DNA from: a phage
Direction: 5' to 3' (one strand)
Sequence record: PV889368.1
Length of the DNA stretch: 40,015 nt
In this document: one piece after another, positions 1 through 40,015 of the stretch
Layout of the letters: the number at the start of each line of letters is the position of its first letter
How positions within the stretch are numbered: position 1 is the stretch's first letter
Position numbers and translations under genes: made by a program
The notes under the pieces: generated by a model
The model's input: the letters and a program-made list of their open reading frames with translations, nothing else
Told to the model about the DNA's origin: nothing
Database searches by the model: none

Positions 1-1483
1 GGCCTAATCCGACGCTTCCAAAATACTTGTTTCTAATAACCTTGATAGTACCAGCATGACTATAACGACAGTCAAAGCCACCCCCGCTTGCACCAGAGTT
101 CTCTACGTTAGCATACAGTAGGTTATTGTAGTCACCGGAGAATTGGAAACCGCTGTACTCCTGCCCGTTGGAACTAGGATCGCCTAACGCTAAACCTAGA
201 GCCATTACGGAGTAGTTAGTCTTATTAGCCATAATACCTTCCCGACCCCAATTCTCAATTCGGTCAGCGATGAATTGCGAGTAGTGGCATTCATGGAAGA
301 ACAGGGCACCCGCAGATTCAGTACGGAACCCATCGGGGGACAGTACAGGCGTATAGGTACGGCTGAAGTAGTTACTGTGCGCGTACTTAACGTATACATT
401 CACTTTCGGGCATTGTATTAAATACAATAAGTGCGTACCTACGTTAGCGCCGGACTGGCCAGCCTTATTACCGTCCACTTCATTAATATACACCTGAAGA
501 CCCCGCGTGTTGTTGTACGCATACAGGGCCCGGTCAAAGTCAACGCAACCATCTGGTAAGCTCATCTTGCCATAGATGAATACTTCTTTTGCATTAGATA
601 AATTAATATTCTTGGCTACCAAATTAAATCCGGCAGGCACAATTAAAGTCCCTGTTTCATCAACCATAGCCTGAGCAGCAGCAGAAGATTCTACCCCATT
701 TACTGCACCCCAATCTGCAACAGTAGGCTGCTCTTCATTTTTATCATGCTGAGTACGTGGTACCGCGCTATAAGATGACAGTCTTACACCAACTATCCTA
801 TCTCCTAACATTTCGTCTTGAGTTGATGACAGATCTGAACGCAACGATGCGTCGCCAACACTAACCCACGCGCCTAACCCAATGCCACCAGACGTTTCAG
901 GTGTTGAACCAGCAGGAACGTTCTTTGGAAGAGTACCATCCCAGCGGTAATACTCACCATCCTCTTCCCATAGCAGTACCTCGTTCAATTTTGTAACGTT
1001 GAAGCCTTTTTCAAAGGATCGACGGGTCATATAGCCAAGTTTACTGGCTGCCTTGATATTCTCAGCGATTCGTCGTGCTTCGTCCTCACTATCCTTAGCG
1101 TTGCTAGCATAGCTACCAGCAGCATCGGAATATTCCTTCGCTAAGTCAACAGTTTGGTCTCGACCTTCTTCTGCAATATGGATAGCCTGAAGCTCTGCAT
1201 TTGTCAGGTCACTAGCTGTCAACACTGAGCCATTCCTGAAGTCTACCACTAAGTCAGTTCCAGTCTGACGGTGAATACGAACGATGTCGAAACCTGATTG
1301 GTCAACCAACATCTCAATCTTCGTTGGATCAAGGAATCGGTAATCTCTACCAGCTTCCAGTACCCGGTTCAGGGCAGGGTTAGAGCTATTCACCAGCGTA
1401 ACAACAACAAACGTTCTGGCTAGGTAGTCGAACTCAATCCTGTACTGAGTGTTTCCTGAAGGGAATTGTGTAATCGTGGACAT
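1..1483 (-). CDS. Tail fiber/tailspike gp17, 5' portion (N-terminal ~494 aa). The ORF runs off the window start and continues at 39888..39320 through the end overlap, about 683 aa in total
   Basis: ATG at 1483..1481 preceded by AAGGAGG; N-terminus [30 protein letters not shown] resembles the T7 gp17 N-terminal adaptor domain; no stop before the window edge; the frame continues exactly into the 39320..39862 ORF. Confidence 0.85.
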
Positions 1484-1529
1484 TATGCCTCCTTTGTGAT
1501 TTAAATGGAGACCTATGGTAGCGCCTCCC

Positions 1530-1552
1530 GTTTCCTATAGTGATAGTTTAGT
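1530..1552 (-). promoter_or_regulatory. Phage RNAP promoter (phi17-like) upstream of the tail fiber gene
   Basis: Minus strand reads CTAAACTATCACTATAGGAAA; one of 11 copies of the motif, each placed upstream of a gene block. Confidence 0.8.
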
Positions 1553-4500
1553 CCTTGATGTGGATACCTTGCTCCTCAAACGTTCCAAGTAATAGCTTCT
1601 GGGTAATTGGGTCGTTCGGAACCAGTTCACGGAACGTATTATACATCCCGGTCATGTAGTCACGCTCGTTGACACGAGTATCAGCCTTGAGGTAGCCAGC
1701 CAAGTTGTAAGCCGAAGCACCAACGTTAGCAGCATATCCGAAAGCTGGAACCTGCTCCAAGAAGTTACCAACAACATTCATCACAGGGTCGCTTGTAGCT
1801 GCACCATACGCGATGGCACGTTCAGTCTTCTCTGTAGGTGAACGAGGTAGTATAGACGAACGGAGCATCTTAGTGTCCTCATACCCAGCGATGCCACCCA
1901 GAATGTTAGCGACCCCAAGTGGGCCACCCAGATGTGAACTACGGGACAGGGCAGCATACCCAATCATCGTCGGGTTTAGAGCTTGCTTGAGGTAGTCACG
2001 GTCTCGACCATCCTGCATAGCGTAAGCCTTGACGTGCGCCTGAGCCATGTAGTAGATACCAGCTAGACCCATAGACATCACAGTGGACAGAGCAGCGTCC
2101 ATCGCTCGGTTGTTCTTCGTGGCGTTATAGAAGGTTCGCATGGTTCGCCCATTGATGGACTTGATGACGAAGTTCTTAAACTGAAGGACAGTCTTAGCGA
2201 GAGGGCCGTAAGCCTTGGCATCCATGTTAGACAGCTTATAAGGTCGTAGTAACGTTTCATCAGCGATGGTGTCACCCATACGCCACAGGTCCATAGCCCT
2301 TGGGTCCTGACTGAACGCCTTCTTATCCTTGATGGTGTACTTACCGTCTGGACCACGAGTCACTGACTCACGGATTAGGGACTTAATTCCCTTCCACTGC
2401 TCGTCAGAGATACCAGCGGTCTTCAGCCATCGGTCATCGAACTTACGCTTACTACCAGTCAGACTATGCTCCACGATGTCAGACAGGAATCCCTGACGTC
2501 CAGCATCTAACAGGTAGTTGGTCGTACCGTTGAGGACTTTAGTGAACGGAGAGCGTACTGCAAGTTCACCAGTGTAATACTTGGCAGTCCCCAGAGCTGT
2601 AGCCGTACCACGACCGAGGTCACTGTAAGACCGCAGACGGTCGATGACATCCTGTTTAGACGGACGGATTGAGTCATCAAGTTCCTTACCGAAGAGAACA
2701 TTGTGAAGGTCCTTAATCTCTGAGGCGCCTACCTTCTTGTTACGGAAGGCTAGGTCACGGAACATCGGGACTCCATGAAGCAGCGCACGAACGTTACCAC
2801 GAGCCAGCATACCACCAATCTCCGTTAAGTTCTGAACACCCATGTAGGCATTCTTAGCGAAGAACGATAGGTCTGTCATTGTGCGCATCACGGTAGCGAA
2901 GGCTGCATCATCAGCACCATCACGTCGAGCACGACCAGTGAGAATCTTCAAGGTGTCACGTAAGGTAGATACTTCACCTTTCAACTTACCGTCATCCCCA
3001 GCCTTGTTCATCATGGTCTCAACCAAGTCCTTCATGTCCTTCGTGGTTTTGCCTGTACCAGCCATGATAGCAATATCGCCATTAACTCGACGGTTGTAGG
3101 CCGGGACAATCTTGTCCATGTCCCACTCACGAAGGTTGTTGACACTGAAGGTCTGACCGTTAGGCAGGACGATTGACATGTCACTATCGAATAGGTTACG
3201 AGCCTCAAGGAAGCTGTTGTTCTCCAGACCAACCAGACCGTTGATATTCTCTTCCATTACGGATGAGCGTTCGAACTTCTCGGTGTGAGAGATACCGTAA
3301 GCCTTATCGTTGGCGTACTTATCGACCGCAGCCGCAAGTCCTTCTGGAGTCAACGTAGGGTCAGCCTCTGAGAGTGCCTCGTCCACACGTTTCTTGACTT
3401 CAGGTCGAGACGCATAGCTTGTCAACCATGACTTCTTGATGGCCTCCTGCAACGCCTCTGGACTCCCAAGCTCCTTGATATACAGCTCCTTCATCTGTTT
3501 GCTATACACATGAGGGACGTAGGTCCCCTTGAATCGGCTACCCGGAAAGATAGACTTAGCGTCTGGGCGACCAAACATAGCTGGGTTCTCCATCATCTCA
3601 CGCTTGGCGTCAAACTGGTTCTTCAGCAGGTCATAGACTTTCAGTTCTCCCGGAGTCAGTTCAGCCTTAAGGTTTCCGCTACCATCTTCGATAGCCATAG
3701 ACACACGCTGGTAGATGTCCTGACGGAATGCTCCGGAGTCTCGCCAGAATGCTGTCTGGAAGTACGGGTCCTTTAGTGCCTCAGTAACCGCATCGTCGAT
3801 GTCATTGTAGAACCGATGGTCCACTGCACGAAGTCGCTCGAACACGTCTGACGCTGTAGTCCCAATCTTCCCGCTCGCACCTGACTGCATACCTGTGGGG
3901 GAACGCACCAAGTCAGCGGCAAGTCCGCGAATCTCAGGGTTCTCAGACCTCAAGAGCTTCAAGCCAATCTCGGTAAGTCCACCAAGGTTTACACCAGCAG
4001 CAGCACGTTCAGGCTCAATCACCTCGTCGAAGACTTGGCGTGTCTTAGGGTTTAGTGGGTTCTCGCCAATCAGGATTGAACCATCTTCCAGTCGTACACT
4101 ACCCGGCTCATTCGGAACTTCAGCGAACTTAACACCTTGATGACTAAATGTCTGCTCACCTTCCTGAATAGGGAGACGAGACAGGTCCTGACCATCAACG
4201 TTACGAGCGGTCTCACGAGCTTCCAGACGTGTAGCTGGGCCAGCGAACTCATTAGAGTTGCGGCCTAAGGCTCTGCCTAATCCATCAGCGATAGCAGTCA
4301 TACCTGCACCGAATAGAGCACCACCAAGGATAGCTTCAGCCACATGAGCATCACCACCAGCCACTGAGGTACGGGCAACCTCAGACACACCAGATAGTGC
4401 TCCAGCTTGGGCAGCCACTGTGAACATCTTGTTGACCAGTTTACCGCCTTTACCCACCTGTCCAGCGATAGGAACGTAGGTCAGTGGGTCCACGCCAGCA

Positions 4501-5435
4501 CCAATAACACCAGCCGCCAGTTGAGCGCCAGTCCCAGCCTTGGCCTTCTCTTGGTCCAACTTCTGGTTCTCCAGCGCCAAGTTAATAAGCTCGGTCAGGT
4601 TCTGAGGAGAGCCGCCAGTAATGACTCCGTAATACTGAGGCAGAACCCCAGCGTTACGAATCTGGTCCAGCTCCTCGCGAGTCCACTTATGGTTGTTCCA
4701 TCTGGTAGGGTTGAACACGTCACCAATGACATCCAGTGAGTCCTCGGTCTTACCAGCGCGGATAGCAACGCCGACCATAGAGTTCTTCACTTCAGCTTCT
4801 GTAGCCGCACCGAAACCGAACCACGTAGAGCGGCCCTCTCGTTCCTGCATGGTCTCTCCAGTAGCCTTATAGAACATCTCACCGAACGATTCGTTGGGAG
4901 CTTCAGGTGCTTGACCCTCAATGTTAAGACCAGCAGCGGTCGGAAGGTTCTCACCAAGAGCTACTTTAGGTTTAGCCTTGAGTCCTTCCGTGAGTGCGTC
5001 AAATACGTTTGCGCTTACTGGTGGAGTCTTTGGGCTGATACCGTTAAGTGCTCTTTCGACTCCCTTCTGATAGACTTCAGGGTCGTACCGGGAGCCTGTC
5101 TCATGGAAGCCGATAGCTTGCGCCAGAGAAGACAGGGTGTCAGGGTCCGTCAGGTCGAGACTCTGGGTAGCTGGAATACCAGTAGCAGATACAACCGAGT
5201 CGATGTAGGACTTAGTGTCGTTCTCGTTCGGAGGTGCCCAACGGTTGATAATCTTCTCGATGGAGTCATAACCTTGGCGACCGTAGCTTTGAAGGTTTTT
5301 CGCTAATGCTCTTACTCCTGATTCAGGACTATCGAAGATAACGAATGCACCATCATCTCCCACAGCACCTTCCCATTGGTCCTTACTTACCCGGAGGTTA
5401 CCCAGATTATTATTGCGAATACCACGAGTCGCCAT
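1548..5435 (-). CDS. Internal virion protein D (gp16-like, ~1295 aa)
   Basis: Large ORF in the T7 gene 16 position; C-terminal two thirds resemble T7 gp16 from memory (e.g. VRSPTGMQSGASGK, NPAMFG, KGTYVPHVY); start moved to ATG 5435..5433 with AAGGAG RBS. Confidence 0.85.
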   Translation of the reverse strand: MATRGIRNNNLGNLRVSKDQWEGAVGDDGAFVIFDSPESGVRALAKNLQSYGRQGYDSIEKIINRWAPPNENDTKSYIDSVVSATGIPATQSLDLTDPDTLSSLAQAIGFHETGSRYDPEVYQKGVERALNGISPKTPPVSANVFDALTEGLKAKPKVALGENLPTAAGLNIEGQAPEAPNESFGEMFYKATGETMQEREGRSTWFGFGAATEAEVKNSMVGVAIRAGKTEDSLDVIGDVFNPTRWNNHKWTREELDQIRNAGVLPQYYGVITGGSPQNLTELINLALENQKLDQEKAKAGTGAQLAAGVIGAGVDPLTYVPIAGQVGKGGKLVNKMFTVAAQAGALSGVSEVARTSVAGGDAHVAEAILGGALFGAGMTAIADGLGRALGRNSNEFAGPATRLEARETARNVDGQDLSRLPIQEGEQTFSHQGVKFAEVPNEPGSVRLEDGSILIGENPLNPKTRQVFDEVIEPERAAAGVNLGGLTEIGLKLLRSENPEIRGLAADLVRSPTGMQSGASGKIGTTASDVFERLRAVDHRFYNDIDDAVTEALKDPYFQTAFWRDSGAFRQDIYQRVSMAIEDGSGNLKAELTPGELKVYDLLKNQFDAKREMMENPAMFGRPDAKSIFPGSRFKGTYVPHVYSKQMKELYIKELGSPEALQEAIKKSWLTSYASRPEVKKRVDEALSEADPTLTPEGLAAAVDKYANDKAYGISHTEKFERSSVMEENINGLVGLENNSFLEARNLFDSDMSIVLPNGQTFSVNNLREWDMDKIVPAYNRRVNGDIAIMAGTGKTTKDMKDLVETMMNKAGDDGKLKGEVSTLRDTLKILTGRARRDGADDAAFATVMRTMTDLSFFAKNAYMGVQNLTEIGGMLARGNVRALLHGVPMFRDLAFRNKKVGASEIKDLHNVLFGKELDDSIRPSKQDVIDRLRSYSDLGRGTATALGTAKYYTGELAVRSPFTKVLNGTTNYLLDAGRQGFLSDIVEHSLTGSKRKFDDRWLKTAGISDEQWKGIKSLIRESVTRGPDGKYTIKDKKAFSQDPRAMDLWRMGDTIADETLLRPYKLSNMDAKAYGPLAKTVLQFKNFVIKSINGRTMRTFYNATKNNRAMDAALSTVMSMGLAGIYYMAQAHVKAYAMQDGRDRDYLKQALNPTMIGYAALSRSSHLGGPLGVANILGGIAGYEDTKMLRSSILPRSPTEKTERAIAYGAATSDPVMNVVGNFLEQVPAFGYAANVGASAYNLAGYLKADTRVNERDYMTGMYNTFRELVPNDPITQKLLLGTFEEQGIHIKD

Positions 5436-5439
5436 TATG

Positions 5440-7722
5440 TTACTCCTTACCAATTAGTGCGTTTGCGATACCCTCCAGTGATACGTCATTGTACATCCCA
5501 CCGCGCTTCTCGATGTTGGCCTCTCGGTCAGCTCGACGTTTGTCACCAGCAGCTTTAGTCCCGACGATACGCGCTCGCTTGTTGGCGTCACGTTCTGCCT
5601 GAGCATATGCGGCATCTTGTGCCTTCTGCTGTTGTTCGCGGTAGAGTTTACCTACAAGTTCTTTATCGTAGCGAATACGAATAGTCCCTGTAGCGTCTTG
5701 GAGGAAGATAGAGCCGTTCTGTTCAACAACGGACAACTGAGAGTTCACTACCCAAGGGTTGGCCTTAACGAGCTGCTTACGAGCGGTGTCGATAATGTCT
5801 CGACCTACCTGCCACGACTCTGGGTTATCCCCGACCATAAGCTGGTGCTTGGACACCATGCCGATGGACTTACCGTCAGAGCCTTCAGACTGGAACGTTA
5901 CAGTGTTCTCATTCAGCCAGCGTTGAGTCTGCTGAGTTGCAGCGTCAGCGTTACCTGTACGATAGTACCATGAGTCCCAGACCTTACGAGCACTTGAATC
6001 CAGAGACGTTGGGAGGCGAGACAACTGGGTGTTCTTGGAGTCGTTCTTCAACTCCTGCCACGCCTTGTCTGACTCAATGCGCATCTCACGGCTTTGACTT
6101 GCAGCTTGCTTATCAGCTTCAATCATCGTCTGAGGGTCCAGACCCATCTTGTCCATCTGGTCGAACGTAGAGAACAACTGAGCTTGGTCAGGATACAGAG
6201 CAGCAAAACTTGAAGGGTCCTGAGTGTAGGCACGACGAAGAGATTCGAAGCGTTGCATCTTTTCTGGGTCGTACTGCCCACGGATGACCGCAGCTTGCCA
6301 CTCACCAGCAGCGTCCTGAGTCAGAGTCTGGAAGGCATTACGGAACGGACCGTTGTTAGTGTCGGCTCTTAACAATGCCACCTTCTGAGCGTCTTTAGCA
6401 GCCTCAGGGATGTCCATCTGGTCAATCTGCTGTAGCTTGGCAGACGCATAGTTGTTCATGTCTGAACGCTTGAACTCTCCTGTAGCTTCAGAGACCGGAA
6501 GGTCCTCATAGTTGGTGGACACGTTGTCCCCAGCCAGACGTCGCTGATAAACTTGGTCAATGACCAATTGCTTGTTCTGGGTCTGGATTAACTTAGTGTT
6601 CTCCTTCGCCTGTTCAGCTGACTTACGCTTGACCGCTTCCAGTAAGCTGGCTTCGGCATTAATAAGCATCTGACGCTGAGGCGTGAGTTCTTCGCCGGGT
6701 TGAAGCTGGTTGTTCTGCTCCTTGAGTTTTTGAATCTGGGCCAGACCGATGGTTGGGTCATCCTGAAGAATCGCAGACTGGACGCCTAACGCTAAGTCTT
6801 CCTGATACTTAGCCACCAGCTTGTACTCAGTTCCTTGTGCCTCAACAATAGCAGCGTTGAAGACATCAGGTCCTACAATCTCTTCGACTGTAGCGTCCAC
6901 ACCGTTAAGGGTGATTCTCTCGCCTCGTACTTGCTGTAGGAAGTTTGAGCCGCCAGACTTCTGGATTGCGTCACGGACCGTCTGGGTAATGACCTCTCGT
7001 GCTCGCTGGTCCGAAGGGATAGCAGCAGTCGTCAGTCCATCCCGAAGGTAGGCCATGAAGGTCTTTCCAGACTCAGGCGAGCGCATCAAGTCCCCATCGT
7101 TAAGGAACGAGTTCATCTCAATACGAGTGTTCAACATTGCTGTCTCTTCAGACTGCTTGCTGAAATACTTATTGAAGGACCCGTAGATAGCGATGTTTCG
7201 GTCCGTGATGTTATCGTTGAATCCCCGCTGGAAGAACTCGTCGGTAGGGTTGATACCCGCCTCTTCAGCATAGGACTTAGCGGCATCCTGAAGTCGCTGG
7301 TGGCGATACTCTTCCATGTCCTGACGTGTTCGGAACTCACCGTTCTGAATCTTAACGTTAATCTCGTCGTCTACGGCAAAGGCAGCATTACGACCAGTCT
7401 TGACTCGAAGTGCTTCCATAGCGTAAGGGTCATCCTGATACAGCAATGTGCCGTTCTGGATAGCCTCACGTCTTTGCTGAGGTGTCAGCTTACGGATAAT
7501 CTCGTTAGACCTCTCGTCAGCTCTGGTCTTCTCCTCGTCCTTGAACTGCTTGTACAATCCAGTCCCAGACTCAACGAAGTTGGTTAATGCACGAGCCAGA
7601 CCGGAGTCACCAGTCGGAGCCTGAACGTTGGCTGCTTGATAGTTGACGGCGATAGTTTTACCCGGCGCTCTGCCACGACCTATAGTCCGATTAGCAAGAG
7701 CTGATTCAATATTACTAGCCAT
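5440..7722 (-). CDS. Internal core protein C (gp15-like, 760 aa)
   Basis: Large ORF between gp14 and gp16 homologs, ATG with RBS; positional and size match to T7 gp15. Confidence 0.75.
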   Translation of the reverse strand: MASNIESALANRTIGRGRAPGKTIAVNYQAANVQAPTGDSGLARALTNFVESGTGLYKQFKDEEKTRADERSNEIIRKLTPQQRREAIQNGTLLYQDDPYAMEALRVKTGRNAAFAVDDEINVKIQNGEFRTRQDMEEYRHQRLQDAAKSYAEEAGINPTDEFFQRGFNDNITDRNIAIYGSFNKYFSKQSEETAMLNTRIEMNSFLNDGDLMRSPESGKTFMAYLRDGLTTAAIPSDQRAREVITQTVRDAIQKSGGSNFLQQVRGERITLNGVDATVEEIVGPDVFNAAIVEAQGTEYKLVAKYQEDLALGVQSAILQDDPTIGLAQIQKLKEQNNQLQPGEELTPQRQMLINAEASLLEAVKRKSAEQAKENTKLIQTQNKQLVIDQVYQRRLAGDNVSTNYEDLPVSEATGEFKRSDMNNYASAKLQQIDQMDIPEAAKDAQKVALLRADTNNGPFRNAFQTLTQDAAGEWQAAVIRGQYDPEKMQRFESLRRAYTQDPSSFAALYPDQAQLFSTFDQMDKMGLDPQTMIEADKQAASQSREMRIESDKAWQELKNDSKNTQLSRLPTSLDSSARKVWDSWYYRTGNADAATQQTQRWLNENTVTFQSEGSDGKSIGMVSKHQLMVGDNPESWQVGRDIIDTARKQLVKANPWVVNSQLSVVEQNGSIFLQDATGTIRIRYDKELVGKLYREQQQKAQDAAYAQAERDANKRARIVGTKAAGDKRRADREANIEKRGGMYNDVSLEGIANALIGKE

Positions 7723-7733
7723 TAGTCCTCCTC

Positions 7734-8321
7734 TTAGCTATGACCTGTAGGTGTACCTTTAGCAGCACTAATTGGTGCAGAACCACCAGAGCTGGACTCT
7801 CCCGAGATTGACTTACCAGCGGCGTAGCCCATCGCCCCGGCGTTAGCAACATTAAGTGCATGAGCCAGTGGGCTGGTCTTAATGATTTTACCTTGACCAC
7901 GGATAGCAGACTTGGTGTTCTCAATGTTGGCTATACGGTTCCCGAAGATAGCCGCATAGTCTCGGTTGTAACTTTCGGTAATCCCTGCTCGCTCCTTGAC
8001 TGTATCTCCTTTGACCTGACGTTCAATCCTGTCCATAGAGTTACCTTCCAGACCCGACTCAGCCACCGCAGCTCGGACCATACCCTGATTGCGTATACCG
8101 TTGAGCGTTGTCTCTGTCAGTTCAGCCATCTGCTGCTCCTTCAGGTCTCGCTCCTGCATCCTCAGGTTGGCGTCAGAGTAGTTCATCTGCTTAACCATTT
8201 CCTGAGCCTGTCGGTTCTGAGCGTCAATTGCTGCACCTTCGGCTTTGGCCTGCTGGGATGCGGACATAGTGGCCCCGGCTACAGCCATGATACCCATGCC
8301 GATACTTACGGGTTCACACAT
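7734..8321 (-). CDS. Internal virion protein B (gp14-like)
   Basis: Begins MCEP..., contains EGNSMDRIERQVKG and ends with AAKGTPTGHS, similar to T7 gp14 (MCWAA..., EGSSMDRIKR, VAAKGTKTGR). Confidence 0.8.
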   Translation of the reverse strand: MCEPVSIGMGIMAVAGATMSASQQAKAEGAAIDAQNRQAQEMVKQMNYSDANLRMQERDLKEQQMAELTETTLNGIRNQGMVRAAVAESGLEGNSMDRIERQVKGDTVKERAGITESYNRDYAAIFGNRIANIENTKSAIRGQGKIIKTSPLAHALNVANAGAMGYAAGKSISGESSSGGSAPISAAKGTPTGHS

Positions 8322-8776
8322 ACGTCCTCCTTAGAGATAGTGAATAATTGAAAACGCTCACCAGTTACCGGGCTGATAGTCCAATCATCATGGAACTTAG
8401 CGCCAAGCAACTTCAAGAATTTAATGTGAGACTTATTGCCTGACCACACGTAGTTCCAGATGGTCCCGTATTGGTCTAACATTAAGTCCCTGTACTCAGA
8501 GATACGCTTTATGAACTCTCGCTTCTCTTTAGGTCTCAGCTTGTGGACCAGACCTGAAGTCAAGAACCATACGCTATCCCCTTTGTTTCCACCATAGGCA
8601 AACACTTCGCCTACACCGTTCGTTAAAACCACAGATGACGGTGATAAATGCTTAAGCAGTCTTTCAGATAGACCCACGGTTGACCCATAGTTTGCTTTGC
8701 ACTCATTAACATCATCTGCTGAAAGATGCCACAGAAAGTAGTGGACATCTGGTTCAGTAGCCTTGCGAATATACAT
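8306..8776 (-). CDS. Internal virion protein A (gp13-position, 156 aa)
   Basis: ATG with AAGGAGA RBS, located between gp12 and gp14 homologs directly downstream of a phi13-like promoter; assignment is positional. Confidence 0.5.
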   Translation of the reverse strand: MYIRKATEPDVHYFLWHLSADDVNECKANYGSTVGLSERLLKHLSPSSVVLTNGVGEVFAYGGNKGDSVWFLTSGLVHKLRPKEKREFIKRISEYRDLMLDQYGTIWNYVWSGNKSHIKFLKLLGAKFHDDWTISPVTGERFQLFTISKEDVCVNP

Positions 8777-8805
8777 AAAGTCTCCTTATAACCTTAAGGG
8801 CCTAT

Positions 8806-8828
8806 AGTCCCTATAGTGATAGTTAAGG
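8806..8828 (-). promoter_or_regulatory. Phage RNAP promoter (phi13-like)
   Basis: Minus strand CTTAACTATCACTATAGGGACTATAGG. Confidence 0.8.
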
Positions 8829-8852
8829 TAAATCTATAGGCCCTTCAATAAG

Positions 8853-11210
8853 TTAGACGGAACGAGCTTTCTTAGCGTATGACGCCTCCCAGCCACACCC
8901 AACGATGGACACTGGGGTAGGATAGTCTGACTCTAAGGTTAGACTCGTGGTTAATGCGTTACCATTCATAGCGAAGCGATACTGACCATCCCCAATGTTG
9001 GTAGTCCCGATGGTTTGCTGACCAAGGGTGTACCCGTTGAAGGTATTCACGAACTCCCGCTCACCGTTTCTGACAATGAGTCTCAGAGCGCCAGTGTCCC
9101 TGTAGTTGACCCAAGCCCGACGAAGCTGTAGACGACCAGTGTCTTCAGACTGAGTGCCACTATCATCTTCAATCTTAATCAGGAACCGTGAGAACTTGTA
9201 GGACATCAGATAGGACCGTCCGATGAACACTGTATGTCCTGACCAATCGCCGTTGAGGGTAATCACAGTAGAGATACTGGTCAAGTCCCCAAGGTCCACA
9301 TAAGCACCCTGACTGTCAATCAGATAGTACCGACCGGGAGACGGAGCGTTGCCACCATAAGCAGAACCAATGTCAACCGTAGTCTTATAGGTGTCAACGT
9401 TGTATGAGCCAATTGGTATTACCATAGACACCTTGGAGTCAACGTGGAGTCTATACGGCTCTAATGGAAAGTCAGTTGCCTCCTTGATGAACTTAAGGTG
9501 CTCAAGGTCCACTCCGCCTTGGTGCTGACGAACAATGAACATGGTAGAGCCAATCGACGCAGACGCCAGAATCTTATCAGCTTTAGGGAACTCCCAGTGC
9601 GACCAAGAGGCTTGAAGCTGTACGCCGTCCTTAAACAAGAACTTGTAGATGTAGATTCGGTTGTATGCACCTGTAGAGTTGACGCAGATGTAGTTCTCAG
9701 TTCCTGTACCTTGAATGTCAAAAACCCCGTTAGGAATATAGGACAGTACGTGGCCAGTGGTATCATCAGCATCCTTCACATCAGACACATCCGCTACAGC
9801 GAAGTATCGCTTAATGCTGGTGAATGATCCACGAGGCGCTGAGAAGAAGACTGAGCGTCCTACAGCGAATGGTCTGGCATTATCGCCTAAGGCAAACTCT
9901 GAGCCTACATCAAGCTGGATAGACTTCGAGGTAAGGACCCCAGAGCTTGTCATTACGAACTGAACCTCATCCGACCAAAGTAGTAGCTGCTCGCTAAACG
10001 GAACGGCATACTTAAGGATTGAGATTCTAGGGTGACTTACAGCTACATCAATAGGGTCATCATCACTCAGTGTCGCCACACTCTTAGGGAAGAACGCAAA
10101 GTAGCTGGCTGAACGGCTCATGATTACATTCTCACCAGACAAGAACCCAAGTCTGTTCCTGTAGAAGAACACATCATTAATCGCAGCATCCACGAAGCTA
10201 GGCATAGGGTTTGTGTCATCGTTACCAGCACCACGCTTGGACCAATCCAGAGTCTTGAACTCAAAGGAGCCATCAGACTGTCTTACCAGAGCATGTGGCA
10301 TTGTGGTTACATCGAACCCAGTGACAACTCCCGGCTCCACTGTCTCCTTCCACGTCTTAGTGTTGGAGTCATACATCACGTAGTATTCATCGGCGCTACT
10401 GTTTGTCTCACCTTGAATCTTAATGATATACCCATTAGGAGCTGCAAGAGGTAGCTTAGAGATTGTCTGCACAGTGTCTAGGACTGGGCTTATTAGCTGG
10501 TTAGCGTACCCATCCTCCGTCTCCACTGAGTTAATGTCGGTCCCTGAAGGAGCTGTGATTAGCAGGAAGCCAGACCCAAGGTCAAACGTGAAGGTCGGAT
10601 AGGAAGCAACAAGAAGGTCTCTCAGAGCTGCACCAATGGCTTGAGCGTCCACCTTAGGTGGGTCATTCTCGGCATCATTACCTGCTGGTAGCTTATGCAC
10701 GACCTTAACGCCACCGTTGATTCCCACCTTAAGGGTTCGACCATACTGTCCACCACGCAGGTTAATTAAAGCTCGTGATTTGCGGTTATAACCAGAGTGT
10801 GACTTCTCGCTTCCACCTTTGACGACAACCTTACGGTTAACGACGAACGTATAGTCTGCCACGGTAACGACACGGATGTCATCTCGTGGGTTGGAGGACT
10901 TAACGTAATCTACCGAACCTGACACTGAGTATTGATTGCCACTCAAGTCAACTACCTGAACGTTGGACCCGTTGAACACGATGTAATACTGCTCATGCTC
11001 GTCACGGTTAATCAGGTGGAACTTAGGGTTGCTCCCAACGTCGATGTTAAGACGTCGCTTGAAGACTGTAGGTGGGCGCTTCTGGAGGCCATCACTCTCG
11101 GATGACCAGCAGTTAACCTGTGCCTCGCCTTGGTCTGAGAACCTCAGTATATCAGGCTGCTGGCTAATGCCACCTTTAAGATTTTTTATGCTTTGCGTGA
11201 TAAGCGGCAT
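8853..11210 (-). CDS. Tail tubular protein B (gp12)
   Basis: N-terminus MPLITQSIKNLKGGISQQPDILRF matches T7 gp12 MALISQSIKNLKGGISQQPDILRY; also GRLQLRRAWVNY and IVGCGWE near the C-terminus. Confidence 0.93.
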   Translation of the reverse strand: MPLITQSIKNLKGGISQQPDILRFSDQGEAQVNCWSSESDGLQKRPPTVFKRRLNIDVGSNPKFHLINRDEHEQYYIVFNGSNVQVVDLSGNQYSVSGSVDYVKSSNPRDDIRVVTVADYTFVVNRKVVVKGGSEKSHSGYNRKSRALINLRGGQYGRTLKVGINGGVKVVHKLPAGNDAENDPPKVDAQAIGAALRDLLVASYPTFTFDLGSGFLLITAPSGTDINSVETEDGYANQLISPVLDTVQTISKLPLAAPNGYIIKIQGETNSSADEYYVMYDSNTKTWKETVEPGVVTGFDVTTMPHALVRQSDGSFEFKTLDWSKRGAGNDDTNPMPSFVDAAINDVFFYRNRLGFLSGENVIMSRSASYFAFFPKSVATLSDDDPIDVAVSHPRISILKYAVPFSEQLLLWSDEVQFVMTSSGVLTSKSIQLDVGSEFALGDNARPFAVGRSVFFSAPRGSFTSIKRYFAVADVSDVKDADDTTGHVLSYIPNGVFDIQGTGTENYICVNSTGAYNRIYIYKFLFKDGVQLQASWSHWEFPKADKILASASIGSTMFIVRQHQGGVDLEHLKFIKEATDFPLEPYRLHVDSKVSMVIPIGSYNVDTYKTTVDIGSAYGGNAPSPGRYYLIDSQGAYVDLGDLTSISTVITLNGDWSGHTVFIGRSYLMSYKFSRFLIKIEDDSGTQSEDTGRLQLRRAWVNYRDTGALRLIVRNGEREFVNTFNGYTLGQQTIGTTNIGDGQYRFAMNGNALTTSLTLESDYPTPVSIVGCGWEASYAKKARSV

Positions 11211-11219
11211 GTGCCCTCC

Positions 11220-11447
11220 TTAAATCATACTCATTAGGACGTATCCTTCAGCGATGTCACCAACGTCAGCAATGTGGACAACCTTACGAGCTACCTGCTG
11301 CCCCGTATACCCGTTGTCCCACTCATTCAGGATAAGCCAGTCGCCAACCTTAAAGTCCCGGTCGTTAAGTCTCAGCTCTGCTGTCTTTAGACCTAGCTGT
11401 ACCGGACCAAAGTGCTGGCGGTGAATCTTCAGGTTGTGACTAGCCAT
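11220..11447 (-). CDS. Small ASCH/PUA-like (DUF3850-like) protein, 75 aa, with no T7 counterpart
   Basis: ATG overlapping the gp11 stop (TAATG) with GGGAGG RBS; pattern HxLKIxxxxFxxVxxGxKTxExRxNDRDFxVGD...GYTG is typical of short ASCH-like proteins (recalled, not searched). Confidence 0.55.
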   Translation of the reverse strand: MASHNLKIHRQHFGPVQLGLKTAELRLNDRDFKVGDWLILNEWDNGYTGQQVARKVVHIADVGDIAEGYVLMSMI

Positions 11448-12013
11448 TAGTCCCTCCCGATGTCAGACATCATGTTGTAGCGACCAGTGTCCATCTCGTA
11501 CTCCATAACCTGCTGATAGAGTTCTGCTTCCTGCTCACGAAGGTATAGCTCTGACTCTGGGCTGCCGAAGAACTTAGCGTTGAACTCACGGCTAGCTTTA
11601 GTGACGATGTAGTCCCTGAAGACCACAGGCATCTCGGAGAATGGCTTCATCTCCACAAGCTCTACCGTGATAGGGTCGGTGAAAGTGGTTGACTGGGTGG
11701 ACAGGTCGTACAGGTATCCCCCCATGTTGCTGTAGTAGCTGGTGGCCCCAGCGGTCATTACACGAAGGTATGACGGCAAGAATCGAATCCTGTTGTCTTG
11801 GATATCGGGTGTCAGTACAGCAGCTTCGTTGATGTTAAAGTTCCAGCCTTTAGCTTGGACCTGACGATTGACACGATGCAGGATACGTTGAGCATTCGAG
11901 ACGTCAGCATTGCCTTCGTCAAGCTGTAGGACTGCTGGTTCACCGATAGCAGCTAACATATCGTTGATGGCATCTAAGTCATCGTTAGCATTCAGTGGAA
12001 TGTATTGAGCCAT
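11447..12013 (-). CDS. Tail tubular protein A (gp11)
   Basis: Start moved to ATG 12013..12011 (GGAGGA RBS); AINDMLAAIGEP, GWNFNI, IVTKASREFNAKFFG and MEYEMD match T7 gp11. Confidence 0.9.
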   Translation of the reverse strand: MAQYIPLNANDDLDAINDMLAAIGEPAVLQLDEGNADVSNAQRILHRVNRQVQAKGWNFNINEAAVLTPDIQDNRIRFLPSYLRVMTAGATSYYSNMGGYLYDLSTQSTTFTDPITVELVEMKPFSEMPVVFRDYIVTKASREFNAKFFGSPESELYLREQEAELYQQVMEYEMDTGRYNMMSDIGRD

Positions 12014-12026
12014 AATTAATCCTCCG

Positions 12027-12068
12027 AAAAAAAACCCCTCAAGCACCCGAAGGCACCCAAGGGGTTTC
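12027..12068 (-). terminator. Tphi-like terminator for the phage RNAP downstream of the capsid gene
   Basis: Minus strand AACCCCTTGGGTGCC-TTCG-GGTGCTTGAGGGGTT hairpin followed by TTTTTTTT, closely resembling the T7 Tphi sequence. Confidence 0.8.
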
Positions 12069-12070
12069 AA

Positions 12071-12223
12071 TTAGTTGTTGGACTCAGCCAGTTTAGCGGC
12101 CCTGTTCGCAGCACGAGTACGCGCAGCTTTCTGTTGAGGAGTTAGAGTCTCCTCTTCAGGTACAGCCGCTACTGTAGCGACGTTAGGTTGGCTAAAGGTG
12201 CTTACGCCGCTGGGCTGAAAACC
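12071..12223 (-). CDS. Capsid 10B C-terminal extension reached by a -1 programmed frameshift
   Basis: Slippery heptamer G GTT TTC sits five codons before the 10A stop; the -1 frame stays open for ~50 codons (GFQPSGVSTF...AAKLAESNN) up to TAA at 12073..12071. Confidence 0.7.
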   Translation of the reverse strand, partial: GFQPSGVSTFSQPNVATVAAVPEEETLTPQQKAARTRAANRAAKLAESNN

Positions 12224-13245
12224 AGTGCGCCAGCCGCTTCAGGACGCAGACCACCATGACCCATAGCGTATTTACCAACAATCAGGTCGCCCTGAGCATC
12301 GACGTCACGGTCACGTTCCAGCGCCAAGTCACGCAGCTTAACGGTACCCACAGCAGAACGGTGAGAGAACAGACCAACAACGTTGTCCAGAGCAACTTTA
12401 ACGTCACCAGTAGCAGTAGCTGGGAAGGCGTGCTTCTGACCAGTCGCAATAGTGATACCATCATCACCACGAGTTTCACCAGCACCACCCTGAGTCAAGT
12501 GTGGAACTTCAACAACCACGAAGCCCATTACGTTACGGATGTTACCAGTCTCTGGGTCAATCAGCGCAGCATAGTTAGCAGCGTTCGGCATCAGAGCAGC
12601 GAGGATTGCAGAGTAGTTGTCCGGCGTTGTATAGAAATAACGGTCGCCAGCAGGAACGTAGTTGGAGGTCAGCTTCGCACGAGCAATGGTCAATTGACCG
12701 ATGATTGCTTCACCCAGTTTAGCCGGGGTGTCGAGGTCAGCTTTCTTACCAACTTCCAGTACGGACGCAGTACCCAGACCAGCGATGTTCTCGTTGGATG
12801 CAGCCGGTAGGTTACACAGGATAGCCATTTCAGCTAAAACCGCACCATCGGCAGCGATAGCCAGAGCTTCACCCAACTGGTTGGAATACTCGCCAGCCAC
12901 GTCATAGTGGTTCATCGCGTCTTCAATGTCGAAAATCATCACATCGGCAGTCAGCAGACCATCAATGGTAATCACTTTCTCGGTATGTTTAATACCTTTA
13001 CGCTTATCGGACAGTCGCTCGCCAGGAGCCAGATACACACCAGAGGTGCGACCCATGACCGGGAACTGAGCAGACTTACCGTTCTGAATGGTACGGACAA
13101 TATGCTTGTCAGCAGTTACAGAGCGGCGAGTGAATGCGGTCAGGACTTCACCAGCAAATACCTTCAGGAACAACGCAAGAGCGTCGGAACTGGATTTGCC
13201 TTTACCTTGGTCTGTACCAATTTTCTGACCCGGAACGTTTGCCAT
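12202..13245 (-). CDS. Major capsid protein 10A
   Basis: LALFLKVFAGEVLTAFTRRSVT, EKVITIDGLLTADV, DIEDAMNHYDV, ALMPNAANYAALIDPE and YAMGHGGLRPEAAGA match T7 gp10A. Confidence 0.95.
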   Translation of the reverse strand: MANVPGQKIGTDQGKGKSSSDALALFLKVFAGEVLTAFTRRSVTADKHIVRTIQNGKSAQFPVMGRTSGVYLAPGERLSDKRKGIKHTEKVITIDGLLTADVMIFDIEDAMNHYDVAGEYSNQLGEALAIAADGAVLAEMAILCNLPAASNENIAGLGTASVLEVGKKADLDTPAKLGEAIIGQLTIARAKLTSNYVPAGDRYFYTTPDNYSAILAALMPNAANYAALIDPETGNIRNVMGFVVVEVPHLTQGGAGETRGDDGITIATGQKHAFPATATGDVKVALDNVVGLFSHRSAVGTVKLRDLALERDRDVDAQGDLIVGKYAMGHGGLRPEAAGALVFSPAA

Positions 13246-13357
13246 ATGATAATTCTCCTATTCAATTGAAAGATAAAGTTTATTACTTACTGTACGCCCA
13301 ATCCGTATGGACTGAAGTAATAGGGAAACCTTGAGTCTTTCTCTTGGTCTCCCTATA

Positions 13358-13380
13358 GTGATAGTTTAGTCCTACAGGCT
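13358..13380 (-). promoter_or_regulatory. Phage RNAP promoter (phi10-like)
   Basis: Minus strand CTAAACTATCACTATAGGGAGACC upstream of the capsid gene. Confidence 0.85.
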
Positions 13381-14256
13381 TGAGGCAGCTACCTTAGCGC
13401 GAACTTCCATCGTGTACTTAGCGTCACGCAGGTATCGCGGGTCACTCATAGCCTTAATCATGTCAGCCTTGGAGCTGAATGCTTCTGTCTGAGGAGCCTT
13501 AGGTGCGACCACAGGTTTAGCTTGAGTGGTGATGGTACGCTGAGGTTTAACACCCACAGCTTTACCCAGAGTCTTGCCAGCCAGATTCAGAAGAGCCTTG
13601 GTAGTCGCAATGTCCTTACGAACGATAGCAGCTTCCAGTGCTTCACGAGTTGACGGGTCGTTGGACTCAAGGTGTGACAGGATGCGATTAAACTGTTCAG
13701 CACCCCCAGCGTAGCGAACCACACCAGCAGCATACTGTTCAGCCAGAGCTTCCTGACCACGGACAAACGAATCTACGAAACGCTTGGTGTAACCTGCTTC
13801 CTGCAACTTAGCGTAGGATGCGTCAGACAGCTTACCGTCCTTGGCGTATTCAGCCTTGATAGCGGTAATTTCATCAGCAGTGACCTTGCCAGCTTCTACA
13901 GCAGAAGACACCATGTCGTCGAATGCAGCTTCGTTTTCATCCAGAGCAGTGACACTTTCAGTCAGCTCTTTCGGTGCATCACCTAGTTCGATGAACTCCG
14001 GCTGCTCACCATCGGTATCAGACTCTTCGTCATCTGACTCGTGGTCTTCTTCACCTTCAGTCTCTTCGACGTTCTCGTCTTCTTCGGTCGCCTCTTCGTT
14101 TTCGGCTTCCAGTTGCTTGAAGGTAATAGCGTCATCGCCATCGCGAACAGCTACGTCCTGTTCAAGCATAGACTTCTGGTGTTCGTTCAGGTCCTCAACG
14201 GAACCAGTGATTGCATTAGAGCTAACGCCAAACTCGGCATAAACTGATTGAGACAT
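13372..14256 (-). CDS. Scaffolding protein (gp9)
   Basis: Start moved to ATG 14256..14254 (AAGGAG RBS); acidic protein with VAVRDGDDAI and C-terminal IKAMSDPRY matching T7 gp9. Confidence 0.88.
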   Translation of the reverse strand: MSQSVYAEFGVSSNAITGSVEDLNEHQKSMLEQDVAVRDGDDAITFKQLEAENEEATEEDENVEETEGEEDHESDDEESDTDGEQPEFIELGDAPKELTESVTALDENEAAFDDMVSSAVEAGKVTADEITAIKAEYAKDGKLSDASYAKLQEAGYTKRFVDSFVRGQEALAEQYAAGVVRYAGGAEQFNRILSHLESNDPSTREALEAAIVRKDIATTKALLNLAGKTLGKAVGVKPQRTITTQAKPVVAPKAPQTEAFSSKADMIKAMSDPRYLRDAKYTMEVRAKVAASSL

Positions 14257-14346
14257 TGAGTCATTCTCCTTTAAGTCGTTAATAGGTAACACAGCAACCT
14301 GCCCGCCAGTTACGGCTGGTTGTGCTTTCTCTCACCCAAGCTGTGT

Positions 14347-14369
14347 TGTTCCTATAGTGATAGTTTAGG
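14347..14369 (-). promoter_or_regulatory. Phage RNAP promoter (phi9-like), overlapping the portal gene 3' end
   Basis: Minus strand CTAAACTATCACTATAGGAACAAC. Confidence 0.8.
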
Positions 14370-15933
14370 CTTGAGCCATGTCCTCACCAGCTCCCTGACC
14401 TACAGCAGCGCCCATGTTAGCACCAGCAGCAGACGCACCGTTGACCACAGCTCCTTGAGCGGATTGTTCAGCAATACGTTGCATCTTCTCGTCCTGAGTC
14501 AGCAGAAGACCAGCAGTGTCAATGCCTAAGGCATTCAGCAGTCGCAGCTTCAGGGTCGGCAAGTTAATGTCTGGGTCCTGAGCGAGAGGCTGAAGACCAG
14601 TCATCATGTTGACTGCCTGAGTCAGCTTCTCCAAGTCCTGACCACGACCTAACGCTTCAAGACCAGTGGATACCGTAGGCTCTACCGCTTCTTTCGGAAG
14701 GTCAGGAATCATGCCAGCAGACTGAAGTTGGTTCATCAGTACACGGACGATAGGTAACTGAAGCTCTTGTGACTGTACTGAGTACACGCCACCTAAGGTC
14801 GCCTCCAGTTCGCCAGCAACATAACGAATCTCTTCAGCAGTTACTCGCTCGGCATTACGCTGAACAGCACTATTAAGAAGGAAGGCCCAGCCTAAACGTT
14901 GCTCGATAGCGTCAGCCACCGACTTGGCAATCGTAAAGTCCTGACCTTTCGTCAGTTGCAGGAAGTTGATGTCCTCGACGCGACCAGCCACGAACTCACC
15001 TGTAGCCGCCTTGTTCAGACGACGAGGTTGCGTGATACCGTTCGGGTTAACGAGGCCCACCACCTTGGAGGCTACCTTAGCCATTTTGGTGATAGCTTCT
15101 GTAATCGTCTCCAGCGAGTTCAGGTCTCCCAGATACTCCTCGCAATAAGAACGACCATAGTCTTCACCATCCAGTCGAACCATTCGTACCGGGATGTATG
15201 GACATGCAGTCAGTGGGTAAGAACCCTCGGTCCCTGCTACCTCAATGCCTTCCACTTCCTCGTAGCGCAGATACTCGTCGTCCTGACGATAGATGTGCGT
15301 ATACACTTCCAGCTCGGTGTCAGGCTCATAGTCGTCTGCGTTGAGTTGTGACTTCACGTCTTCCGGTAGAGCACTAAACGCTACCTTGTCGAGAGTCACA
15401 ATCTGCAAGATGTTGCCGAAAGCATCACGCTGAACAACGTATGACACTAAGCGGTACATTCGCATAGGACTGTAAGTACCTTGTTCAGGCTCTGGAATGT
15501 AGAGCAGACAGTTACCGGAGACGATAAGCTGCTTCAGAGCTTCGAACAGTGGCACACGGAAACTGTTAGTCTCCATGTAGGCCATCAACACACGCTCGAC
15601 CATAGCCAGCCCTTCATCAACACGAGCAGCAGCCTCTGAGTCCTGACTCAAGGTCTTGGCCTCATATTCTGAGACTGTCAGTCGCATCCACGGTGACTGA
15701 GGGAATAGTGCCAACATCAGCTTTGCAGCCAAGTTGTTCAAGCAGCGAGCACCTACAGCTTGCCACGGAGTTGTGTACTCAGTAGACGAGTTATCGGACT
15801 CCTTAGGAAACAGTGACGGGATAGTGACAGCAGCACAGTTCTGAGCGCGTGTCTCATATGGCTGTCTACCGTTCTTCAGTCGGTCATAGACCGCTTTGGC
15901 TCCTTCAGCAGCGAACCCTTCACGTTCAGCCAT
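14365..15933 (-). CDS. Portal / head-to-tail connector (gp8)
   Basis: RLKNGRQPYETRAQNCA, TIPSLFPK and TPWQAVGAR match the T7 gp8 N-terminus. Confidence 0.93.
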   Translation of the reverse strand: MAEREGFAAEGAKAVYDRLKNGRQPYETRAQNCAAVTIPSLFPKESDNSSTEYTTPWQAVGARCLNNLAAKLMLALFPQSPWMRLTVSEYEAKTLSQDSEAAARVDEGLAMVERVLMAYMETNSFRVPLFEALKQLIVSGNCLLYIPEPEQGTYSPMRMYRLVSYVVQRDAFGNILQIVTLDKVAFSALPEDVKSQLNADDYEPDTELEVYTHIYRQDDEYLRYEEVEGIEVAGTEGSYPLTACPYIPVRMVRLDGEDYGRSYCEEYLGDLNSLETITEAITKMAKVASKVVGLVNPNGITQPRRLNKAATGEFVAGRVEDINFLQLTKGQDFTIAKSVADAIEQRLGWAFLLNSAVQRNAERVTAEEIRYVAGELEATLGGVYSVQSQELQLPIVRVLMNQLQSAGMIPDLPKEAVEPTVSTGLEALGRGQDLEKLTQAVNMMTGLQPLAQDPDINLPTLKLRLLNALGIDTAGLLLTQDEKMQRIAEQSAQGAVVNGASAAGANMGAAVGQGAGEDMAQA

Positions 15934-15944
15934 TCGTCACCTCC

Positions 15945-16193
15945 TTAAATAGAAATACCGCCACCAGAGGTACGAGAGACCTGAAGGCTACGCTTACCGG
16001 AACGCTTCACTTTCTTCTCGTCAGATGCGGTTGATTCAGTATCCACATCCTCCACTTTTTCGTTCGGTACTTCCACTGGTGCTGCTGGGGTCTGAGCCTC
16101 AACAACCTTAGGCGCATCGTCAGAGCCAAGGCCAACGGTCCCTAATGTACTTTTCACCACTTTCTTGAAAGCCTTACTGATTGATTTACCCAC
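15945..16193 (-). CDS. gp7.3-like virion protein
   Basis: GTG start with AAGGAG RBS; MGKSISKAFKK... and C-terminal SGGGISI resemble T7 gp7.3 (MGKKVKK... SGGGINI). Confidence 0.7.
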   Translation of the reverse strand: MGKSISKAFKKVVKSTLGTVGLGSDDAPKVVEAQTPAAPVEVPNEKVEDVDTESTASDEKKVKRSGKRSLQVSRTSGGGISI

Positions 16194-16608
16194 GATTAAT
16201 CTCCTTGTTCGTGCTAACGCACTTGGTTGTTACGATATCTACCGACCCAGAAACATGCTTGACACGAGAATACCAGCCAAGACCCCAACGCTTGCACTCT
16301 TCGTCTATGATGTGTCTGACAGTCTCAAGAACCTTGCGGGAGGACTGCGAGTCACGACGAATAGCGATGATTGAAAGGTCAAGACCGGGAGTCGGTCGGT
16401 GCCAAGATGCGGTAGCCAGCATGTAGAGATACGCTACTGGTTGACCTGAGACATCGTAGATTGTGTACTCTTCACCATCGAACTCGTCAGCCATACGGTA
16501 AGTATGAGCCTTGAAGTCCTCGAATGACTTGAAGTTAGACTGCCCGTCTTCCCAGAGGCGACAAGCGCACATGTGGCGACCTTCGCGTGAGTTGAGATAT
16601 GGTAGCAT
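16186..16608 (-). CDS. Hypothetical protein in the gene 7 position (140 aa)
   Basis: ATG start, located between gp6.7 and gp7.3 homologs; positional only. Confidence 0.45.
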   Translation of the reverse strand: MLPYLNSREGRHMCACRLWEDGQSNFKSFEDFKAHTYRMADEFDGEEYTIYDVSGQPVAYLYMLATASWHRPTPGLDLSIIAIRRDSQSSRKVLETVRHIIDEECKRWGLGWYSRVKHVSGSVDIVTTKCVSTNKEINRG

Positions 16609-16612
16609 TGTC

Positions 16613-16837
16613 TTACCCCATGTTGACGCCAGAGGCTCGCATAGCGCGGCTAACTGACGATTTATCTTTAGGTGCAGACTCCTTCTTGACCTTCAGGTCT
16701 TTGATACCTTTGGTCTCGTTGGTGTCCACATCCGATTCAGCCCCGATGTCAACTGACGCAACTTCCTCACTCAGTGGTGCTGGTTCAGGTGCTTGGACCG
16801 AAGGCTTCGGAGTGCTAATCTTTGGACTGAAACACAT
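16613..16837 (-). CDS. gp6.7-like protein
   Basis: N-terminus MCFSPKI identical to the T7 gp6.7 start; GGAGGG RBS. Confidence 0.75.
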   Translation of the reverse strand: MCFSPKISTPKPSVQAPEPAPLSEEVASVDIGAESDVDTNETKGIKDLKVKKESAPKDKSSVSRAMRASGVNMG

Positions 16838-16851
16838 AGTCCCTCCTACAG

Positions 16852-17124
16852 TTAATCGAACTGAACGGTATCTTTCAGCTCACGACGCATAGCAATCGCA
16901 GAGTCGAGAGTGTCAGAGCAATACTGGAGACCCTTGATAAACCCGGCAATGAACGCATCGCTGTAGCCCTGCTGCTTGAGGAGACTGATAGCTCCCATCT
17001 TCTCAGCGTAGCTTGCGTTGAACAGTACGTGCAGAAACTGGATGGCAGACTGGGAGATGTTAGGGACATCAAGTCTTTCTTCCTGTAACTGCTTAACAAC
17101 GTTTTCAATAGCATTAATCGCCAT
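16852..17124 (-). CDS. gp6.5-position protein (90 aa)
   Basis: ATG start directly downstream of the phi6.5-like promoter; positional. Confidence 0.5.
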   Translation of the reverse strand: MAINAIENVVKQLQEERLDVPNISQSAIQFLHVLFNASYAEKMGAISLLKQQGYSDAFIAGFIKGLQYCSDTLDSAIAMRRELKDTVQFD

Positions 17125-17185
17125 CTTGAATCTCCTCTTTAAGTTAAGACTAAAGTCTATCTTATAGTCATATCTTAGGGCCTAA

Positions 17186-17208
17186 AGTCCCTATAGTGAT
17201 AGTTTAGT
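17186..17208 (-). promoter_or_regulatory. Phage RNAP promoter (phi6.5-like)
   Basis: Minus strand CACTAAACTATCACTATAGGGACTTTAGG. Confidence 0.85.
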
Positions 17209-17334
17209 GTTTCACCTATGGATGACTGTTGGATTGATAGGATATGACTATCGGTTAGACTCAGTGTTTAGGGCGGTTGTTCGACCCGAACCACTTGTAC
17301 ATGCAGTAAAGGGCCAGAAGTCCGGCCCAGTAGA

Positions 17335-18204
17335 TCACATGGATGGTGTCCACAGGATGACCTCCTTGGACTTAGGGTCATAGTCAGAGGCTCGACAAAT
17401 ACGAGCGACCTGAGCTTGGACCAGAAGTTCCTCCTCGGTCATGCCAGCCTTAGCAGCCAGTGTAACCATGCAGTCCCACAGCGTCATGTCTTCACGCTTA
17501 GGATACTTCTTCCACTCAGTCTTAATCTGTCCTTTGTTCTTGCCAGTCTTAAGCTCACGGCTCTCCTGCACGAAGTAGTACGGATCGTTAAGGAATGCAC
17601 GAGTGGTGTCCTCACCCATTCCCGGAATGCCACCGTAGCCATCTGTAGTATCACCCTTGATGGTCTGCTCCATGTGCCAGTAGTCTGCCTCGGCAGTCGT
17701 ATGACTCAGGATTTCACCAGTGGTTAACCAGAAGAACTCACAGTTCGGGATTGTCTTGAAGTCCTTGTCACAGGACACCAGAACCGCATGGTCGCAACCT
17801 ACAATCTGAGGTCGTGTCCCGATGATACCCATACAGTCATCACCCTCAAGCGTAGGACGCAGGAAGCTGTTGAACCGTGGGTCAGCCATTACTTCGGCTA
17901 CGAACTTCTTGTAACCTACAGGCTTGCGAGAACCTTTACGGTTGGCCTTATAGGTAGGCAGAACGTCCTTACGCCAGTTGTTATCGTCCGTAAAGCACAT
18001 CACAATCTTAGCGTCTTTCCACGCCTTGCGCTTCTTAACGATTTCAGCGATGGTGTTCTCAAGGATACGGCGAGCCTTCTCGTGGTCGCAGATAAGGGTC
18101 CAGATGTCATCTCCCCAGTCTGTCTCGTCCTCGGCAGCAGCCATAGAAGAGAAGACCAGATAGTCACCATCCAGAACCAGAGCTATCTTCTTATTCGAAG
18201 TCAT
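17335..18204 (-). CDS. 5'-3' exonuclease (gp6)
   Basis: DGDYLVFSSMAAAE, CDHEKARRILE, SCDKDFKTIPNC, TIKGDTTDGYGGI and KAGMTEE match T7 gp6. Confidence 0.93.
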   Translation of the reverse strand: MTSNKKIALVLDGDYLVFSSMAAAEDETDWGDDIWTLICDHEKARRILENTIAEIVKKRKAWKDAKIVMCFTDDNNWRKDVLPTYKANRKGSRKPVGYKKFVAEVMADPRFNSFLRPTLEGDDCMGIIGTRPQIVGCDHAVLVSCDKDFKTIPNCEFFWLTTGEILSHTTAEADYWHMEQTIKGDTTDGYGGIPGMGEDTTRAFLNDPYYFVQESRELKTGKNKGQIKTEWKKYPKREDMTLWDCMVTLAAKAGMTEEELLVQAQVARICRASDYDPKSKEVILWTPSM

Positions 18205-18631
18205 CGTCCAGACCTCCAGTAGCCATAGCGACCGTAGCTGGCATCACGGAAACTTTCGGCTCCTTAATACGTTCGAGAGTCACCTCAGGCTTCAGCCATT
18301 TGTTGGCGAACTCATGGGCCATGTCGTTGTCCTCTGAGTTGAGGTGTGACATCAGGTTCCAGAAGTTTGAAGACATCTCAGTCTCCTTCTCAACCGGGCG
18401 ATATACGCCCCAGTCATTTACCTCTGAACCATAGCGGTCACTCCACATGCCACTGGCTACGATGGTCAGCCCGATGAACGGACGCCACTCATAAGCCTCA
18501 GCGGGAGACTCGGTGCATGACTCAACGTCCTTCTCGGTCAAGGTGTATGACCAAGATGCGTAGAACTCAGCGTACTTGCGGCACTCACCCATTTCAAGGA
18601 CCAGCTCTTTCAGACTTTCAGGTATCTTCAT
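18191..18631 (-). CDS. Hypothetical acidic protein in the gene 5.9 position (146 aa), not similar to T7 gp5.9
   Basis: ATG 18631..18629 with GGAGG RBS, ATGA overlap with the gp5.7 stop; ends LDDDFE. Confidence 0.55.
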   Translation of the reverse strand: MKIPESLKELVLEMGECRKYAEFYASWSYTLTEKDVESCTESPAEAYEWRPFIGLTIVASGMWSDRYGSEVNDWGVYRPVEKETEMSSNFWNLMSHLNSEDNDMAHEFANKWLKPEVTLERIKEPKVSVMPATVAMATGGLDDDFE

Positions 18632-18837
18632 AGACAGCCTCCGTGTTGGTTCAGGAACTTGGTGCCAGCAGCGGTAATCTCCCACGCACCGTTGTTACGC
18701 CCATCCATAGACAGGCAGCTTAGATGTCCACGACTCGCAGCCTCAGCCACCAGTGCTGCATTATTGCGCACGTAGTTGGACTGAAAGGTCTTCGGGCAGG
18801 ACTTAAGGGCCGCTAGGACCCGTAAGTATTCACTCAT
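18628..18837 (-). CDS. gp5.7
   Basis: MSEYLRVLAALKSCPKTFQSNYVRNNAALVAEAASRGHLSCLS... is near-identical in pattern to T7 gp5.7. Confidence 0.9.
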   Translation of the reverse strand: MSEYLRVLAALKSCPKTFQSNYVRNNAALVAEAASRGHLSCLSMDGRNNGAWEITAAGTKFLNQHGGCL

Positions 18838-19118
18838 TGCTTGACCTCGAATCTCAGGTTGGACACGCCGAACTGGCCATCACCAAAGGTGTCTACCAGC
18901 TCCTCTTTGATGCTCTTCTTGGCGACAATTTCAAGGGCAGACTCAGGGCCTGACTCGATTGCTGCTTTGACCAGAGCCAACTGAAGCCCATCCAGCTTCT
19001 CACCATCAGCGTAGGCTTTAGTCATCTCAGCCAGTTGGCGACACATGGTCTCTTCTTCATTTGAGTTGACAACCATCTTCAGGTCGAAACTTACACGAAT
19101 ACGTTTAGTAATAGCCAT
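18834..19118 (-). CDS. gp5.5-like (H-NS-binding protein family)
   Basis: Start moved to ATG 19118 (AAGGAG RBS); MAITKRIRVSFDL resembles T7 gp5.5 MAMTKKFKVSFDV. Confidence 0.7.
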   Translation of the reverse strand: MAITKRIRVSFDLKMVVNSNEEETMCRQLAEMTKAYADGEKLDGLQLALVKAAIESGPESALEIVAKKSIKEELVDTFGDGQFGVSNLRFEVKQ

Positions 19119-19135
19119 TAGTGTTACTCCTTTCG

Positions 19136-19291
19136 TTAATGACATTCTTTCCACGTGGGTCCAATCTTACCCTCAGTATCAAGAACACATTTAAAGTTAT
19201 AGAACTCACCCACCTTACGCATAGCAAGTTGAGCAATCTTGACGACTTCTTCGGCAATCTCCTGAGTACGACACGCAATTTGTAACTCATC
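19136..19291 (-). CDS. DNA polymerase gp5, exon 2 (C-terminal 51 aa)
   Basis: Translates to DELQIACRTQEIAEEVVKIAQLAMRKVGEFYNFKCVLDTEGKIGPTWKECH, matching the T7 DNAP C-terminus DEIQVGCRTEEIAQ...NFRCLLDTEGKMGPNWAICH; in frame with exon 1 once the intron is removed. Confidence 0.8.
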   Translation of the reverse strand, partial: DELQIACRTQEIAEEVVKIAQLAMRKVGEFYNFKCVLDTEGKIGPTWKECH

Positions 19292-19641
19292 CTTTCTGTA
19301 TTCTCCCATTACTGGAAGTGTCGGACTATATCATCAGTCTTTGAGGTGACTGTCTGGCGCTTCGGGTTACGTGGGAATCTCACCCACGGCCCTACTCCTT
19401 TCGGATAGTCTCTACGCCTTCCACTCTCTAATCCACCCACAGGCGGCTGAGAACGCCACATTGAATATTTCGGAAGTATCCATCCTGATTCAATTTATGT
19501 GACGTAGGGATTATGCAGCCAGTCTCAGTGGCCTCAAGAATTAACTTCTTGCCTCTCATACATCCTCCCTATGGCTTGGCTCGGTATTGTCCCATTAGGA
19601 GTTCACCGAGTTCACCAGATTTAATGTGCACCATGATGTTA
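19292..19641 (-). ncRNA. Candidate ORF-less group I intron (350 nt) interrupting the DNA polymerase gene
   Basis: Exon 1 ends in U (..GUGCAU); the intron contains GUGCAC able to pair with it including a terminal U-G wobble (P1); the last intron base is G; R-like GUAGAGACUAUCC and S-like GAUAUAGUCC elements occur in that order ~30 nt from the 3' end; no ORF inside. Confidence 0.7.
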
Positions 19642-21657
19642 ATGCACCCATGCCATGTACGCAAAGTCACCTTCCCAGCCGTGAACATACCCTGCCTCTT
19701 CGAGCATACGTTCAGTCTCCACAATCCAGTGCTTACAGACTACCGCACCATCACCTTGAAGTAAGGCGTTCAGTGCTGAGTGTGGAGACCGGATGTGGAT
19801 ACGGCGACCATCAAGTCCACGCAACCAACGGCGCTTCCACTTGACGATATTCTCACCGTCCACCCACTTAGAGTCCGAGATTAACGTATTACTCACAGCT
19901 TCCCTGAGGTCCTTGATGGCTGGTGTACCCTCAATGAATTTCTTCATGAGAGCTGAACCTTCCTTCTTACCACCTCCTACTATCAGTCCAATCTTAGCGG
20001 CCCCTGCACCATACAGGAACGCATAGATGAACGTCTTAGCGTTGTTACGGAAAGCCTCATGGTCGTGGTTAGACTTATCGCGTGGGACGTTAGGTGCTAA
20101 CCCAGCGTTTACTGCGTTGGCCCAGTGGATGTCACCTTCGACCACAGTCTTCGCATAGTCACCACCATCAAACGGAGCCGCTCGGTTCCCCAGACAACGA
20201 AGCTCAAGACCTGAGGCATCCACACCCACTTGAATCCAAGGGTCTGGCTTACCATCCGTCTTGTTCCAAGCTGCACCGAAAGCACCACGGCAAGTCTCAC
20301 CATATGGAGCACCGTTAGCCGGGACCTGAGCCATGTTTGGTGCGCTATGAGTCGCACGTCCGGTTACTGCCCCGCATGGGTTGATTGAACCGTGCATACG
20401 TCCGTCTGGACCTACAAGTTTCAACCATGCGTTCTTACCTTCAGCCGCCTGACCGATTCGCTTCTGTACTACCAGATACTCACGGACCAGCTCTACGCAA
20501 GCCTGAGCCTCTGCGTCTGGTAGCTTAACGTGTTCTAACGTCTCGTCATCGACTACAGGTTTCCCGGTGTCAGTGAAGTCAACAGGCTCCCAGCCACGCT
20601 CCATCAAGACTTTTGCCAAGTGGTCTCCGCTTCCCGGATTAAACTCAACGTAAATGATTGGCGTGAATGGTGCTCCCTCCATCGTGTCTCGCGTATCGAG
20701 TTCACAAGGTTCAAGACCTAAGCGTTGAGCTTTGTTCTTCGGCTTCTTAAATATGCCACCGACCTTAGGATACACGACTCGCGGATACTTCGGAAGGTCC
20801 TTACCTGTCCGTGGATGCCTGAAGAACTCCTTGCCACCCTTCGGTGCGTACCAGCTACCGAAAGTCGAACGCAGCTTGTCAAGCAACTCCGCACGCTTGA
20901 CGGTGAGTTCACGATATAAGCCTTCGACCATCTCGGTGTTCATCGGATAGCCATTACGTTCCATCTTCGCACAGGTCCACGCAGCATCATGTTCCAGACG
21001 CAACGCATAAATCTGGTCGAAAGCGAACTGTTCAGACTGGAAGTAATACTTGTCAGTCAGGAACTTCTTGAACAACGCCAGTGTGACCACAACGTCTTGA
21101 ACGTTATAGTCCAGCATCTCCTGAGACGGGAACAACCATTCGTCCCCAGCCTTATATTCGATACCTTCAGCCTTGCACTTGGCAATGTAATCGTGTTTGT
21201 ACTCACCTTTCATCTCACCGAGACGATAACCCCAAGCCTCAAGAGATTGACGTCCCATCATATTAGGTGGCAGACGACCAGCTTTCACCGCGCCCATGTC
21301 GGAGAACTTAATGTTTGGATACATCAAGCGGCCCAGCACCAAGGTATCAATCATCTTGTGTTTCGGGAAGTTAAAGCGTTTCCCAAAGTACAGACGCTTC
21401 AGCTTGTCAATAGCCGGGACGTCGTAGTTGATACCGTTGTGGAATACCAGCATACCATCAGGTGATGCGGCAATCTCTTCCACCTTCTGCACATACTCTT
21501 TGAAGCCCCCGACGATACCGACCATCGGAGCTACCCCATACTTAAGGGTCTCATTCGACTCGGCGTTAATCAGGACCCCACAGTGGAACTGGGATACTGT
21601 ATCAAGGAGACCGTTTGTCTCGATGTCAGAACCCCAGATACTCTTAAGGTCAAACAT
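19642..21657 (-). CDS. DNA polymerase gp5, exon 1 (672 aa)
   Basis: Start moved to ATG 21657 (GGAGGA RBS); GSDIETNGLL, FHNG..YDVPA, EAWGYRLGEMKGEYK, GRATHSAPNMAQVP, GLELRCL, NAKTFIYAFLYGAG and GDFAYMAWVH match T7 gp5; TAA follows WVH where T7 continues. Confidence 0.92.
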
Positions 21658-21679
21658 GGTTAATCCTCCGTTTAGTCTA

Positions 21680-21720
21680 ATCATAAAGGCCACTCGATGT
21701 GAATGACCTTGAGTCTAGAC
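21680..21720 (-). promoter_or_regulatory. Conserved late intergenic element, copy 1 (candidate RNase III site, R4.7-like position)
   Basis: Plus strand aatcataaaggccac-N-gaatgaccttgagtcta; near-identical copies at 28685..28727 and 38668..38715. Confidence 0.4.
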
Positions 21721-23600
<1,880 letters not shown>

Positions 23601-23646
23601 TCACTCCTTAATCATAAATGCGAACAAAGGGACAGGACTCATTGTC

Positions 23647-23669
23647 CCATCCCTAAGGTGATAGTTTAG
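23647..23669 (-). promoter_or_regulatory. Phage RNAP promoter variant (phi4-like)
   Basis: Minus strand CTAAACTATCACCTTAGGGATGGG; differs from the consensus at two positions. Confidence 0.6.
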
Positions 23670-23881
23670 GCTTTGAAGAACTGAGCCAATTGGTCAGCTT
23701 TGGTGTCAGCTTGACGTGCCTTCATGCCAGCTTCCAGTGACGCGATGGTCAGCTTGTCAGCCAGAGCAGCAGCATCAGCCGCACCATCAGCAGTCTTCTT
23801 TTCTACCTTTCGTTCCAGTACCGCAGCACGACGATAACCACGCACCACCAGACGACCAAGAAATTCGATAAGTTTAATCAC
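23666..23881 (-). CDS. Hypothetical protein (71 aa) in the gene 3.8 position
   Basis: The ORF track entry 23666..23971 overlaps lysozyme by 66 nt; trimmed to GTG 23881 with AAGGAG RBS 9 nt upstream. Confidence 0.45.
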   Translation of the reverse strand: MIKLIEFLGRLVVRGYRRAAVLERKVEKKTADGAADAAALADKLTIASLEAGMKARQADTKADQLAQFFKA

Positions 23882-23904
23882 TGAGTTGTTCTCCTTATAG
23901 TTTA

Positions 23905-24363
23905 TTAGCCTCGGTCGGAAGTGACCAGTTCGTTGGTAGTCAACCAGCGTTGCAAGTCGAAACTTGGACACGCCTTCGGTGCTATGTCATGATGTGCTTT
24001 GATTTCTGCCTGAGGATACAGGGCCTTCAGGTCAGCCAGCTTGTTGCGCAGGGAGTCCATCTGGGCTGGAGTGAAGTTAGCTTCAAACTGACCCTTAGCG
24101 TTGATTCCACCTACAAGGCAGACGCCTACAGACCGTGAGTTCCAGTCCTTAACGTGTGACCCTACGACATTTACCGGACGTCCCTCTTCCACAGTCCCAT
24201 CGCGTTTGATGATAAAGTGGTAGCCAATTGCCAGCCAGCCCTGCTGCTTATGCCACATCTCAATGGTCTCACGACCAATGTCCATAGTCGGCGGGGTCGC
24301 TGAACAGTGGACGAAGATTGCGTCTGTAGCTTGACGCGGTTTGAATTGTACCTTACTTCCCAT
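23905..24363 (-). CDS. N-acetylmuramoyl-L-alanine amidase / T7 lysozyme (gp3.5)
   Basis: VQFKPRQATDAIFVHCSAT, GYHFIIKRDGTVEEGR, GVCLVGGI, FTPAQM and C-terminal HHDIAPKACPSFDLQRW..NELVTSDRG match T7 gp3.5. Confidence 0.95.
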   Translation of the reverse strand: MGSKVQFKPRQATDAIFVHCSATPPTMDIGRETIEMWHKQQGWLAIGYHFIIKRDGTVEEGRPVNVVGSHVKDWNSRSVGVCLVGGINAKGQFEANFTPAQMDSLRNKLADLKALYPQAEIKAHHDIAPKACPSFDLQRWLTTNELVTSDRG

Positions 24364-24826
24364 TGTAAACCACCAGTTCTACTACCACCAGATTCAGATG
24401 TGACTGGAAGCGCTGTGCGTCAGTCGTGTGCATCTGGAGCAACTTATGGTTGAAGACGTGAGAGTTGCTAATCTTCACGTACACTTCGTCAGGCTTACCG
24501 TGGACGATGAACGTCTGACCTACACCAATCTTGTTGATGGTCAGGACTTCACGTTTAACGGTGACAGGAGGGACACTAGAGGCTGGCAGGACTTGAGGTT
24601 TATCCTCTACGATTTCCTCAAGATTTCTTTCTAAAACCCACGCCCCCCACATACCGTCAGGCTGAGTGTCATGACCTGCTGCTCCGTGTTTGTAGGCTCC
24701 ACGCTCAGTGGATTCCACCAGAACAAGTCCAGGTGATGGTGCAGGGTCTTTCGCACATTTCGTAACGATAGTACCTTTGGGCCACCCGTAGCCACTAACC
24801 TTAAGTCTATATTTCTGAGTCATCAT
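24353..24826 (-). CDS. Hypothetical protein (157 aa) inserted between endonuclease I and lysozyme; no T7 counterpart
   Basis: ATG with AAGGAG RBS, ATGA overlap with the gp3 stop and overlap with the gp3.5 start, i.e. tightly embedded in the operon. Confidence 0.6.
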   Translation of the reverse strand: MMTQKYRLKVSGYGWPKGTIVTKCAKDPAPSPGLVLVESTERGAYKHGAAGHDTQPDGMWGAWVLERNLEEIVEDKPQVLPASSVPPVTVKREVLTINKIGVGQTFIVHGKPDEVYVKISNSHVFNHKLLQMHTTDAQRFQSHLNLVVVELVVYNGK

Positions 24827-25275
24827 TTAACTCCTTTCTTCTTGGGAATGAGTATACCTGAAGGCAGACGTACAGTCTCCTCCCGCAGCCACTCAACCGG
24901 GATGAACTTATCGGCATACTTATAGCCGTTCTTTTCGCACCATGCGCCATACGTGGTCGGAGACCCTTTGTATAGCTTGGAGCGGGAACTTGAGAACACG
25001 AACCGAATGTCTAACTCGGGGTGCTGTTCTCGTACCAGAAGGTGCTTCTTCCTGTCATCTGAGTCGAAGATACCTTTGGTCTCCACGATGATACCGTTAG
25101 GAAGGATAAAGTCTGGTGTGTACTTGTGGTCGGAAGCCGGAATCACATAGTTGATATAATGGCTTTCGTACTCCGCTTTGACGCCGTTCTGTTCCAGCCA
25201 CTGCTGGTTCTTGGCTTCAAGTCCAGAGCGGTAGGCACCCACAGAGTGCCCCCGTTTTGCAGACCATTGGGCCAT
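24823..25275 (-). CDS. Endonuclease I (gp3), Holliday junction resolvase
   Basis: VGAYRSGLE, YVIPASDHKYTPDF, LPNGIIVETKG, SDDRKKHLLVREQHPELDIRFVFSSSRSKLYKGSPTTYG match T7 gp3. Confidence 0.95.
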   Translation of the reverse strand: MAQWSAKRGHSVGAYRSGLEAKNQQWLEQNGVKAEYESHYINYVIPASDHKYTPDFILPNGIIVETKGIFDSDDRKKHLLVREQHPELDIRFVFSSSRSKLYKGSPTTYGAWCEKNGYKYADKFIPVEWLREETVRLPSGILIPKKKGVK

Positions 25276-25973
25276 TAGAAGTCGTAATCGCCACCAGAGT
25301 TGGAGTCGTCACCGCCTTCGGAACCATCGTCACCAAAGTCATCAGACCCGAAGTCACCATCGGTTGACGCTTTGTAGCCAGTACCGAGGTCTTCATCATC
25401 ACCCCAGCCGCCATCGCCACCAGCACCATCACCTTTCCACTCCTTCAGTTCTACCAGAAGGCAGGACTCAAGCTGGAGCTTAACGCTTGCACCAGTCGCA
25501 GCGTTCCACTTGAACGGCAGGACTTTAAACTTGACCTTCAGTTTGGAGCCAGCGCCAATATTCGGGACGTCACGGATTAACTTAGCATCGGTGTCGTAGA
25601 ACCGTAATATGATAGGCTCTGACTTACCATCCTTCAGGTAAGACGCGAAGCATTTAAACTTCAGGGTAACAGTACCATCACCATTCTCAATCCACGGCAT
25701 ATCGCCTTCTCGTGGTTCAATAGGCTTCTTGCCACGCTGAACCTGAGGTGGGTTCTTCTCGTGGTCTGCGAGTGCTTTCGCATACGCATCGTCGTGAATC
25801 TTCTGTAAGACATCAATCATCTTACGGACCTTCGGGTTGCTCAGGTCGAATGTCAGGTTAACCTTATGCTCACCACGCTCGTTAAACTTGGTGTCTGCTT
25901 TGTTCAGCCATGCGTAAGGCTCAACGATACCAGCTACCGGAGTGGTGAAAGTCTTCAGTTGCTCTTTAGCCAT
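25275..25973 (-). CDS. ssDNA-binding protein (gp2.5)
   Basis: EPYAWL, NPPQVQRGKKP, EGDMPW, NGDGT, GAGSKLKVKFKVLPFKWNAATGASVKLQLES and acidic C-terminus ending DYDF match T7 gp2.5. Confidence 0.95.
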   Translation of the reverse strand: MAKEQLKTFTTPVAGIVEPYAWLNKADTKFNERGEHKVNLTFDLSNPKVRKMIDVLQKIHDDAYAKALADHEKNPPQVQRGKKPIEPREGDMPWIENGDGTVTLKFKCFASYLKDGKSEPIILRFYDTDAKLIRDVPNIGAGSKLKVKFKVLPFKWNAATGASVKLQLESCLLVELKEWKGDGAGGDGGWGDDEDLGTGYKASTDGDFGSDDFGDDGSEGGDDSNSGGDYDF

Positions 25974-26013
25974 CGGTGTAAATCTCCTAATTTAAAAGTT
26001 ACGAACTGGACGT

Positions 26014-26036
26014 CTGTCCTACAGTGATAGTTTAGG
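26014..26036 (-). promoter_or_regulatory. Phage RNAP promoter variant (phi2.5-like)
   Basis: Minus strand CTAAACTATCACTGTAGGACAG. Confidence 0.65.
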
Positions 26037-26190
26037 CCTCAGGACGAATCCGTCCGACAACAAAACCAGCGTCCTCATACTCTTGGGACTTCAGGGTAGC
26101 CTCTTCAAGAGACTTTGCGTACACCGGAACCTCGAAGGACTGAACGCGACCCTCAAGCTCCACGATGTATTTCTTCTCAACCTCAGTCAT
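26032..26190 (-). CDS. gp2-like inhibitor of host RNA polymerase (52 aa)
   Basis: Not in the ORF track (<60 aa); ATG 26190 with AAGGAG RBS; [16 protein letters not shown]...[10 protein letters not shown] resembles T7 gp2 SFEVPIYAETLDEALE...AGFEVTRVRP. Confidence 0.7.
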
Positions 26191-26268
26191 AAACCGCGCT
26201 CCTTCCATAAGTTGTAGAGCTGAAGGTAATCGACGTTACCTGTCTCCTCAAATTTACGCTCGCACCAC

Positions 26269-26709
26269 TCACTTGGGAGCATAGCACTTACCTTTATGTA
26301 GGTCGAACAGCTCCTGATAGAAGGCTGCTTTGTTCAGGTCCTTCTCCATAGTGGCCAGCTCGGACTTCTTACCAGCTCGGAGTCGATACTTCAGGACGTT
26401 ACCCATGCAGAAGCCACGGAACTCAATGACAGTCATGGACCGGGCGATAATCTCAATGGATTCCACACCATCAAAGACCTGATAGTGGGACGGCTTGCGT
26501 ACACCATCGTCACGGACTTCTGGTTTATCCTGAACACGATTGGTGATAATTAGTGCGGCTTTACCGTGTCTAACTGGCTGCATAATCCCCGGCCATTCCA
26601 CCTCTACTGAGTCATCTGATGTACATACGCTAAGAACCTTACCATCACAGCGGCCACTAAATTGACCATGAGTCCCAACGTAGCGCACAACATCCCCGAC
26701 CTTAATCAT
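26269..26709 (-). CDS. gp1.7-like nucleotide kinase
   Basis: C-terminal KPSHYQVFDGVESIEIIARSMTVIEFRGFCMGNVLKYRLRAGKKSELA..EKDLNKAAFYQELFDLHKGKCYA matches T7 gp1.7; N-terminal part differs. Confidence 0.85.
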   Translation of the reverse strand: MIKVGDVVRYVGTHGQFSGRCDGKVLSVCTSDDSVEVEWPGIMQPVRHGKAALIITNRVQDKPEVRDDGVRKPSHYQVFDGVESIEIIARSMTVIEFRGFCMGNVLKYRLRAGKKSELATMEKDLNKAAFYQELFDLHKGKCYAPK

Positions 26710-26962
26710 TGAACACCTCCTTCACGAACTCAACGAACAGACGAACGCGAGGCCACTTGGTGTAGACCACAGGTACGTTGGTCTCACGCTTCTGGCGAGC
26801 CTCTTCAGCTTTGCCAGGAGTAATCAGAGCGAAGACTGTAGGTGACAGCTTAACGGCCTTCCCGAAGTAGCCCAGCTTCTCGTTGCGCTTAATGCAAGCG
26901 AACGGGTTGTTGGACAGGTGGAATGTACTGGTATAACGATTGAACATTAAGTTCTTAAACAT
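26702..26962 (-). CDS. gp1.6-position protein (86 aa)
   Basis: ATG with AAGGAGG RBS downstream of a phage promoter; positional. Confidence 0.45.
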   Translation of the reverse strand: MFKNLMFNRYTSTFHLSNNPFACIKRNEKLGYFGKAVKLSPTVFALITPGKAEEARQKRETNVPVVYTKWPRVRLFVEFVKEVFND

Positions 26963-26989
26963 GTCGGCCTCCTTAGGTCGAATTTATGG

Positions 26990-27012
26990 TTGTCCTATAG
27001 TGATAGCTTAGG
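26990..27012 (-). promoter_or_regulatory. Phage RNAP promoter (phi1.5/1.6-like)
   Basis: Minus strand CTAAGCTATCACTATAGGACAACC. Confidence 0.7.
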
Positions 27013-27049
27013 GTCAGACTGATGGCCCAGACGATAGCTTGCTAGCATA

Positions 27050-27083
27050 AGCAAAGAAACCCAGCAGTCCGAAGACCACTGGG
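27050..27083 (-). terminator. Intrinsic terminator (TE-like) for host RNAP after the ligase gene
   Basis: Minus strand CCCAGUGGUC-UUCG-GACUGCUGGG (10-bp stem, UUCG loop) followed by UUUCUUUGCUU; same position as T7 TE. Confidence 0.75.
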
Positions 27084-27094
27084 TTGACGTCTAG

Positions 27095-28159
27095 TTAGCT
27101 CTTAACGGTTGGATTGTCTTCCGTTCCACGCCAGCACTTGAAGCTAGGGTGACGTAGTGATCCATCCGGGAAGCGCTCCATGAATAGGACTTCCACCTGA
27201 TTACCCGCAAACGGGTTTCCATAAATAGTGCTTGAGCATAACCCCTTACGCCAGTTTAGAACGGAAGCGGTGAACTCATCCTTCTGCTCCTCAGTAAGAC
27301 CGCAGGCGTTAACCACCATGCCGTCTTCCAAGAGAACCTCGAAGCCAATGACCTTACCTTCGTTGGCCTTACCCGGAGTCCCCCACACGAGGCCGCACAC
27401 TGTCCCGTCGATGGTCTCCTCAGGCTTCATTTTCCACATGCCAGACTTCTTGCCACGCTTGTATTTGCCAAGCGGGTCCTTGACTACCAGACCCTCGTGT
27501 CCTTCCAGACGCTTCTGTTCGTACAGGGAGTTGAGCGACTCAAGGTCATAGACCGTGTGTGACTCAGACAGAACCCAGTCGATTTCCGGGAAGTATTTCT
27601 GGAGGAGAGGGACGATAGCTTCTGCCTTCAGGCGTGTGACGCTATGGATAGGACCTTCGGCTTTCGGGTCAAGGATGACGTTAAGGTCGATGACCCCGTA
27701 TACGACAACTTTGATGAACCTCTGGTCCAGACAGAATGGTAGCTTCTCTTTCTTCCTGTCCTTACCCCAGTGCTCACCAGTTGAAAACTCAAAGTTCTTT
27801 TGCTTCAACCACTTCGTTCGGATGAGACCTGAGGAGGTGTTGAAATCCACACCTTTGATCATGACCTCGCCATCGATCATCAGGCCGATACCTTCATAGC
27901 CAGCTTTACGAAGGAACCACCGCCAGTCAGCCTGAGTCCATGCATTGCCTAACTCAGAGTTCATCCACTCCAGTGCTGGAAGTGGTTTAGACTCACGGCT
28001 TAACCAATAAGTCTCACCCTCTCGCAGCACTAGAAGGTTCAACCGGACACCATCGTACTTCACTTCAGCTTCGAGAGACCCGGCAGCATCCAGTGCCTTC
28101 TTAACGCCAGCCTCAGAGTAATCTACAGCGCGGTGCGGGTTAGTTTTAATAGTTGTCAT
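27095..28159 (-). CDS. ATP-dependent DNA ligase (gp1.3)
   Basis: IKTNP, adenylation motif KYDGVR, WLSR.SK..PALE, DGE.MIKGVDFNTSSGL.RTKW, EGHEGLVVKDP, YKRGKKSGMWKMKPE, GKVIGFEVLLE and PDGSLRHPSF match T7 ligase. Confidence 0.95.
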   Translation of the reverse strand: MTTIKTNPHRAVDYSEAGVKKALDAAGSLEAEVKYDGVRLNLLVLREGETYWLSRESKPLPALEWMNSELGNAWTQADWRWFLRKAGYEGIGLMIDGEVMIKGVDFNTSSGLIRTKWLKQKNFEFSTGEHWGKDRKKEKLPFCLDQRFIKVVVYGVIDLNVILDPKAEGPIHSVTRLKAEAIVPLLQKYFPEIDWVLSESHTVYDLESLNSLYEQKRLEGHEGLVVKDPLGKYKRGKKSGMWKMKPEETIDGTVCGLVWGTPGKANEGKVIGFEVLLEDGMVVNACGLTEEQKDEFTASVLNWRKGLCSSTIYGNPFAGNQVEVLFMERFPDGSLRHPSFKCWRGTEDNPTVKS

Positions 28160-28176
28160 CGTTAGTGTCTCCAGAA

Positions 28177-28464
28177 TTAAAGGAATCGACCAGTGTAGTC
28201 GTTGAACTGTTTGTTAAACCAAGTGGCAACCGCTACTGTCTGCACATCTTCGTCATGAATATTCGGGTACTCCGTGAAGTCCTTCTCGATGAGGACCTCT
28301 TGCGTATGACTGTGGACGATAACCGCCCGGACGCAGTTCCTGTTCATCACCGGGTCAAACCAAGTGCTGACCTCTGCATTGTAGCCCGTCTCGGTCTGCC
28401 AGTTGTGGATGGCTGTACGCAGAGTGTTCATGTTGCCACTATGCGCTCTTGAGAACATGCCCAT
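28177..28464 (-). CDS. gp1.2-like (dGTPase inhibitor family)
   Basis: Position after gp1.1; weak similarity to T7 gp1.2 including HDEDV. Confidence 0.6.
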   Translation of the reverse strand: MGMFSRAHSGNMNTLRTAIHNWQTETGYNAEVSTWFDPVMNRNCVRAVIVHSHTQEVLIEKDFTEYPNIHDEDVQTVAVATWFNKQFNDYTGRFL

Positions 28465-28466
28465 GT

Positions 28467-28646
28467 TTACGCTCCTACGAAGTATTTCTCTTGGTTGACC
28501 ATAGAGTCTTTGCCTTCAGCGTTACGGAAAGCACCCTTGACACCACCGCCACGCTTGGTCTTGTTCAGCTTGCGGCCCTTCGGAATGTAATCTTCAGTCT
28601 GCTGACGTTCACGGATGCGCTCGAAGTTGATAGTGTTCTGATACAT
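28467..28646 (-). CDS. gp1.1-like small basic protein (59 aa)
   Basis: Not in the ORF track; ATG 28646 with GGAG RBS; KGRKLNKTKRG matches T7 gp1.1 KGRKLNKTKRD. Confidence 0.65.
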   Translation of the reverse strand: MYQNTINFERIRERQQTEDYIPKGRKLNKTKRGGGVKGAFRNAEGKDSMVNQEKYFVGA

Positions 28647-28684
28647 GTGGTTGAATCTCCAGTAGTTTACGTTAGGTTAGGGTT

Positions 28685-28727
28685 AATCATGAAGGCCACG
28701 ACTTTGAGTCATGACCTTGAGTCTAAT
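28685..28727 (-). promoter_or_regulatory. Conserved late intergenic element, copy 2 (candidate RNase III site, R1.1-like position)
   Basis: aatcatgaaggccac-N-catgaccttgagtctaatc; see copies at 21680 and 38668. Confidence 0.4.
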
Positions 28728-28746
28728 CCTATAGTGATAGTTTAGG
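28724..28746 (-). promoter_or_regulatory. Phage RNAP promoter (phi1.1-like)
   Basis: Minus strand CCTAAACTATCACTATAGGATTAGAC. Confidence 0.8.
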
Positions 28747-28820
28747 TTAACCTCTTCTGCGTTGGGTTAAAGTGAATACTGCGAGTGCTCCCAGCCACAG
28801 GGCCAGTAACTGTAGGTCTG

Positions 28821-29036
28821 TCATTTGGTCTGCTCCAGCTCGGACACTGCGTCTTTCAGGTATTTCTCGTGGCTAGATTCCACAAGATAGACGAGGGTCT
28901 TGAATGGGACGTTAAGCTGCTTTGACATTTCGGTAGGAATGACCGTGGTCTTCACCAGACCCTTGCCGTTGTGTTCTGTTACGGTCACGATTTGAGTCCC
29001 GCCCTTAACGCCAGCCTGCTTGTGTGCAAATTTCAT
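28821..29036 (-). CDS. Hypothetical protein (71 aa) directly after the RNAP gene; no T7 counterpart
   Basis: ATG with AGGAGAG RBS, 12 nt after the RNAP stop. Confidence 0.6.
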   Translation of the reverse strand: MKFAHKQAGVKGGTQIVTVTEHNGKGLVKTTVIPTEMSKQLNVPFKTLVYLVESSHEKYLKDAVSELEQTK

Positions 29037-29048
29037 AACTCTCTCCTG

Positions 29049-31730
29049 TTAAGCGAATGCAAAGTCTGAAGACAAGATGTCTTCGATATTCAGTTCACCT
29101 TTCTTCGGAAGCTCAGGCAACTTGTCGCGCTGACTCTCGTGAAGCTGGTATTCAAACTGCTCGTAGAAGTCAAGCAGCACATCGTTGTCGCGGTATGTCT
29201 CTACCATCGTCTCACGGACACCACGGAACAGATACTCAGCGTCAGCCGGGATGGTCCCGAAGCTATCGTGAATCACTGCGAATGACATCACACCATACTT
29301 GCGGTGCGTGTGGACTACAGTCTTGCGGAGGTGGCTACCATCTTGTGAGTGGACGAAGTTCGGGCTAATGCCTGACTCCTGCTTGTGTTTGTCCAGCTCT
29401 TTCTTTGTGCCTTTGTTGACTGTAGGCTGAAGGTTGAATGACCCTAAGAACATCAGGTTCAGACGAGTGGTATCCTTCTTGCGGTATTCCTGCCATACCG
29501 GGAAACCATCAGGTGTGACCCAGTGTACCGGAAGGCAAGGCTTCAGGATTTCACCAGTCTTCTTGTCCTTCACTTCAGCAGCCAGCAGCTTGGCAGCGCC
29601 TTGAAGCCACTTCATCGCGTCAACCGCAGCAACTACGGTCACACTCACAGCCTCCCAAATCATCTTGGCCATGAAGCGAGACGCTTGGCTTGGCTCAGTG
29701 AACATAGCGCCAGACCCTGAGTCAATCGCTGGCATTACGATGTCCTCGTAAACTTGGTCTGCGAAGCCGTACTCTTTCGACCCGTAGGCCAGAGTCATGA
29801 CCGAACGCTTAGTGACCTTGCGTGACATACCGTAAGTCAGCCACTGACGGGCCAGCTCTCGTGTCCCCAGCTTGAGACGCTCGGTAATCTCACCTGTTTT
29901 CTTGTCCTCGTGAGTCACCACCTCGTTGTCCGTACCGTTAACCAGCAGGACTTTAAGTTCCTCCTCAATGCGGTCGGACACAATGCGGTAGATGTCTTGG
30001 ACCTTACCGGATGGCGTCAGGTTTACTGCATGTCCACCGATGTGGTCACGAAGCATCGCGCTGAAGTGCTGAATCCCAGAGCATGACCCATCGAACGCTA
30101 TCGGAAGCGAGCATGAGTAAGACAATCCGTGGTGCATTACGCCAGCATACTCGAAGCAGAACGCAAGGAAGCAGAACGGAGAGTCTAACTTGCCCCACCA
30201 CTCAATGCTATCCATCGGTGCTTTGGCAGCAGCCATGATGTTGTCGTGGTTGTCTTCCACCCATTTGATGCGCTCCTCGAAGGTGACTTTATCGACACCA
30301 GCACAGTTTGCACCGTGGACCTTCAGCCATTTAAAACCATCAGCGCCAATAGGCTTGCCGACTGCCAGAGTCAGGAGACCCTTCTGCATGTCGTTGCCCT
30401 GAGGGTTGAACATCGGTACAGCGTAGACGCGGCCGCGCCAATCCATGTTATATGGGAACCATATGGCCTTGAACTGAGAGAACTTGTTTGCTTGGTTAAC
30501 GATAAAGCTCAGTGATAATCTGCGTGACTGTCTGGCCTTCTCGCGGCGATAGATACCAGCAGCAGCCTTCTTCCATGCCTTGAGTTCTTCTTCAGTCTCA
30601 CCCGCATAGTCCTCAGGCTTCAGTGGTTCCATCTGAGGGATGTCATCAATAGGCGTGTTGTTCAGCTTCTCGACCATGTTCACAACGTCCAGGACCTTCT
30701 TGTTCACTTTCCAAGGTGTACTCTGAATGATGTTCACAGCGTCGTAGACTTCAGGCATGTACACGTCTTCGTAACGTGCTACCGCAGACTTAGACCCTAA
30801 GCGAATCAGTGGTAATGGTCTGCGACCTTTGGCCCAATACCCACCACCTACGACACCCGTCCACGGCTTAGGTGGAACGACGCAAGGCTGATAGACTGGT
30901 GCGATACCCGCAAGGCTGAATCCACGTTGTGCCATCTTCTTTACCCAGAAGTCTGACAGGTGGACCATCTCAACGTCAGCCGCCGCATTGCCAGCACCAT
31001 AACGCTTAAGCTCAACCAGTTGTGTAGACTGAATGACAATCTCAAGCATCTTGATGCCAACGTGTACCGCCTCGGTAGGACTCCAAGTTCCCCAAGCATC
31101 TTCCAGTTGGCCCTGCTCCAGCATGGATGTCTCAACCGCTTGCATGTAGGCTTTCTTGTAGGATGCCCCGGCTCGCTTGTTCAGGTTCTCAGCTATCGCC
31201 TTCTTGAAGTGCTCCTGCTCCTTGTCACGGATGCGACCGAAGCGGATTTCATCTTCAAGAGTGCGACCTATCGCGGAGGCCATAGGTGTAATCGGTATCC
31301 CTTCAGGCTTGACCAGCTTAGAGAGAATGACCTTCAGTATGATAACCGCAGCAGACTCGCAGGAGATGCGCAGAGAGCGGTCCTTGACAGCCTTCCCTTC
31401 AGTGCTCAACATGGTGAACGCTACGCTCGGACGAGAGATTGACAGCTTCCCGTCTGTGCCTTCATGCCACTCCTTGACGGCTTGCGCAATCTTAGGGACC
31501 AGAGTCTGCATCAAAGGCTTGGCGACCTGATTGTCTGCCAGTTCCCCGCGCTCCGTCTGGCGCTCAAGGTTCTTGATGAAACGTCGCTCGCCTTCAGTGT
31601 ATGCCTCATGCTCAAGCTGAAGCTGTTTGACTGCAAGGTCTTGCCCGTAGTGGTCAGCCAGCAGGTTAAACGGCTCAATGGCGTTCGACACATCAGAGAA
31701 GTCGTGTTTGTCAATAGAGATGACGCTCAT
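29049..31730 (-). CDS. Single-subunit DNA-dependent RNA polymerase (gp1)
   Basis: Collinear with T7 RNAP across 893 aa, e.g. FSDV...PFN.LADHYG, RFGRIRD, PCVVPPKPWTG, AIWFPYNMDWRGRVYA, DGSCSGIQHFSAMLRD, VTKRSVMTLAYGSKE, HDSFGT, C-terminal FAFA. Confidence 0.97.
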   Translation of the reverse strand: MSVISIDKHDFSDVSNAIEPFNLLADHYGQDLAVKQLQLEHEAYTEGERRFIKNLERQTERGELADNQVAKPLMQTLVPKIAQAVKEWHEGTDGKLSISRPSVAFTMLSTEGKAVKDRSLRISCESAAVIILKVILSKLVKPEGIPITPMASAIGRTLEDEIRFGRIRDKEQEHFKKAIAENLNKRAGASYKKAYMQAVETSMLEQGQLEDAWGTWSPTEAVHVGIKMLEIVIQSTQLVELKRYGAGNAAADVEMVHLSDFWVKKMAQRGFSLAGIAPVYQPCVVPPKPWTGVVGGGYWAKGRRPLPLIRLGSKSAVARYEDVYMPEVYDAVNIIQSTPWKVNKKVLDVVNMVEKLNNTPIDDIPQMEPLKPEDYAGETEEELKAWKKAAAGIYRREKARQSRRLSLSFIVNQANKFSQFKAIWFPYNMDWRGRVYAVPMFNPQGNDMQKGLLTLAVGKPIGADGFKWLKVHGANCAGVDKVTFEERIKWVEDNHDNIMAAAKAPMDSIEWWGKLDSPFCFLAFCFEYAGVMHHGLSYSCSLPIAFDGSCSGIQHFSAMLRDHIGGHAVNLTPSGKVQDIYRIVSDRIEEELKVLLVNGTDNEVVTHEDKKTGEITERLKLGTRELARQWLTYGMSRKVTKRSVMTLAYGSKEYGFADQVYEDIVMPAIDSGSGAMFTEPSQASRFMAKMIWEAVSVTVVAAVDAMKWLQGAAKLLAAEVKDKKTGEILKPCLPVHWVTPDGFPVWQEYRKKDTTRLNLMFLGSFNLQPTVNKGTKKELDKHKQESGISPNFVHSQDGSHLRKTVVHTHRKYGVMSFAVIHDSFGTIPADAEYLFRGVRETMVETYRDNDVLLDFYEQFEYQLHESQRDKLPELPKKGELNIEDILSSDFAFA

Positions 31731-31799
31731 ACTTAAAGTCCTTGTTATTAGTCTTTCACTTAGAGTCTCTTTGGTCTTTCACTTGGAGTCTTAGACCTT

Positions 31800-31822
31800 G
31801 AGTCCTATAGTGATAGTTAAGT
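31800..31822 (-). promoter_or_regulatory. Phage RNAP promoter immediately upstream of the RNAP gene
   Basis: Minus strand GACTTAACTATCACTATAGGACTCAAGG, about 75 nt upstream of the gene 1 ATG; the leader carries a duplicated AAGTGAAAGAC. Confidence 0.7.
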
Positions 31823-31827
31823 CAGAA

Positions 31828-32220
31828 TTACTTGCATATCAGAGGGTTAGCGTGAAGATGACTGAAGTCACCGTGAGTCGTGTGCTTGATGGTCGACCGT
31901 TGGTCTATCGCCTTCCAGCCTGAGACCAGAAGTTTACCGTCGTCTGTGATTGGTCGTCCACCATACGCCAGATACATCAGCTCGGACTTATGGCCCTCGG
32001 CCCGGAGTCGTGCCTGAAGTACACGGTCTCGCTCCTGCTGTTGACGCTTAGTGTGTGATGAGTGGCGGTGTACATAAGTGCCCTTTCTCCCGGTCTTCTC
32101 CCAGTAGTTGCGGCCACGCGAGTCAGTTCCAACATACTTCCACTCTACGCCGTTCTTATCAGTGAATTTGCGAAACGCTAGGGTTGAGTCCATTGCGTGT
32201 ACCAGATTTAACATATTCAT
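31828..32220 (-). CDS. Hypothetical early protein (130 aa) where T7 has the gp0.7 kinase; no kinase motifs seen
   Basis: ATG with GGGAG RBS; TAATG overlap with the upstream ORF. Confidence 0.6.
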   Translation of the reverse strand: MNMLNLVHAMDSTLAFRKFTDKNGVEWKYVGTDSRGRNYWEKTGRKGTYVHRHSSHTKRQQQERDRVLQARLRAEGHKSELMYLAYGGRPITDDGKLLVSGWKAIDQRSTIKHTTHGDFSHLHANPLICK

Positions 32221-32417
32221 TACAGTTTACTCCCAAGTGTTGCTATATCCCAGACGTTCGCTAAGTTACGCGTGAATCGTCCGTTAGGTTGACGCACAGT
32301 CCAGCGACCCAGACGTGCATAGTTGAATTTATAGACTTTACATGCCTTGTTGATGTCTCTCACCAGCACGTAGGCGATAAGTCCATAGCCTATGGCTATC
32401 AATAGTGCAGATATCAT
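32220..32417 (-). CDS. Small early protein with an N-terminal transmembrane helix (65 aa)
   Basis: ATG start; hydrophobic N-terminus MISALLIAIGYGLIAYVLV. Confidence 0.5.
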   Translation of the reverse strand: MISALLIAIGYGLIAYVLVRDINKACKVYKFNYARLGRWTVRQPNGRFTRNLANVWDIATLGSKL

Positions 32418-32420
32418 AGC

Positions 32421-32588
32421 TTACCCCGCCAGTCCAATCCATATCAGTAGACCGCGCACGACCCCTACCGGAGAGAATATTATATCCACTGCCAGCCAGC
32501 CAAGACGCAGTGCATTCCCATCAGCTATGACCGCAGTCAGCCAAGACAGAATGATGGTGACGTAAAGTGCGATGACTGTAAGTTTCAT
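32421..32588 (-). CDS. Small early membrane protein (55 aa, two predicted TM helices)
   Basis: Not in the ORF track; ATG 32588 with AGGAG RBS; MKLTVIALYVTIILSWLTAVIADG...VGVVRGLLIWIGLAG. Confidence 0.45.
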   Translation of the reverse strand: MKLTVIALYVTIILSWLTAVIADGNALRLGWLAVDIIFSPVGVVRGLLIWIGLAG

Positions 32589-32594
32589 AGTTAA

Positions 32595-32660
32595 CTCCTA
32601 TCAATTTAAGTGATAATCTTTGAGGCCACATATCAGTTAGATGACCTCTCGTCTATCACT
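32595..32660 (-). promoter_or_regulatory. Conserved early intergenic element, copy D
   Basis: Shares ...gaggccac...atcagt...gacct...tctatcactc... with copies at 33045, 33785 and 34375; lies in the 5' leader of the downstream ORF. Confidence 0.4.
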
Positions 32661-32661
32661 C

Positions 32662-33039
32662 CTACACTTCCACTGCGATGGTTGTCATCTTGGTCACAGT
32701 AAGACCACCAGCAAGCTCAACAGCATAGCGTATCGCCTCGTCTTTGGACCTGAAATCTTTTCCAGCAAGGTGGTAAATATCGCCGTTTATTACTTTGGTC
32801 GGCTTGCGGCTGACTGCTATGGCGTTGCTGAGGGAAAGCTCGCCTTTCGACCACTGAGAGTGCCAGCGAAGCACGCTCTTACTGGATACGTTGAAGTCAC
32901 TTGCCACCATCTCAAGCATGGAGTCAAGTCGAGAGGTGCCATATTGAGGCTGGCGCACCAAGTCGTATGCCTGTGCTACTCGGATTTTAAACTCTACAGA
33001 ATACTGATTGCGGGTCTTAGGTTGTGCTGGTGTAAACAT
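32662..33039 (-). CDS. Early protein with a transposase-type helix-turn-helix-like N-terminus (125 aa)
   Basis: ATG with AAGGA RBS; YSVEFKIRVAQAY....YGTS......VSSKSVLRWHSQW resembles IS3-OrfA-type HTH (from memory, unverified). Confidence 0.55.
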   Translation of the reverse strand: MFTPAQPKTRNQYSVEFKIRVAQAYDLVRQPQYGTSRLDSMLEMVASDFNVSSKSVLRWHSQWSKGELSLSNAIAVSRKPTKVINGDIYHLAGKDFRSKDEAIRYAVELAGGLTVTKMTTIAVEV

Positions 33040-33044
33040 TTGGC

Positions 33045-33125
33045 ATTCCTTCTGGTTAATTTAAATTAAGTGACAATCAGTCAGGCCACCAGCATTGATG
33101 ACCTGTAGTCTATCACTCAGCGTGC
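33045..33125 (-). promoter_or_regulatory. Conserved early intergenic element, copy C
   Basis: ttaatttaaattaagtgacaatcagtcaggccacc...gacctgtagtctatcactcag. Confidence 0.4.
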
Positions 33126-33262
33126 AAGCTGCCGAGTATACTCTTGCGGCCCTTATAGACCGCTTTCAGGAGACGCATAGCCACATCGTGGTTTAACTGC
33201 CCGGTCTTGACCATAAGCCGGGCGTTGTTGACGTGATGCTGGCAGAGACCATAAGTTACCAT
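33116..33262 (-). CDS. gp0.4-like small protein (48 aa; T7 gp0.4 is an FtsZ inhibitor)
   Basis: Not in the ORF track; ATG overlaps the ocr stop (TAATG); MVTYGLCQHH...AMRLLKAVYKG..SILGSLHG resembles T7 gp0.4 ..VQYGLTAQ...AMAQLKELYEN..AIALESAE. Confidence 0.55.
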
Positions 33263-33771
33263 TACTCGCAGTCCTCTTCAGCAGCCGCAGGGTCGAACAC
33301 TACGTTATCGTTGACGTCTTCGACCTTCAGGTGGCGACCAATCGCATAGTGGTCTTTGGCACATGCGGTAGCGACCTCAAGAGACACAGCTTGCTCAATT
33401 ATTGCTCCTGTTTTAGCGTCAACTACCCAATACTCAGCCTCTTCGTCGCTCTCTTCAGCCTCAAACCATACCACATCCGAGCTATTAGACACATCGTTAT
33501 ACAGTGCCTCATAGATACGAGCTTGCAGTATACGCGTCACATCCTTGGTCTCAGGCATCAGCCCAGAGTCTTCAAACTCATGGTCAATACCATCAGCAGC
33601 CATCACCGTGAAAATCTCGTGGTAATAGTGCGGTACCTGACCGTCTACGACCTCATGCAGCGCATCATGGTAGTCGTCACCTTCAGCTATTTCGTCGTAC
33701 TGAATGCGCTCGTTAAATGCTTCAACAGTTGCAGCCAGCAGGTCATAGTATGCGCTAGCGTTACGTTCCAT
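33262..33771 (-). CDS. ocr: Ocr-like DNA mimic (gp0.3 family), 169 aa with an extended C-terminus
   Basis: [53 protein letters not shown] closely matches T7 Ocr [53 protein letters not shown]; about 50 aa longer than T7 Ocr (117 aa). Confidence 0.9.
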   Translation of the reverse strand: [169 protein letters not shown]

Positions 33772-33784
33772 AGTTATATCCTCT

Positions 33785-33860
33785 CAAAGTTAATTATGTG
33801 TGTGTTAGTGACTATCAGTCAGGCCGCTATGAGTCTAACGACCTGTAGTTAATCACTAGA
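33785..33860 (-). promoter_or_regulatory. Conserved early intergenic element, copy B (ocr leader)
   Basis: ctctcaaagttaattatgtgtgtgttagtgactatcagtcaggcc...gacctgtagttaatcact; near-identical to copy A. Confidence 0.45.
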
Positions 33861-34134
33861 AGGCTACATCTTTAAGCGCGTTCTTGAGCATGGTCTCTAT
33901 GTTTGAATCATTCACGTTGGTCATATACCCACCCACCTCTTGCACTTCCGCATTGTTGCTGGTGATTAATTCCTGCGCCTTTTTATGGCCCACTCCATGA
34001 TAGCAATCCCACACGAAGCGCTTGAACGTTAGACCCTTCTCTTTGTAGAGCGCGGCGGAGTCCGCCACTCCACGCAATAATCTTGATTCTAACTCCTTGC
34101 GGAAGGCGTCTGCTGTAGCTTTGTTCAGTCTCAT
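33856..34134 (-). CDS. Hypothetical early protein (92 aa) upstream of ocr
   Basis: ATG with AAGAGGA RBS, 12 nt after the upstream ORF. Confidence 0.6.
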   Translation of the reverse strand: MRLNKATADAFRKELESRLLRGVADSAALYKEKGLTFKRFVWDCYHGVGHKKAQELITSNNAEVQEVGGYMTNVNDSNIETMLKNALKDVAF

Positions 34135-34145
34135 AATGAATCCTC

Positions 34146-34352
34146 TTAGTAAATGTAAGTTTCGACACTATCAATGATTACGAAATGCTGTGGGCGGCGA
34201 CTATTGAAGTCTACAAGCATTACTTGCAACCACTTACCGTTAATCTTAACTTTGTAGTTAGAGTAAGCCTGGCCTTTAACCATATCTTCAGTAGTTACTT
34301 TAACCTTGCGGCATTCCAGTTTAACAGTCTTCTCTTTATCTGCGTAGAACAT
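34146..34352 (-). CDS. Hypothetical early protein (68 aa), first gene of the early operon
   Basis: Start moved to ATG 34352 (MFYADKEK...) with GAGAGGA RBS inside conserved element A. Confidence 0.55.
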   Translation of the reverse strand: MFYADKEKTVKLECRKVKVTTEDMVKGQAYSNYKVKINGKWLQVMLVDFNSRRPQHFVIIDSVETYIY

Positions 34353-34374
34353 ACTAAATCCTCTCAAAGTTAAT

Positions 34375-34450
34375 TGTGTGTTAGTGACTATCAGTCAGGG
34401 CCTTCAGATGTAGACTCAAAGACCCTGTAGTTAGTCGCTATCGGCGCACA
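34375..34450 (-). promoter_or_regulatory. Conserved early intergenic element, copy A
   Basis: cctctcaaagttaattgtgtgttagtgactatcagtcagggcc...gaccctgtagttagtcgct. Confidence 0.45.
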
Positions 34451-34550
34451 TTAAGAGTTTATCCAGATTGTTAAAGAGCATTCGCGTTGGCTGTCGTCGC
34501 CGTGCTATCCCGTTTCAGTGTTGGGACTCACCGTCGTTTCAGTGTGGTAC

Positions 34551-34579
34551 AGCTTACAGCTTTTAAAGGAGGCTGTCAA
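34551..34579 (-). promoter_or_regulatory. Candidate host sigma70 early promoter (A-type), proximal
   Basis: Minus strand TTGACA, 17-nt spacer, TAAGCT, then GTACCAC; resembles T7 A2/A3 (TTGACA...TAAGAT). Confidence 0.5.
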
Positions 34580-34697
34580 CCTGTTATTCTTTTATGCGGT
34601 GAGTGACCGAATTCGACTCACAGCTGGTGCCTTATCCTTGGCTGGTCTCGGGCAGGCTTCTCGGTTCCTATCCCTACGCCATCTTGCTACGTGGTAC

Positions 34698-34727
34698 ATA
34701 CTACTTTAAGTCGGTACTACTTGTCAA
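34698..34727 (-). promoter_or_regulatory. Candidate host sigma70 early promoter (A-type), distal
   Basis: Minus strand TTGACA, 18-nt spacer, TAGTAT, then GTACCAC; same downstream GTACCAC as the proximal copy. Confidence 0.5.
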
Positions 34728-34939
34728 CTACTTTCTGTCATCTGCCTGTTGTTCGTATGACTTATCAGGCTGTCTACTTAACCGGGATGACCCGGCGTCT
34801 TCACTATCCGGTTGTTGCCGTGTCGTGTTGACGGAAGCTATTAAGCCACAGTCGATACCTATAGTCAATAGTCAATTTGAAATAATATTGATTAAGCTAT
34901 CGTCGGCCTCATAGTGACTAAGAAGATAGTCTTTGACTA

Positions 34940-35460
34940 ACATGTATTTGACCTTAAGTCTATAGCTTTGTGTCTATTAACTGTAGGTCTTTGACTGTAG
35001 GTTAATCGGATTAACTGGTAGATGACGTAAGGTTGATGACTTGAGGTGATAGGTTGATACAGATAGAGACTCAGAGAAGACAAATAGTCCCAACCTATCG
35101 TCTCAGCCCCAACCGATAGTCATGACCTATCGTTGACCTGAAGTCTTGACCATCGGTCCAACCTTATGATAGACTGGGGTGGGCCTTTGGTCTGGACTAA
35201 AAGAGGGCCTATGGGGAGACTTGAGGTTCTTGAACTGTGAGATGTGGTCTCAAACTTTTGGTCCAAAACTCATCGAAGACTGTAGGTGGCAGCTACTGTA
35301 GGTCAAGGACCGTAGGTCAGGCGACACTAGGATAGACCAATAAGTAGGATGACCCTAAGTGAGCTTCTATTAAGGTGTTACCTAAAGTCCTTGACTACAG
35401 TAGCTAAGGTCAGTAGAGTGAGTCTTTATCCACGTACTGACCTTAGGTCTTCAGCCTTCG
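34940..35460. repeat. Non-coding region rich in short dispersed repeats; likely contains the genome termini / concatemer junction
   Basis: Many copies of CTGTAGGTC, ACCGTAGGTC, CCTTAGGTC, CCTAAAGTCC and similar within ~500 bp lacking ORFs, placed between the phiOR/19.5 end and the early promoters, as with T7 terminal short repeats. Confidence 0.5.
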
Positions 35461-35509
35461 CCATAACCGATCATACTACCTCCTTTCATGAATCGTTACC
35501 ATGATTGCG

Positions 35510-35668
35510 TTAATTACACTGAGAGACCAGAGAACATACGAGAGTCTCGACCCTCCCGACCCACTGACTTCCAGCAGTAACGCCAGCAGCAAGTAGAACA
35601 GCAGCAAGAAACCTGTATGTAGCTCGATTGGTCGCCAGAGCTTTAAGTACAGCTTTGGTCTTTGCCAT
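35510..35668 (-). CDS. gp19.5-position small protein (52 aa)
   Basis: Not in the ORF track; ATG 35668 with AGGAGG RBS, downstream of the phiOR-like promoter; hydrophobic middle segment. Confidence 0.4.
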   Translation of the reverse strand: MAKTKAVLKALATNRATYRFLAAVLLAAGVTAGSQWVGRVETLVCSLVSQCN

Positions 35669-35816
35669 ATGCTACATACCTCCTGTATCTATGGTCGGTG
35701 ACTATCTGTATTGGAGGGTGATATTAATCATAATCCCTCCGACTATATGGAGACCTAGAGTCCTTACCTATATGCTAACTTTTAGTCGGCATACTATAAG
35801 GTCCCCCCGGTCCCCC

Positions 35817-35839
35817 CATCCCTATAGTGATAGTTAAGT
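35817..35839 (-). promoter_or_regulatory. Phage RNAP promoter (phiOR-like) near the right genome end
   Basis: Minus strand CTTAACTATCACTATAGGGATGGGGGG, flanked by the direct repeat GGGGGGACCGGGGGGACC. Confidence 0.8.
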
Positions 35840-35852
35840 TAACCTATTGAAT

Positions 35853-36395
35853 TTACTTGTGGTTTCTATGGGTCCTATCACGCTTAGGGGACCGTCGGTT
35901 TACTGCGTATTCCTTGTGCTTCTCAGTGCGTAGAGCATCAAGCCACACCTCTAGTTCCTCTATTGAATCTGAGGTCTTCGTGAAGCACTTACCTTGTAGG
36001 CGCAACTGAGCGCGATACTTTCCGGTAGGCTTGAAAAAGCTGATACCTTTGGGTAGACCATTAGTCTCGCCACCTCCTGAGTTCCATCTGTTCTCTAATG
36101 CTGTTACTAACCTGTAGTTATCTGGCCTGTCGTCAAGTCTATCACCATTGATATGGTCAACCATCATGCCAGAAGGTATACGACCCACTACTAGGCTGTA
36201 GATGATTCTGGCACGCCTATAGCGGCTACCAAGAACCTTCACGATTGCGTACCCAGACGGATGGACTGAATGTCCCATGACCTCGCCTGGCTTCTTGTTA
36301 GAGCCTTTATAGGGCTTCTTGCACACCAACTCACCATCTACATAAGCATAGTGATTAAAGAGGGCCACCCTGTCGATGGCCTTCTGTTTACTCAT
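35853..36395 (-). CDS. HNH homing endonuclease with an AP2-like DNA-binding domain (180 aa)
   Basis: HNH motif region VDHINGDRLDDRPDNYRLVTALENRWN; GISFFKPTGKYRAQLRLQGK resembles an AP2 domain; ATG with GGAGGA RBS 14 nt after the terminase stop. Confidence 0.8.
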   Translation of the reverse strand: MSKQKAIDRVALFNHYAYVDGELVCKKPYKGSNKKPGEVMGHSVHPSGYAIVKVLGSRYRRARIIYSLVVGRIPSGMMVDHINGDRLDDRPDNYRLVTALENRWNSGGGETNGLPKGISFFKPTGKYRAQLRLQGKCFTKTSDSIEELEVWLDALRTEKHKEYAVNRRSPKRDRTHRNHK

Positions 36396-36408
36396 GTTTC
36401 TCCTCCTA

Positions 36409-38172
36409 TTAGTGGAACGTAACGTATGACCCTAGTCCCATCTCGTCGTCCGTATCGTGAGTTACCCGGACCCCATTGTCCCAGAACTCAGTGTGGATGG
36501 ACTCGAATCCTTTACGTGGGTTCTCCATCTGTTCCTCCAGCCATTCCTCAGTGACTTCACGTTCGCCTTTGTTGGCATCCTTAGCCATAGACTCAACGAA
36601 GAACTGTACACCGATAGCCAGCGCATCAAGTCGGTCATCGTGTGCCAAGGCTCCACGTTCACGAGAGATACGGGTCATCTGGTAGAAGAGAGAGTAGATA
36701 GGGTTACGAACACCATCCTTATCAGAGGCTGACTGATAGTCTTGGACGATAGCAGCAGCGTTGACGATAAGTCGGTGAGACCCCATGATAGGCTCCAGAA
36801 CGTCGCAGATGCGGAGTTCCTTCTGACCCTTACTCTTCACTTCTGTTACAGCAGCAGGATGGATACGGGCCGCTACAGGCTTGAATAGCTCAAGGTACAT
36901 ACCATCACCGAAGTTACCCTCAATGACGTATTCGTTGACCTTCCACTTACGACCAATCTTAGCCAAGGCTTCCAGAGTAGAGTCTTCATAACCACCACGC
37001 ATACCACCCACTTCCATAGCGAAGATGTAGCCGTTGAGCTGATACAGTACCGCATATCCAGTTTCATCCTTACCACGACCACTGGGGTCAATGACCAGAA
37101 TCTTCTGGGTGTATGAACTGAAGGCAGAACCTACAGTCTGATACGTGTGGTACGAGTCACCCATAAGTCCAACGTTAGGAACGTCCTCACGCTTGTTCTG
37201 AGGGTTCGGCAACCATTGGTAGACCATTGGGCTGGACTCTGGGTCCAAGTCTGCTACGATAAGGTCACGTAGCTTCAGAGGGTACTTCTCAGCATCACTC
37301 AGGTTCGGGTTAAGCATGAACTGTAGAGCGAAGCCAGCTTTACCGTATGACAGCTCACGTTCCTTCAGGTCCGTATCATCAAATCGTACCTCATCGGTCG
37401 GACGCCAGTAGAAGGACTCAGGGTCCTCTTCTAGTTCTGCCTGAAGCATAGGAGCCAGACGGTCGCCGTAAGACTGCCAGTCCTTCCTGTCGCGTGGATA
37501 ACGAGCGGGCCAAATAGTAGTGGTATACCCACGACCTTCCAGCTCACGATACAGGGTCATCTCGTTCTGAGGAGTACCCAGATAGATGATTGTACCTCCC
37601 GGCTTCAGGATAGCGTCGAACTCTTTCACAAGCTCTGACAGTCGGTCTCGCGCAGCCTGAGTCGCAGAGTTGTTAGGAACCTCCACGTCATCGGCAATCA
37701 GGATGTCAGCACGGCTACCAGTCAACTGACCAGTGATACCAACTGACTTAACAGAAGGTGAGTGGTCTGGCTTGGCTGGCCCAACGTCGAAGCTGATAAC
37801 CGCATCCCGCTGTCCCTGCTTAGGTTTGAGTTCCTGAAGCTGAGGCATGAGGTCGATGATTCGCTTGATGAAGATGGAGTTAGCATCGGCTCGCTCCTTT
37901 GAGGCCGACACAATCATGAACTTCAAGTCTGGGTTGTTCCATAGCTTCCAGACCACGAAGGCACACGTAATGAAGGACTTCCCGATACCACGGAACGCCT
38001 GTAGGATGAAACGCCTGTTGTCCCCAGCCGATAGTTTCTTCGCCATGTCAATCTGACAGCGAGTCGGGACTGGGAGTGACAGAGCTTTCCATAGAACGAA
38101 CAGGAAGAACACGAAGTCTGCCTTCATACGGGCAGTCATTAGCGCCTGACGCGCCACTAAGTCTTTACTCAA
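36409..38172 (-). CDS. Terminase large subunit (gp19)
   Basis: [128 protein letters not shown] match T7 gp19; probable TTG start with AAGGAGG RBS. Confidence 0.95.
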
Positions 38173-38618
38173 TGCTTCACCTCCTTATCTTGCTGCAAGG
38201 CTCTAACGGTGTCCTGAAGGGCATTAATCCACTTGTCTCCTTTCAGTCCGATGGCGATAAGACGTTTAGCATCTCGTTCGTCAAGTTCGGCGTAACCATT
38301 AATGACGCATCTACCGTCACTTTGCGTGGTTCCACTCGTGGGTTTGACTCGGATGCGCAGCCGCTTATTGTCAGACTGAAGGTCAGAAATAATCCTATCA
38401 GTGCTGCCTTCCAGCGAGGACATTTCGTCCTGAAACCGCTTGGACACTTTGTTGACTTCAGCTTGGACAGCAAGCCTTGTATCTTCCGATGCCTTAAGAT
38501 TCGAGGTGTATTCTGCATTGACCTTAGCCTCCCACTTATTGTTAGCGGTGTGGTAGCCACCAGCAAACATCACTGCTGCAAGTAACCACGGAGCCGCTCT
38601 CTTTAAAAATTTGAGCAT
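38169..38618 (-). CDS. i-spanin (gp18.5, Rz-like)
   Basis: N-terminal TM segment [11 protein letters not shown] followed by a charged coiled-coil-like periplasmic domain; position as T7 18.5. Confidence 0.8.
38243..38518 (-). CDS. o-spanin (gp18.7, Rz1-like) embedded in +1 frame within gp18.5
   Basis: Lipobox LTISGC within [26 protein letters not shown], similar to T7 gp18.7; start ambiguous (ORF track begins at 38566). Confidence 0.65.
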   Translation of the reverse strand: MQNTPRILRHRKIQGLLSKLKSTKCPSGFRTKCPRWKAALIGLFLTFSLTISGCASESNPRVEPRKVTVDASLMVTPNLTNEMLNVLSPSD

Positions 38619-38667
38619 AGTTGCCCTCCCGGTTTATCAGATTTCACGTAGAGTCGCCTCCACTAGT

Positions 38668-38715
38668 TAGTGTTAACCATAAAGGCCACTACATATAGTA
38701 ATGACCTTGAGTCTA
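38668..38715 (-). promoter_or_regulatory. Conserved late intergenic element, copy 3 (candidate RNase III site, R18.5-like position)
   Basis: aaccataaaggccac-N-taatgaccttgagtctaaca. Confidence 0.4.
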
Positions 38716-38719
38716 ACAC

Positions 38720-38983
38720 TTATTGAACACCATACCCTGTGTCATTATCCTCAGTCGCTGAAAGCACCTTATCGTACTCTGCGTTAAGGGCCTCCATATC
38801 AGCCAGCGTCTTCTCGTCCACAGACACCTTGCTTAACACAAAGTTGTGACGAGCTAGTAGCTTCTCAATGGCGTTGTAGAGCTGAGGTGAACGCTTAGAG
38901 TCATCCCGCAGATCTTGCAGCATGAGTCGAGCACGTTCAGTATCTAGCATTAAGAGGAACTTCTCTAAGTCCATCTGCGTCAT
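38720..38983 (-). CDS. Terminase small subunit (gp18)
   Basis: FLLMLDTERARLMLQDLRDDSKRSPQLYNAIEKLLARH resembles T7 gp18 FLEMLDTAMAQRMLADLSDHERRSPQLYNAIKLLDRH. Confidence 0.85.
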   Translation of the reverse strand: MTQMDLEKFLLMLDTERARLMLQDLRDDSKRSPQLYNAIEKLLARHNFVLSKVSVDEKTLADMEALNAEYDKVLSATEDNDTGYGVQ

Positions 38984-39174
38984 GTTTTACCACCTCCTTT
39001 AATCGTTTTGTAGACTAGCACACCAATCTGGACAACGGTGTATGCAATAGCTGCAACGTAGAACCATTCGTTCAGTGTAAGTCCGAAGAAGAACCGACTG
39101 GCACCATCAGCCGCAGCGGTCCCGACTATAGGAGAGGCTTTAAGGACCTCATTCTTGAAGTCTAACTCAATCAT
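38980..39174 (-). CDS. Holin (gp17.5)
   Basis: MIELDFKNEVLKASPIVGTAAADGASRFFFGLTLNEWFYVAAIAYTVVQIG closely matches T7 gp17.5. Confidence 0.92.
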   Translation of the reverse strand: MIELDFKNEVLKASPIVGTAAADGASRFFFGLTLNEWFYVAAIAYTVVQIGVLVYKTIKGGGKT

Positions 39175-39298
39175 AAAACCTCCAGTTTAAAGCTGGTCGT
39201 CCGTGACCAAAAGTTGTTACCATACGTTGGTCAGCTTGTAGTTAGCCTCTACCTTCACAACCCTCGATGACGACATTCCGTTTTGATGATAGAACTAA

Positions 39299-39312
39299 CC
39301 CTCCGAAGAGGG
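39299..39312 (-). terminator. Stable UUCG-tetraloop hairpin just downstream of the tail fiber stop (possible RNA 3' stability element or weak terminator)
   Basis: Minus strand CCCUC-UUCG-GAGGG; no strong U-tract follows. Confidence 0.3.
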
Positions 39313-39319
39313 AAATAAA

Positions 39320-40015
39320 TTAAACCACCATATACCTAAAACTAGCCCCCGACCCAGCAGGAGAACCAGAAGCTGTAGCTATAGTACAAGAGCCGTTATT
39401 AACTGCTGATACGTAGGCATTTGCCAATGCCCCATTTGCATTAGCGGGTACAAGGATTATATGTGACCAAACATTTATGTTTGCGTCCACTATATTTGCC
39501 GTGGAGTTTCCGGCTAAGCCATTGAAGCCGCGCATATGGAGTGGTTTTTCGGGGTCCAATTGGACGTTTCTAAGTATGAACTTTCCTGTCCCTACGGCGT
39601 TTAGCCTGGTCTTGTTGTTGGCGTTGCTTGTTAAGTCGCCATTCGTTAGCGTTAACGTAGAGTTAAAAGCTGTTACGTGGGCGGAGCCGGGGTCTTTAAC
39701 TATGAAGTTGTCAACACTATTGTTATCAGCGCCGTCTGATTGGTTTATGCCTACACCCGCTGGATTTATTACGGTTGCCGATAGTACACGGTTGTTATTG
39801 CTGTTGGCTGCGAACTGGAAACCGTTAGCAGCGGAGTTAATGCTAATGATACAATCAATCACATTGTACTCGGAAGGTGAACTAGGACGGCCTAATCCGA
39901 CGCTTCCAAAATACTTGTTTCTAATAACCTTGATAGTACCAGCATGACTATAACGACAGTCAAAGCCACCCCCGCTTGCACCAGAGTTCTCTACGTTAGC
40001 ATACAGTAGGTTATT
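39320..40015 (-). CDS. Tail fiber/tailspike gp17, 3' portion (C-terminal Asn/Gly/Ser/Ala/Val-rich beta-helix-like domain); 39889..40015 duplicates 1..127
   Basis: Same frame as the ORF leaving the window at position 1; composition and repeated N.V.N / N-G-S patterns suggest a right-handed beta-helix tailspike domain (inference); stop at 39322..39320. Confidence 0.8.
   Translation of the reverse strand, partial: NNLLYANVENSGASGGGFDCRYSHAGTIKVIRNKYFGSVGLGRPSSPSEYNVIDCIISINSAANGFQFAANSNNNRVLSATVINPAGVGINQSDGADNNSVDNFIVKDPGSAHVTAFNSTLTLTNGDLTSNANNKTRLNAVGTGKFILRNVQLDPEKPLHMRGFNGLAGNSTANIVDANINVWSHIILVPANANGALANAYVSAVNNGSCTIATASGSPAGSGASFRYMVV
39889..40015. repeat. 127-bp exact duplicate of positions 1..127 (circular-assembly overlap, not a biological terminal repeat)
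   Basis: The text at 39889..40015 is identical to 1..127 and lies inside the gp17 coding sequence. Confidence 0.9.

What the first reader, a model, noticed from the sequence alone, without database searches (positions are those of the whole stretch)
31828..32588. gp0.7 kinase absent; replaced by a 130-aa protein and two small membrane proteins
Where T7 encodes genes 0.5-0.7 (including the ~359-aa protein kinase/host shutoff protein), this genome has a 55-aa two-helix membrane peptide, a 65-aa protein with an N-terminal TM helix and a 130-aa basic protein with no kinase motifs. Small early membrane proteins in phages are often cell-division or envelope modulators, or defence or superinfection-exclusion factors.
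Basis: partly seen in the sequence, partly recalled or inferred. Interest (0 to 1): 0.45.

Follow-up and report, generated by a model that had tools for sequence, protein, structure and literature searches.

The report
Ordinary K1F-type early genes, no kinase
The three small genes are the standard, still uncharacterised early genes (gp0.36, gp0.6, gp0.38) of K1F-like T7 relatives; the T7 protein kinase really is missing, but these genes do not replace it, because relatives carry the kinase and all three genes together.

Summary
The window is a permuted genome of a K1F-like phage (Kayfunavirus), with all genes on the minus strand. The three ORFs exist as described. They have ribosome-binding sites, evolve under purifying selection (dN/dS 0.06-0.48) and have the stated properties: 55 aa with two hydrophobic segments, 65 aa with one N-terminal segment, and 130 aa with pI 10.

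No gp0.7-type kinase is found anywhere in the window with T7, T3, K11 or Kayfunavirus kinases as queries. The only kinase is a gp1.7-like nucleotide kinase.

The "replacement" reading fails. The ORFs are K1F gp0.36, the T3/K11-type gp0.6 (not T7 gp0.6A) and gp0.38. In Kayfunavirus LET1 the order is kinase, gp0.36, gp0.6, gp0.38, RNA polymerase. GW1, ST37 and CR8 carry the kinase with gp0.6 and/or gp0.38 homologues. The kinase is an optional cassette, present in roughly one in five gp0.38-bearing phages.

gp0.38 is a narrow orphan family: 14 clusters at 50% identity among 1.84 billion proteins. It has a confident three-helix core and an invariant but poorly modelled C-terminal tail. No sequence or fold link to the kinase, its shutoff domain or gp0.4 was found.

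Function remains unknown. The most likely role is host take-over factors made from early transcripts. This is an ordinary, already catalogued arrangement of low interest.

The parts
32421..32588 (-). gp0.36 (55 aa): small hairpin membrane peptide with two hydrophobic segments (1-24, 32-54). Invariant WLTAV..D and GW.AVD...SPVG.VRG motifs.
   Evidence: ORF. PHROG 7319, E 6e-24. 85% identical to K1F gp0.36. Hydropathy. Family alignment. dN/dS 0.30-0.48. 51 phage records and 20 clusters in 5.8 billion proteins.
32595..32598 (-). GGAG ribosome-binding site, 6 nt upstream of the gp0.36 ATG
   Evidence: Read directly from the sequence.
32220..32417 (-). gp0.6, T3/K11 type (65 aa): N-terminal membrane anchor (1-22) plus a basic C-terminal domain (pI 10.4) carrying the conserved G-R-(W/F)-T-V-R-x-x-N-G-R-F motif. 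The start lies 3 nt after the gp0.36 stop.
   Evidence: ORF. PHROG 2385, E 2e-30. tblastn: T3 gene 0.6 E 6e-8, K11 gp0.6A E 9e-11, K1F 0.6 E 2e-35, and no hit for T7 gp0.6A. 650 phage records. Alignment. dN/dS 0.19-0.41.
31828..32220 (-). gp0.38 (130 aa, pI 10.0), last early gene before gene 1. Its ATG overlaps the gp0.6 stop (TAATG), so the two are translationally coupled.
   Evidence: ORF. PHROG 7066, E 1.5e-44 over residues 47-130. 223 phage records. 139 clusters at 90% identity. 14 representatives at 50% identity in 1.84 billion proteins. The overlap is conserved in L010, L012 and L013.
32077..32220 (-). gp0.38 variable N-terminal module (aa 1-48): a helix plus a three-stranded beta unit (FTDKNGVEWKYVGTDSRGRNYWEKTG). 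It is absent from the 83-108-aa forms of the family.
   Evidence: The alignment shows length classes of 83/86/108/130/139 aa. AF2 gives H3-15, E18-20, E26-32, E38-42 with pLDDT about 77-79. At the DNA level this segment matches only PE3-1 and JSS1. dN/dS 0.36.
31831..32076 (-). gp0.38 conserved core (aa 49-130): a three-helix unit followed by the invariant C-terminal tail HTT.GDFSHLHANPLICK, which is modelled with low confidence.
   Evidence: AF2 on the core with a diversified alignment: pLDDT 78.7, blocks 11-60 above 90, tail 43-64. Invariant T114, G117, D118, F119, L122. dN/dS 0.06-0.21.
31803..31820 (-). Copy of the phage RNA-polymerase promoter consensus, between gp0.38 and gene 1
   Evidence: Ten copies in the window, all on the minus strand, against 0.03 expected. 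Conserved at the same place in six Kayfunavirus loci.
32662..33039 (-). Neighbouring 125-aa basic ORF with weak helix-turn-helix similarity. In GW1 its homologue lies immediately upstream of the kinase gene, so it marks the upstream edge of the empty kinase slot.
   Evidence: ORF. No PHROG. HTH_Tnp_1 E 0.07. The GW1 homologue is 60% identical (E 2e-42) and hits BrkDBD at E 7e-5.

Best explanation
The interval holds the three conserved class I (early) accessory genes of K1F-like phages: gp0.36, the T3/K11-type gp0.6 and gp0.38. The gp0.7 kinase is missing because it is an optional cassette in this genus, not because these genes took its place. In relatives that have it, the cassette sits between the homologue of the 125-aa ORF and gp0.36/gp0.6.

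Shown: the identity of the genes, their synteny, coding constraint, predicted membrane segments and the fold of the gp0.38 core.

Inferred mechanism: the genes lie in the early region upstream of gene 1. By analogy with T7 class I genes they would be transcribed by host RNA polymerase as one tightly packed, translationally coupled message within the first minutes of infection. gp0.36 would insert as a helical hairpin into the inner membrane. gp0.6 would anchor by its N-terminal helix with its basic 45-residue domain in the cytoplasm (positive-inside rule). gp0.38, made in step with gp0.6, would be a small soluble adaptor. Its invariant but poorly modelled C-terminal tail (T-x-GDF-x-HL) would dock onto a host protein, and the swappable N-terminal module would add a second, strain-specific contact.

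The most likely role is host take-over or counter-defence by binding and inhibiting host proteins, as for the other small T7 class I proteins. This role is independent of whether a kinase is present.
For: Kayfunavirus identity: 90-95% DNA identity to K1F-like phages. Family membership: PHROGs 7319, 2385 and 7066, and K1F, PE3-1, EcoDS1 and CR8 records that already name these genes gp0.36, gp0.6 and gp0.38. Kinase absent from the window. Kinase co-occurs with all three genes in LET1. Phage B1 lists the same order of gene sizes (PMC12785254, Table 1). Kinase co-occurs with gp0.6 and gp0.38 in GW1 and ST37, and with gp0.38 in CR8. About 45 records carry the Kayfunavirus kinase against about 223 with gp0.38. 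The type species K1F lacks the kinase. gp0.6 is homologous to T3 0.6 and K11 0.6A, which lie beside a kinase. Purifying selection. The gp0.6/gp0.38 start-stop overlap is kept in divergent metagenomic relatives. The gp0.38 core folds confidently while the most conserved tail does not, a pattern typical of a docking motif.
Against: No experiment or homology ties any of the three proteins to a target. The membrane topology and the docking-tail idea are inferences from sequence and an AF2 model. Low pLDDT in the tail could also reflect a shallow alignment (Neff about 1.7-2.6). Early transcription is inferred from gene position by analogy with T7. The simple sigma-70 scan did not exceed its shuffled control (8 sites against 5.8 +/- 2.1). 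Expression of the proteins has not been shown for this phage.
Confidence: 0.75

Rival explanations
1. One reading: the three proteins functionally substitute for the lost kinase/shutoff protein, so a kinase-less phage compensates with them.
For: They occupy the map interval that holds genes 0.5-0.7 in T7. gp0.38 sits exactly where the 3' end of gene 0.7 lies, just before gene 1.
Against: All three families co-exist with a kinase in LET1. Phage B1 lists the same order of gene sizes (PMC12785254, Table 1). gp0.6 and gp0.38 co-exist with it in GW1 and ST37. gp0.6 homologues accompany full-length kinases in T3 and K11. There is no sequence or profile similarity to the kinase.
Confidence: 0.05
2. 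[quoted passage not shown]
For: The distribution is complementary in the genomes examined. T7, T3 and K11 have a kinase with an SO domain and no gp0.38. Kayfunavirus kinases are 244 aa and stop before the SO domain, and gp0.38 lies just upstream of gene 1. gp0.38 is basic (pI 10.0) with an Arg/Gln-rich first helix. The SO domain is reported to bind DNA and to be toxic (PMC13645617, PMC12345140).
Against: hhalign of the gp0.38 family against a T7/T3/K11 SO alignment gives probability 0.25%. Smith-Waterman against T7 gp0.7 is no better than shuffles (p = 0.18). Foldseek of the confident core model against BFVD viral structures returns only gp0.38 family members. The net charge is far lower than that of the SO basic segment. 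Most gp0.38-bearing phages have no kinase to direct.
Confidence: 0.15
3. The two membrane proteins (gp0.36, gp0.6) are envelope or cell-division modulators, or superinfection-exclusion factors, acting at the inner membrane. gp0.38 is unrelated to them.
For: Predicted membrane segments. gp0.36 occupies the same slot as a 41-aa T7 gp0.5-like Gly/Ala-rich hydrophobic peptide in ST37. T7 class I neighbours gp0.4 and gp0.6 are reported to target FtsZ and MreB (my own knowledge: Kiro 2013, Molshanski-Mor 2014). A gp0.4-family gene lies two genes upstream, beyond the 125-aa ORF.
Against: No similarity to T7 gp0.5 or gp0.6A or to any PADLOC, Pfam or NCBIfam model. T7 gp0.5 is itself uncharacterised (PMC12798971). 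The conserved gp0.6/gp0.38 translational coupling argues that those two work together.
Confidence: 0.25
4. The ORFs are non-functional leftovers or annotation noise in a fast-evolving early region.
For: The families are very narrow (20 and 139 clusters) and have no known domains.
Against: dN/dS is well below 1, down to 0.06 for the gp0.38 core. Reading frames are intact in hundreds of genomes. Ribosome-binding sites and conserved coupling are present. gp0.6 is conserved across genera at 40% identity.
Confidence: 0.03

Closest known systems
Early region of coliphage K1F (type species of Kayfunavirus) and of PE3-1, SH3 and EcoDS1: genes 0.3, 0.35, 0.36, 0.6, 0.38, 1
   Same: Same genes in the same order, with 74-95% protein identity. 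No kinase. A phage promoter lies just before gene 1.
   Different: The window adds a 125-aa HTH-like ORF between the gp0.4-like gene and gp0.36 (shared with pO2 and GW1). It carries the long 130-aa form of gp0.38 (PE3-1/SH3 type), not K1F's shorter form. No single record in the phage collection covers 80% or more of 31700-33100.
T3 gene 0.6 protein / K11 gp0.6A (PHROG 2385)
   Same: The 65-aa protein aligns over its full length (40-43% identity). It has the same N-terminal hydrophobic helix, invariant Tyr and Asp, the (W/F)TVRxxNGRF motif and pI of about 10.5.
   Different: In T3 and K11 the gene precedes a full-length kinase. Here it precedes gp0.38. The function is unknown in every case.
T7 gp0.7 (T7K) protein kinase with shutoff domain
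   Same: Only the map position: gp0.38 ends where gene 0.7 ends, just before gene 1.
   Different: No kinase or shutoff homologue in the window. The Kayfunavirus kinases present in some relatives are 244 aa and lack the shutoff domain.
T7 gp0.5 (uncharacterised class I hydrophobic peptide)
   Same: gp0.36 is a similarly small, doubly hydrophobic early peptide in an equivalent slot.
   Different: No detectable sequence similarity. gp0.36 has conserved charged residues (D35, R45) inside its second hydrophobic segment.
T7 gp0.6A (reported MreB inhibitor)
   Same: The name only ('0.6' in K1F and PE3-1 annotation) and the small, basic character.
   Different: No sequence similarity. T7 gp0.6A has no hydrophobic segment.

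Membership tests
T7 gp0.7-type Ser/Thr protein kinase (T7K) | Kinase-domain homology (Gly-rich loop, GFKK.DSGAAY, DxH.xN and ITDP motifs) | tested here: not met
   tblastn of the T7, T3, K11 and GW1 kinases against all six frames of the window gives a best E of 0.12, with no hit in the early region. hhalign of the gp0.38 family against T7 gp0.7 gives probability 0.25%.
T7 gp0.7-type Ser/Thr protein kinase (T7K) | C-terminal shutoff (SO) domain | tested here: not met
   hhalign against a T7/T3/K11 SO alignment gives probability 0.25%. Smith-Waterman with shuffles gives p = 0.18. Foldseek against BFVD returns only gp0.38 relatives.
T3 gene 0.6 / K11 gp0.6A family (PHROG 2385) | Full-length sequence similarity | tested here: met
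   PHROG 2385 at E 2e-30 covering 1-64 of 65 residues. T3 0.6 at E 6e-8 and K11 0.6A at E 9e-11.
T3 gene 0.6 / K11 gp0.6A family (PHROG 2385) | N-terminal hydrophobic helix followed by a basic domain with the (W/F)TVRxxNGRF motif | tested here: met
   Hydropathy gives segments 1-22 (window) and 1-21 (T3), with pI 10.4 and 10.5. Motif columns are 90% or more conserved.
T7 gp0.6A (MreB inhibitor) | Sequence similarity to T7 gp0.6A | tested here: not met
   tblastn of T7 gp0.6A against the window: no hit in the early region, best E 0.45 elsewhere.
T7 gp0.6A (MreB inhibitor) | Binding to and inhibition of MreB | not testable with these tools
   Needs a two-hybrid or pull-down assay and a cell-shape assay.
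K1F gp0.36 family (PHROG 7319) | Full-length similarity and the two-segment hydrophobic architecture | tested here: met
   PHROG 7319 at E 6e-24 covering 1-54 of 54 positions. 85% identity to K1F gp0.36. 26 invariant columns.
T7 gp0.5 | Sequence similarity to T7 gp0.5 | tested here: not met
   tblastn best E 0.84, outside the early region. The only resemblance is the architecture of two hydrophobic segments.
gp0.38 family (PHROG 7066; EcoDS1, CR8 and PE3-1 'gp0.38') | Conserved 82-residue C-terminal core with ERDxVL..R..AEG, DGKLL and HTTxGDFxHL motifs | tested here: met
   PHROG 7066 at E 1.5e-44. Alignments. BFVD hit to EcoDS1 Gp0.38 at E 1e-9.
gp0.38 family (PHROG 7066; EcoDS1, CR8 and PE3-1 'gp0.38') | Position as the last gene before gene 1, overlapping the stop of gp0.6 | tested here: met
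   Window. PE3-1, GW1, ST37 and LET1. Metagenomic loci L010, L012 and L013.
Known anti-phage defence or exclusion proteins (PADLOC) | Match to any PADLOC-DB model | tested here: not met
   No families at E up to 0.1 for any of the seven small early proteins.

The most novel reading that the evidence does not exclude
gp0.38 is a new kind of small phage host-takeover factor. It would be a three-helix adaptor that is translationally coupled to the membrane-anchored gp0.6. Its invariant C-terminal tail (TxGDFxHL) would capture a specific host protein, possibly supplying in trans the host-shutoff function that T7, T3 and K11 carry as the SO domain fused to their kinase. The exchangeable N-terminal modules (none, 22 aa, or a 48-aa beta unit) would tune host or defence specificity.
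Probability: 0.15. Interest if true: 0.5.

Novelty: already known. Interest (0 to 1): 0.15.

Why it matters
It matters little as a discovery. The kinase-less early region with gp0.36, gp0.6 and gp0.38 is the arrangement of the type species K1F and of most sequenced relatives, and public records already list these genes as hypothetical proteins.

Two modest points are useful. First, recent work shows that the T7 kinase is a broad anti-defence weapon (PMC13645617, PMC12345140). It is therefore worth knowing that, by record counts, roughly four in five gp0.38-bearing phages lack the Kayfunavirus-type kinase, and that those with a kinase carry a form without the shutoff domain. This genus is a natural comparison set for asking what the kinase buys a phage.

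Second, gp0.38 and the T3-type gp0.6 are conserved, constrained and completely uncharacterised early proteins of phages now used in therapy studies. They are reasonable targets for a host-takeover screen.

Tried and rejected
1. gp0.38 as a kinase remnant. hhalign aligned its C-terminal tail (TIKHTTHGDFSHLHANPLIC) with the Gly-rich-loop region of T7 gp0.7 ([20 protein letters not shown]), but at E 0.24 and probability 0.25%. Smith-Waterman against the T7 and GW1 kinases was no better than shuffles. I treated this as chance.

2. gp0.38 as a homologue of the shutoff domain. Rejected on hhalign and on Foldseek against BFVD.

3. gp0.38 core related to the gp0.4 (FtsZ inhibitor) family, suggested by a shared 'LAYGG / AMAYGAS' patch. 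hhalign gave probability 0.2%. Rejected.

5. Profile searches of the PDB sequences with the gp0.38 and gp0.6 alignments gave nothing at E up to 1.

6. Pfam, NCBIfam and PADLOC gave no significant hit for the three proteins.

7. An RNase III-type hairpin between gp0.38 and gene 1. The fold is no better than shuffles (z = -0.64).

8. 'JSS1_004', the kinase of the literature. The Escherichia phage JSS1 record that matches this window (KX689784) has no kinase, so it is a different phage from the Salmonella phage JSS1 of the mBio paper.

9. The K1F genome paper (Scholl and Merril 2005) could not be retrieved. K1F's lack of a kinase was therefore checked directly on its sequence.

Full report
What the window is. 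All long ORFs lie on the minus strand. The sequence is 90-95% identical to K1F-like phages of the genus Kayfunavirus, subfamily Studiervirinae. Gene 1 (T7-type RNA polymerase, 893 aa) is at 29049..31730. Upstream of it on the coding strand lie, in order:
- a 73-aa ORF and a 92-aa ORF;
- a 169-aa Ocr (Pfam ocr, E 1e-31);
- a 49-aa gp0.4-family protein;
- a 125-aa ORF;
- the three ORFs of the finding.

The observation. Kyte-Doolittle windows give two hydrophobic segments in the 55-aa protein (1-24, 32-54), one in the 65-aa protein (1-22) and none in the 130-aa protein, which has pI 10.0. GGAG and GGGAG lie 6-9 nt upstream of the first and third starts. The second start follows the first stop by 3 nt, and the third start overlaps the second stop (TAATG). 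Nei-Gojobori comparisons with PE3-1, K1F, pO2, GW1, ST37 and JSS1 give these dN/dS values:
- gp0.36: 0.30-0.48;
- gp0.6: 0.19-0.41;
- gp0.38 core: 0.06-0.21;
- gp0.38 N-terminal module: 0.36.

So these are real, constrained genes.

Kinase absence. T7 gp0.7, T3 gp0.7, the K11 kinase and the Kayfunavirus kinase of GW1 were each run by tblastn against all six frames of the window. Nothing scored better than E = 0.12 and nothing fell in the early region. T7 RNAP (E = 0) and Ocr (E 5e-30) served as positive controls. The 146-aa ORF at 26269..26709 matches 'nucleotide kinase' PHROGs. It is the gp1.7 counterpart, which T7 also has, and not a protein kinase. T7 gp0.7 itself has no model in the Pfam copy used, so direct comparison was the appropriate test.

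What the three genes are. Each matches one PHROG of unknown function over nearly its whole length:
- the 55-aa protein matches PHROG 7319 (E 6e-24);
- the 65-aa protein matches PHROG 2385 (E 2e-30);
- the 130-aa protein matches PHROG 7066 (E 1.5e-44, residues 47-130).

Public records already name them. K1F and PE3-1 list gp0.36, 0.6/gp0.6 and gp0.38. EcoDS1 and CR8 list Gp0.38.

The 65-aa protein is a full-length homologue of T3 gene 0.6 (E 6e-8, 40% identity) and K11 gp0.6A (E 9e-11, 43%). It shares the N-terminal helix, an invariant Tyr and Asp, and a G-R-(W/F)-T-V-R-x-x-N-G-R-F motif. It is unrelated to T7 gp0.6A, which has no hydrophobic segment. The family occurs in 650 phage records across Kayfunavirus, Przondovirus and relatives that infect Yersinia, Dickeya and Pectobacterium.

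gp0.36 is much rarer: 51 phage records and 20 clusters among 5.8 billion proteins, all on T7-like contigs of about 40 kb. It has no similarity to T7 gp0.5, although it has the same overall look. In ST37 the same slot holds a 41-aa Gly/Ala-rich peptide of the T7 gp0.5 style.

gp0.38 in detail. The family has 139 clusters at 90% identity. An exhaustive profile search of 1.84 billion representatives found only 14 at E up to 0.001. At least two of these (a 1594-aa and a 433-aa protein, each with seven matched stretches; the 433-aa sequence is visibly repetitive) look spurious. The conserved part is residues 49-130. The N-terminus comes in several forms: none (83-86 aa), a 22-residue leader (108 aa), or that leader plus a 26-residue insertion (130-139 aa, the window's form).

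AlphaFold2 on the full length gave pLDDT 62. It showed a helix plus a three-stranded beta unit in the N-terminal module. On the core alone, with a more diverse alignment, pLDDT rose to 78.7 (pTM 0.61). Three helices are modelled above 90, and the most conserved stretch, HTT.GDFSHLHANPLICK, at 43-64.

Searches with these models gave nothing informative:
- Foldseek against PDB found nothing;
- Foldseek against the BFVD viral structures found only gp0.38 relatives;
- Pfam, NCBIfam, PADLOC and PDB-sequence profile searches were empty.

Why 'replacement' is wrong. A tblastn of T7 gp0.7 against the phage collection showed weak, kinase-core-only hits in a few Kayfunavirus genomes. In GW1 the order is SAMase, 67 aa, 41 aa, 115 aa (homologue of the window's 125-aa ORF, 60% identity), a 244-aa kinase, gp0.6, gp0.38, RNAP. 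In ST37 the order is a SAMase-kinase fusion, a 41-aa peptide, gp0.6, gp0.38, RNAP. In LET1 the order is kinase, a 53-aa gp0.36 homologue (57% identity), gp0.6, gp0.38, RNAP. The published table for phage B1 lists the same order of gene sizes (PMC12785254). T3 and K11 place their gp0.6 homologue beside a full-length kinase.

Every one of the three genes therefore co-exists with a kinase somewhere. About 45 records carry the Kayfunavirus-type kinase, against about 223 that carry gp0.38. The kinase is thus an optional cassette. Its absence, as in the type species K1F, is the majority state. In the window the empty slot lies between the 125-aa ORF and gp0.36.

At the DNA level the early region is a mosaic. 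The Ocr, gp0.4-like, gp0.36 and gp0.6 stretches match K1F and PE3-1. The 125-aa gene matches pO2. The long gp0.38 N-terminus matches PE3-1 and JSS1. No single record covers 80% of 31700-33100.

Mechanism. Shown: gene identity, coding constraint, predicted membrane segments, conserved tight coupling of gp0.6 and gp0.38 (also in the divergent metagenomic loci L010, L012 and L013), and a confident helical core with a conserved but unmodelled tail.

Inferred: early transcription by host RNA polymerase, by analogy with T7 class I genes. The simple sigma-70 scan does not exceed its shuffled control. Also inferred: inner-membrane insertion of gp0.36 as a hairpin, gp0.6 anchored with its basic domain in the cytoplasm, and gp0.38 acting as a small adaptor whose tail docks on a host protein. 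I consider a kinase-independent host take-over or counter-defence role the most likely. The target cannot be named from these data.

The most interesting alternative is that gp0.38 supplies in trans what the shutoff domain supplies in T7, T3 and K11. Kayfunavirus kinases end before that domain. gp0.38 sits where the domain's coding sequence would be, and it is absent from the three SO-bearing genomes examined. However, profile, pairwise and fold comparisons were all negative, so this remains a positional argument only.

Context from the literature. The T7 kinase is a hyper-promiscuous enzyme that disarms several defence systems. Its C-terminal domain binds DNA and is toxic (PMC13645617). A related kinase, JSS1_004, needs both domains against Dnd (PMC12345140). 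T7 gp0.5 is still uncharacterised (PMC12798971). No paper in the searchable library mentions gp0.36, gp0.38 or gp0.6A. The K1F genome paper could not be retrieved.

Verdict. The arrangement is the ordinary one of a well-sampled genus and is already present in public annotation, so novelty is 'already known' and interest is low. The remaining value is that gp0.38 and the T3-type gp0.6 are conserved early proteins with no known function.

Noticed in passing
window 31803..31820 (-): A perfect copy of the phage RNA-polymerase promoter consensus (TTAACTATCACTATAGGA; 10 copies in the window, all on the coding strand) lies 72 nt upstream of the gene 1 start. It is conserved at the same place in K1F, PE3-1, pO2, ST37 and JSS1. 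GW1 has a different specificity variant there (TAAACCCTCACTATAGGA). T7, T3 and K11 have none there. It would give the phage polymerase positive feedback on its own gene. The PE3-1 record labels it a host promoter.
   Followed up: partly
window 32662..33039 (-): A 125-aa basic ORF with no PHROG match and only weak helix-turn-helix similarity (HTH_Tnp_1 E 0.07; the GW1 homologue hits BrkDBD at E 7e-5). Homologues were seen only in pO2, GW1 and, judged by size and position only, one metagenomic contig (L013). In GW1 the homologue abuts the kinase gene.
   Followed up: partly
window 33113..33262 (-): The 49-aa ORF after Ocr belongs to the T7 gp0.4 family (T7 gp0.4 E 0.007, K11 gp0.4 E 0.009; equivalents in related contigs carry PF26807 Phage_T7_GP04). 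It is therefore a probable FtsZ-inhibitor homologue. T3 gp0.65 shares an 'AMAYGAS' patch with K11 gp0.4 in the alignment, but no score was computed for it.
   Followed up: partly
window 33262..33771 (-): Ocr is 169 aa. The Pfam ocr domain covers residues 7-96 and is followed by an extra C-terminal region of about 70 residues that T7 Ocr (117 aa) and PE3-1 Ocr (110 aa) lack. K1F and pO2 have the long form.
   Followed up: no
L006:2153-3082 (Salmonella phage ST37; also ST34 and ST35): A 309-aa protein annotated as SAM hydrolase is a fusion. An N-terminal part of about 115 residues was not analysed here. It is joined to the shutoff-less Kayfunavirus kinase, which is 90% identical to the GW1 kinase from its residue 51 onward.
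   Followed up: partly
window 35853..36395 (-) and 39320..39862 (-): An HNH homing-type endonuclease (PHROG 99, E 2e-40) sits directly after the large terminase gene. A 180-aa ORF near the window end has no PHROG match.
   Followed up: no
window 26269..26709 (-): A gp1.7-like nucleotide kinase (PHROGs 4943 and 2585). It is the only kinase-annotated gene in the genome and is not a protein kinase.
   Followed up: yes

What the first reader, a model, noticed from the sequence alone, without database searches (positions are those of the whole stretch)
32595..34450. Four copies of a conserved ~70-nt element in the leaders of successive early genes
Near-identical elements (..TTAATT..AGTGACWATCAGTCAGGCC..N..GACCTGTAGTYNATCRCT..) sit upstream of the first early ORF, ocr, the HTH protein gene and the 55-aa membrane protein gene. 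On the mRNA each can form an imperfect long hairpin (e.g. UAGUGA...UCACUA arms). In T7, early polycistronic mRNA is cut by host RNase III at hairpins between genes (R0.3, R0.5, R1...). These repeats are good candidates for such processing sites, or alternatively for repeated promoter/operator elements.
Basis: partly seen in the sequence, partly recalled or inferred. Interest (0 to 1): 0.5.

Follow-up and report, generated by a model that had tools for sequence, protein, structure and literature searches.

The report
T7-type RNase III hairpins between early genes
The four repeats are this K1F-like phage's versions of the classic T7/T3 RNase III processing hairpins that cut the early polycistronic mRNA into gene-sized pieces; this is an ordinary, expected feature, though the hairpins also mark the exact junctions where optional early genes come and go between related phages.

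Summary
Four copies (62-80% pairwise identity) lie on the coding (minus) strand at 34378-34445, 33802-33863, 33064-33123 and 32604-32666, each 30-45 nt upstream of an early ORF. Each folds into a 9-10 bp lower stem, a 4+5 nt internal loop and a 10-11 bp upper stem. A covariance model built only from T3/T7 early RNase III sites finds all four, plus three more coding-strand copies at R1.1-, R4.7- and R18.5-like positions, and nothing else significant. Both stems show compensatory changes across relatives. The E. coli RNase III proximal-box and distal-box features match validated T7/T3 sites. Copy B precedes ocr (gene 0.3), like R0.3. Copy C overlaps the stop codon of a gene 0.4 homolog, like T7 R0.5. 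The promoter/operator alternative is not. Cleavage itself is inferred, not shown. One further result: relatives carry 2-4 such hairpins before gene 1, each optional gene module adds one hairpin, and the insertion/deletion junctions fall inside the repeated hairpin and leader sequence. The hairpins therefore also look like recombination linkers. Verdict: a new member of a known kind, of low to moderate interest.

The parts
34378..34445 (-). Hairpin A, an R0.3-type RNase III site with an extra G-C pair like T7 R0.3. It lies about 100 nt downstream of the third host-type promoter. The inferred cut is between 34393 and 34392 (ACU^GAU).
   Evidence: CM hit at 27.6 bits, E 1.1e-3. Fold -22.9 kcal/mol, z -3.9. 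Determinant table. Cut position by homology.
34353..34377 (-). Leader of the first early ORF (68 aa, ATG 34352), containing UUAACUUUGAGAGGA (an epsilon-like motif plus Shine-Dalgarno sequence). It is nearly identical to the leader after hairpin B.
   Evidence: Repeat family D3. Motif search: 2 exact copies against 0.03 expected. Alignment A7.
33802..33863 (-). Hairpin B, the positional equivalent of R0.3, immediately upstream of ocr (gene 0.3). The stop codon UAG of the 92-aa ORF (33858-33856) forms the first three paired bases of the lower stem. The inferred cut is between 33817 and 33816.
   Evidence: CM hit at 39.5 bits, E 1.9e-6. Fold -24.5 kcal/mol, z -5.3. Ocr is 55% identical to T7 gp0.3. 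Cut position.
33064..33123 (-). Hairpin C, the positional equivalent of R0.5. The stop codon UGA of the gp0.4 homolog (33115-33113) lies inside the lower stem, in the same GCUGAGUGAUAGAC context as in T7. The upper stem (pb4 to p16) is identical to T7/T3 R1. The inferred cut is between 33079 and 33078.
   Evidence: CM hit at 49.8 bits, E 7.5e-9..
32604..32666 (-). Hairpin D, a second R0.5-type site upstream of the 55-aa ORF. The stop codon UAG of the 125-aa ORF (32664-32662) abuts the stem. The inferred cut is between 32619 and 32618 (AAA^GAU).
   Evidence: CM hit at 34.7 bits, E 2.4e-5. Fold -19.6 kcal/mol, z -3.7..
28674..28736 (-). Hairpin E, R1.1-like, downstream of gene 1 and a 71-aa ORF. 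A phage promoter (28726-28742) overlaps its 5' end, as T3 phi1.1 overlaps T3 R1.1.
   Evidence: CM hit at 44.8 bits, E 1.1e-7. Promoter match. ORFs. T3 arrangement.
21669..21728 (-). Hairpin F, R4.7-like, immediately upstream of the DNA polymerase start codon.
   Evidence: CM hit at 48.3 bits, E 1.6e-8. ORFs. Leader.
38664..38726 (-). Hairpin G, R18.5-like, between the 87-aa gene-18-like ORF and the 149-aa gene-18.5-like ORF.
   Evidence: CM hit at 55.1 bits, E 4.5e-10. ORFs.
34551..34875 (-). Three sigma-70-like promoters (TTGACT/TTGACA boxes starting at 34875, 34727 and 34579), spaced about 148 nt apart like T7 A1-A3. They would launch the early transcript that carries hairpins A-D.
   Evidence: Pattern scans. 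The equivalence to A1-A3 is inferred from the T7/T3 annotation.
33856..34352 (-). Accessory module 1 (68-aa and 92-aa ORFs) between hairpins A and B. It is absent from most relatives, and the junction lies in the shared 3' arm and leader.
32662..33039 (-). Accessory module 2 (125-aa ORF, weakly HTH_Tnp_1-like) between hairpins C and D. It is present in only 24 of 50,697 phage records, and the junction lies in the shared GAGUGAUAGAC stem arm.

Best explanation
The four repeats are intercistronic RNase III processing signals of the T7/T3 type. Host RNA polymerase starts at three A1-A3-like promoters and transcribes the early region on the minus strand. As the transcript emerges, each element folds into two coaxial stems separated by an asymmetric internal loop. 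Host RNase III binds the upper stem through its proximal and distal boxes. It nicks a single phosphodiester on the 3' side of the loop. The inferred cut is ACU^GAU, between 34393/34392, 33817/33816, 33079/33078 and 32619/32618. Cutting would release mRNAs of about 576 nt (68-aa and 92-aa ORFs), 738 nt (ocr and the gp0.4 homolog), 460 nt (125-aa ORF) and about 3.9 kb (55-, 65- and 130-aa ORFs, gene 1 and a 71-aa ORF). Each upstream product ends in a protective 3' hairpin. Each downstream product begins with a 30-45 nt unstructured leader carrying the ribosome-binding site. What is shown here: the repeat, the fold, the covariation, homology to known sites, the determinants and the synteny. What is inferred: transcription from those promoters, the cleavage itself and its exact position. 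As a by-product or second role, the repeated hairpin and leader sequence supplies short homologies at which early-gene modules are gained and lost.
For: (1) A covariance model built only from the five annotated T3 stem-loops and the five corresponding T7 intergenic hairpins gives seven hits with E between 4.5e-10 and 1.1e-3. All are on the coding strand, they include all four copies, and the next hit has E above 6. In the T7 and T3 early regions the model finds only the ten training sites. (2) All four copies have the same architecture. RNAalifold on an unfitted MAFFT alignment of the seven window copies gives the same structure, with 11 of 20 pairs showing compensatory changes. (3) Across 54 hits from the window and 33 related loci, 94.8% of cells are paired against 28-54% for slid controls, 13 of 17 pairs change on both sides, and 0 of 500 shuffles reach the observed values. 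(4) The sense strand folds better than the antisense in all seven copies: by 6.6-14.1 kcal/mol for B, C and D, but by only 2.2 for copy A. Each sense fold uses 2-5 G.U pairs, so this is an RNA structure, not a DNA one. (5) The determinants defined on T7 R1.1 (PMC1540722) are conserved: A-U at proximal-box position 2 is invariant in all 17 sites compared, position 1 is G-C, position 4 is non-Watson-Crick, and the U.G pairs at positions 12 and 15 are kept. Copy C's upper stem is identical to T7/T3 R1. (6) Synteny: B sits directly upstream of ocr (55% identical to T7 gp0.3). C overlaps the stop codon of a gp0.4 homolog (39% identity, E 3e-6) in the same GCUGAGUGAUAGAC context as T7 R0.5. E is overlapped by a phage promoter, as in T3. 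(7) The T7 paradigm of five early sites, co-transcriptional cutting, 3' hairpins and effects on translation is described in PMC4858673 and PMC1540722.
Against: There is no experimental 5'/3'-end or rnc-dependence data for this phage or any Kayfunavirus. None was found in the records fetched or in the literature searched. The host is unknown. Copy A scores only 27.6 bits, has a longer, looser apical region, and folds almost as well on the antisense strand (-20.7 against -22.9 kcal/mol). Proximal-box position 3 is C-G or G-C in the four early copies, against A-U in R1.1. Substitutions at that position reduce binding in the minimal substrate, although T7/T3 R1 carry the same pair. The covariation alignment A4 was fitted to the model, which inflates pairing counts. 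The T7 site boundaries in the training set were set by me from homology, not from annotated features (searches list none).
Confidence: 0.88

Rival explanations
1. The hairpins bind RNase III, or simply fold, without being efficiently cut. They would act mainly as translational or stability elements, for example 3' stabilisers only after other nucleases act, or structures that tune ribosome access to the downstream start.
For: C-G or G-C at proximal-box position 3 differs from R1.1, and some G-C substitutions in the proximal box uncouple binding from cleavage (PMC1540722). Upstream stop codons sit inside or against the lower stem, so translation and folding are coupled.
Against: Proximal-box positions 1-4 are identical to T7/T3 R1 in copies A, B and C. 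In copy D, position 3 is G-C instead of C-G. The catalytic antideterminant position (pb4) is a non-Watson-Crick A.A, not G-C. The loop geometry (4+5 nt) is the one that gives single-site cleavage in T7.
Confidence: 0.06
2. The repeats are DNA-level regulatory sites: host or phage promoters, or operators for a phage or host DNA-binding protein such as the putative HTH protein.
For: Two weak sigma-70-like matches (9 of 12) overlap copies B and D. In T3 the minor promoters B and C abut R0.5 and R1. The element is an imperfect inverted repeat.
Against: Promoter-like matches are at chance level (8 against 5.3 +/- 2.3). No copy matches the phage promoter consensus AACTATCACTATAGGRA, which occurs 10 times elsewhere, always on the minus strand. 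Conservation takes the form of compensatory base-pair changes and G.U pairs that work only in sense-strand RNA. The elements also occur in phages that lack the 125-aa ORF.
Confidence: 0.02
3. The elements are intrinsic terminators or attenuators that partition early transcription.
For: They are stable hairpins placed between genes.
Against: No U-run follows the stems (the sequence after each is CACUAAC...), and no terminator-like site was found on the minus strand in 31700-35500. Downstream essential genes, including gene 1, must be transcribed through them.
Confidence: 0.01

Closest known systems
Bacteriophage T7 and T3 early RNase III processing signals (R0.3, R0.5, R1, R1.1, R1.3)
   Same: They share the two-stem, asymmetric-loop architecture and the conserved blocks AACU..AGGUC...GGCCU..GAU..CACU. 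They share intercistronic placement on the early polycistronic transcript, the position upstream of 0.3 and after 0.4, and the proximal- and distal-box features. Identity to the best T3/T7 site is 70-76%.
   Different: There are four sites before gene 1, against T7/T3's three, and none directly upstream of gene 1, where a phage promoter sits instead. The four early copies are chimeric in type: an R1-type proximal box (A.A, C-G) sits on an R0.3/R0.5-type lower stem, with 3' loop ACUGA against UAUGA. Cleavage has not been tested.
PeSL mobile regulatory cassettes of T4-type phages (Arbiol et al. 2010, PMC2839356; PMC4122927)
   Same: Both are short repeated regulatory motifs lying between small non-essential early genes. 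Insertions, deletions and replacements between close relatives have their junctions inside the repeats.
   Different: PeSLs are a sigma-70 promoter plus a terminator stem-loop. The elements here are RNA-processing hairpins plus a leader and ribosome-binding site, with no promoter or terminator. Mini-circle formation is not known for them.
T7 gene 10 leader 'epsilon' translational enhancer (UUAACUUUA; from my own knowledge of Olins and Rangwala 1989, not checked here)
   Same: The leaders after hairpins A and B contain UUAACUUUGAGAGGA directly upstream of the start codon.
   Different: This is only a motif resemblance in early-gene leaders. No functional test exists, and copies C and D lack the exact motif.

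Membership tests
T7-group RNase III processing signal | Sequence-plus-structure homology to experimentally defined or annotated T3/T7 sites | tested here: met
   A CM built from T3/T7 sites only hits C (49.8 bits), B (39.5), D (34.7) and A (27.6). E values run from 7.5e-9 to 1.1e-3, and the next non-family hit has E above 6.
T7-group RNase III processing signal | About two helical turns of dsRNA, split into upper and lower stems by an asymmetric internal loop | tested here: met
   Lower stem of 9-10 bp, loop of 4+5 nt, upper stem of 10-11 bp in all four copies. The same structure comes from the unfitted RNAalifold consensus.
T7-group RNase III processing signal | Base pairing maintained in evolution by compensatory changes | tested here: met
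   13 of 17 pairs change on both sides, 94.8% of cells are paired against 28-54% for slid controls, and 0 of 500 shuffles reach the observed values. 11 of 20 pairs are compensatory among the 7 window copies. Caveat: alignment A4 is fitted to the model.
T7-group RNase III processing signal | E. coli RNase III reactivity epitopes: proximal box without G-C at position 2, non-G-C at position 4, and U.G-containing middle and distal boxes | tested here: met
   pb2 is A-U and pb1 is G-C in all copies. pb4 is A.A. U.G is kept at p12 and p15, shifted by one position in copy A as in T7 R0.3. Over pb4 to p16 the pattern is identical to T7/T3 R1 for copy C (definitions from PMC1540722).
T7-group RNase III processing signal | Intercistronic position, in sense orientation, on a polycistronic transcript; synteny with R0.3 and R0.5 | tested here: met
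   All copies are on the coding strand between ORFs, downstream of three sigma-70-like promoters. B precedes ocr and C overlaps the stop codon of the gp0.4 homolog, as in T7.
T7-group RNase III processing signal | rnc-dependent cleavage at a single bond on the 3' side of the internal loop | not testable with these tools
   This needs 5'/3'-end mapping in wild-type and rnc hosts, or in vitro cleavage. Predicted bonds are given.
Sigma-70 promoter or phage RNAP promoter | A match to the -35/-10 hexamers above chance, or to the phage 17-23 nt promoter consensus | tested here: not met
   8 sigma-70-like sites against 5.3 +/- 2.3 expected, and only two 9-of-12 matches overlap copies. The phage consensus occurs 10 times in the window, never at the four copies.
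Intrinsic terminator | A G+C-rich stem followed by a U-run | tested here: not met
   No terminator-like site on the minus strand in 31700-35500. The stems are followed by CACUAAC...
PeSL-like recombination cassette | Repeated motif flanking variable genes, with indel junctions inside the repeat | tested here: met
   Each optional module adds one hairpin across the 14 K1F-like loci compared. 40 of 89 HSP ends fall in the 14.5% of sequence occupied by hairpin plus leader. Single hairpins in relatives are A/B and C/D hybrids.
PeSL-like recombination cassette | Composite early promoter plus terminator stem-loop | tested here: not met
   No promoter or terminator signature. The resemblance is functional analogy only, not membership.

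The most novel reading that the evidence does not exclude
In K1F-like phages, and perhaps all T7-group phages, the RNase III hairpin-plus-leader units are also the recombination linkers that drive modular shuffling of accessory early genes. Each module travels as a ready-made 'processing site + RBS + gene(s)' cassette that is correctly expressed wherever it lands, which would make it a T7-group counterpart of the T4-type PeSL system.
Probability: 0.5. Interest if true: 0.45.

Novelty: new member of a known kind. Interest (0 to 1): 0.27.

Why it matters
The result mainly matters for annotation. RNase III sites are unannotated in every Kayfunavirus record inspected, and Rfam has no family for them. 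A simple covariance model places seven of them in this genome and predicts the boundaries of the mature early mRNAs. The hairpins coincide with the junctions of variable early-gene modules, which include anti-restriction and other host-takeover candidates. This gives a concrete and testable mechanism for how T7-group phages swap accessory early genes without disturbing expression. It also points to natural insertion points for engineering K1F-type therapeutic phages.

Tried and rejected
Rfam gave no hit in the region, either at gathering thresholds on the whole window or at E<=1 on 32500-34500. Its only hit in the window is a group I intron elsewhere.

I looked for an R1-type site directly upstream of gene 1. 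There was no CM hit with filters off, and the 100-nt intergenic stretch folds no better than shuffles (z -0.43). It holds a phage promoter instead.

The promoter, operator and terminator readings were rejected.

I could not obtain the K1F genome paper by DOI, PMID or a guessed PMC id, so I cannot say whether it mentions RNase III sites. Full-text searches for RNase III together with K1F, T7-like, Autographiviridae or mosaic turned up no description of these sites or of recombination at them.

A T7 experimental-evolution paper with an early-region deletion (PMC6042481) was checked. That deletion fuses gene 0.3 to gene 1 and does not involve RNase III sites.

T7 RefSeq and V01146, as held here, list no RNase III features. 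I therefore set the T7 site boundaries by alignment to the annotated T3 sites.

The simple ORF clustering includes spurious alternative-frame clusters (c4, c5, c7-c10, c12), which I ignored.
Full report
CONTEXT. The window is a K1F-like phage (Kayfunavirus, Studiervirinae). Megablast of 31700-35300 finds 424 phage records. The best places align at 88-93% identity but cover only 56-68% of the query, so the early region is mosaic. All genes read on the minus strand. The RNA polymerase gene is at 29049-31730, small early ORFs run from 34352 down to 31828, and the terminase is at 36409-38172, so the window is circularly permuted. K1F base 1 aligns to window 35242.

OBSERVATION. In mRNA sense the four copies align with 67% mean column identity, and the hairpin cores are 62-80% identical pairwise. 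Each copy folds into the same shape: a lower stem of 9-10 bp, an asymmetric internal loop (4 nt on the 5' side, 5 nt on the 3' side), an upper stem of 10-11 bp and a 4-7 nt apical loop. Energies are -19.6 to -24.5 kcal/mol, z-scores are -3.7 to -5.3, and none of 200 shuffles folds as well. The copies lie upstream of the first ORF (68 aa from ATG 34352), ocr (Pfam PF08684, E 9.5e-32; 55% identical to T7 gp0.3), the 125-aa ORF and the 55-aa hydrophobic ORF. The 'HTH' label is only weakly backed, by HTH_Tnp_1 at E 0.068, below the curated threshold.

WHAT IT IS. The T3 record annotates five stem-loops as 'RNase III recognition site' R0.3, R0.5, R1, R1.1 and R1.3. The T7 records held here list no such features, but the corresponding T7 intergenic stretches fold and align in the same way. 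I built a covariance model from those ten sequences only and scanned the whole window with filters off. It gave seven hits with E between 4.5e-10 and 1.1e-3, all on the coding strand, and every other hit had E above 6.

The other three sit where T7/T3 have further sites. Hairpin E (28674-28736) lies after gene 1 and is overlapped by a phage promoter, exactly as T3 phi1.1 overlaps T3 R1.1. Hairpin F (21669-21728) lies immediately upstream of the DNA polymerase start. Hairpin G (38664-38726) lies between the gene 18-like and gene 18.5-like ORFs. The model is specific: in 16 kb of T7 and T3 it finds only its ten training sites. Rfam has no family for these elements.

STRUCTURE IS SELECTED AT THE RNA LEVEL. 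Across 54 hits from the window and 33 related loci, 94.8% of cells form standard pairs, against 28-54% when partners are slid by 1-3 columns. Thirteen of 17 pairs show changes on both sides, and no shuffle reaches the observed values. That alignment is fitted to the model, so I also ran RNAalifold on a plain MAFFT alignment of the seven window copies. It returns the same structure, with 11 of 20 pairs compensatory. The sense strand folds better than the antisense in every copy. The margin is 6.6-14.1 kcal/mol for copies B, C and D, but only 2.2 kcal/mol for copy A. Each sense fold uses 2-5 G.U pairs. This argues against a DNA-level palindrome.

RNase III DETERMINANTS. I used the numbering of the T7 R1.1 minimal substrate from Pertzev and Nicholson 2006 (PMC1540722) and tabulated each base pair counted from the internal loop. 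Proximal-box position 2, where a G-C or C-G pair blocks binding, is A-U in all 17 sites compared. Position 1 is G-C. Position 4, next to the scissile bond, where a G-C pair suppresses catalysis, is a non-Watson-Crick A.A in the four early copies, as in T7/T3 R1. The U.G pairs at positions 12 and 15 are kept. Copy C's upper stem is identical to T7/T3 R1 from pb4 to p16. Copy A has the extra G-C pair seen in T7 R0.3. The four early copies therefore combine an R1-type upper stem with an R0.3/R0.5-type lower stem.

INFERRED CUT SITES. From my recollection of Dunn and Studier 1983, T7 R0.3 is cut after nt 890, that is UAU^GAU. By homology the inferred cuts here are ACU^GAU (A, B, C) and AAA^GAU (D), at 34393/34392, 33817/33816, 33079/33078 and 32619/32618. 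That leaves leaders of 30-45 nt to the next start codon, compared with 34 nt for T7 0.3.

SYNTENY. B directly precedes ocr, like R0.3. The 49-aa ORF after ocr is a gp0.4 homolog (39% identity, E 3e-6). Its stop codon lies inside copy C's lower stem in the context GCUGAGUGAUAGAC, the same as T7 0.4/R0.5. The stop codons of the 92-aa and 125-aa ORFs likewise fall in or against the stems of B and D. Three sigma-70-like promoters about 148 nt apart (34875, 34727, 34579) lie upstream of copy A, resembling T7 A1-A3.

MECHANISM. The T7 paradigm is that host RNA polymerase makes a long early precursor, which RNase III cuts co-transcriptionally at five sites into mono- and dicistronic mRNAs. The internal loop limits cleavage to one strand, leaving a protective 3' hairpin, and processing improves translation of some messages (PMC4858673; PMC1540722). 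Applied here, the predicted products are about 576 nt (68-aa and 92-aa ORFs), 738 nt (ocr and gp0.4), 460 nt (125-aa ORF) and about 3.9 kb (three small ORFs, gene 1 and a 71-aa ORF, ending at hairpin E). Cleavage is inferred and not shown.

There is no R1-type site upstream of gene 1. That spacer holds a copy of the phage promoter (31802-31818) and folds no better than shuffles.

RIVALS. A phage-promoter reading fails because the consensus AACTATCACTATAGGRA occurs 10 times, always on the minus strand, and never at the four copies. A sigma-70 promoter reading fails because matches are at chance level (8 against 5.3 +/- 2.3). Two weak 9-of-12 matches do overlap copies B and D, recalling T3's minor promoters B and C next to R0.5 and R1. 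A terminator reading fails because there is no U-run and no terminator-like site on the minus strand. An operator reading is contradicted by the G.U-dependent, sense-specific covariation. A 'binding without cleavage' variant cannot be excluded without experiments, but it is unlikely given the match to the T7/T3 R1 proximal box (exact in A, B and C; position 3 is G-C instead of C-G in D).

BEYOND THE FINDING: HAIRPINS AS MODULE JUNCTIONS. BLASTN of the early region against 12 close relatives shows homology breaking and resuming at the hairpins. Of 89 internal HSP ends, 40 fall in the hairpin-plus-leader intervals, which make up 14.5% of the region. The nominal binomial p is 6e-12, but the relatives are not independent. 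An architecture map shows 2-4 hairpins before gene 1, and each optional module brings one extra hairpin:
- Window: HP-g68-g92-HP-ocr-0.4-HP-g125-HP.
- K1F: HP-gp0.2-HP-ocr-0.4-HP.
- SH3: HP-ocr-0.4-HP-g125-HP.
- L007: HP-ocr-0.4-HP.
- Vec13: HP-g92-HP-gp0.2-HP-ocr-0.4-HP.
- Peacock has four hairpins.

Junction alignments are explicit. Where K1F, L007 and L010 have one hairpin after gene 0.4, that hairpin carries copy C's upstream flank joined to copy D's hairpin body and leader. The switch lies inside the shared GAGUGAUAGAC arm. Where L007, SH3 and L010 have one hairpin before ocr, it is copy A's body joined to copy B's leader and ocr. The switch lies in the shared 45-50 nt 3' arm and leader.

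The module genes are patchily spread over several genera. The 125-aa ORF occurs in 24 of 50,697 records and the 92-aa ORF in 62. The 125-aa ORF is again hairpin-flanked in pO2, Penshu1 and GW1. This is the pattern described for PeSL cassettes in T4-type phages (PMC2839356). The motif differs, however: here it is a processing hairpin plus RBS, not a promoter plus terminator. I found no description of this for T7-group phages in the searchable library. The K1F genome paper and the classic T7 papers are not held there, so prior description cannot be excluded.

VERDICT. These are new, unannotated members of a textbook class, so interest is low. The hairpin-delimited cassette architecture adds a modest extra point.

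Noticed in passing
window 19302-19651 (-): Rfam group I intron hit (RF00028, 54.7 bits, full-length model). It begins right where the 684-aa DNA polymerase ORF (19639-21693) stops, so the polymerase gene appears to be interrupted by a self-splicing intron. Small ORFs follow at 18191-19290.
   Followed up: partly
window 31802-31818 (-), with 9 other sites: Phage RNAP promoter consensus AACTATCACTATAGGRA occurs 10 times (0.15 expected), all on the minus strand. One copy lies directly upstream of gene 1, which suggests the phage polymerase can transcribe its own gene. The PE3-1 record labels the equivalent site 'host RNAP promoter'.
   Followed up: partly
window 31748-31791: A tandem pair of 21-nt repeats (TTAGTCTTTCACTTAGAGTCT / TTGGTCTTTCACTTGGAGTCT on the + strand) in the spacer between the phage promoter and the gene 1 start. 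Purpose unknown, and the region has no stable fold.
   Followed up: no
window 33779-33793 and 34359-34373 (-): The leaders after hairpins A and B carry UUAACUUUGAGAGGA. This resembles the T7 gene-10 'epsilon' translational enhancer plus a Shine-Dalgarno sequence (2 exact copies against 0.03 expected). A one-mismatch copy lies at 17133-17147.
   Followed up: partly
window 33262-33771 (-): Ocr is 169 aa, against 117 aa in T7, and only residues 1-94 align to T7 gp0.3. Relatives break homology inside the C-terminal part (around window 33438-33451 and 33279-33282), so the acidic C-terminal extension is itself a variable module.
   Followed up: partly
window 35853-36395 (-): A 180-aa ORF between the terminase gene and the genome end. 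By eye it looks like an HNH-type homing endonuclease (the motif ...DHINGDRLDDRPDNYR...). It was not run against any family library.
   Followed up: no
window 32662-33039 (-): The 125-aa ORF between hairpins C and D is rare (24 of 50,697 phage records). In Cronobacter phages GW1 and Dev2 it sits directly upstream of the protein kinase gene. Its only family signal is a sub-threshold IS3-type HTH_Tnp_1 match.
   Followed up: partly
L039 (Penshu1 MK903281) 1837-1898: An RNase III-type hairpin overlaps the annotated start of CDS CPT_Penshu1_006 (locus 1844-2200), so that start codon may be mis-called.
   Followed up: no

Follow-up and report, generated by a model that had tools for sequence, protein, structure and literature searches.

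An optional early gene of a T7-like phage predicted to join a transposase-type helix-turn-helix head to a highly constrained C-terminal module

We describe here an early gene of a T7-like phage whose 125-residue product appears to join a transposase-type helix-turn-helix (HTH) to a C-terminal module of its own kind. The window, by which we mean the whole stretch of DNA analysed (40,015 nucleotides, record PV889368.1), is the genome of a T7-like phage, for the most part read on its minus strand, and the DNA of its early region is ~90% identical to that of Kayfunavirus phages, e.g. PE3-1. Residues 8–65 (the head) are supported, by homologue profiles and by predicted structure, as an HTH of the IS3 OrfA / HTH_Tnp_1 type, similar to those of Brinker and CENP-B; constraint is strongest on residues 66–125 (the C-terminal module, or tail); and the HTH-tail family, judged from the sequence collections searched, is a rare, optional, phage-only early gene. 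With moderate confidence, we favour the reading that the product is an accessory early DNA-binding protein, with a head that reads DNA and a tail for dimerisation or for the binding of a conserved partner, that it serves host takeover or regulation and that the basic lytic cycle can do without it. This reading is supported by a real, selected ORF, HTH homology, the charge pattern, the early position, the hairpins, the cassette indel and mosaicism. The gene, its parts and its neighbours are arranged as follows.

32662..33039, minus strand: target coding sequence including the stop codon, 125 aa, early accessory protein (from the ORF list, homologues and dN/dS)
32845..33018, minus strand: HTH head, residues 8–65, predicted basic three-helix domain of HTH_Tnp_1 / Brinker type
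32665..32844, minus strand: C-terminal module, residues 66–125 (from alignment and dN/dS)
33047..33052, minus strand: ribosome-binding site GAAGGA, 7 nt 5' of the ATG (read from the sequence)
33113..33262, minus strand: candidate gp0.4-like ORF, 49 aa (phrog_5058, a family without assigned function)
33262..33771, minus strand: Ocr-like protein, 169 aa (Pfam ocr, E 9.5e-32)
33856..34134, minus strand: early ORF, 92 aa, 5' of the target gene
34146..34367, minus strand: early ORF, 73 aa, 5' of the target gene
3' of the target gene, minus strand: two small hydrophobic ORFs, 55 aa and 65 aa
After these two, minus strand: ORF of 130 aa, the last before gene 1
29049..31730, minus strand: gene 1, T7-type single-subunit RNA polymerase

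First of all, the gene itself is secure. The initial annotation had described a 125-aa ORF between a gp0.4-like gene and small membrane proteins, and this description is borne out: the minus-strand frame at 32662..33039 carries both of the segments quoted there, YSVEFKIRVAQAY and VSSKSVLRWHSQW, and is flanked by the 49-aa ORF and the two small hydrophobic ORFs. Codon-level comparison of eight phage genes, across which synonymous divergence is substantial, gives dN/dS of 0.2–0.5 for residues 8–65 and of 0.03–0.17 for residues 66–125; both halves thus lie well below 1, which identifies the frame as a protein-coding gene under purifying selection, and the 142-aa ORF on the opposite strand is its antisense shadow. 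Two observations concern the neighbourhood. The Pfam ocr domain spans only residues 7–96 of the Ocr-like protein, which has a C-terminal extension of ~50–70 aa (EYWVVDAKTG...DPAAAEEDCE) outside that domain. A gp0.7-type kinase is absent between ocr and gene 1 in this phage (31828..33262, minus strand) and present in several other carriers of the HTH gene, namely GW1, Dev2, SRT7, VLCpiA3d and the IMG/VR contig L020; the HTH gene thus does not stand in for the kinase and is not linked with it.

Second, the position of the gene agrees with the early expression that the initial annotation had proposed, since it is found within the class I region, 5' of gene 1 and on the same strand, a placement that recurs in 10 other phages and had no exception among the phages checked. 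Sigma-70-like sites are found upstream of it at 34727..34698 and 35306..35279, with no promoter-like site directly upstream of the gene. The phage-promoter-like core ACTATCACTATAGGA occurs 12 times in the window (~1 expected by chance), ten of the sites being convincing and on the minus strand; those nearest to the gene are at 35820–35834, 5' of the whole early region, and at 31803–31817, just before gene 1, and none lies between these two. The PE3-1 equivalent of the latter site is annotated as a host RNAP promoter. Host-type promoters upstream, gene 1 downstream, a common strand and RNase III-type hairpins between neighbours make up a class I layout, which, read by the T7 paradigm, suggests that the early genes are transcribed by the host polymerase.

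Third, the N-terminal segment, which the initial annotation had likened to the HTH of IS3 OrfA proteins, bears out this likeness for the family and not for the window protein alone, which reaches 13.8 bits (E 0.068, residues 8–70) against Pfam HTH_Tnp_1 (PF01527), where the gathering cut-off is 24.1 bits. Single-sequence Pfam and PHROG scans of the target protein gave no significant match, and homologue alignments are thus needed. Among the 23 aligned homologues, HTH_Tnp_1 is matched by 21 (E <= 1) and the Brinker DNA-binding domain by 13; seven relatives exceed the cut-off (P0039, 40.4 bits; P0034, 34.1; P0046 and P0054, 33.5 each; P0053, 29.0; P0025, 27.6; P0036, 25.0), P0033 is marginal at 24.4 bits, and P0034 also matches NCBIfam IS66 TnpA with E 4e-11. 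When the family profile was compared with 177,635 PDB sequences, it matched the HTH_Tnp_1-type structure 2jn6 (E 0.0013) and Brinker 2glo (E 0.0043); 2jn6 (Cgl2762, OrfA-like and of IS3 type) and 2rn7 (the OrfA of IS629) are solved examples of HTH_Tnp_1. The predicted fold of the head is a three-helix, homeodomain-like HTH. Profile search and structure prediction, two of the checks that had been suggested, both speak for the HTH, the former being significant at the level of the family; neither of the two outcomes that the initial annotation had named as refuting the HTH was thus observed.

In its details, the head consists of an N-terminal arm, KTRNQYSVEFKIRV, and three predicted helices, with SKSVLRWHSQW as recognition helix and W59 of the third helix invariant in the widest alignment, and it is basic, with a pI of ~10 and a net charge between +4 and +6 in six members. 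In distant members, the same tail is preceded by two HTH units, an arrangement that resembles the bipartite DNA-binding domains of transposases, and the sole PADLOC match is a 21-residue HTH stretch in one distant member. Two truncated variants from metagenome contigs, P0027 and P0030, are frameshifted exactly at the boundary between head and C-terminal module (after K/R-G-E), which could be due to sequencing error or a mutational hotspot, or could mark natural head-only forms.

The C-terminal module, rather than the HTH, is the best-conserved and probably the key part of the protein. It is laid out as a linker helix, GELSLSNAIAVSRKP, a β-hairpin at residues 89–96, a helix at 99–109 and a β-prone tail, LTVTKMTTIAVEV, which is unstructured in the monomer models (pLDDT 40–67), and its core motif reads Y-x-L-x-G-K-x-F-x-S-K-x-E-A-I-R-Y-A-V-E-L-x-G-G-L-T-V...V-E-V. 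In alignment A1, 28 of its 60 columns are invariant while the heads of the same sequences are 35–60% identical; in the C-terminal part of the widest alignment, invariance is confined to Y89, F96, V107, G111 and G112. Its charge is near neutral (net −2 to +2). Searches with the module against Pfam, PHROG and PDB gave no significant match. The candidates returned all fall short: the PDB profile look-alikes MBD2, PRP24 RRM (E 1.6), NCK2 SH2 and a designed ferredoxin (E 0.2) all have E values of ~0.2 or worse, Pfam NDUS4 is sub-threshold, and DUF2188 (PF09954) reaches, with the window module, 12.9 bits against a gathering cut-off of 22, over ~19 residues only. The sub-threshold resemblance to DUF2188 is the one hint that recurs, in 6 of 14 members, with a best E of 0.028; DUF2188 is an uncharacterised family reported from defence-linked operons together with HTH and peptidase regulators (bioRxiv 10.1101/2022.04.27.489752). 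An exhaustive HMM search with the module through 1.84 billion representative proteins returned 26 matches, of which ~16 are genuine, and the genuine ones are all small proteins in which the module is preceded by a single or double HTH unit or by a different short N-terminal fragment. The large proteins among the matches (P0035, P0037, P0040–43, P0045, P0048, P0051 and P0052) are beta-rich repeat or surface proteins that match over several short stretches, and all of them were rejected as spurious.

Genome comparison shows, at the level of sequence, that different phages carry swapped HTH heads on the same C-terminal module. In blastn, the window gene aligns with the TM1/SH3/GW1 type through its C-terminal half alone, and synonymous divergence exceeds 2 in the head (saturated) and is 0.85–1.3 in the tail; a saturated head beside a less diverged tail thus points to at least four head variants on essentially one tail. 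The HTH allele of the window is common to only two genomes, which are very similar to each other. Outside HTH genes, the tail is found fused to Ocr (IMEP24), to a fragment of SAMase (Dev2 gp0.2) and to a gp0.4-like protein (P0031), as well as standing alone as a 56-aa ORF (P0032). Several phages thus keep the tail only, fused to other fragments, so that the tail may do its work, whatever this is, without the HTH. In these fusion proteins, the dN/dS of the tails is low but the divergence is not assignable to the period after fusion, and the fusions may be functional or may be recent deletion remnants. In the Escherichia phage IMEP24 (MZ648215.1, 1275–1835), one CDS contains Ocr (~residues 1–128) in frame with the module, having arisen by a deletion equivalent to window positions 32826–33368. 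In the Cronobacter phage Dev2 (NC_023558.1, 759–1076), gp0.2 begins with the N-terminal ~45 residues from a T3-type SAMase and continues into the module, whose DNA is near-identical to that of the GW1 module, with 2 synonymous differences.

These data bear directly on the main alternative, which we consider unlikely overall, namely that the protein is centred on its tail, which would bind a conserved host protein (as an inhibitor or in counter-defence), with a head that localises it, modulates it or is dispensable. The conservation of the tail, which exceeds that of the head supposed to read DNA, fits such a function at least as well as it fits a classical repressor: the tail has the lower dN/dS of the two halves while its synonymous sites vary freely, it persists nearly unchanged and in frame in IMEP24, Dev2 gp0.2, P0031 and P0032, its charge is near neutral, and its invariant β-prone end is of low confidence in the monomer models. 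It is also general knowledge that T7 class I genes typically encode host inhibitors or anti-defence proteins. On the other hand, the fusions that speak for this alternative may be recent remnants of deletions, as the mere 2 synonymous changes between Dev2 and GW1 illustrate, and the protein and tblastn searches are biased towards in-frame remnants; PADLOC offers no lead, and one or two HTH units are kept in nearly all full-length members. A bolder version, which we regard as speculative and improbable, would see in the module an effector domain that is new and confined to phages, perhaps very distantly related to DUF2188, and that docks on a conserved host or defence protein and is tethered to DNA loci by interchangeable HTH heads. 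If true, the family would be a modular 'address plus warhead' factor for takeover or counter-defence, one that could work even with the warhead fused to Ocr or other early proteins.

The gene is further distinguished by its boundaries, where the following elements were found.

33056..33122, minus strand: upstream two-stem hairpin resembling an RNase III site (repeat families D1/D2), overlapping the end of the 49-aa gene
32598..32664, minus strand: downstream paralogous hairpin resembling an RNase III site, starting at the target stop codon
33796–33862 and 34372–34444, minus strand: further paralogous hairpins between early genes
32662..33062, minus strand: indel unit relative to PE3-1 (blastn), comprising the gene, its ribosome-binding site and one hairpin copy

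Four paralogous two-stem hairpins, each of ~65 nt, thus lie between the minus-strand early genes. The two that flank the target gene fold with −24.9 kcal/mol (33056..33122) and −19.6 kcal/mol (32598..32664), each with z −2.5, and the consensus structure of the four copies has 20 pairs, 7 of them with compensatory changes. They match no Rfam family. The early transcript of T7 has RNase III processing sites, and the four hairpins look, in shape and position, like predicted sites of this type; their putative role in processing draws on this analogy together with the conservation of structure. They also seem to mark where gene cassettes begin and end. In the closest relative, PE3-1, the corresponding slot is annotated as empty of genes, and in blastn window 32414–32661 aligns with positions 1301–1549 of the PE3-1 locus and window 33063–33282 with 1491–1713, so that both window copies correspond to one and the same PE3-1 hairpin, without any intervening sequence. 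One hairpin in place of two, with no gene, thus makes the unit 32662–33062 an optional cassette, and the simplest reading of the indel boundaries is that the cassette is gained and lost by recombination between the flanking hairpins. Elsewhere in the early region, tandem 21-nt direct repeats (TTAGTCTTTCACTTAGAGTCT / TTGGTCTTTCACTTGGAGTCT) lie at 31748–31791, between the 130-aa gene and gene 1, and the region 5' of gene 1 (31731–31830) folds no better than shuffled sequence (z −0.4).

The distribution of the family is narrow. A tblastn search found homologues in 24 of 50,697 phage records, with T7 and T3 absent among these carriers, and further homologues occur in 31 protein clusters from metagenomes; the target protein matches no PHROG family at E <= 0.01, and it thus lies, as had been proposed, outside the canonical T7 early set. 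The carriers are without exception Autographiviridae, with genomes of ~39–44 kb, and represent at least five genera, most of the records belonging to Kayfunavirus; the gene is always in the early region. Its place there varies: it is the first gene, ahead of ocr, in the Przondovirus VLCpiA3d, lies directly ahead of the 0.7-type kinase in the Foetvirus SRT7 and ahead of the kinase in GW1, and follows the candidate gp0.4-like gene in the window. Its form varies too, with a 203-aa version that has an extra N-terminal region in the Pectobacterium phages JJY1 and ZXLW2, a two-HTH version downstream of a SAMase gene and just before a kinase gene in the IMG/VR contig L020, and a homologue with a divergent tail in the Phimunavirus Phoria. 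No neighbouring gene is conserved across the carriers, which argues against a dedicated partner encoded nearby. No relative was found in a pattern scan of 185,579 species-representative bacterial and archaeal genomes (GTDB) or in 72,556 plasmids, and no similar DNA in 5,426 complete E. coli genomes; the gene is thus not a recently captured fragment of an insertion sequence.

Under the reading we favour, that of an accessory early DNA-binding protein, the following course of events may be envisaged. The gene, from its position, would be transcribed by the host RNA polymerase within the class I transcript in the first minutes of infection, and cleavage by RNase III at both flanking hairpins would probably release it as its own mRNA. 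The HTH head would use its N-terminal arm and the third helix to contact DNA, presumably in a sequence-specific manner, while the near-invariant, near-neutral module of β-hairpin, helix and β-strand would pair two subunits or hold a conserved partner protein. The likely job would be takeover of the host or regulation, on host or phage DNA, and would be dispensable for the basic lytic cycle. In the literature, we found no functional or DNA-binding study of any member of the family.

The same distribution informs the remaining alternatives. One, quite improbable in our judgement, is that the protein mimics an antitoxin or a defence regulator, its DNA-binding head and a neutralising tail being directed against a toxin–antitoxin or abortive-infection module of the host. 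Many antitoxins consist of a DNA-binding domain and a small C-terminal domain, which the layout of head and small tail resembles; the positionally assigned early expression, the adjacency to the anti-restriction gene for Ocr or SAMase in some genomes and the DUF2188 likeness of the tail would also fit. However, that likeness stays below threshold (12.9 bits against 22), no antitoxin family is matched in Pfam or NCBIfam and no useful match was returned by PADLOC, and the bacterial genomes, plasmids and E. coli chromosomes searched hold no homologue to be mimicked.

An RNA-binding role, in which the tail would act as a half-RRM or an L23-like β-α-β unit on early mRNAs or hairpins, is very improbable: it could be read from the weak PDB look-alikes PRP24 RRM and de novo designed ferredoxin, from a match of P0034 to ribosomal protein L23 in NCBIfam (E 0.021) and from the location of the gene between structured RNA hairpins, but all of these look-alikes fall short of significance, the tail is near neutral rather than basic, and the aromatic residues of the RNP motif are not conserved except Y89 and F96. 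Equally hard to credit is an insertion-sequence remnant or selfish cassette useless to the phage, with the HTH as a leftover OrfA and the flanking repeats as traces of insertion, since, against the homology of the HTH to IS3/IS66 accessory proteins, the name 'Transposase' given in UniProt to the homologues of SFPH2 and Phoria and the presence/absence polymorphism with flanking direct repeats, there stand the lack of a nearby DDE or other catalytic ORF and of terminal inverted repeats, flanking repeats that are ordinary intergenic hairpins also found between other early genes, purifying selection on both halves, the empty searches of E. coli, plasmid and species-representative genomes, and the conservation of the family, always in the early region, across its Autographiviridae genera.

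T7-like phages are the best-understood lytic phages, and their variable early genes keep yielding functions in host takeover and counter-defence, for which this family is an easily testable candidate. Cassette boundaries of the RNase III hairpin type make the gene easy to add or remove, and natural pairs with and without it (this phage and PE3-1-like phages) would allow a direct functional comparison. Database labels on its members, i.e. 'Transposase' (UniProt), 'SAM-dependent methyltransferase' (Dev2 gp0.2), 'DNA mimic ocr' (IMEP24) and 'F-box domain-containing protein', are misleading, including for safety screens in phage therapy that flag transposases.

How, then, does the protein compare with known systems? 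At the level of the family, the head belongs to the same HTH class as IS3 OrfA and IS66 TnpA (PF01527). Unlike in the IS3 family, there is no adjacent or overlapping DDE orfB and no frameshift site here, the neighbours being phage early ORFs, Ocr and the RNAP gene; the C-terminal part continues in frame and has no conserved catalytic residues; and, in place of terminal inverted repeats, the flanks are direct copies of an intergenic hairpin, with no bacterial copies found. In the OrfA proteins of IS3, the HTH is followed by a leucine zipper, at a position that is occupied here by the β-hairpin/helix/strand module. The Brinker, CENP-B and Psq domains are alike in fold to the head, come from a different kingdom and context and say nothing on the tail; their likeness reflects an origin shared with transposase HTH domains.

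Other parallels concern function. Gp5.7 belongs to the core set of T7 and comes from a middle (class II) gene. It parallels the proposed role in function only, as a very small DNA-binding protein with which a T7-type phage acts on transcription, whereas the target is early, optional and of two domains; no sequence relation between them was detected in the PDB searches. Gp5.7 is reported as a winged-HTH protein of 7 kDa and as a repressor of host-RNAP promoters (PMC5569994). Aca-type HTH regulators are encoded next to anti-defence genes (PMC9410906), and the target is likewise a small HTH protein, which in several genomes shares its transcription unit with the gene for Ocr or SAMase. The analogy is functional only, the HTH being of a different class. 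Furthermore, an Aca-like regulator would be expected in a fixed place directly downstream of the anti-defence gene, with an inverted-repeat operator in its own promoter, whereas the target varies in position, before Ocr (VLCpiA3d), before the kinase (SRT7, GW1, L020) or after the candidate gp0.4-like gene (window), and has no promoter-like site directly upstream. Finally, in the PeSL model, genes of T4-type phages are shuffled at conserved intergenic stem-loops. Here, too, an optional early gene is bounded by paralogous hairpins, with clean presence or absence at one hairpin in the closest relative; the repeats, on the other hand, resemble T7-type RNase III sites rather than promoter-plus-stem-loop units, and recombination is proposed from the indel boundaries. 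The HTH class itself is known, and what is new here is the joining of a transposase-type HTH to an unclassified, highly constrained C-terminal module.

Follow-up and report, generated by a model that had tools for sequence, protein, structure and literature searches.

A predicted and seemingly optional C-terminal mini-domain in the long-form Ocr protein of a Kayfunavirus

Ocr is the textbook example of an anti-restriction protein that mimics DNA. It is, in addition, an inhibitor of BREX and a trigger of PARIS. In phage T7 the protein is 117 aa long, whereas the product of gene 0.3 in the stretch of phage DNA analyzed here (sequence record PV889368.1, 40,015 nucleotides, called the window below) reaches 169 aa. 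The first-pass annotation of the window had described this product as an Ocr-like DNA mimic with a C-terminal extension that has no equivalent in T7, and both the difference in length and the nature of the N-terminal part hold up. The question raised by the locus is what the extra C-terminal part, about 56-59 residues, consists of, how it is distributed among related phages, and what it might add to an Ocr protein.

The gene 0.3 locus and the Ocr module

The source genome is that of a Kayfunavirus (K1F-like, Studiervirinae, T7 family), which lies in reverse orientation in the window; the 8-kb stretch around ocr is 92-94% identical to many Kayfunavirus records. The 169-aa ORF is on the minus strand (Table 1), which the first-pass annotation had not specified, and it was found in the early region, as gene 0.3, upstream of the gene for the phage RNA polymerase. 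Next to it is a gp0.35-like gene, the relatives of which belong to PF26807 (Phage_T7_GP04), and the order 0.3 then 0.35 is that of K1F, CLB_P1, and EcoDS1. The stop codon of ocr and the start codon of gp0.35 overlap in the sequence TAATG (33260-33264, minus strand), which suggests that the translation of the two genes is coupled; the overlap is kept in K1F, CLB_P1, and EcoDS1 and in the short-form alleles described below.

The ocr-gp0.35 pair is flanked by two hairpins that are 80% identical to each other and whose upper stems differ by paired changes. By analogy with T7, they are probably RNase III processing sites of the T7 type, and as such they would delimit an early mRNA unit of two genes, ocr and gp0.35.

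Two other minus-strand ORFs of this part of the window gave no match in Pfam or PHROG. One is an early ORF of 125 aa (32662-33039), which is missing at the same position in K1F and EcoDS1; ASO2B has, at the corresponding position, a gene that may be similar. The other, of 73 aa (34146-34367), lies upstream of a gp0.2-like gene.

Table 1. Features of the gene 0.3 locus, with positions in the window
Feature	Position	Strand	Description or basis
Gene 0.3 (long-form ocr)	33262..33771	minus	ATG-to-TAA ORF, 169 codons plus stop
Shine-Dalgarno sequence GAGAGG	33780..33785	minus	8 nt 5' of the ocr ATG, seen in the sequence
gp0.35-like gene, 49 aa	33113..33262	minus	PHROG 5058
Upstream hairpin with internal loop	33806..33858	minus	MFE -24.5 kcal/mol, z = -4.4
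Downstream hairpin with internal loop, directly after gp0.35	33067..33119	minus	MFE -24.4 kcal/mol, z = -3.35
Ocr DNA-mimic domain, residues 1-103, all-helical	33463..33771	minus	Pfam, PHROG, and PDB matches
Poly-acidic linker, residues 104-113	33433..33462	minus	Net charge -7; pLDDT 69 (residues 101-110)
C-terminal mini-domain, residues 114-161, predicted β-β-α-β-β	33289..33432	minus	AF2, motifs, pN/pS
Acidic tail AAAEEDCE, residues 162-169	33265..33288	minus	Common to short-form Ocr proteins
Direct repeat copy 1, GCTGAAGAG, codons 105-107	33451..33459	minus	DNA alignment with short forms
Direct repeat copy 2, GCTGAAGAG, codons 164-166	33274..33282	minus	DNA alignment with short forms

Judged from its sequence, the part of the protein formed by residues 1-103 is an orthodox Ocr, homologous to T7 Ocr (gp0.3) and sharing its helical fold and its early genomic position. 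The Pfam family ocr (PF08684) matches residues 7-96 with E = 9.5e-32 and 109.9 bits against a cutoff of 25, PHROG 2568 ("ocr-like anti-restriction") matches with E = 3.7e-55, and T7 Ocr (PDB 1s7z, 117 aa) gives a gap-free alignment with residues 8-111 (E = 4e-28), the identity being 55% across residues 1-94. Past about residue 103, the alignment with the T7 protein consists of acidic low-complexity sequence only. The full-length AlphaFold model places four helices within residues 6-95 and has the elongated helical shape of 1S7Z, and residues 1-103 carry the same net charge, -18, in the window protein and in T7 Ocr.

Experiments on the T7 protein indicate which residues matter. Its activity is abolished when a block of six acidic residues is neutralized (Mut3/Mut12; PMC3439906), and all six of these critical positions are acidic in the window protein, where D60, D63, E65, E67, D68, and E74 align with E60, D63, E65, E67, D68, and D74 of T7. 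Versions of T7 Ocr that end at residue 99 or 109 remain able to prevent cleavage by EcoKI (PMC3439906). Because these truncated proteins stay active, inhibition of restriction does not need the sequence past about residue 100, and this region is free to carry something else. By homology, the Ocr module of the window protein is expected to form dimers that are acidic, have the shape of DNA, and block type I restriction-modification and BREX enzymes.

Predicted structure of the C-terminal region

Residues 114-169 (YWVVDAKTG...EEDCE) are unmatched in the alignment with T7 Ocr, as had been claimed for the extension. T7 Ocr ends in a short disordered acidic tail; in the window protein, a linker and a domain of 48 residues that is predicted to fold are inserted into this acidic tail. 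The structure prediction proposed in the first-pass annotation returned a confident β-β-α-β-β fold for the mini-domain: modeled alone (AF2, 40 sequences), it reaches a mean pLDDT of 88.5 and a pTM of 0.71, with strands at residues 114-118 and 124-129, a helix at 131-143, and two more strands at 148-152 and 157-159. The pTM of the full-length model is 0.50, which fits two domains without a fixed mutual orientation, and among the long-form relatives the linker varies in length, by as many as about 15 residues. The models suggest that the mini-domain folds independently and is held on a flexible poly-acidic tether.

Conservation within the domain is uneven. Among 102 distinct sequences, the motif YWVVDxxTG and a second motif of 17 residues are near-invariant, and the residues that are invariant across the three C-domain lineages described below (W115, A134, G145, V150, E151, V157, and P161) are mostly structural. 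The variable positions of the C-domain (123, 124, 132, 133, 135, 141, 143, 144, and 146) correspond to the helix and the loop after it. A metal site made of C137, H141, and H147 was considered and rejected, as H141 is variable. Another cysteine is found in the terminal acidic tail (...EEDCE or ...EDCDD), where it is conserved in both long and short Ocr proteins of Kayfunavirus and Przondovirus (in the window protein, Table 1, and in L003, L007, and L013-L022); T7 Ocr does not have it.

At the level of the fold, the C-domain resembles ClpS, with 42-43 of about 80 residues aligned. One explanation of the domain would be that it is a partial mimic of ClpS, which docks on the N-domain of ClpA and either hinders proteolysis by ClpAP or controls the turnover of Ocr itself. 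This is very improbable, as the match covers only about half of the ClpS core, the hhalign probability of the C-domain with E. coli ClpS is 0.07%, and Pfam returns no ClpS match. The substrate pocket of ClpS is built by two helices, and the C-domain, with one long helix and a short terminal turn, leaves no room for them. Furthermore, the L7/L12 C-terminal domain, T4 Dmd, and AcrIF9 obtain structural scores nearly equal to that of ClpS; T4 Dmd and AcrIF9 are 8-16% identical to the C-domain and resemble it at the level of a small fold. Because these three proteins score almost like ClpS, the shared element is a generic small α/β motif, and the fold resemblances give no indication of function. 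A Foldseek search of viral models yielded nothing at E ≤ 0.001, its best matches being one protein of 170 aa and small uncharacterized phage proteins.

Distribution, constraint, and loss of the C-domain

The C-domain was detected by tblastn and blastn in 72 GenBank phage records, gp0.3 of K1F included, and the cassette that encodes it is present in 72 of the 175 records in which the DNA of the Ocr domain has 80% or more identity with that of the window. In a collection of 5.8 billion proteins, the best 120 of 502 cluster matches were all long forms or deletion variants derived from long forms (162-179 aa). K1F gp0.3 has the same architecture, is also 169 aa long, and is 86% identical overall to the window protein; K1F and the other long Kayfunavirus proteins differ from it only as alleles do, with the differences concentrated at C-domain positions 132, 133, 135, 141, 143, 144, and 146. 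The long architecture has been in the databases since K1F, and the window protein belongs to a known family. The first-pass annotation had allowed that the extension might be common and already characterized in related phages. It is common, but no paper that characterizes it was found: the gene table of Hafnia phage Ca gives a 169-aa protein simply as "DNA mimic ocr" (PMC8861465), and a full-text search of the literature outside the K1F genome paper found no discussion of the extension. In the databases, the long Kayfunavirus proteins are labeled only as antirestriction protein or Ocr, and a large share of natural Ocr relatives bears an extra domain, predicted to be folded, under the bare name of Ocr.

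Several GenBank records misname the long Ocr as "protein kinase", "N4-like RNA polymerase", or "NinH protein" (ZH4, CY1, IME177, LM33_P1, SHAK7854/9454, and CHX131).

Two additional forms of the C-domain were recognized. The second form is carried by Stenotrophomonas phage IME15, several Aeromonas phages, and Escherichia phage Ebrios (nine records), and the third by the 183-aa protein of Kosakonia phage Kc166A. The C-domain of the window is 31% identical to the IME15 type, which in turn is 33% identical to the Kc166A type. The Ocr domains of the window and IME15 are 80% identical, and the whole window protein is 61-62% identical to those of IME15, KFSA9, and Kc166A. With three lineages at about 30% identity, the C-domain is old.

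The domain evolves under constraint, and faster than the module that precedes it. In 12 long Kayfunavirus genes (Nei-Gojobori), the pooled pN/pS was 0.20 in the Ocr domain, as compared with 0.49 in the C-domain, and pN was 0.049 and 0.144, respectively, so that nonsynonymous change is about three times faster in the C-domain; the mean amino acid identity is 91% for the Ocr domain and 74% for the C-domain. Between IME15 and KFSA9, the pN/pS of the C-domain is 0.22. These estimates indicate that the extension is translated and constrained. They also bear on the proposal that a sequencing error or frameshift near residue 100 had created a false read-through, which had been named as a way in which the extension could prove spurious. 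The probability of such an artifact is now negligible: the same reading frame is conserved in the 72 GenBank records and in more than 100 clusters, pN/pS is below 1, the predicted fold is confident, and the short alleles are clean in-frame deletions with no frameshift. No evidence for it was found; a few rare relatives (L004-L006 and P0003) do carry frameshifts at this place, either real or artifactual.

The C-domain was found only as part of Ocr fusions in the searches made, with no stand-alone copy and none in bacterial genomes or plasmids. A phmmer search with residues 98-169 against 1.84 billion representatives gave just two spurious matches to repeat proteins (TPR and Big-like), and a scan of 185,579 bacterial and archaeal genomes and a search of plasmids gave no C-domain. 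IMG/VR searched with the C-domain returned long Ocr genes only. Word-indexed searches with the domain and with a profile of 23 sequences returned only fragments of the same gene, and these are weak negatives because the full-length long Ocr proteins were not returned either. For the extension, Pfam gave only DUF6172, an insignificant match below the cutoff (E = 0.05); PADLOC and NCBIfam gave none; and a profile search of the PDB gave only a chance match to a botulinum toxin (E = 0.22).

Alignment of the Ocr homologs, the other comparison that had been recommended, showed that the extension recurs in relatives and also how it is lost. The short Kayfunavirus proteins (110-114 aa), such as that of EcoDS1, have Ocr-domain DNA up to 94.5% identical to that of the window, and they correspond to a long form from which one block has been removed in frame, the ...EEDCE tail being unchanged. 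In the window, the 9-bp repeat GCTGAAGAG occurs as two perfect copies that are 177 bp apart and bracket 59 codons. In short forms such as that of EcoDS1, the junction lies exactly at this repeat, of which a single copy is kept; in the DNA alignment, the 110-aa alleles L007 and L013 retain exactly one copy of GCTGAAGAG, placed at the junction. The 114-aa alleles have their junction at a different, GA-rich repeat. Because the 110-aa and the 114-aa alleles use different junctions, at least two independent deletions must have taken place. The 110-aa forms that end in ...WFEAEEDCE occur in Kayfunavirus PDP351P4 and in several IMG/VR contigs, the EcoDS1 protein (110 aa) ends in ...WFEPEEDCE, another short form ends in ...SDEEDCE, and the Przondovirus forms end in ...EEDCDD.

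Other variants break the gene in different ways. In three sequencing runs of one study (L004-L006, Logan SRR33193082-84), a frameshift in the linker yields a 117-aa Ocr and an overlapping ORF of 59 aa that carries the C-domain. In another variant, P0098, found on 7 contigs, a deletion has joined the C-domain, at K149, to the C-terminal end of gp0.35, and P0003 is truncated to 122 aa. Deletion between short direct repeats is reportedly well known in the T7 early region from the work of Studier and colleagues in 1979. From the alignments, the C-domain appears to be an optional in-frame cassette that is lost through deletion between short direct repeats, and the simplest history would be that the acidic tail received a single insertion long ago and that the inserted part has been lost repeatedly in recent times. 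As in-frame loss also preserves the overlap with the start of gp0.35, the fact that the tail is kept need not mean that the tail is selected.

Such a pattern of loss could be expected of a near-neutral passenger, an insertion left over from the past that does little or nothing by itself, for which only continuity of the frame with the tail and the gp0.35 start overlap would matter and which would be lost whenever a deletion occurs. The deletion junctions and the frameshift and fusion variants, in phages that are apparently viable, are consistent with this explanation, and so are the faster nonsynonymous change of the C-domain and the activity of T7 Ocr, which does without the region. However, pN/pS is below 1 in both lineages tested, the fold and the key motifs are kept across the three diverged lineages, and a useless segment of 177 bp would not be expected to last so widely in the small and deletion-prone genomes of T7-like phages. 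A passenger is considered rather unlikely.

Possible roles of the mini-domain

The explanation favored here, with moderate confidence, is that of a two-module early protein, in which an orthodox Ocr is joined to an optional mini-domain that would serve as a tethered accessory binding module of host-dependent value. The second module would be an old in-frame insertion into the acidic tail, kept by purifying selection in many phages and lost repeatedly by deletion between direct repeats. In T7 Ocr, as Walkinshaw et al. reportedly found in 2002, each monomer has its C-terminus at the distal end; one extra domain would therefore be found at each tip of the dimer, where the flanking subunits of a bound enzyme would also be close by. 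From there, the tethered domains could add a host target, in line with the second activity or target suggested in the first-pass annotation, or widen the range of defense complexes that are engaged; alternatively, they could alter the recognition of the mimic by host sensors. The benefit of the mini-domain would depend on the host. Because the domain is predicted to fold independently, is encoded by a cassette that has been deleted repeatedly, and evolves faster, an accessory and dispensable role is likelier than a core one.

A different role would follow if the additional part simply enlarged the mimic. The acidic linker, the mini-domain, which is mildly acidic, and the acidic tail would then make the polyanionic surface longer at either end of the dimer and cover a larger DNA-binding footprint, for instance that of the motor subunits of type I enzymes or of other defense complexes that track along DNA. 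The model for such an arrangement would be ArdA, an acidic anti-restriction mimic of plasmids and transposons that consists of several small domains, is about 166 aa long, and imitates, as a dimer, a DNA longer than the one imitated by Ocr. The likeness is one of analogy only, between acidic mimics of similar length. The net charge of the whole window protein is -33 as compared with -28 for T7 Ocr; in the window protein, the linker contributes -7 and the core domain and the tail -4 each. The IME15-type domain has a charge of -11, and D118, E151, D152, D155, and D160 are near-invariant. The core domain, however, is 17% acidic and 8% basic, as against 22% acidic residues in the Ocr domain, and Pfam, applied to the whole protein, gives the ocr match only and none to ArdA. 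Moreover, a rigid DNA-like extension is not supported, as the linker is predicted to be flexible. An enlarged mimic is an improbable account.

It is also conceivable, though doubtful, that the mini-domain is an autonomous and so far unrecognized anti-defense or anti-sensor module for which Ocr acts as the delivery vehicle. With Ocr docked in their DNA channel, immune complexes would have a neighboring subunit disabled by the tethered domain; alternatively, the domain might hide Ocr from systems that fire when they sense it, PARIS among them. Under this reading, the polymorphism in presence or absence and the variable surface of the helix could record an arms race against particular host systems.

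The contribution of the C-domain is directly testable because matched long and short alleles exist in nature (K1F versus EcoDS1, and the 110-aa forms). If the domain has a target of its own, it would represent a new family of small inhibitors and an example of the modularity of anti-defense proteins. If it has none, it would be a documented case of a dispensable domain that was gained once and repeatedly lost through direct-repeat deletion in T7-like early regions.

The relatives that carry the IME15 type of domain provide one further observation on the early region. In IME15 (L002, 870-2194) and KFSA9 (L008, 648-2019), which are Teseptimavirus-like, a SAM hydrolase of the T3 type occupies the 0.3 position, and the long-form Ocr gene is located in the same regions, just upstream of the 0.7 kinase gene. 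These phages therefore combine two anti-restriction strategies, a SAM hydrolase and a long Ocr, in one early region.

What the first reader, a model, noticed from the sequence alone, without database searches (positions are those of the whole stretch)
33856..34352. Two unknown early genes upstream of ocr, where T7 has no genes
In T7 the first early gene is 0.3 (ocr). Here two ORFs (68 aa, MFYADKEK...; and 92 aa, MRLNKATADAFRK...) with good RBSs precede ocr, directly downstream of the candidate sigma70 early promoters. The first genes to enter the cell in T7-like phages are typically anti-restriction or host-takeover functions, so these are candidates for uncharacterised anti-defence or host-modulating proteins. 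I could not place either sequence in a family I know.
Basis: partly seen in the sequence, partly recalled or inferred. Interest (0 to 1): 0.65.

Follow-up and report, generated by a model that had tools for sequence, protein, structure and literature searches.

The report
Two accessory early genes before ocr
Two small genes of unknown function sit at the first-entering end of a K1F-like (T7-family) phage genome, just before its anti-restriction gene ocr; both look like real, swappable early genes, and one is a sequence orphan shared almost unchanged with a different phage subfamily, so they are reasonable but untested candidates for proteins that disarm the host.

Summary
On the minus strand, a 68-aa ORF (ORF-A, 34146-34352) and a 92-aa ORF (ORF-B, 33856-34134) lie between the sigma70-type early promoters with the first RNase III hairpin and an ocr homologue (33262-33771). 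T7 has nothing in this slot. The window is a Kayfunavirus (K1F-like) genome.

Genes upstream of ocr are already annotated in this genus (K1F gp0.1 and gp0.2). The slot varies between relatives: gp0.2, gp0.2+ORF-B, ORF-B alone, ORF-A alone, or ORF-A+ORF-B here.

ORF-B belongs to PHROG 9817 (function unknown). It occurs in 62 deposited phages of at least five genera. It often sits next to ocr or an S-AdoMet lyase. Its dN/dS is about 0.25-0.34. AlphaFold gives a confident helical model (pLDDT 93.8) with no relative among solved structures.

ORF-A is a sequence orphan: one near-identical cluster among 1.84 billion representatives, and none in deposited phage, E. coli or plasmid records. The same 229-bp cassette, running from one ribosome-binding site to the next, occurs at 95-98% nucleotide identity in otherwise unrelated Slopekvirinae-like coliphage contigs, again just downstream of strong early promoters. 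It is AT-rich and under purifying selection.

Function is untested. Host-directed counter-defence or takeover is the best guess. These are new members of a known kind.

The parts
34422..34581 (-). Homologue of the T7 A3 promoter region and the leader up to the first RNase III site. TTGACA at 34578-34573, 17-nt spacer, TAAGCT, then GTACCAC as in T7 A3.
   Evidence: blastn alignment to T7 712-871, 70.7% over 164 nt, E 4e-11. T7 A3 is annotated at 750. Sequence read. Promoter activity is inferred.
34698..34727 (-). Sigma70-type promoter match (TTGACA-18-TAGTAT, 10/12), positional equivalent of T7 A2.
   Evidence: Consensus scan. The flanking stretch 34793->34745 aligns with T7 539-586. This is a pattern match only.
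34369..34440 (-). RNase III-type hairpin (lower stem, internal loop, upper stem), positional equivalent of T7 R0.3, immediately 5' of ORF-A.
   Evidence: Fold -22.9 kcal/mol, z -3.1. One of four repeated copies. Aligns with the T7 R0.3/R0.5/R1.1/R1.3 regions, sharing GAGTGATAGACT..AGGTC...GGCCT..TGAT..TCACT. Cleavage was not tested.
34139..34367 (-). ORF-A cassette: SD (AGAGGATTTAGT), the CDS, then TAAGAGGATT, which is the SD of whichever gene follows. This is the only DNA shared with the Slopekvirinae-like loci.
   Evidence: blastn of window 31000-37000 against loci L004-L015: the only match in L004-L008, L010-L012, L014 and L015 is 34367->34139/34119, at 94.8-98.3% identity. Boundaries were inspected.
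34146..34352 (-). ORF-A, 68 aa, pI 9.3, 8.1 kDa, predicted beta-rich. A sequence orphan.
   Evidence: One cluster only in 5.8 G and 1.84 G protein searches. dN/dS 0.07-0.09. GC 38.2% against 50.0% for the genome, in the lowest 0.5% of 207-nt windows. AlphaFold pLDDT 48.
34141..34145 (-). SD (GAGGA) of ORF-B, directly after the ORF-A stop codon (34146-34148). The arrangement would allow translational coupling.
   Evidence: Sequence read. The same TAAGAGGATTCATT leader precedes ORF-B in yong1, PM129 and Peacock, which lack ORF-A.
33856..34134 (-). ORF-B, 92 aa, pI 8.8, member of PHROG 9817. Five helices plus a small beta hairpin.
   Evidence: PHROG E 1.1e-25. 62 phage records. 78 clusters. pLDDT 93.8, pTM 0.82. 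dN/dS 0.25-0.34.
33793..33858 (-). Second RNase III-type hairpin, between ORF-B and ocr.
   Evidence: Fold -24.5 kcal/mol, z -4.7. Repeat family D1/D2/D4. Alignment with the T7 sites.
33262..33771 (-). ocr homologue, 169 aa (ocr domain at residues 7-96 plus a C-terminal extension, as in K1F gp0.3). This is the downstream landmark of the finding.
   Evidence: Pfam PF08684 E 9.5e-32, PHROG 2568 E 3.7e-55. K1F gp0.3 is annotated at 1114-1623 = 169 aa.

Best explanation
ORF-A and ORF-B are two independent, single-gene accessory cassettes in the class I (pre-early) region of a K1F-like phage.

Proposed expression. After the leading ~0.9 kb of DNA enters the cell, host RNA polymerase starts at the A1-A3-type promoters. 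Its transcription pulls in the rest of the early region. The polycistronic RNA is cut at the RNase III hairpins that flank the ORF-A/ORF-B segment. Both ORFs are then translated from strong Shine-Dalgarno sites. ORF-B may be coupled to ORF-A, because the ORF-A stop codon abuts the ORF-B SD. They would therefore be the first two phage proteins made, ahead of Ocr.

Proposed function. The proteins act on host components rather than on core phage processes. Most likely each neutralises a strain-specific host defence, as a counter-defence protein. General host takeover is the close second.

Proposed evolution. The cassettes are gained, lost and exchanged by recombination at the short conserved leader, SD and RNase III sequences that bound each early gene. 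ORF-A moved recently in this way between Slopekvirinae-like coliphages and Kayfunavirus.

What is shown and what is inferred. Shown here: gene reality, position, cassette boundaries, patchy distribution, cross-lineage transfer, purifying selection, and absence of known homologues or folds. Inferred: transcription, processing and translation (by homology with T7), and the host-directed function.
For: Position and signals. The promoter region and hairpins are homologous to T7 A2/A3 and to the T7 RNase III sites. SD sequences precede both ORFs.

Coding. dN/dS is 0.07-0.09 for ORF-A and 0.25-0.34 for ORF-B, against 0.18-0.23 for ocr. ORF-B has 78 full-length clusters and a pLDDT 93.8 model.

Accessory status. 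The slot holds gp0.2 in K1F, gp0.2+ORF-B in PM129 and Peacock, ORF-B alone in yong1, ORF-A alone in L013, and ORF-A without any ocr in L009.

Transfer. The 229-bp ORF-A cassette is 95-98% identical in loci that share no other DNA with the window. Those loci resemble Slopekvirinae phages PAS7 and P64441. There the cassette also follows three strong sigma70-like promoters. ORF-A is a compositional outlier.

Neighbourhood. ORF-B homologues are the first early gene directly before an S-AdoMet lyase, followed by ocr, kinase and RNAP, in L031-L034. They stand before a SAM-lyase-sized gene in Przondovirus Mera, and next to ocr in Kayfunavirus, AP10 and phiCFP-1.

Literature. Pre-early genes of Autographiviridae encode host-takeover and anti-defence proteins (PMC11680406). 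[quoted passage not shown] Accessory regions concentrate counter-defence genes (bioRxiv 10.1101/2023.04.06.535777).
Against: There is no functional evidence of any kind. Neither protein resembles a characterised anti-defence or takeover protein by sequence or fold. Both are basic (pI 9.3 and 8.8), so they are not Ocr-like DNA mimics. The ORF-A structure could not be predicted (pLDDT 48). Guilt by association in a region where every gene is small and early is weak evidence. Many T7 class I genes, such as 0.4, 0.5 and 0.6, are not anti-defence genes. The promoters are consensus or homology matches only. The dN/dS for ORF-A rests on 8 substitutions.
Confidence: 0.5

Rival explanations
1. General host takeover rather than counter-defence. 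One or both proteins inhibit a housekeeping host function such as cell division, cytoskeleton, transcription, nucleoid proteins or nucleases. T7 gp0.4 (FtsZ), gp0.6, gp0.7, gp2 and gp5.5 work this way.
For: The genes have the same size class and the same early-region position as T7 0.4-0.6. Both are basic small proteins, compatible with binding nucleic acid or an acidic host protein. ORF-B is conserved across at least five genera on different hosts: Escherichia, Klebsiella, Yersinia, Serratia and Citrobacter. That breadth fits a conserved host target better than a strain-specific defence.
Against: Both genes are missing from many close relatives that infect the same species. ORF-A is extremely rare yet recently transferred, which is more typical of arms-race genes. 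There is no similarity to any known takeover protein.
Confidence: 0.25
2. Inter-phage competition. The proteins exclude or handicap co-infecting or resident phages and satellites (superinfection exclusion, anti-prophage or anti-satellite action) rather than acting on cellular immunity proper.
For: ORF-A is shared by two unrelated podophage lineages that evidently co-infect the same hosts. Being made first would suit exclusion. The accessory-gene literature lists antagonism of other viruses as an alternative role (bioRxiv 10.1101/2023.04.06.535777).
Against: Neither protein has a membrane segment or lipoprotein signal of the kind common in exclusion proteins (sequences; GRAVY -0.4). There is no direct evidence.
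Confidence: 0.08
3. ORF-B is a nucleic-acid-binding regulator of the phage's own early programme, for example mRNA stability or processing, or DNA entry. ORF-A is a neutral hitch-hiker or mainly a translated leader that delivers ribosomes to the downstream gene.
For: The ORF-A cassette ends in TAAGAGGATT, so it always supplies or overlaps the SD of the following gene, whatever that gene is. A weak profile hit links ORF-B to the N-terminal DNA-binding domain of T4 DNA ligase (5wfy/6dt1, E 0.17-1.4). Both proteins are basic.
Confidence: 0.07
4. One or both ORFs are not functional genes, being chance frames or decaying remnants.
For: ORFs of this length are common by chance in the window. ORF-A has no detectable homologues beyond near-identical copies and a low-confidence structure prediction.
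Against: Both have SD sequences and sit on the coding strand with tight spacing. In ORF-A, 8 of the 10 variable DNA sites across 13 copies are third codon positions, and in the two copies not chosen for protein identity 5-6 of 7-8 changes are synonymous. The ORF-A frame is intact in all 19 cluster members across two phage lineages. ORF-B has 78 clusters, 14 invariant columns and a pLDDT of 93.8.
Confidence: 0.03

Closest known systems
T7-group class I (pre-early) genes: T7 0.3 (Ocr), 0.4, 0.5, 0.6, 0.7; T3 0.3 (SAM lyase)
   Same: Same genome position, between the host-type A promoters and the phage RNA polymerase gene. Same strand. Small size. Each gene or gene pair is bounded by RNase III hairpins that are homologous in sequence and shape to the T7 sites. 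Non-essential or accessory character.
   Different: No sequence or fold similarity to any T7 protein (tblastn against T7 gave best E 0.36-0.98). They occupy a slot before ocr that is empty in T7. Both are basic, unlike the acidic DNA mimic Ocr.
K1F gp0.2 family (the usual occupant of the slot before ocr in Kayfunavirus)
   Same: Same slot directly after the first RNase III hairpin. Similar size (81-84 aa). Probably beta-rich (my reading of the sequence; not predicted here). Promiscuous across phage families: 119 records including N4-like Gamaleyavirus and Phapecoctavirus. Unknown function.
   Different: Not homologous to ORF-A. BLASTP finds only an 11-residue match, and hhalign probability is 2.5%. 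In this window ORF-A stands in its place.
PHROG 9817 (uncharacterised phage protein family)
   Same: ORF-B matches it end to end (residues 1-92 on profile positions 1-93 of 94, E 1.1e-25). Homologues are 88-95 aa and lie in about 40-kb T7-like genomes.
   Different: Nothing differs. ORF-B is a member. The family has no assigned function.
Phage accessory regions and accessory genes (Silas et al., bioRxiv 10.1101/2023.04.06.535777); leading-region anti-defence loci (PMC12455610)
   Same: A variable set of small, fast-exchanging genes between conserved flanks, co-located with known anti-restriction genes (ocr, SAM lyase), and horizontally transferred.
   Different: Neither ORF is among the tested genes that I could check. 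orf24, from an ocr-containing accessory region, starts MFKHEIYTDC and is unrelated. No peptide match was found in the supplements held as text. No phenotype is known.

Membership tests
T7-group class I (early) gene | Lies between the host-RNAP A promoters and gene 1 (phage RNAP), on the same strand. | tested here: met
   Promoter-region homology to T7 539-586 and 712-871. RNAP (893 aa) at 29049-31730 on the minus strand. ORFs at 33856-34352 on the minus strand.
T7-group class I (early) gene | mRNA bounded by RNase III processing hairpins of the T7 type. | tested here: met
   Hairpins at 34369-34440 and 33793-33858 have z-scores of -3.1 and -4.7, show the stem/internal-loop/stem shape, and align with T7 R0.3/R0.5/R1.1/R1.3. 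Cleavage itself is not testable here.
T7-group class I (early) gene | Transcribed by host RNAP and translated in the first minutes of infection. | not testable with these tools
   Needs time-resolved RNA-seq, Ribo-seq or proteomics.
PHROG 9817 (applies to ORF-B) | Significant full-length match to the family profile. | tested here: met
   E 1.1e-25, residues 1-92 on profile positions 1-93/94. 62 phage records by tblastn.
Ocr / DNA-mimic anti-restriction proteins (PF08684, ArdA-like) | Match to the ocr profile, and a strongly acidic protein that mimics DNA. | tested here: not met
   No Pfam ocr hit for ORF-A or ORF-B. pI 9.3 and 8.8. Only the next gene (33262-33771) is ocr.
K1F gp0.2 family (applies to ORF-A) | Detectable sequence or profile homology. 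| tested here: not met
   BLASTP gives an 11-residue match, E 0.063. hhalign probability 2.5%.
Structurally characterised anti-defence or other proteins (applies to ORF-B) | Fold similarity to a solved structure. | tested here: not met
Structurally characterised proteins (applies to ORF-A) | Fold similarity to a solved structure. | tested here: inconclusive
   The model is too poor to search (pLDDT 48, effectively no alignment depth). PDB sequence search gave best E 1.3.
Phage accessory gene in an accessory region (operational definition of Silas et al.) | Variable presence or absence among closely related genomes, between conserved flanks. | tested here: met
   The flanks (promoter region and first hairpin; ocr) are 85-99% identical in PM129, Peacock, yong1, L009 and L013, while the slot content differs.
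Anti-defence protein | Restores phage growth on a host carrying a defined defence system, or binds or inactivates a defence component. | not testable with these tools
   No match in PADLOC, which holds defence-side models. No exact match to six short peptide strings taken from ORF-A, ORF-B and K1F gp0.2 in the EVADES supplementary tables held as text, where at least one table carries sequences. This is a weak negative only.

The most novel reading that the evidence does not exclude
ORF-A is a newly spreading counter-defence (or defence-trigger-masking) protein with no relatives. It travels between phage subfamilies as a minimal cassette running from one Shine-Dalgarno site to the next, and always lands first in the early operon. 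ORF-B is a new-fold partner of the anti-restriction genes, for example protecting Ocr- or SAM-lyase-carrying phages from host systems that sense those anti-restriction proteins (PARIS- or Ronin-like), or blocking a restriction class that Ocr does not cover. Either would define a new anti-defence family and mechanism.
Probability: 0.25. Interest if true: 0.75.

Novelty: new member of a known kind. Interest (0 to 1): 0.45.

Why it matters
The first proteins a T7-like phage makes decide whether it survives host immunity. This slot lies ahead of ocr and is filled with different genes in near-identical phages, so it is a natural place to look for uncharacterised counter-defence functions. ORF-B offers a well-populated family with a confident, apparently novel fold that repeatedly neighbours ocr or SAM lyase. 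ORF-A offers a rare orphan that has recently jumped between two phage subfamilies as a 229-bp unit. That makes it a clean case for studying how single early genes are exchanged at ribosome-binding-site microhomologies. Both are small and easy to test. If they do block defences, they would be useful for phage-therapy engineering. If not, the result is ordinary annotation of accessory early genes.

Tried and rejected
**ORF-A as a diverged K1F gp0.2.** Both share a 'SNY.V' motif and the same slot. Rejected: hhalign probability 2.5%.

**The 'CNP C-terminal domain' note on the yong1 homologue**. No support from Pfam on 75 family members.

**Pfam, NCBIfam and PADLOC for both proteins.** Only sub-threshold noise.

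**Rfam on 30000-36000.** No family matched, so the RNase III hairpins are not an Rfam family.

**More ORF-A relatives.** None in IMG/VR, JGI metagenomes or GTDB genomes. None in INPHARED phages by tblastn or blastn. None in complete E. coli genomes or in PLSDB plasmids.

**Literature.**
- JSS1_004 is a gp0.7 kinase and is irrelevant.
- orf24 of Silas et al., from an ocr accessory region, starts MFKHEIYTDC and is unrelated.
- No peptide or DNA string of ORF-A, ORF-B or gp0.2 occurs in the supplements of Silas et al. or EVADES.
- No paper mentions K1F gp0.2.

**The afdb50 fold library** was unavailable.

**Fold search of the ORF-A model** was not attempted, because pLDDT 48 would give meaningless matches.

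Full report
**What the window is.** All long ORFs lie on the minus strand. The 2-kb region around the finding matches 422 deposited phage genomes. The best matches are Kayfunavirus (K1F-like, Studiervirinae) at 88-93% identity. Window position ~35242 aligns with base 1 of phage Peacock and with the start of the T7 terminal repeat. The record is therefore a circularly permuted, reverse-complemented ~40-kb genome. Its left (first-entering) end runs from ~35242 down to the RNA polymerase gene at 31730-29049.

**Checking the observation.** ORF-A (34146-34352, 68 aa) and ORF-B (33856-34134, 92 aa) are present as described.
- Each has a Shine-Dalgarno sequence at canonical spacing.
- The ORF-A stop codon is immediately followed by the ORF-B SD (TAAGAGGATTCATTATG).
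- The next gene is an ocr homologue of 169 aa, the same length as K1F gp0.3.
- Upstream, 34581->34422 aligns with T7 712-871 (promoter A3 through the R0.3 region), and 34793->34745 aligns with T7 539-586.
- A 10/12 sigma70 match lies at 34727-34698, the A2 position.
- In T7 the first gene after A1-A3 is 0.3 at position 925.

Open frames of this length are common by chance in this window. Gene status therefore rests on conservation and selection, described below.

**RNA signals.** A ~70-nt element occurs four times in the early region: 34369-34440, 33793-33858, 33055-33118 and 32595-32661.
- Each copy folds into a lower stem, an asymmetric internal loop and an upper stem, with z-scores from -2.7 to -4.7.
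- Each aligns with the regions of the T7 RNase III sites R0.3, R0.5, R1.1 and R1.3, sharing GAGTGATAGACT..AGGTC...GGCCT..TGAT..TCACT. I took the T7 site positions from memory of Dunn & Studier 1983; the conserved motif in those stretches is what the alignment shows.
- Rfam has no model for them.
- One hairpin precedes ORF-A and one follows ORF-B, with none between them. By analogy with T7, the two ORFs would be released together as one processed mRNA.

**ORF-B.**
- It matches PHROG 9817 (unknown function) end to end (E 1.1e-25).
- tblastn finds it in 62 of 50,697 deposited phages. The hits I inspected belong to Kayfunavirus, Apdecimavirus, Teetrevirus, Przondovirus and Ermolevavirus.
- A profile search of 5.8 billion proteins finds 78 clusters. 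Apart from two 51-aa fragments they are 88-95 aa long, and none is named.
- Fourteen alignment columns are invariant.
- dN/dS against three Kayfunavirus relatives is 0.25-0.34, similar to ocr at 0.18-0.23.
- AlphaFold2 on a 75-sequence alignment gives pLDDT 93.8 and pTM 0.82, with five helices and a small hairpin.
- In BFVD only its own family is significant. Three uncharacterised phage proteins follow at E 0.03-0.45.
- Pfam, NCBIfam and PADLOC give nothing.

The position of ORF-B inside the early region varies.
- It lies before ocr in Kayfunavirus.
- It lies after ocr and 0.4 in AP10 and phiCFP-1.
- It is the first substantial gene after the leader, directly before a 156-aa gene in the SAM-lyase position, in Przondovirus Mera.
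- It is the first gene, directly before an S-AdoMet lyase followed by ocr, kinase and RNAP, in metagenomic contigs L031-L034.
- It is the first gene after a non-coding gap in 45-kb contigs L028 and L029.
- In eight of eleven contexts inspected it is within one gene of ocr or a SAM lyase, counting the unconfirmed SAM-lyase-position gene of Mera and the 'protein 0.3' of phiCFP-1.

**ORF-A.**
- It has no Pfam, PHROG, NCBIfam or PADLOC match.
- An exhaustive HMMER scan of 1.84 billion representatives returns only its own cluster. The word-indexed search of 5.8 billion returns the same single cluster, with 19 members at 90% identity or more.
- It is absent from IMG/VR, JGI metagenomes, GTDB genomes, deposited phages (protein and DNA searches), complete E. 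coli genomes and plasmids.
- The exact protein is nevertheless encoded on at least 14 assembled contigs.

The key result comes from a blastn of window 31000-37000 against those loci.
- Three of the loci are Kayfunavirus relatives: L009 and L013, plus the window itself.
- In the other ten loci the only shared DNA is window 34367->34139 (or ->34119), at 94.8-98.3% identity.
- Those ten loci resemble Slopekvirinae coliphages PAS7 and P64441.
- The shared segment starts at the SD (AGAGGATTTAGT-ATG) and ends at TAAGAGGATT, which is the SD of whatever gene follows.
- Downstream neighbours differ: DUF7421, an 83-aa gene, a 168-aa gene, 42- and 46-aa genes, ocr, or ORF-B.
- In the Slopekvirinae-like locus L006 three strong sigma70-type promoters (11/12, 11/12 and 10/12) lie within 720 nt upstream, with only a 40-aa ORF between them and ORF-A.
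- So in both lineages ORF-A is the first substantial gene of the host-transcribed early operon.

Several further observations bear on ORF-A.
- Its GC content is 38.2% against 50.0% for the genome, in the lowest 0.5% of 207-nt windows, and is also below the ~45% of the Slopekvirinae-like early regions.
- Of ten variable DNA sites among 13 copies, eight are third codon positions.
- Eleven of those copies were selected for an identical protein, so only L004 and L005 are unbiased. They give 5-6 synonymous against 2 non-synonymous changes, dN/dS 0.07-0.09. The counts are small.
- The Slopekvirinae-like copies are more diverse than the three Kayfunavirus copies, which differ by at most 1 nt. This suggests, but does not prove, transfer into Kayfunavirus.
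- The structure could not be predicted: pLDDT 48, with beta strands after residue 27.

**The slot is a known hot spot.** K1F is annotated with gp0.1 and gp0.2 before 0.3. The gp0.2 family occurs in 119 phage records, including N4-like Gamaleyavirus and Phapecoctavirus.

Slot content in the genomes compared:

| Genome or locus | Slot content |
|---|---|
| K1F | gp0.2 |
| PM129, Peacock | gp0.2, hairpin, ORF-B |
| yong1 | ORF-B |
| L013 | ORF-A, hairpin, ocr |
| L009 | ORF-A plus a DUF7421-like gene, no ocr |
| This window | ORF-A, ORF-B |

ORF-A is not a diverged gp0.2 (hhalign probability 2.5%). The native ORF-B leader (..AACAACCTAAGAGGATTCATT-ATG) is kept in the window. ORF-A has been joined to it at the TAAGAGGATT motif. 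That fits recombination at SD and leader microhomology.

**Interpretation.** The following points are shown here:
- Both are real protein-coding genes.
- Both lie in the pre-early operon.
- Both are accessory.
- They are independent of each other.
- They move horizontally, ORF-A strikingly so.
- Neither has a known relative by sequence, and ORF-B has none by fold.

From established T7 biology I infer that host RNAP transcribes them while it pulls the DNA in, that RNase III processes the RNA, and that they are the first proteins made. This background on transcription-coupled entry and class I genes is my own knowledge, and is summarised in PMC11680406. The function is an inference. The following features are the hallmarks of counter-defence or host-takeover genes (PMC12455610; PMC11680406; bioRxiv 10.1101/2023.04.06.535777):
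- first-in position;
- patchy distribution among near-identical phages;
- cross-lineage transfer;
- for ORF-B, repeated adjacency to ocr or SAM lyase.

I put roughly 0.9 on 'real, expressed accessory early genes'. I put about 0.75 on 'host-directed' overall (counter-defence plus takeover), and about 0.5 on counter-defence specifically. Both proteins are basic, so an Ocr-like DNA-mimic mechanism is excluded.

**Comparison and novelty.**
- ORF-B is an existing but uncharacterised family. The new information is the confident, apparently novel fold and the association with anti-restriction genes.
- ORF-A is a new orphan whose cassette-like spread between Studiervirinae and Slopekvirinae-like phages is, as far as I could find, unreported.
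- The kind of thing, namely variable accessory genes in the leading region of T7-like phages, is well known. I therefore rate the finding as a new member of a known kind, of moderate interest, and readily testable.

Noticed in passing
window 34139-34367 versus L004-L008, L010-L012, L014, L015: The single-gene ORF-A cassette has junctions exactly at Shine-Dalgarno motifs (AGAGGATTTAGT...TAAGAGGATT). It is shared at 95-98% nucleotide identity between a Kayfunavirus and Slopekvirinae-like coliphage contigs that share no other DNA in the 6 kb compared. This suggests gene exchange by SD or leader microhomology.
   Followed up: yes
window 32662-33039 (-), 125 aa: Another early-region ORF bounded by RNase III-type hairpins. 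It has no counterpart in PM129, Peacock or yong1 by blastn but is partly present in L013. It gives only weak HTH_Tnp_1 / transposase-HTH hits (E ~0.06). It may be a further accessory early gene with a helix-turn-helix.
   Followed up: partly
window 33262-33771 (-): The ocr homologue is 169 aa. The ocr domain covers residues 7-96, and a ~70-residue C-terminal extension is absent from T7 Ocr (117 aa). K1F gp0.3 has the same length. The role of the extension is unknown.
   Followed up: no
window 35853-36395 (-), 180 aa: This ORF lies between the large terminase (36409-38172) and the right genome end, and its sequence reads like an HNH/AP2-type homing endonuclease. It is followed at 35815-35845 by a phage-RNAP-type promoter (TTAACTTAACTATCACTATAGGGA), the phiOR position. 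No family scan was run on it.
   Followed up: no
L022 (K1F) 785-1030; L025-L027: The K1F gp0.2 family, the usual occupant of the slot before ocr, also occurs in the early regions of N4-like Gamaleyavirus phages (~3 kb from the end) and in ~150-kb Phapecoctavirus phages. It is another promiscuous early gene of unknown function.
   Followed up: partly
L031-L033 (metagenomic T7-like contigs): These early operons carry an ORF-B homologue, an S-AdoMet lyase and an ocr gene in a row, followed in L031 by the kinase. Both known anti-restriction strategies are thus stacked behind the ORF-B family gene.
   Followed up: partly
window 34175-34189: An EcoBI recognition motif (TGA-N8-TGCT) lies inside ORF-A. 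It is the only match to the four Type I motifs checked (EcoKI, EcoBI, EcoAI, EcoR124I) between the left end (~35242) and the RNAP gene.
   Followed up: no
L028 677-907: A Tad2-like (anti-Thoeris) gene sits near the end of a 45-kb phage contig, shortly upstream of the early gap that is followed by an ORF-B homologue.
   Followed up: no
window ~17032-17300 and 34797-35100: These are the only other places where 207-nt windows reach ORF-A's low GC (38% or less). The second is the A1-promoter and left-end non-coding region. The first was not examined.
   Followed up: no

What the first reader, a model, noticed from the sequence alone, without database searches (positions are those of the whole stretch)
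34450..35852. Genome-end region: tandem early promoters, short-repeat arrays, G-rich direct repeat at phiOR
About 1.4 kb with almost no coding capacity. It contains two sigma70-like promoters with a shared downstream GTACCAC, a duplicated CACTGAAACG, dense short repeats of the CTGTAGGTC/CCTAAAGTC type (34940..35460) and GGGGGGACCGGGGGGACC immediately downstream of the phiOR start. The true terminal repeat and packaging/concatemer-processing signals should lie here but cannot be delimited from a single collapsed copy.
Basis: partly seen in the sequence, partly recalled or inferred. Interest (0 to 1): 0.4.

Follow-up and report, generated by a model that had tools for sequence, protein, structure and literature searches.

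The report
T7-like phage genome-end (concatemer junction) region
This stretch is the ordinary, already well-described "genome end" control region of a T7-like (K1F-type) coliphage, and its 178-bp terminal repeat can be placed by comparison with relatives whose DNA ends were mapped.

Summary
The window is a circularly permuted Kayfunavirus (K1F-like, T7 group) genome with its genes on the minus strand. Positions 34450-35852 are its concatemer-junction and early-control region.

In minus-strand order the region holds:
- the last phage-RNAP promoter, phiOR (+1 at 35822);
- a conserved hairpin;
- gene 19.5 (35668-35510);
- the right short-repeat array (35460-35243);
- the single collapsed direct terminal repeat (35242-35065, right edge uncertain by about 5 nt);
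- an invariant ATCTGTA, matching 6 of 7 bases of the T7 "CJ" class II pause signal;
- the left short-repeat array (35057-34940);
- three host promoters, not two, colinear with T7 A1/A2/A3;
- a perfect rrn-type boxA and an RNase III-type stem.

The repeat can be delimited by homology. Relatives with mapped or read-predicted ends (K1F, SH3, Peacock and others) start exactly at TCTCACAG.

Two things are particular to this phage. One is a G6-ACC-G6 allele after phiOR, shared only with a lineage that carries a 180-aa HNH endonuclease gene. The other is a flipped hairpin loop.

The architecture is already known, so interest is low.

The parts
35817..35839 (-). phiOR, the last phage-RNA-polymerase promoter (-17..+6; +1 = 35822)
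   Evidence: The core ACTATCACTATAGG occurs 11 times on the minus strand, 8 of them exact, against 3.0 matches expected on both strands together. All copies lie in intergenic positions. This copy sits after gene 19 and the HNH gene and before gene 19.5, as T7 phiOR does.
35800..35817 (-). G-rich tandem 9-mer GGGGGGACC x2 in the initially transcribed region (+6..+23) of phiOR
   Evidence: TRF reports period 9, 2.0 copies, 100% match. JSS1 has the identical sequence. Emlis, Zappy, Ro45lw and CHRF_30001 have two G5-G7 runs with variable linkers. Nine phages with the K1F-type phiOR flank have AGACCCCCGGTTAC instead.
35713..35740 (-). Conserved hairpin GGAGGG-16 nt-CCCTCC upstream of gene 19.5; its loop is inverted in this phage
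   Evidence: RNA dG -12.7, z -2.7; DNA z -2.7. The stem covaries across relatives: GGAGGG/CCCTCC, GGAGGT/ACCTCC and GAGGGT/ACCCTC. T7 has GGTGAT-14-ATCACC at the same position. The loop is the exact reverse complement of the loop in every K1F-type relative compared.
35510..35668 (-). Gene 19.5 (52 aa, small hydrophobic protein)
   Evidence: ORF found. It matches phrog_2193 at E 6.5e-24 over its full length. Relatives annotate it as gp19.5. Nucleotide identity is 98% across 10 phages.
35243..35460 (-). Right short-repeat array (T7 SRR equivalent) with strong dyad symmetry
   Evidence: It holds six CYTNNRGT copies. As single-stranded DNA it folds at -38.2 kcal/mol, z -5.1. The two-hairpin pattern is kept in Ro45lw, z -3.4. 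T7 SRR has CCTAAGG/CCTAAAG copies.
35404..35446 (-). Perfect 12-bp inverted repeat CTAAGGTCAGTA / TACTGACCTTAG with a 19-nt loop, at the start of the right array
   Evidence: Reported as I13. RNA dG -20.5, z -3.5; DNA z -4.3. The arms are invariant in 10 phages, which show two unrelated loop sequences.
35291..35402 (-). About 26-bp imperfect inverted repeat (arms 35402-35378 and 35317-35291) inside the right array
   Evidence: Pairs I6 and I17; this is the long stem in the fold. Its centre lies about 104 nt left of the terminal repeat. T7 has a 10-bp dyad about 113 nt left of its repeat.
35256..35268 (-). Palindrome TTTTGG-A-CCAAAA, 14-26 nt left of the terminal repeat
   Evidence: Coordinates. 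It is invariant in the 10-phage alignment. Its thermodynamic signal is weak, z -1.4 to -1.6.
35065..35242 (-). Direct terminal repeat, one collapsed copy (TCTCACAG...CTCTGAGTCTCT); the right edge is uncertain by 1-5 nt
   Evidence: K1F's exact 178-bp end duplication maps to 35242-35066. Annotated terminal repeats at record positions 1 to 177-184 in EPr2, GA2A, SH3, Vec13, EcoDS1, Peacock and Penshu1 align to the same interval. T7's repeat aligns colinearly and starts with the same TCTCACAGT. The window holds a single copy.
35058..35064 (-). ATCTGTA, a concatemer-junction (CJ) class II pause-like motif directly abutting the repeat
   Evidence: It is invariant in 10 of 10 phages. T7 has ATCTGTT at nt 161-167 in the same register. 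PE3-1 and EcoDS1 annotate this spot as 'concatemeric junction'. The literature describes the class II signal as ATCTGTT.
34940..35057 (-). Left short-repeat array (T7 SRL equivalent), hypervariable in copy number
   Evidence: It holds four CYTNNRGT copies. The proximal part, 35057-35005, is only 25% identical to relatives because units of the ACCTACAGTC(TCACTA) type are gained and lost; this phage has the shortest array among the ten compared. T7 SRL has 12 CCTAAAG-type copies.
34832..34868 (-). Host (sigma70) promoter, T7 A1 homologue: TTGACT-17-CTTAAT, +1 about 34832
   Evidence: It aligns with T7 A1 and with the first 'host RNAP promoter' annotated in EcoDS1. The -10 hexamer is weak, so the scan did not call it.
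34690..34727 (-). Host promoter, A2 position: TTGACA-18-TAGTAT-GTACCAC
   Evidence: It scores 10/12 in the scan. It aligns with EcoDS1's second annotated host promoter.
34543..34579 (-). Host promoter, T7 A3 homologue: TTGACA-17-TAAGCT-GTACCAC-A(+1)
   Evidence: It aligns with T7 A3, including the identical GTACCAC and the downstream TGAAACGAC.GTGAGTC. It also aligns with EcoDS1's third annotated promoter.
34511..34544 (-). Duplicated CACTGAAACG in the A3 leader (34544-34535 and 34520-34511)
   Evidence: (D20). T7 has CACATGAAACG and CACACTGAAAGG in the same register. The function is unknown.
34468..34480 (-). rrn-type boxA TGCTCTTTAACAA in the early leader
   Evidence: It is the only match in the window to the gamma-proteobacterial boxA consensus GYTCTTTAANA, against 0.09 expected. 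The consensus comes from PMC5725501. The sequence is identical in T7, K1F and EcoDS1.
34382..34440 (-). RNase III-type stem-loop at the T7 R0.3 position, just upstream of the first early gene (ATG at 34352)
   Evidence: RNA dG -22.9, z -3.2. It is colinear with the T7 region before gene 0.3. R0.3 is named as an element of the left end of T3 and T7 in PMC3276506. No Rfam family matched.

Best explanation
Window 34450-35852, read on the minus strand, is the concatemer-junction and early-control region of a K1F-like (Kayfunavirus, T7 group) phage. The assembly is circular and holds one collapsed copy of the genome's direct terminal repeat.

The virion DNA most likely starts at 35242 (TCTCACAG...). 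It most likely ends with a second copy of 35242-35065, about 178 bp.

Proposed working, by analogy with T7:
1. Replication joins genomes head to tail through one shared repeat.
2. Late transcription by the phage RNA polymerase from phiOR (+1 at 35822) and from upstream promoters runs through gene 19.5, the right repeat array and the terminal repeat.
3. The polymerase pauses at the ATCTGTA motif that abuts the repeat. The paused polymerase-lysozyme complex recruits terminase (gp18/gp19) and a prohead.
4. Cuts at the two conserved repeat boundaries, plus DNA synthesis that duplicates the repeat, give unit genomes.
5. On infection the left end enters first. Three host promoters lie 411, 553 and 700 bp from the predicted end. 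Together with a boxA element and an RNase III site they drive and process early transcription.

Shown here: the anatomy, its colinearity with T7, and the correspondence of the repeat boundaries to relatives' ends. Inferred: the pausing, the terminase recruitment, any role of the short repeats and hairpins, and the physical ends of this particular phage.
For: Identity of the phage:
- The window is 94-95% identical over 91-93% of 25 kb to Kayfunavirus phages pO2, P762, ST31 and JSS1.
- The region itself is 89-93% identical to ST31, ZH4 and others.

Terminal repeat:
- K1F's exact 178-bp end duplication maps to 35242-35066.
- At least ten records start at query base 1 and annotate a repeat of 177-184 bp.
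- SH3's ends were sequenced by run-off from virion DNA. The same paper cites 179 bp for K1F.
- Peacock and Penshu1 ends were predicted by PhageTerm.
- The repeat's two edges are conserved even in T7: TCTCACAGT, CCCCATAGG and TCTCTG.GTC.CTATCTGT. Its interior is much less well conserved.
- Within Kayfunavirus the first 60 nt are 98% identical and the ATCTGTA motif 100%.

Colinearity with T7:
- T7 39761..250 aligns with window 35259..34969.
- T7 432..871 (the A1-A3 region) aligns with 34898..34422.
- T7's annotated phiOR, 19.5, A1, A2, A3 and 0.3 come in the same order.

Other elements:
- Three host promoters are annotated at the same places in EcoDS1.
- The phage promoter consensus is strongly over-represented and phiOR matches it exactly.
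- The short repeats are enriched and strand-biased.

Mechanism from the literature:
- The class II signal ATCTGTT occurs at the T7 concatemer junction.
- The repeat must be duplicated, and a hairpin intermediate has been seen in T7.
Against: - No read or virion-end data exist for this phage, so the ends rest on homology alone.
- Some relatives' records were probably oriented by homology to T7 or K1F and are not independent evidence.
- The right edge differs among relatives: K1F 178, EcoDS1 178, Peacock 179, SH3 184.
- The pause motif is ATCTGTA, not the T7 motif ATCTGTT. For T7 RNAP any base change is reported to abolish class II termination. ATCTGTW is not over-represented in the genome, with 8 matches against 11.6 expected, so its significance rests only on position and conservation.
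- There is no phiOL-type phage promoter between the repeat and A1, unlike T7.
- One relative, ZG49, is deposited with a different 401-bp 'terminal repeat'.
Confidence: 0.9

Rival explanations
1. The true terminal repeat is a longer, roughly 400-bp segment that starts upstream of gene 19.5 and ends inside the right repeat array, as deposited for phage ZG49. It would correspond to about window 35745-35350.
For: The ZG49 record has an exact 401-bp prefix/suffix identity covering that segment. Its announcement states '401-bp long terminal repeats'.
Against: The ZG49 ends come from a SPAdes/GapFiller assembly with no end mapping. The duplicated block includes a coding gene and stops in the middle of the array. 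In ZG49 itself the K1F-type repeat lies internally at 492-670. More than ten other relatives, including run-off and PhageTerm data, agree on TCTCACAG as base 1.
Confidence: 0.03
2. The phage has no fixed ends (headful, circularly permuted packaging), and the region is only an intergenic regulatory zone.
For: The assembly is circular, with a 127-bp end overlap, and contains a single copy of the segment.
Against: Short-read assemblers routinely collapse direct terminal repeats into circles. Every characterised member of the T7 group has exact direct terminal repeats. The segment aligns to mapped ends of close relatives.
Confidence: 0.02
3. The short-repeat arrays and hairpins flanking the repeat are not packaging or processing signals. 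They are neutral slippage-prone spacer DNA, or they serve another role such as DNA entry or spacing of the promoters from the end. On this view only the repeat edges and the ATCTGTA motif matter.
For: The proximal left array is hypervariable in copy number and is shortest in this phage. Yersinia T7-like phages vary from 11 to 34 repeats at the same place without obvious cost. The hairpin loop can be inverted, and the loop of the 12-bp inverted repeat can be replaced.
Against: Arrays of the same motif type in the same orientation flank the repeat in both T7 and Kayfunavirus despite little sequence identity. The arms of the 12-bp inverted repeat and the distal left array are 88-100% conserved. 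The right array folds far better than shuffles do, z -5.1.
Confidence: 0.35

Closest known systems
Bacteriophage T7 concatemer junction and left-end control region (phiOR, gene 19.5, SRR, 160-bp terminal repeat, CJ pause site, SRL, A1/A2/A3, R0.3)
   Same: The order of all elements is the same. The repeat starts with the same TCTCACAGT and ends with the same TCTCTG.GTC.CT|ATCTGT. Arrays of CCTA-type 7-9-mers flank the repeat in direct orientation. A hairpin with an AT-rich loop lies between phiOR and 19.5. A3 shares GTACCAC and the duplicated GAAAC motif, and both have boxA and an RNase III-type stem.
   Different: - The repeat is about 178 bp, not 160 bp, and its interior aligns only weakly with T7's.
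- The motif is CCTACAGTC rather than CCTAAAG.
- The pause motif is ATCTGTA, not ATCTGTT.
- There is no phiOL promoter and no homologue of the leftward A0.
- The right array has much stronger dyad symmetry.
- An HNH endonuclease gene sits between gene 19 and phiOR.
- The first early gene encodes a 68-aa protein that matched no Pfam or PHROG family, Ocr included.
Genome ends of Kayfunavirus phages K1F, EcoDS1, SH3 and Peacock
   Same: The repeat is 89-93% identical and has the same boundaries. The 'concatemeric junction' motif is the same, and EcoDS1 has the same three host promoters.
   Different: - This phage has the HNH-linked phiOR-proximal allele with G6-ACC-G6.
- It has an inverted hairpin loop.
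- It has the shortest left array of the ten phages compared.
- K1F lacks the A2-to-A3 segment, so the two promoters are fused there.
Class II (sequence-specific) pause/termination signals of T7 RNA polymerase (PTH, VSV, CJ)
   Same: [quoted passage not shown]
   Different: The seventh base is A, not T. No pausing data exist for K1F-type polymerases, so the motif works 'like' CJ only by position and conservation.

Membership tests
T7-group (Studiervirinae) concatemer junction / direct-terminal-repeat genome end | A non-coding direct terminal repeat of about 150-250 bp lying between gene 19.5 and the early host promoters | tested here: met
   Window 35242-35065 aligns to the annotated or mapped repeats of K1F, EcoDS1, SH3, Peacock, EPr2 and GA2A. 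Its flanks match the T7 order.
T7-group (Studiervirinae) concatemer junction / direct-terminal-repeat genome end | The repeat is physically present at both ends of virion DNA (sharp termini, two-fold coverage) | not testable with these tools
   Only a collapsed circular assembly is available, with a 127-bp overlap and a single copy of the repeat. No reads are available.
T7-group (Studiervirinae) concatemer junction / direct-terminal-repeat genome end | Arrays of short direct repeats on both sides of the terminal repeat (SRR and SRL) | tested here: met
   There are six copies to the left of the repeat and four to the right, strand-biased and enriched about 15- to 50-fold. The T7 arrays were shown.
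T7-group (Studiervirinae) concatemer junction / direct-terminal-repeat genome end | A phage-RNAP promoter (phiOR) upstream of gene 19.5, reading towards the junction | tested here: met
   It matches the genome's own promoter consensus exactly; +1 is at 35822.
T7-group (Studiervirinae) concatemer junction / direct-terminal-repeat genome end | A cluster of strong host promoters within the first 1 kb of the left end | tested here: met
   Three promoters lie 411, 553 and 700 bp from the predicted end. They are colinear with T7 A1/A2/A3 and with EcoDS1's annotated promoters. Only A2 passes the generic consensus scan.
Class II pause/termination signal of T7-type RNA polymerase (CJ) | The exact heptamer ATCTGTT on the non-template strand | tested here: not met
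   The sequence is ATCTGTA, 6 of 7. For T7 RNAP any change is reported to abolish termination.
Class II pause/termination signal of T7-type RNA polymerase (CJ) | The heptamer is preceded by A, C or T and lies at the right edge of the concatemer junction | tested here: met
   The sequence is T-ATCTGTA, directly after the repeat, in the same register as in T7. It is invariant in 10 phages.
Class II pause/termination signal of T7-type RNA polymerase (CJ) | The polymerase pauses or terminates 6-8 nt downstream | not testable with these tools
   This needs in vitro transcription with the phage's own RNA polymerase.
rrn-type boxA (NusB/NusE site) | A match to the consensus GYTCTTTAANA in a transcribed leader | tested here: met
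   GCTCTTTAACA at 34479-34469 is the only match in the window, against 0.09 expected. The consensus was taken from PMC5725501.
rrn-type boxA (NusB/NusE site) | Nus-factor binding or an antitermination effect | not testable with these tools
CSB II-like hybrid G-quadruplex primer-forming element (considered for the G-rich repeat) | Two long G runs on the non-template strand shortly after a single-subunit-RNAP promoter | tested here: met
   G6-ACC-G6 lies at +7..+21. These are two of only four G6 runs in 40 kb. Two G5-G7 runs are kept in five related alleles with different linkers.
CSB II-like hybrid G-quadruplex primer-forming element (considered for the G-rich repeat) | Transcription-dependent R-loop or termination and priming of replication | not testable with these tools
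   There is no biochemical assay here. The element is absent from most Kayfunavirus genomes, so it is not essential to the genus.

The most novel reading that the evidence does not exclude
The G6-ACC-G6 element at +7 to +21 of phiOR may act like mitochondrial CSB II. In T7, to my recollection, phiOR doubles as a secondary replication origin and is needed for plasmid packaging. On this reading, transcription by the T7-type polymerase forms an RNA:DNA hybrid G-quadruplex with the G-rich non-template strand. That would stall or terminate transcription and leave a stable R-loop. The R-loop would prime the DNA synthesis needed to duplicate the terminal repeat. The element travels with a 180-aa HNH homing endonuclease cassette. 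Two G5-G7 runs are kept across five alleles with different linkers.
Probability: 0.06. Interest if true: 0.55.

Novelty: already known. Interest (0 to 1): 0.15.

Why it matters
The main value is practical. The result lets this genome be re-opened at its true left end (35242, minus strand). It also lets the collapsed repeat be restored: unique length 40015 - 127 = 39,888 bp, plus about 178 bp, gives about 40,066 bp of virion DNA. The regulatory elements can then be annotated correctly.

Biologically the result adds little. It does show which parts of the junction are under constraint across Kayfunavirus and T7: both repeat edges, the ATCTGT motif and the arms of the inverted repeats. It also shows which parts are free to vary: array copy number, loop sequences and the repeat interior. 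That is a useful guide for experiments on how T7-like phages duplicate and cut their terminal repeats. [quoted passage not shown]

Tried and rejected
- Rfam: a permissive scan of 34200-36000 gave no hit. No curated RNA family covers the hairpins or the RNase III-type stem.
- Generic promoter scan: it called only A2 on the sense strand. Its three other hits lie inside the repeat arrays and the terminal repeat and are by-products of the TTGACC/TACAGT repeat motif. A1 and A3 had to be established by homology.
- ATCTGTW counts: there is no genome-wide enrichment or avoidance, so the motif cannot be argued from statistics.
- ZG49's 401-bp 'terminal repeat': I rejected it as an assembly overlap.
- Flipped hairpin loop: a scan of the viral contig collection found no other example, so the flip looks private to this phage.
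- G-rich segment as a conventional RNA hairpin: its folding is no better than shuffled sequence, z -0.5.
- Scholl & Merril 2005 (the K1F paper) is not held in the library. A search for 'pacB' returned only PacBio papers. I could not verify where the T7 'hairpin end' of Chung et al. 1990 maps, so I do not assign it to any of the three dyads found here (35446-35404, 35402-35291, 35268-35256).
Full report
WHAT THE WINDOW IS. The ORF map shows one long co-directional gene set on the minus strand. It includes an 893-aa single-subunit RNA polymerase and a 587-aa terminase. A 25-kb segment is 94-95% identical, over 91-93% of its length, to Kayfunavirus (K1F-like, Studiervirinae) coliphages such as pO2, P762, ST31 and JSS1. 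The finding's region is 89-93% identical to ST31, ZH4 and others. The first 127 bases of the window equal the last 127. That is the signature of a circularised short-read assembly, so the record is a permuted circle and the region of interest lies in its interior.

CHECK OF THE OBSERVATION.
- Two TTGACA promoters are each followed by GTACCAC after the -10 hexamer, at 34727-34690 and 34579-34543.
- CACTGAAACG occurs twice, 24 nt apart.
- The tandem 9-mer GGGGGGACC x2 lies at 35817-35800.
- The short repeats are real. CCTAMRGT occurs 6 times in 34940-35460 against 0.12 expected from the rest of the genome. CYTNNRGTC occurs 10 times against 0.69. Both are strongly biased to the sense strand. I chose these motifs after looking at the sequence, so the P values are generous.
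- The region is not quite non-coding. It contains gene 19.5, a 52-aa protein at 35668-35510 that matches phrog_2193 over its full length (E 6.5e-24).

DELIMITING THE TERMINAL REPEAT. It can be, by homology.
- The K1F record carries an exact 178-bp duplication at its two ends. That sequence maps to window 35242-35066.
- I searched this 177-bp segment against 50,697 phage records. At least ten independent records align their base 1 with query base 1, and they annotate a terminal repeat of 177-184 bp. These are EPr2, GA2A, SH3, K1F, Vec13, EcoDS1, Peacock and Penshu1, among others.
- SH3's ends were determined by run-off sequencing from virion DNA. The same paper cites 179 bp for K1F.
- Peacock's and Penshu1's ends are PhageTerm predictions from reads.
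- The left boundary, TCTCACAG, is identical in all of them and in T7.
- The right boundary varies by 1-5 nt between annotations: K1F ends at ...GAGTCTC, EcoDS1 and Peacock include one more T, and SH3 includes TATCT.
- By register with T7, whose repeat ends ...GTCCCT|ATCTGTT, I place the right edge at 35065.
- The window holds one copy. By inference, the virion DNA should be about 39,888 + 178 = 40,066 bp.

ANATOMY FROM PHIOR TO THE REPEAT (minus-strand order).
- The genome's own phage-promoter core ACTATCACTATAGG occurs 11 times on the sense strand, 8 of them exact, against 3 matches expected on both strands together. The copy with +1 at 35822 is the last one, after gene 19 and an HNH endonuclease gene (35853-36395, PF13392). 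It corresponds to T7 phiOR.
- A 6-bp-stem hairpin lies at 35740-35713, about 45 nt before gene 19.5. Its stem covaries among relatives: GGAGGG/CCCTCC, GGAGGT/ACCTCC and GAGGGT/ACCCTC. T7 has GGTGAT-14-ATCACC at the same position.
- The gene 19.5 block is 97-98% identical across ten phages, well above its flanks.
- The right repeat array (35460-35243) opens with a perfect 12-bp inverted repeat at 35446-35404. Its arms are invariant and relatives show two unrelated loops. RNA z is -3.5 and DNA z is -4.3.
- The array also contains a roughly 26-bp imperfect inverted repeat. The whole array folds as single-stranded DNA with z -5.1. That pattern is kept in the more distant Ro45lw (z -3.4) and is weaker in T7 (z -2.3).
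- An invariant palindrome, TTTTGG-A-CCAAAA, lies 14-26 nt before the repeat.

ANATOMY FROM THE REPEAT TO THE FIRST EARLY GENE.
- ATCTGTA (35064-35058) comes directly after the repeat. It is invariant in all ten aligned phages and sits in the register of T7's ATCTGTT at nt 161-167.
- PE3-1 and EcoDS1 annotate exactly this spot as 'concatemeric junction'.
- The left repeat array (35057-34940) follows. Its proximal half is only 25% identical among close relatives, because ACCTACAGTC-type units are gained and lost. This phage has the shortest version among the ten compared. The same copy-number variation is reported for Yersinia T7-like phages.
- Three host promoters follow, not two. They are A1 (34868-34832, TTGACT-17-CTTAAT), A2 (34727-34690) and A3 (34579-34543). 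They are colinear with T7 A1/A2/A3 and with the three 'host RNAP promoter' features of EcoDS1. Their start sites lie 411, 553 and 700 bp from the predicted left end. In T7 the figures are 498, 626 and 750.
- The shared GTACCAC is the T7 A3 segment between the -10 hexamer and +1. The duplicated CACTGAAACG is also present in T7.
- Further on lies a perfect rrn-type boxA, GCTCTTTAACA. It is the only match in the window, against 0.09 expected.
- An RNase III-type stem-loop (z -3.2) sits at the T7 R0.3 position.
- Then comes the first early gene, with its ATG at 34352. It encodes a 68-aa protein with no Pfam or PHROG match.
- There is no phiOL-type phage promoter between the repeat and A1.

HOW IT MOST LIKELY WORKS. 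The anatomy and its colinearity with T7 are shown here. The mechanism is carried over from T7.
- In T7, concatemers share one repeat between genomes.
- The junction carries a class II signal, ATCTGTT.
- The repeat has to be duplicated during processing, and a hairpin DNA intermediate has been seen.

The conservation pattern here fits that model. Both edges of the repeat and the ATCTGT motif are conserved even between T7 and this genus. The repeat interior and the array copy number are free to vary.

The weak point is that the heptamer's last base is A, not T. For T7 polymerase any change is said to abolish class II termination. The motif is therefore a CJ-like signal by position and conservation. 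It is not a proven member of the class II family.

I could not verify from held papers where the T7 hairpin end maps. I therefore do not assign it to any one of the three dyads.

WHAT IS PARTICULAR TO THIS PHAGE.
(1) The sequence from the HNH gene through phiOR to about 35741 is a distinct allele found in only about 15 records. An HNH endonuclease is annotated under the match in eight of them, and each of the five I fetched carries a 543-bp (180-aa) gene at that position.
   - In this allele the initially transcribed region has two G5-G7 runs with variable linkers. JSS1 is identical to the window.
   - Emlis and Zappy have G5-ACCTA-G5, Ro45lw has G5-ACTACA-G7 and CHRF_30001 has G5-ACTACA-G5.
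   - Phages with the K1F-type phiOR flank have AGACCCCCGGTTAC.
   - The two G6 runs are half of all G6 runs in the genome.
   - The PE3-1 record is broken inside this repeat.
(2) The 16-nt loop of the 35740-35713 hairpin is the exact reverse complement of the loop in every K1F-type relative compared, including JSS1, which is 98.6% identical over the phiOR-proximal 141 bp. No other example was found in the viral contig collection. A flip between short inverted arms suggests, but does not prove, that this sequence forms a hairpin in DNA in vivo.

COMPARISON, NOVELTY AND SCORE. The closest known system is the T7 concatemer junction and left-end control region. Within the genus, EcoDS1 already carries annotations for the terminal repeat, the concatemeric junction and the three host promoters. 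The finding is therefore an instance of an already known architecture in a phage about 94% identical to deposited genomes.

The most novel reading the data do not exclude is that the G6-ACC-G6 element behaves like mitochondrial CSB II. There, transcription by a single-subunit polymerase forms an RNA:DNA hybrid G-quadruplex that terminates transcription and makes a replication primer. I give that a probability of about 6%. The element is absent from most of the genus, so it cannot be essential. Overall interest is low, at 0.15.

Noticed in passing
window 1-127 and 39889-40015: The first 127 bases are identical to the last 127. This is a circular-assembly overlap, and 127 is a typical largest k-mer for SPAdes. 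The unique genome length is therefore 39,888 bp before the second copy of the terminal repeat is added.
   Followed up: partly
window 35713-35740 (-): The 16-nt hairpin loop ATTATGATTAATATCA is the exact reverse complement of the loop TGATATTAATCATAAT in every K1F-type relative compared, while the 6-bp arms are unchanged. This is a private loop 'flip', probably arising from template switching at a DNA hairpin. No second example turned up in the viral contig collection.
   Followed up: yes
window 35741-36395 (-): A 180-aa HNH endonuclease gene (PF13392) sits between gene 19 and phiOR. A divergent block runs from this gene through phiOR to just before the hairpin. About 15 phage records share that block. 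It looks like a homing-endonuclease cassette with a co-converted flank that includes the G-rich phiOR leader.
   Followed up: partly
window 35510-35717 (-): Gene 19.5 and its 45-nt leader are 97-98% identical at the nucleotide level across ten phages whose flanks are 25-90% identical. This suggests constraint beyond coding, or recent homogenisation by recombination.
   Followed up: no
window 34468-34480 (-): A perfect rrn-type boxA (TGCTCTTTAACAA) lies in the early leader and is identical in T7, K1F and EcoDS1. It implies that Nus factors load onto host-polymerase early transcripts. None of the records examined annotates it.
   Followed up: partly
L005 (K1F) 560-620 versus window 34716-34562: K1F lacks the roughly 150-bp segment between the A2 -35 hexamer and the A3 -10 hexamer. 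It therefore has a single fused A2/A3 promoter, whereas this phage and EcoDS1 have both promoters.
   Followed up: no
L003/L004 (ZG49, KX669227.5): The published '401-bp long terminal repeat' of ZG49 starts upstream of gene 19.5 and stops inside the right repeat array. The K1F-type repeat lies internally at 492-670. The published repeat is most likely an assembly overlap rather than the true ends.
   Followed up: yes
L001/L002 (PE3-1, KJ748011.1) record ends: The PE3-1 record is opened inside the G-rich repeat. It ends ...GGGATGGGGGG and starts GGGGGGACC.... This suggests the G runs disturb sequencing or assembly and can be mistaken for an end.
   Followed up: no
window 35447-35509 (-): A strong ribosome-binding site (GAAAGGAGGTAGT) is followed by only a 7-codon ORF (MIGYGEG*). 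K1F has a 22-codon ORF at this position, and most relatives have deleted the whole segment. It looks like a decaying mini-gene between 19.5 and the repeat array.
   Followed up: no
window 34146-34352 (-): The gene in the 0.3 position encodes a 68-aa protein with no Pfam or PHROG match. It is neither an Ocr nor a SAMase homologue. Relatives carry different genes at this position (Ocr-like in K1F, PH1061 and Baskent), so the first early slot is a swap site.
   Followed up: no

What the first reader, a model, noticed from the sequence alone, without database searches (positions are those of the whole stretch)
35853..36395. Free-standing HNH endonuclease between large terminase and phiOR
A 180-aa HNH/AP2-like endonuclease gene is inserted between gene 19 and the phiOR promoter/gene 19.5 position, which are adjacent in T7. 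Together with the intron in gene 5 this indicates selfish-element traffic in this genome. HNH nucleases next to terminase genes in other phage groups can also assist packaging.
Basis: partly seen in the sequence, partly recalled or inferred. Interest (0 to 1): 0.5.

Follow-up and report, generated by a model that had tools for sequence, protein, structure and literature searches.

The report
Free-standing HNH homing endonuclease gene
This is an intact selfish "homing endonuclease" gene sitting just after the DNA-packaging gene of a K1F-like (T7-family) coliphage; the same gene is already annotated in about a dozen related phages, so the finding is correct but ordinary.

Summary
The ORF is real and sits exactly at 35853-36395 on the minus strand (180 aa). 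The window is a Kayfunavirus (K1F-like T7 relative) read in reverse. The protein has an I-HmuI-like HNH nuclease core with the catalytic residues D80, H81, N93 and N102 intact, followed by an AP2-type DNA-binding domain. The gene starts 13 nt after the stop codon of gene 19 (large terminase) and ends 13 nt before the phiOR-type promoter. About 90% of related records have an empty site. Fifteen of about 179 records carry this gene at the same site. Five carry a different, 28%-identical HNH gene at the same junction. All 11 copies examined are intact, and dN/dS is 0.06-0.14. The packaging-helper idea is not supported: the gene is dispensable in the genus, it is the wrong HNH subfamily, and the T7-type terminase has its own nuclease domain. 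A 97.8%-identical protein is already annotated "HNH homing endonuclease" in phage JSS1. Two modest extras emerged. The gene comes as a 669-bp block that also replaces the spacer and leader around phiOR. Its interior is far more diverged at synonymous sites than its flanks.

The parts
36409..38172 (-). Gene 19, large terminase subunit (context; left flank of the element)
   Evidence: 587-aa ORF. Pfam Terminase-T7_RNaseH-like E=6e-38 and Terminase_6N E=3e-5. Annotated as terminase large subunit in relatives.
36396..36408 (-). 13-nt spacer TAGGAGGAGAAAC carrying a strong Shine-Dalgarno sequence. This is the left junction of the block, immediately after the gene 19 stop codon.
   Evidence: Sequence read. 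Homology with the empty allele of ST31 ends at 36410. A near-identical junction and RBS string (differing at 1-3 positions) precedes the unrelated 138-aa HNH gene of CR44b and KE05.
35853..36395 (-). HNH-AP2 homing endonuclease ORF, 180 aa
   Evidence: AlphaFold2 model with a 46-sequence alignment, mean pLDDT 84.5. All 11 orthologous copies are intact at 543 bp. dN/dS 0.06-0.14.
36081..36209 (-). HNH (beta-beta-alpha-metal) catalytic core, aa 63-105, with D80, H81, N93 and N102
35907..36059 (-). AP2-type DNA-binding domain (three-stranded sheet plus helix), about aa 113-163
35819..35839 (-). phiOR-type phage RNA polymerase promoter core. It is the only segment inside the block that is shared with the empty allele.
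   Evidence: Exact match to the phage's promoter consensus. 21/21 identical to ST31, CR44b and KE05.
35741..35818 (-). Block-specific 78-nt transcript leader that forms a long hairpin. It replaces a non-homologous 110-nt leader of the empty allele.
   Evidence: Found only in records that also carry the HNH gene. Fold z-score -3.6; the empty allele has a different hairpin. Right boundary of non-homology at 35741/35740.
35510..35668 (-). Gene 19.5 (context; right flank)
   Evidence: 52-aa ORF. Annotated 19.5 in CR44b. 94-99% identical across relatives with or without the HNH gene.

Best explanation
This is a functional free-standing homing endonuclease gene (HEG) of the I-HmuI-like HNH_3 family. 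An N-terminal beta-sheet DNA-binding region and a beta-beta-alpha-metal nuclease core are fused to a C-terminal AP2 DNA-binding domain. The gene lies in the gene 19 to phiOR intergenic region of a Kayfunavirus.

Shown here:
- the domain architecture;
- intact catalytic residues;
- a presence/absence/alternative-occupant polymorphism at one fixed junction;
- strong purifying selection;
- no transposon-type end repeats.

Inferred:
- The gene is translated from late read-through transcripts of gene 19, using its own strong RBS.
- In a mixed infection the enzyme binds a long asymmetric site in the HEG-less allele and nicks or cuts it near the 19/phiOR spacer.
- Recombinational repair from the HEG-carrying genome then copies the whole 669-bp block, with some flanking sequence, into the recipient.
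- The carrier is immune because the about 95-nt spacer and the first about 40 nt of the ancestral leader, where the target most likely lies, are absent from its own allele.
For: Family and fold:
- Pfam HNH_3 E=1.8e-14.
- The family profile hits I-HmuI at E=3.4e-8 and AP2 domains at E=5e-6.
- D80, H81, N93 and N102 are conserved.

Sporadic distribution at one site:
- 15 records carry a copy with at least 80% aa identity. Each of the 10 whose locus was fetched has it between 19 and 19.5, and the hit coordinates of the other five are consistent with that.
- About 160 records have the empty-type spacer.
- Five records carry a different, 28%-identical HNH_3 gene at the same junction.
- Carriers belong to several Kayfunavirus species.
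- Flank identity to the window does not separate carriers from non-carriers.

Functional constraint:
- 11 of 11 copies are intact.
- dN/dS is 0.06-0.14, with dS up to 1.35-1.5.

Other points:
- Ro45lw and CHRF_30001 show raised divergence in the last 130 codons of gene 19 (dS 0.52-0.70, against 0.25-0.34 further upstream). This is compatible with co-converted flanks.
- No flanking direct or terminal inverted repeats.
- HEG presence/absence differences are a known feature of T7-like phages (PMC4925675, PMC8861465).
Against: - No cleavage or homing data exist for this protein or any close relative.
- The target site and the type of break (nick or double-strand) are inferred only by analogy with I-HmuI.
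- The HNH interior is far more diverged at synonymous sites than the ends of the block and the flanks: dS is about 1.35 against 0.15-0.22. Simple recent homing with co-conversion would instead make the gene and its flanks equally similar. The history must therefore include repeated recombination among old alleles.
- Presence/absence alone cannot tell gain from loss.
Confidence: 0.8

Rival explanations
1. Packaging helper: the HNH protein works with the adjacent large terminase to cut concatemers, as HK97 gp74 does in cos phages.
For: The gene is immediately downstream of the terminase gene and about 0.8-1.3 kb from the genome's right end. The literature notes HNH genes near terminase genes (PMC3592412; discussion in PMC8861465).
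Against: - About 90% of Kayfunavirus records, including K1F and ST31, lack any gene at this site and are viable phages.
- The protein matches HNH_3 plus AP2. It does not match the classical HNH family PF01844 even at E<=1.
- It has only two cysteines (C25, C137), so it has no CxxC zinc sites (sequence). PMC3592412 describes [CxxC]2 sites for terminase-associated HNH proteins.
- The terminase is T7-type and has its own RNaseH-like nuclease domain.
- T7-type genomes have direct terminal repeats, not cos ends (terminal repeats annotated).
Confidence: 0.03
2. Domesticated or beneficial nuclease: the gene is kept because it helps the carrier. It might damage co-infecting HEG-less relatives (exclusion), or its AP2 domain might bind near phiOR. 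On this view it is not purely selfish.
For: - Very strong purifying selection over deep synonymous divergence: dN/dS about 0.06 at dS above 1.
- Intact in every copy.
- The block carries its own promoter-proximal leader.
Against: - Only about 8% of related records carry it. That fits a selfish element at low frequency better than a generally useful gene.
- Purifying selection is also expected for a HEG that must keep invading empty sites.
- No evidence of any regulatory site.
Confidence: 0.12
3. Inactive remnant: an ORF left over from an old invasion that no longer encodes an active nuclease.
For: No experimental activity data. Many phage HEGs are in decay.
Against: - Catalytic residues are intact.
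- There are no frameshifts or stops in the 11 copies, despite about 20% nucleotide divergence.
- dN/dS is 0.06-0.14 in all domains except the last 18 residues.
Confidence: 0.05

Closest known systems
The same gene in other Kayfunaviruses (JSS1 AOZ65182.1 'HNH homing endonuclease', PE3-1, Ro45lw gp49, phiYIO1-1 gp50, SR04, Zappy, pO91, CHRF_30001, Esher7)
   Same: Same 180-aa length, same position between gene 19 and phiOR, and 84-98% aa identity. It is already annotated as an HNH or homing endonuclease in several records.
   Different: This window carries its own allele. It is closest to JSS1 (97.8% aa). It is mosaic relative to SR04 (identical N-terminal part, diverged AP2 helix) and relative to the phiYIO1-1 group (diverged interior).
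I-HmuI (Bacillus phage SPO1 intron-encoded HNH homing endonuclease, PDB 1U3E)
   Different: I-HmuI is intron-encoded, and its C-terminal DNA-binding modules are helical rather than AP2. Only 21-24% identity. From the literature I-HmuI is a nicking enzyme; whether this protein nicks or cuts is unknown.
T7 gp3.8 and the '3.8B' HNH gene of CR44b, KE05, KE14 and KE18
   Same: Same HNH_3 family: T7 gp3.8 is 34.6% identical over aa 60-164. The 3.8B gene occupies the very same junction after gene 19, behind a near-identical 13-nt RBS string.
   Different: The 3.8B protein is 138 aa, only 28% identical, and lacks the N-terminal 40 residues. It leaves the ancestral promoter-proximal spacer and leader in place.
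HK97 gp74-type terminase-associated HNH proteins
   Same: An HNH-superfamily nuclease encoded next to a terminase gene.
   Different: Different Pfam family, no zinc-binding cysteines, not conserved within the genus, and a T7-type rather than a cos-type packaging system (PMC3592412).

Membership tests
HNH_3 / I-HmuI-like HNH endonucleases | Beta-beta-alpha-metal HNH motif with the general-base His and the metal-binding Asp/Asn residues | tested here: met
   Pfam PF13392 E=1.8e-14, above the cut-off. D80, H81, N93 and N102 align with I-HmuI D74, H75, N87 and N96. D80, H81 and N93 are invariant, and N102 at least 90% conserved, across 46 homologues. All four are conserved in all 11 orthologues.
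HNH_3 / I-HmuI-like HNH endonucleases | Overall fold similar to a solved member | tested here: met
HNH_3 / I-HmuI-like HNH endonucleases | Site-specific DNA nicking or cleavage activity | not testable with these tools
   Needs purified protein and a substrate.
AP2 DNA-binding domain (PF00847) | Three-stranded sheet packed on a helix; sequence match to AP2 profiles | tested here: met
Free-standing homing endonuclease gene | Intergenic position, not inside an intron or intein | tested here: met
   The gene lies between the gene 19 stop codon and the phiOR promoter. The only Rfam hit in the window is the gene 5 intron.
Free-standing homing endonuclease gene | Sporadic presence at one fixed site among close relatives | tested here: met
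   15 of about 179 related records carry it, and each of the 10 fetched loci has it at the same site. The rest are empty or hold a different HEG. Carriers and non-carriers are interleaved in flank similarity.
Free-standing homing endonuclease gene | Co-conversion tracts in the flanks | tested here: inconclusive
   Ro45lw and CHRF_30001 show raised divergence in the last 130 codons of gene 19. The other carriers do not. The flanks are mosaic in all genomes.
Free-standing homing endonuclease gene | Cleavage of the empty allele and super-Mendelian inheritance in crosses | not testable with these tools
   Requires mixed infections and cleavage mapping.
Terminase-associated HNH (HK97 gp74 type) | Classical HNH (PF01844) with zinc-binding CxxC pairs | tested here: not met
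   HNH_3 is the only Pfam hit at E<=1. The protein has only two cysteines, C25 and C137. The CxxC feature is as described in PMC3592412.
Terminase-associated HNH (HK97 gp74 type) | Conserved, essential partner of the terminase in all relatives | tested here: not met
   Absent from about 90% of Kayfunavirus records, including K1F and ST31.
Transposable insertion element | Terminal inverted repeats or a target-site duplication at the block ends | tested here: not met
   No repeats bracket 35741-36409.

The most novel reading that the evidence does not exclude
The 669-bp block (RBS, HNH-AP2 gene, its own copy of the phiOR promoter and a private leader hairpin) is a composite mobile unit. It has persisted for more than one synonymous substitution per site under strong purifying selection. 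The ends of the block are kept nearly identical between alleles. This could mean that the nuclease serves the carrier phage, for example by damaging the phiOR/packaging-signal region of co-infecting HEG-less relatives, rather than being a passive parasite.
Probability: 0.12. Interest if true: 0.5.

Novelty: already known. Interest (0 to 1): 0.2.

Why it matters
The practical value is correct annotation: this is a dispensable selfish nuclease gene, not part of the packaging machinery. The site after gene 19 is a recurrent landing place for HNH genes in K1F-like phages. That matters to anyone engineering these therapy-candidate phages, because the interval tolerates insertions. It also matters to anyone comparing their genomes, because differences here are due to mobile elements and not to host range. 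The three-state polymorphism (empty, this gene, or a different HNH gene) offers a convenient natural system for studying homing and competition between HEGs in T7-like phages. It does not change any current concept.

Tried and rejected
- Single-sequence AlphaFold2 gave an unusable model, pLDDT 40.8. It was replaced by a run with a 46-sequence alignment.
- phmmer of the single protein against PDB sequences found nothing meaningful. A family profile was needed.
- The first word-indexed homologue search returned only 4 proteins. The profile search and the exhaustive search showed a very large family: 27,225 representative clusters at E<=1e-3, but only 2 at E<=1e-30.
- I looked for paralogues of the gene elsewhere in the window by tblastn and by Pfam on nine other small ORFs. 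None was found.
- I suspected that a 43-aa ORF inside the gene 5 intron (19428-19559) was an HNH remnant. hhalign against the family profile gave no support, probability 0.3%.
- I looked for a closer empty-site relative of CHRF_30001 to map a co-conversion tract. None close enough exists in the phage collection.
- I checked whether the block's leader is conserved next to the nearest out-group homologue (P0008, 52% identical, metagenome contig L016). Only the presence of a phage-type promoter after the gene and a G-run at the transcript start are shared, which is too weak to claim.
- The JSS1 gene 19 dN/dS value is an artefact of a one-codon indel and was ignored.

Full report
**What is there.** The window is a complete, circularly permuted genome of a Kayfunavirus (K1F-like member of the T7 group, Autographiviridae). 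It is read as the reverse complement, so the genes lie on the minus strand. The best whole-genome matches are Kayfunavirus phages at 92-94% identity over about 80% of the sequence. The ORF listing gives a 180-aa ATG ORF at 35853..36395 on the minus strand, exactly as reported. Immediately upstream is gene 19 (36409..38172), which matches Pfam Terminase-T7_RNaseH-like and Terminase_6N. The 13 nt between the two genes read TAGGAGGAGAAAC, a strong ribosome-binding site. Thirteen nt after the ORF's stop codon lies a phage-polymerase promoter core at 35819-35839. It matches the window's own promoter consensus exactly. The window holds 13 such sites, 12 of them on the minus strand, where about 1 is expected by chance. 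Gene 19.5 follows at 35510..35668.

**What the protein is.**
- Pfam HNH_3 matches aa 63-102 (E=1.8e-14), and PHROG 99 'HNH endonuclease' matches at E=2e-40.
- The single sequence finds nothing among solved structures.
- A profile of 46 homologues hits the SPO1 homing endonuclease I-HmuI (1U3E, E=3.4e-8) over the N-terminal and HNH part.
- The same profile hits the plant AP2/ERF domains WRI1 (E=5e-6) and TEM1 (E=1.6e-4) over the C-terminal part.
- An AlphaFold2 model built with that alignment is confident, with mean pLDDT 84.5. The single-sequence model was not, at 40.8.
- Window residues D80, H81, N93 and N102 align with I-HmuI D74, H75, N87 and N96. D80, H81 and N93 are invariant, and N102 is at least 90% conserved, in the 46-sequence alignment. 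All four are conserved in all orthologues.
- The family is very large: 27,225 representative clusters at E<=1e-3. This particular clade is tiny, with 2 clusters at E<=1e-30.

**Distribution and boundaries.** In the phage collection, 15 records encode a protein at least 80% identical; every other hit is below 60%. The 15 records are JSS1, PE3-1 (two records), SR04, Zappy, phiYIO1-1, Emlis, Bia, Midid, ECO104 4-5-2, pO91, Esher7, Ro45lw (two records) and CHRF_30001. In every locus fetched the gene sits between 19 and 19.5. They belong to several Kayfunavirus species: PE31, Ro45lw and SFPH2.

About 179 records share the conserved segment just upstream of 19.5. About 160 have the empty-type spacer; these include K1F, ST31, TM1 and CY1. 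Five records (CR44b twice, KE05, KE14, KE18) carry a different 138-aa HNH_3 gene, annotated '3.8B', at the same junction. It is only 28% identical to the window protein, yet it follows a near-identical ATAGGAGGAGAAA string.

Against the empty allele of ST31, homology stops at 36410 and resumes at 35740. A 669-bp block therefore replaces 226 bp, and only the 21-bp promoter core is shared inside it. The 78 nt after the promoter (35741-35818) occur only in records that carry the gene. This stretch folds into a long hairpin (z=-3.6). The empty allele has a different hairpin in the same place. pO91 is an intermediate form: the block leader, then a (CA)n run, then the distal part of the ancestral leader. 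No direct or inverted repeats bracket the block, which argues against transposition.

**Is it functional?** All 11 copies examined are intact 543-bp ORFs. Pairwise dN/dS is 0.06-0.14, with a median of 0.07 over 47 pairs.

One observation was unexpected. Synonymous divergence between the window allele and the phiYIO1-1/Emlis/Esher7/ECO104 group is about 1.35, and it reaches 1.5 against pO91. The adjacent gene 19 has dS of only 0.15-0.22 in the same pairs. The divergence is confined to the interior of the ORF. The first about 50 nt, the last about 60 nt, the promoter and the leader are 93-100% identical. SR04 and Zappy show the opposite mosaic: an identical 5' half and a 67%-identical patch over the AP2 helix. 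The gene is thus a patchwork of old alleles recombined inside conserved ends. Simple recent homing does not explain this, and I record it as unexplained.

Flank identity to the window does not separate carriers from non-carriers. Ro45lw and CHRF_30001 have raised divergence in the last 130 codons of gene 19, which is compatible with co-converted flanks.

**Mechanism.**
- Shown: the architecture, the catalytic residues, the polymorphism, the purifying selection, and the absence of sigma-70 promoter-like sites in the interval.
- Inferred: the gene is expressed from late read-through transcripts. The enzyme recognises and nicks or cuts the empty allele. Repair from the carrier genome then copies the block. 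Self-immunity follows because the spacer and proximal leader of the empty allele are missing from the carrier. pO91 retains the distal leader, so the target is more likely in the 95-nt spacer or in the first about 40 nt of the leader.

**Packaging role.** This is not supported.
- The gene is missing from about 90% of the genus.
- It is HNH_3 plus AP2 rather than the classical HNH family.
- It has two cysteines and no CxxC pairs, whereas terminase-associated HNH proteins have [CxxC]2 zinc sites (PMC3592412).
- The terminase is T7-type and has its own nuclease domain.

**Known or new.** JSS1's 97.8%-identical protein is already annotated 'HNH homing endonuclease'. Ro45lw's is listed as 'putative HNH endonuclease' in its genome paper (PMC9866566). 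Papers on T7-like phages routinely note differences in HEG content (PMC4925675). A second HEG site, upstream of gene 19, is described for Hafnia phage Ca and CR44b (PMC8861465). I found no experimental work on this protein. Verdict: a correct observation of an already annotated, ordinary element, with some modest population-genetic curiosities.

Noticed in passing
window 35713-35740: A conserved 28-bp hairpin just upstream of gene 19.5 (GGAGGG, 16-nt loop, CCCTCC) is in flipped orientation here. The same is seen in phiYIO1-1. ST31, SR04, pO91, CR44b and KE05 have the other orientation. It gives a 100% match as an inverted copy. This looks like a loop inversion between 6-bp inverted repeats and is independent of the HNH gene.
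   Followed up: partly
window 19302-19651 (- strand): There is a group I intron in the DNA polymerase gene: Rfam RF00028, 54.7 bits, full-length match. Exon 1 ends ...AYMAWVH and exon 2 starts DELQIACRT.... The intron is only about 350 nt and holds no ORF above 50 aa. Ro45lw has a homing endonuclease ORF annotated at this position. A 43-aa intron ORF showed no similarity to the HNH family.
   Followed up: partly
window 38169-38172 (18.5/19 junction); L006 2875-3126, L009 3140-3394: Relatives such as phiYIO1-1 (gp48), pO91, CR44b and Hafnia phage Ca carry another homing-endonuclease-like ORF between gene 18.5 and gene 19, overlapping the terminase start. That site is empty in this window. Gene 19 is therefore flanked by two HEG landing sites in this genus.
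   Followed up: partly
window 35741-35822 versus L001 1155-1268: The transcript leader downstream of phiOR exists in two non-homologous versions. Each folds into a long imperfect hairpin (z=-3.6 and -2.6). They may be alternative RNase III-type processing or stabilising structures. The window version begins with a tandem GGGGGGACC duplication (35800-35817).
   Followed up: partly
L009 (pO91) about 640-700: pO91 has a (CA)n dinucleotide run that joins the HNH-linked leader to the distal part of the ancestral leader. This looks like a recombination scar or an intermediate form of the block.
   Followed up: no
HNH ORF interior, window about 35930-36350: Synonymous divergence between alleles is about 6-8 times that of the adjacent gene 19. 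The ORF ends, the promoter and the leader stay 93-100% identical. This mosaic pattern is unexplained.
   Followed up: partly
L016 (metagenome contig, 1615 bp): The nearest out-group homologue (P0008, 52% identical, 197 aa) lies between T7-like promoter sequences (CTAAACTATCACTGTTAGGAGA type). It is downstream of a gene fragment whose C-terminus looks like that of a tyrosine integrase, by my reading of its motifs only. This hints at a temperate T7-like element.
   Followed up: no
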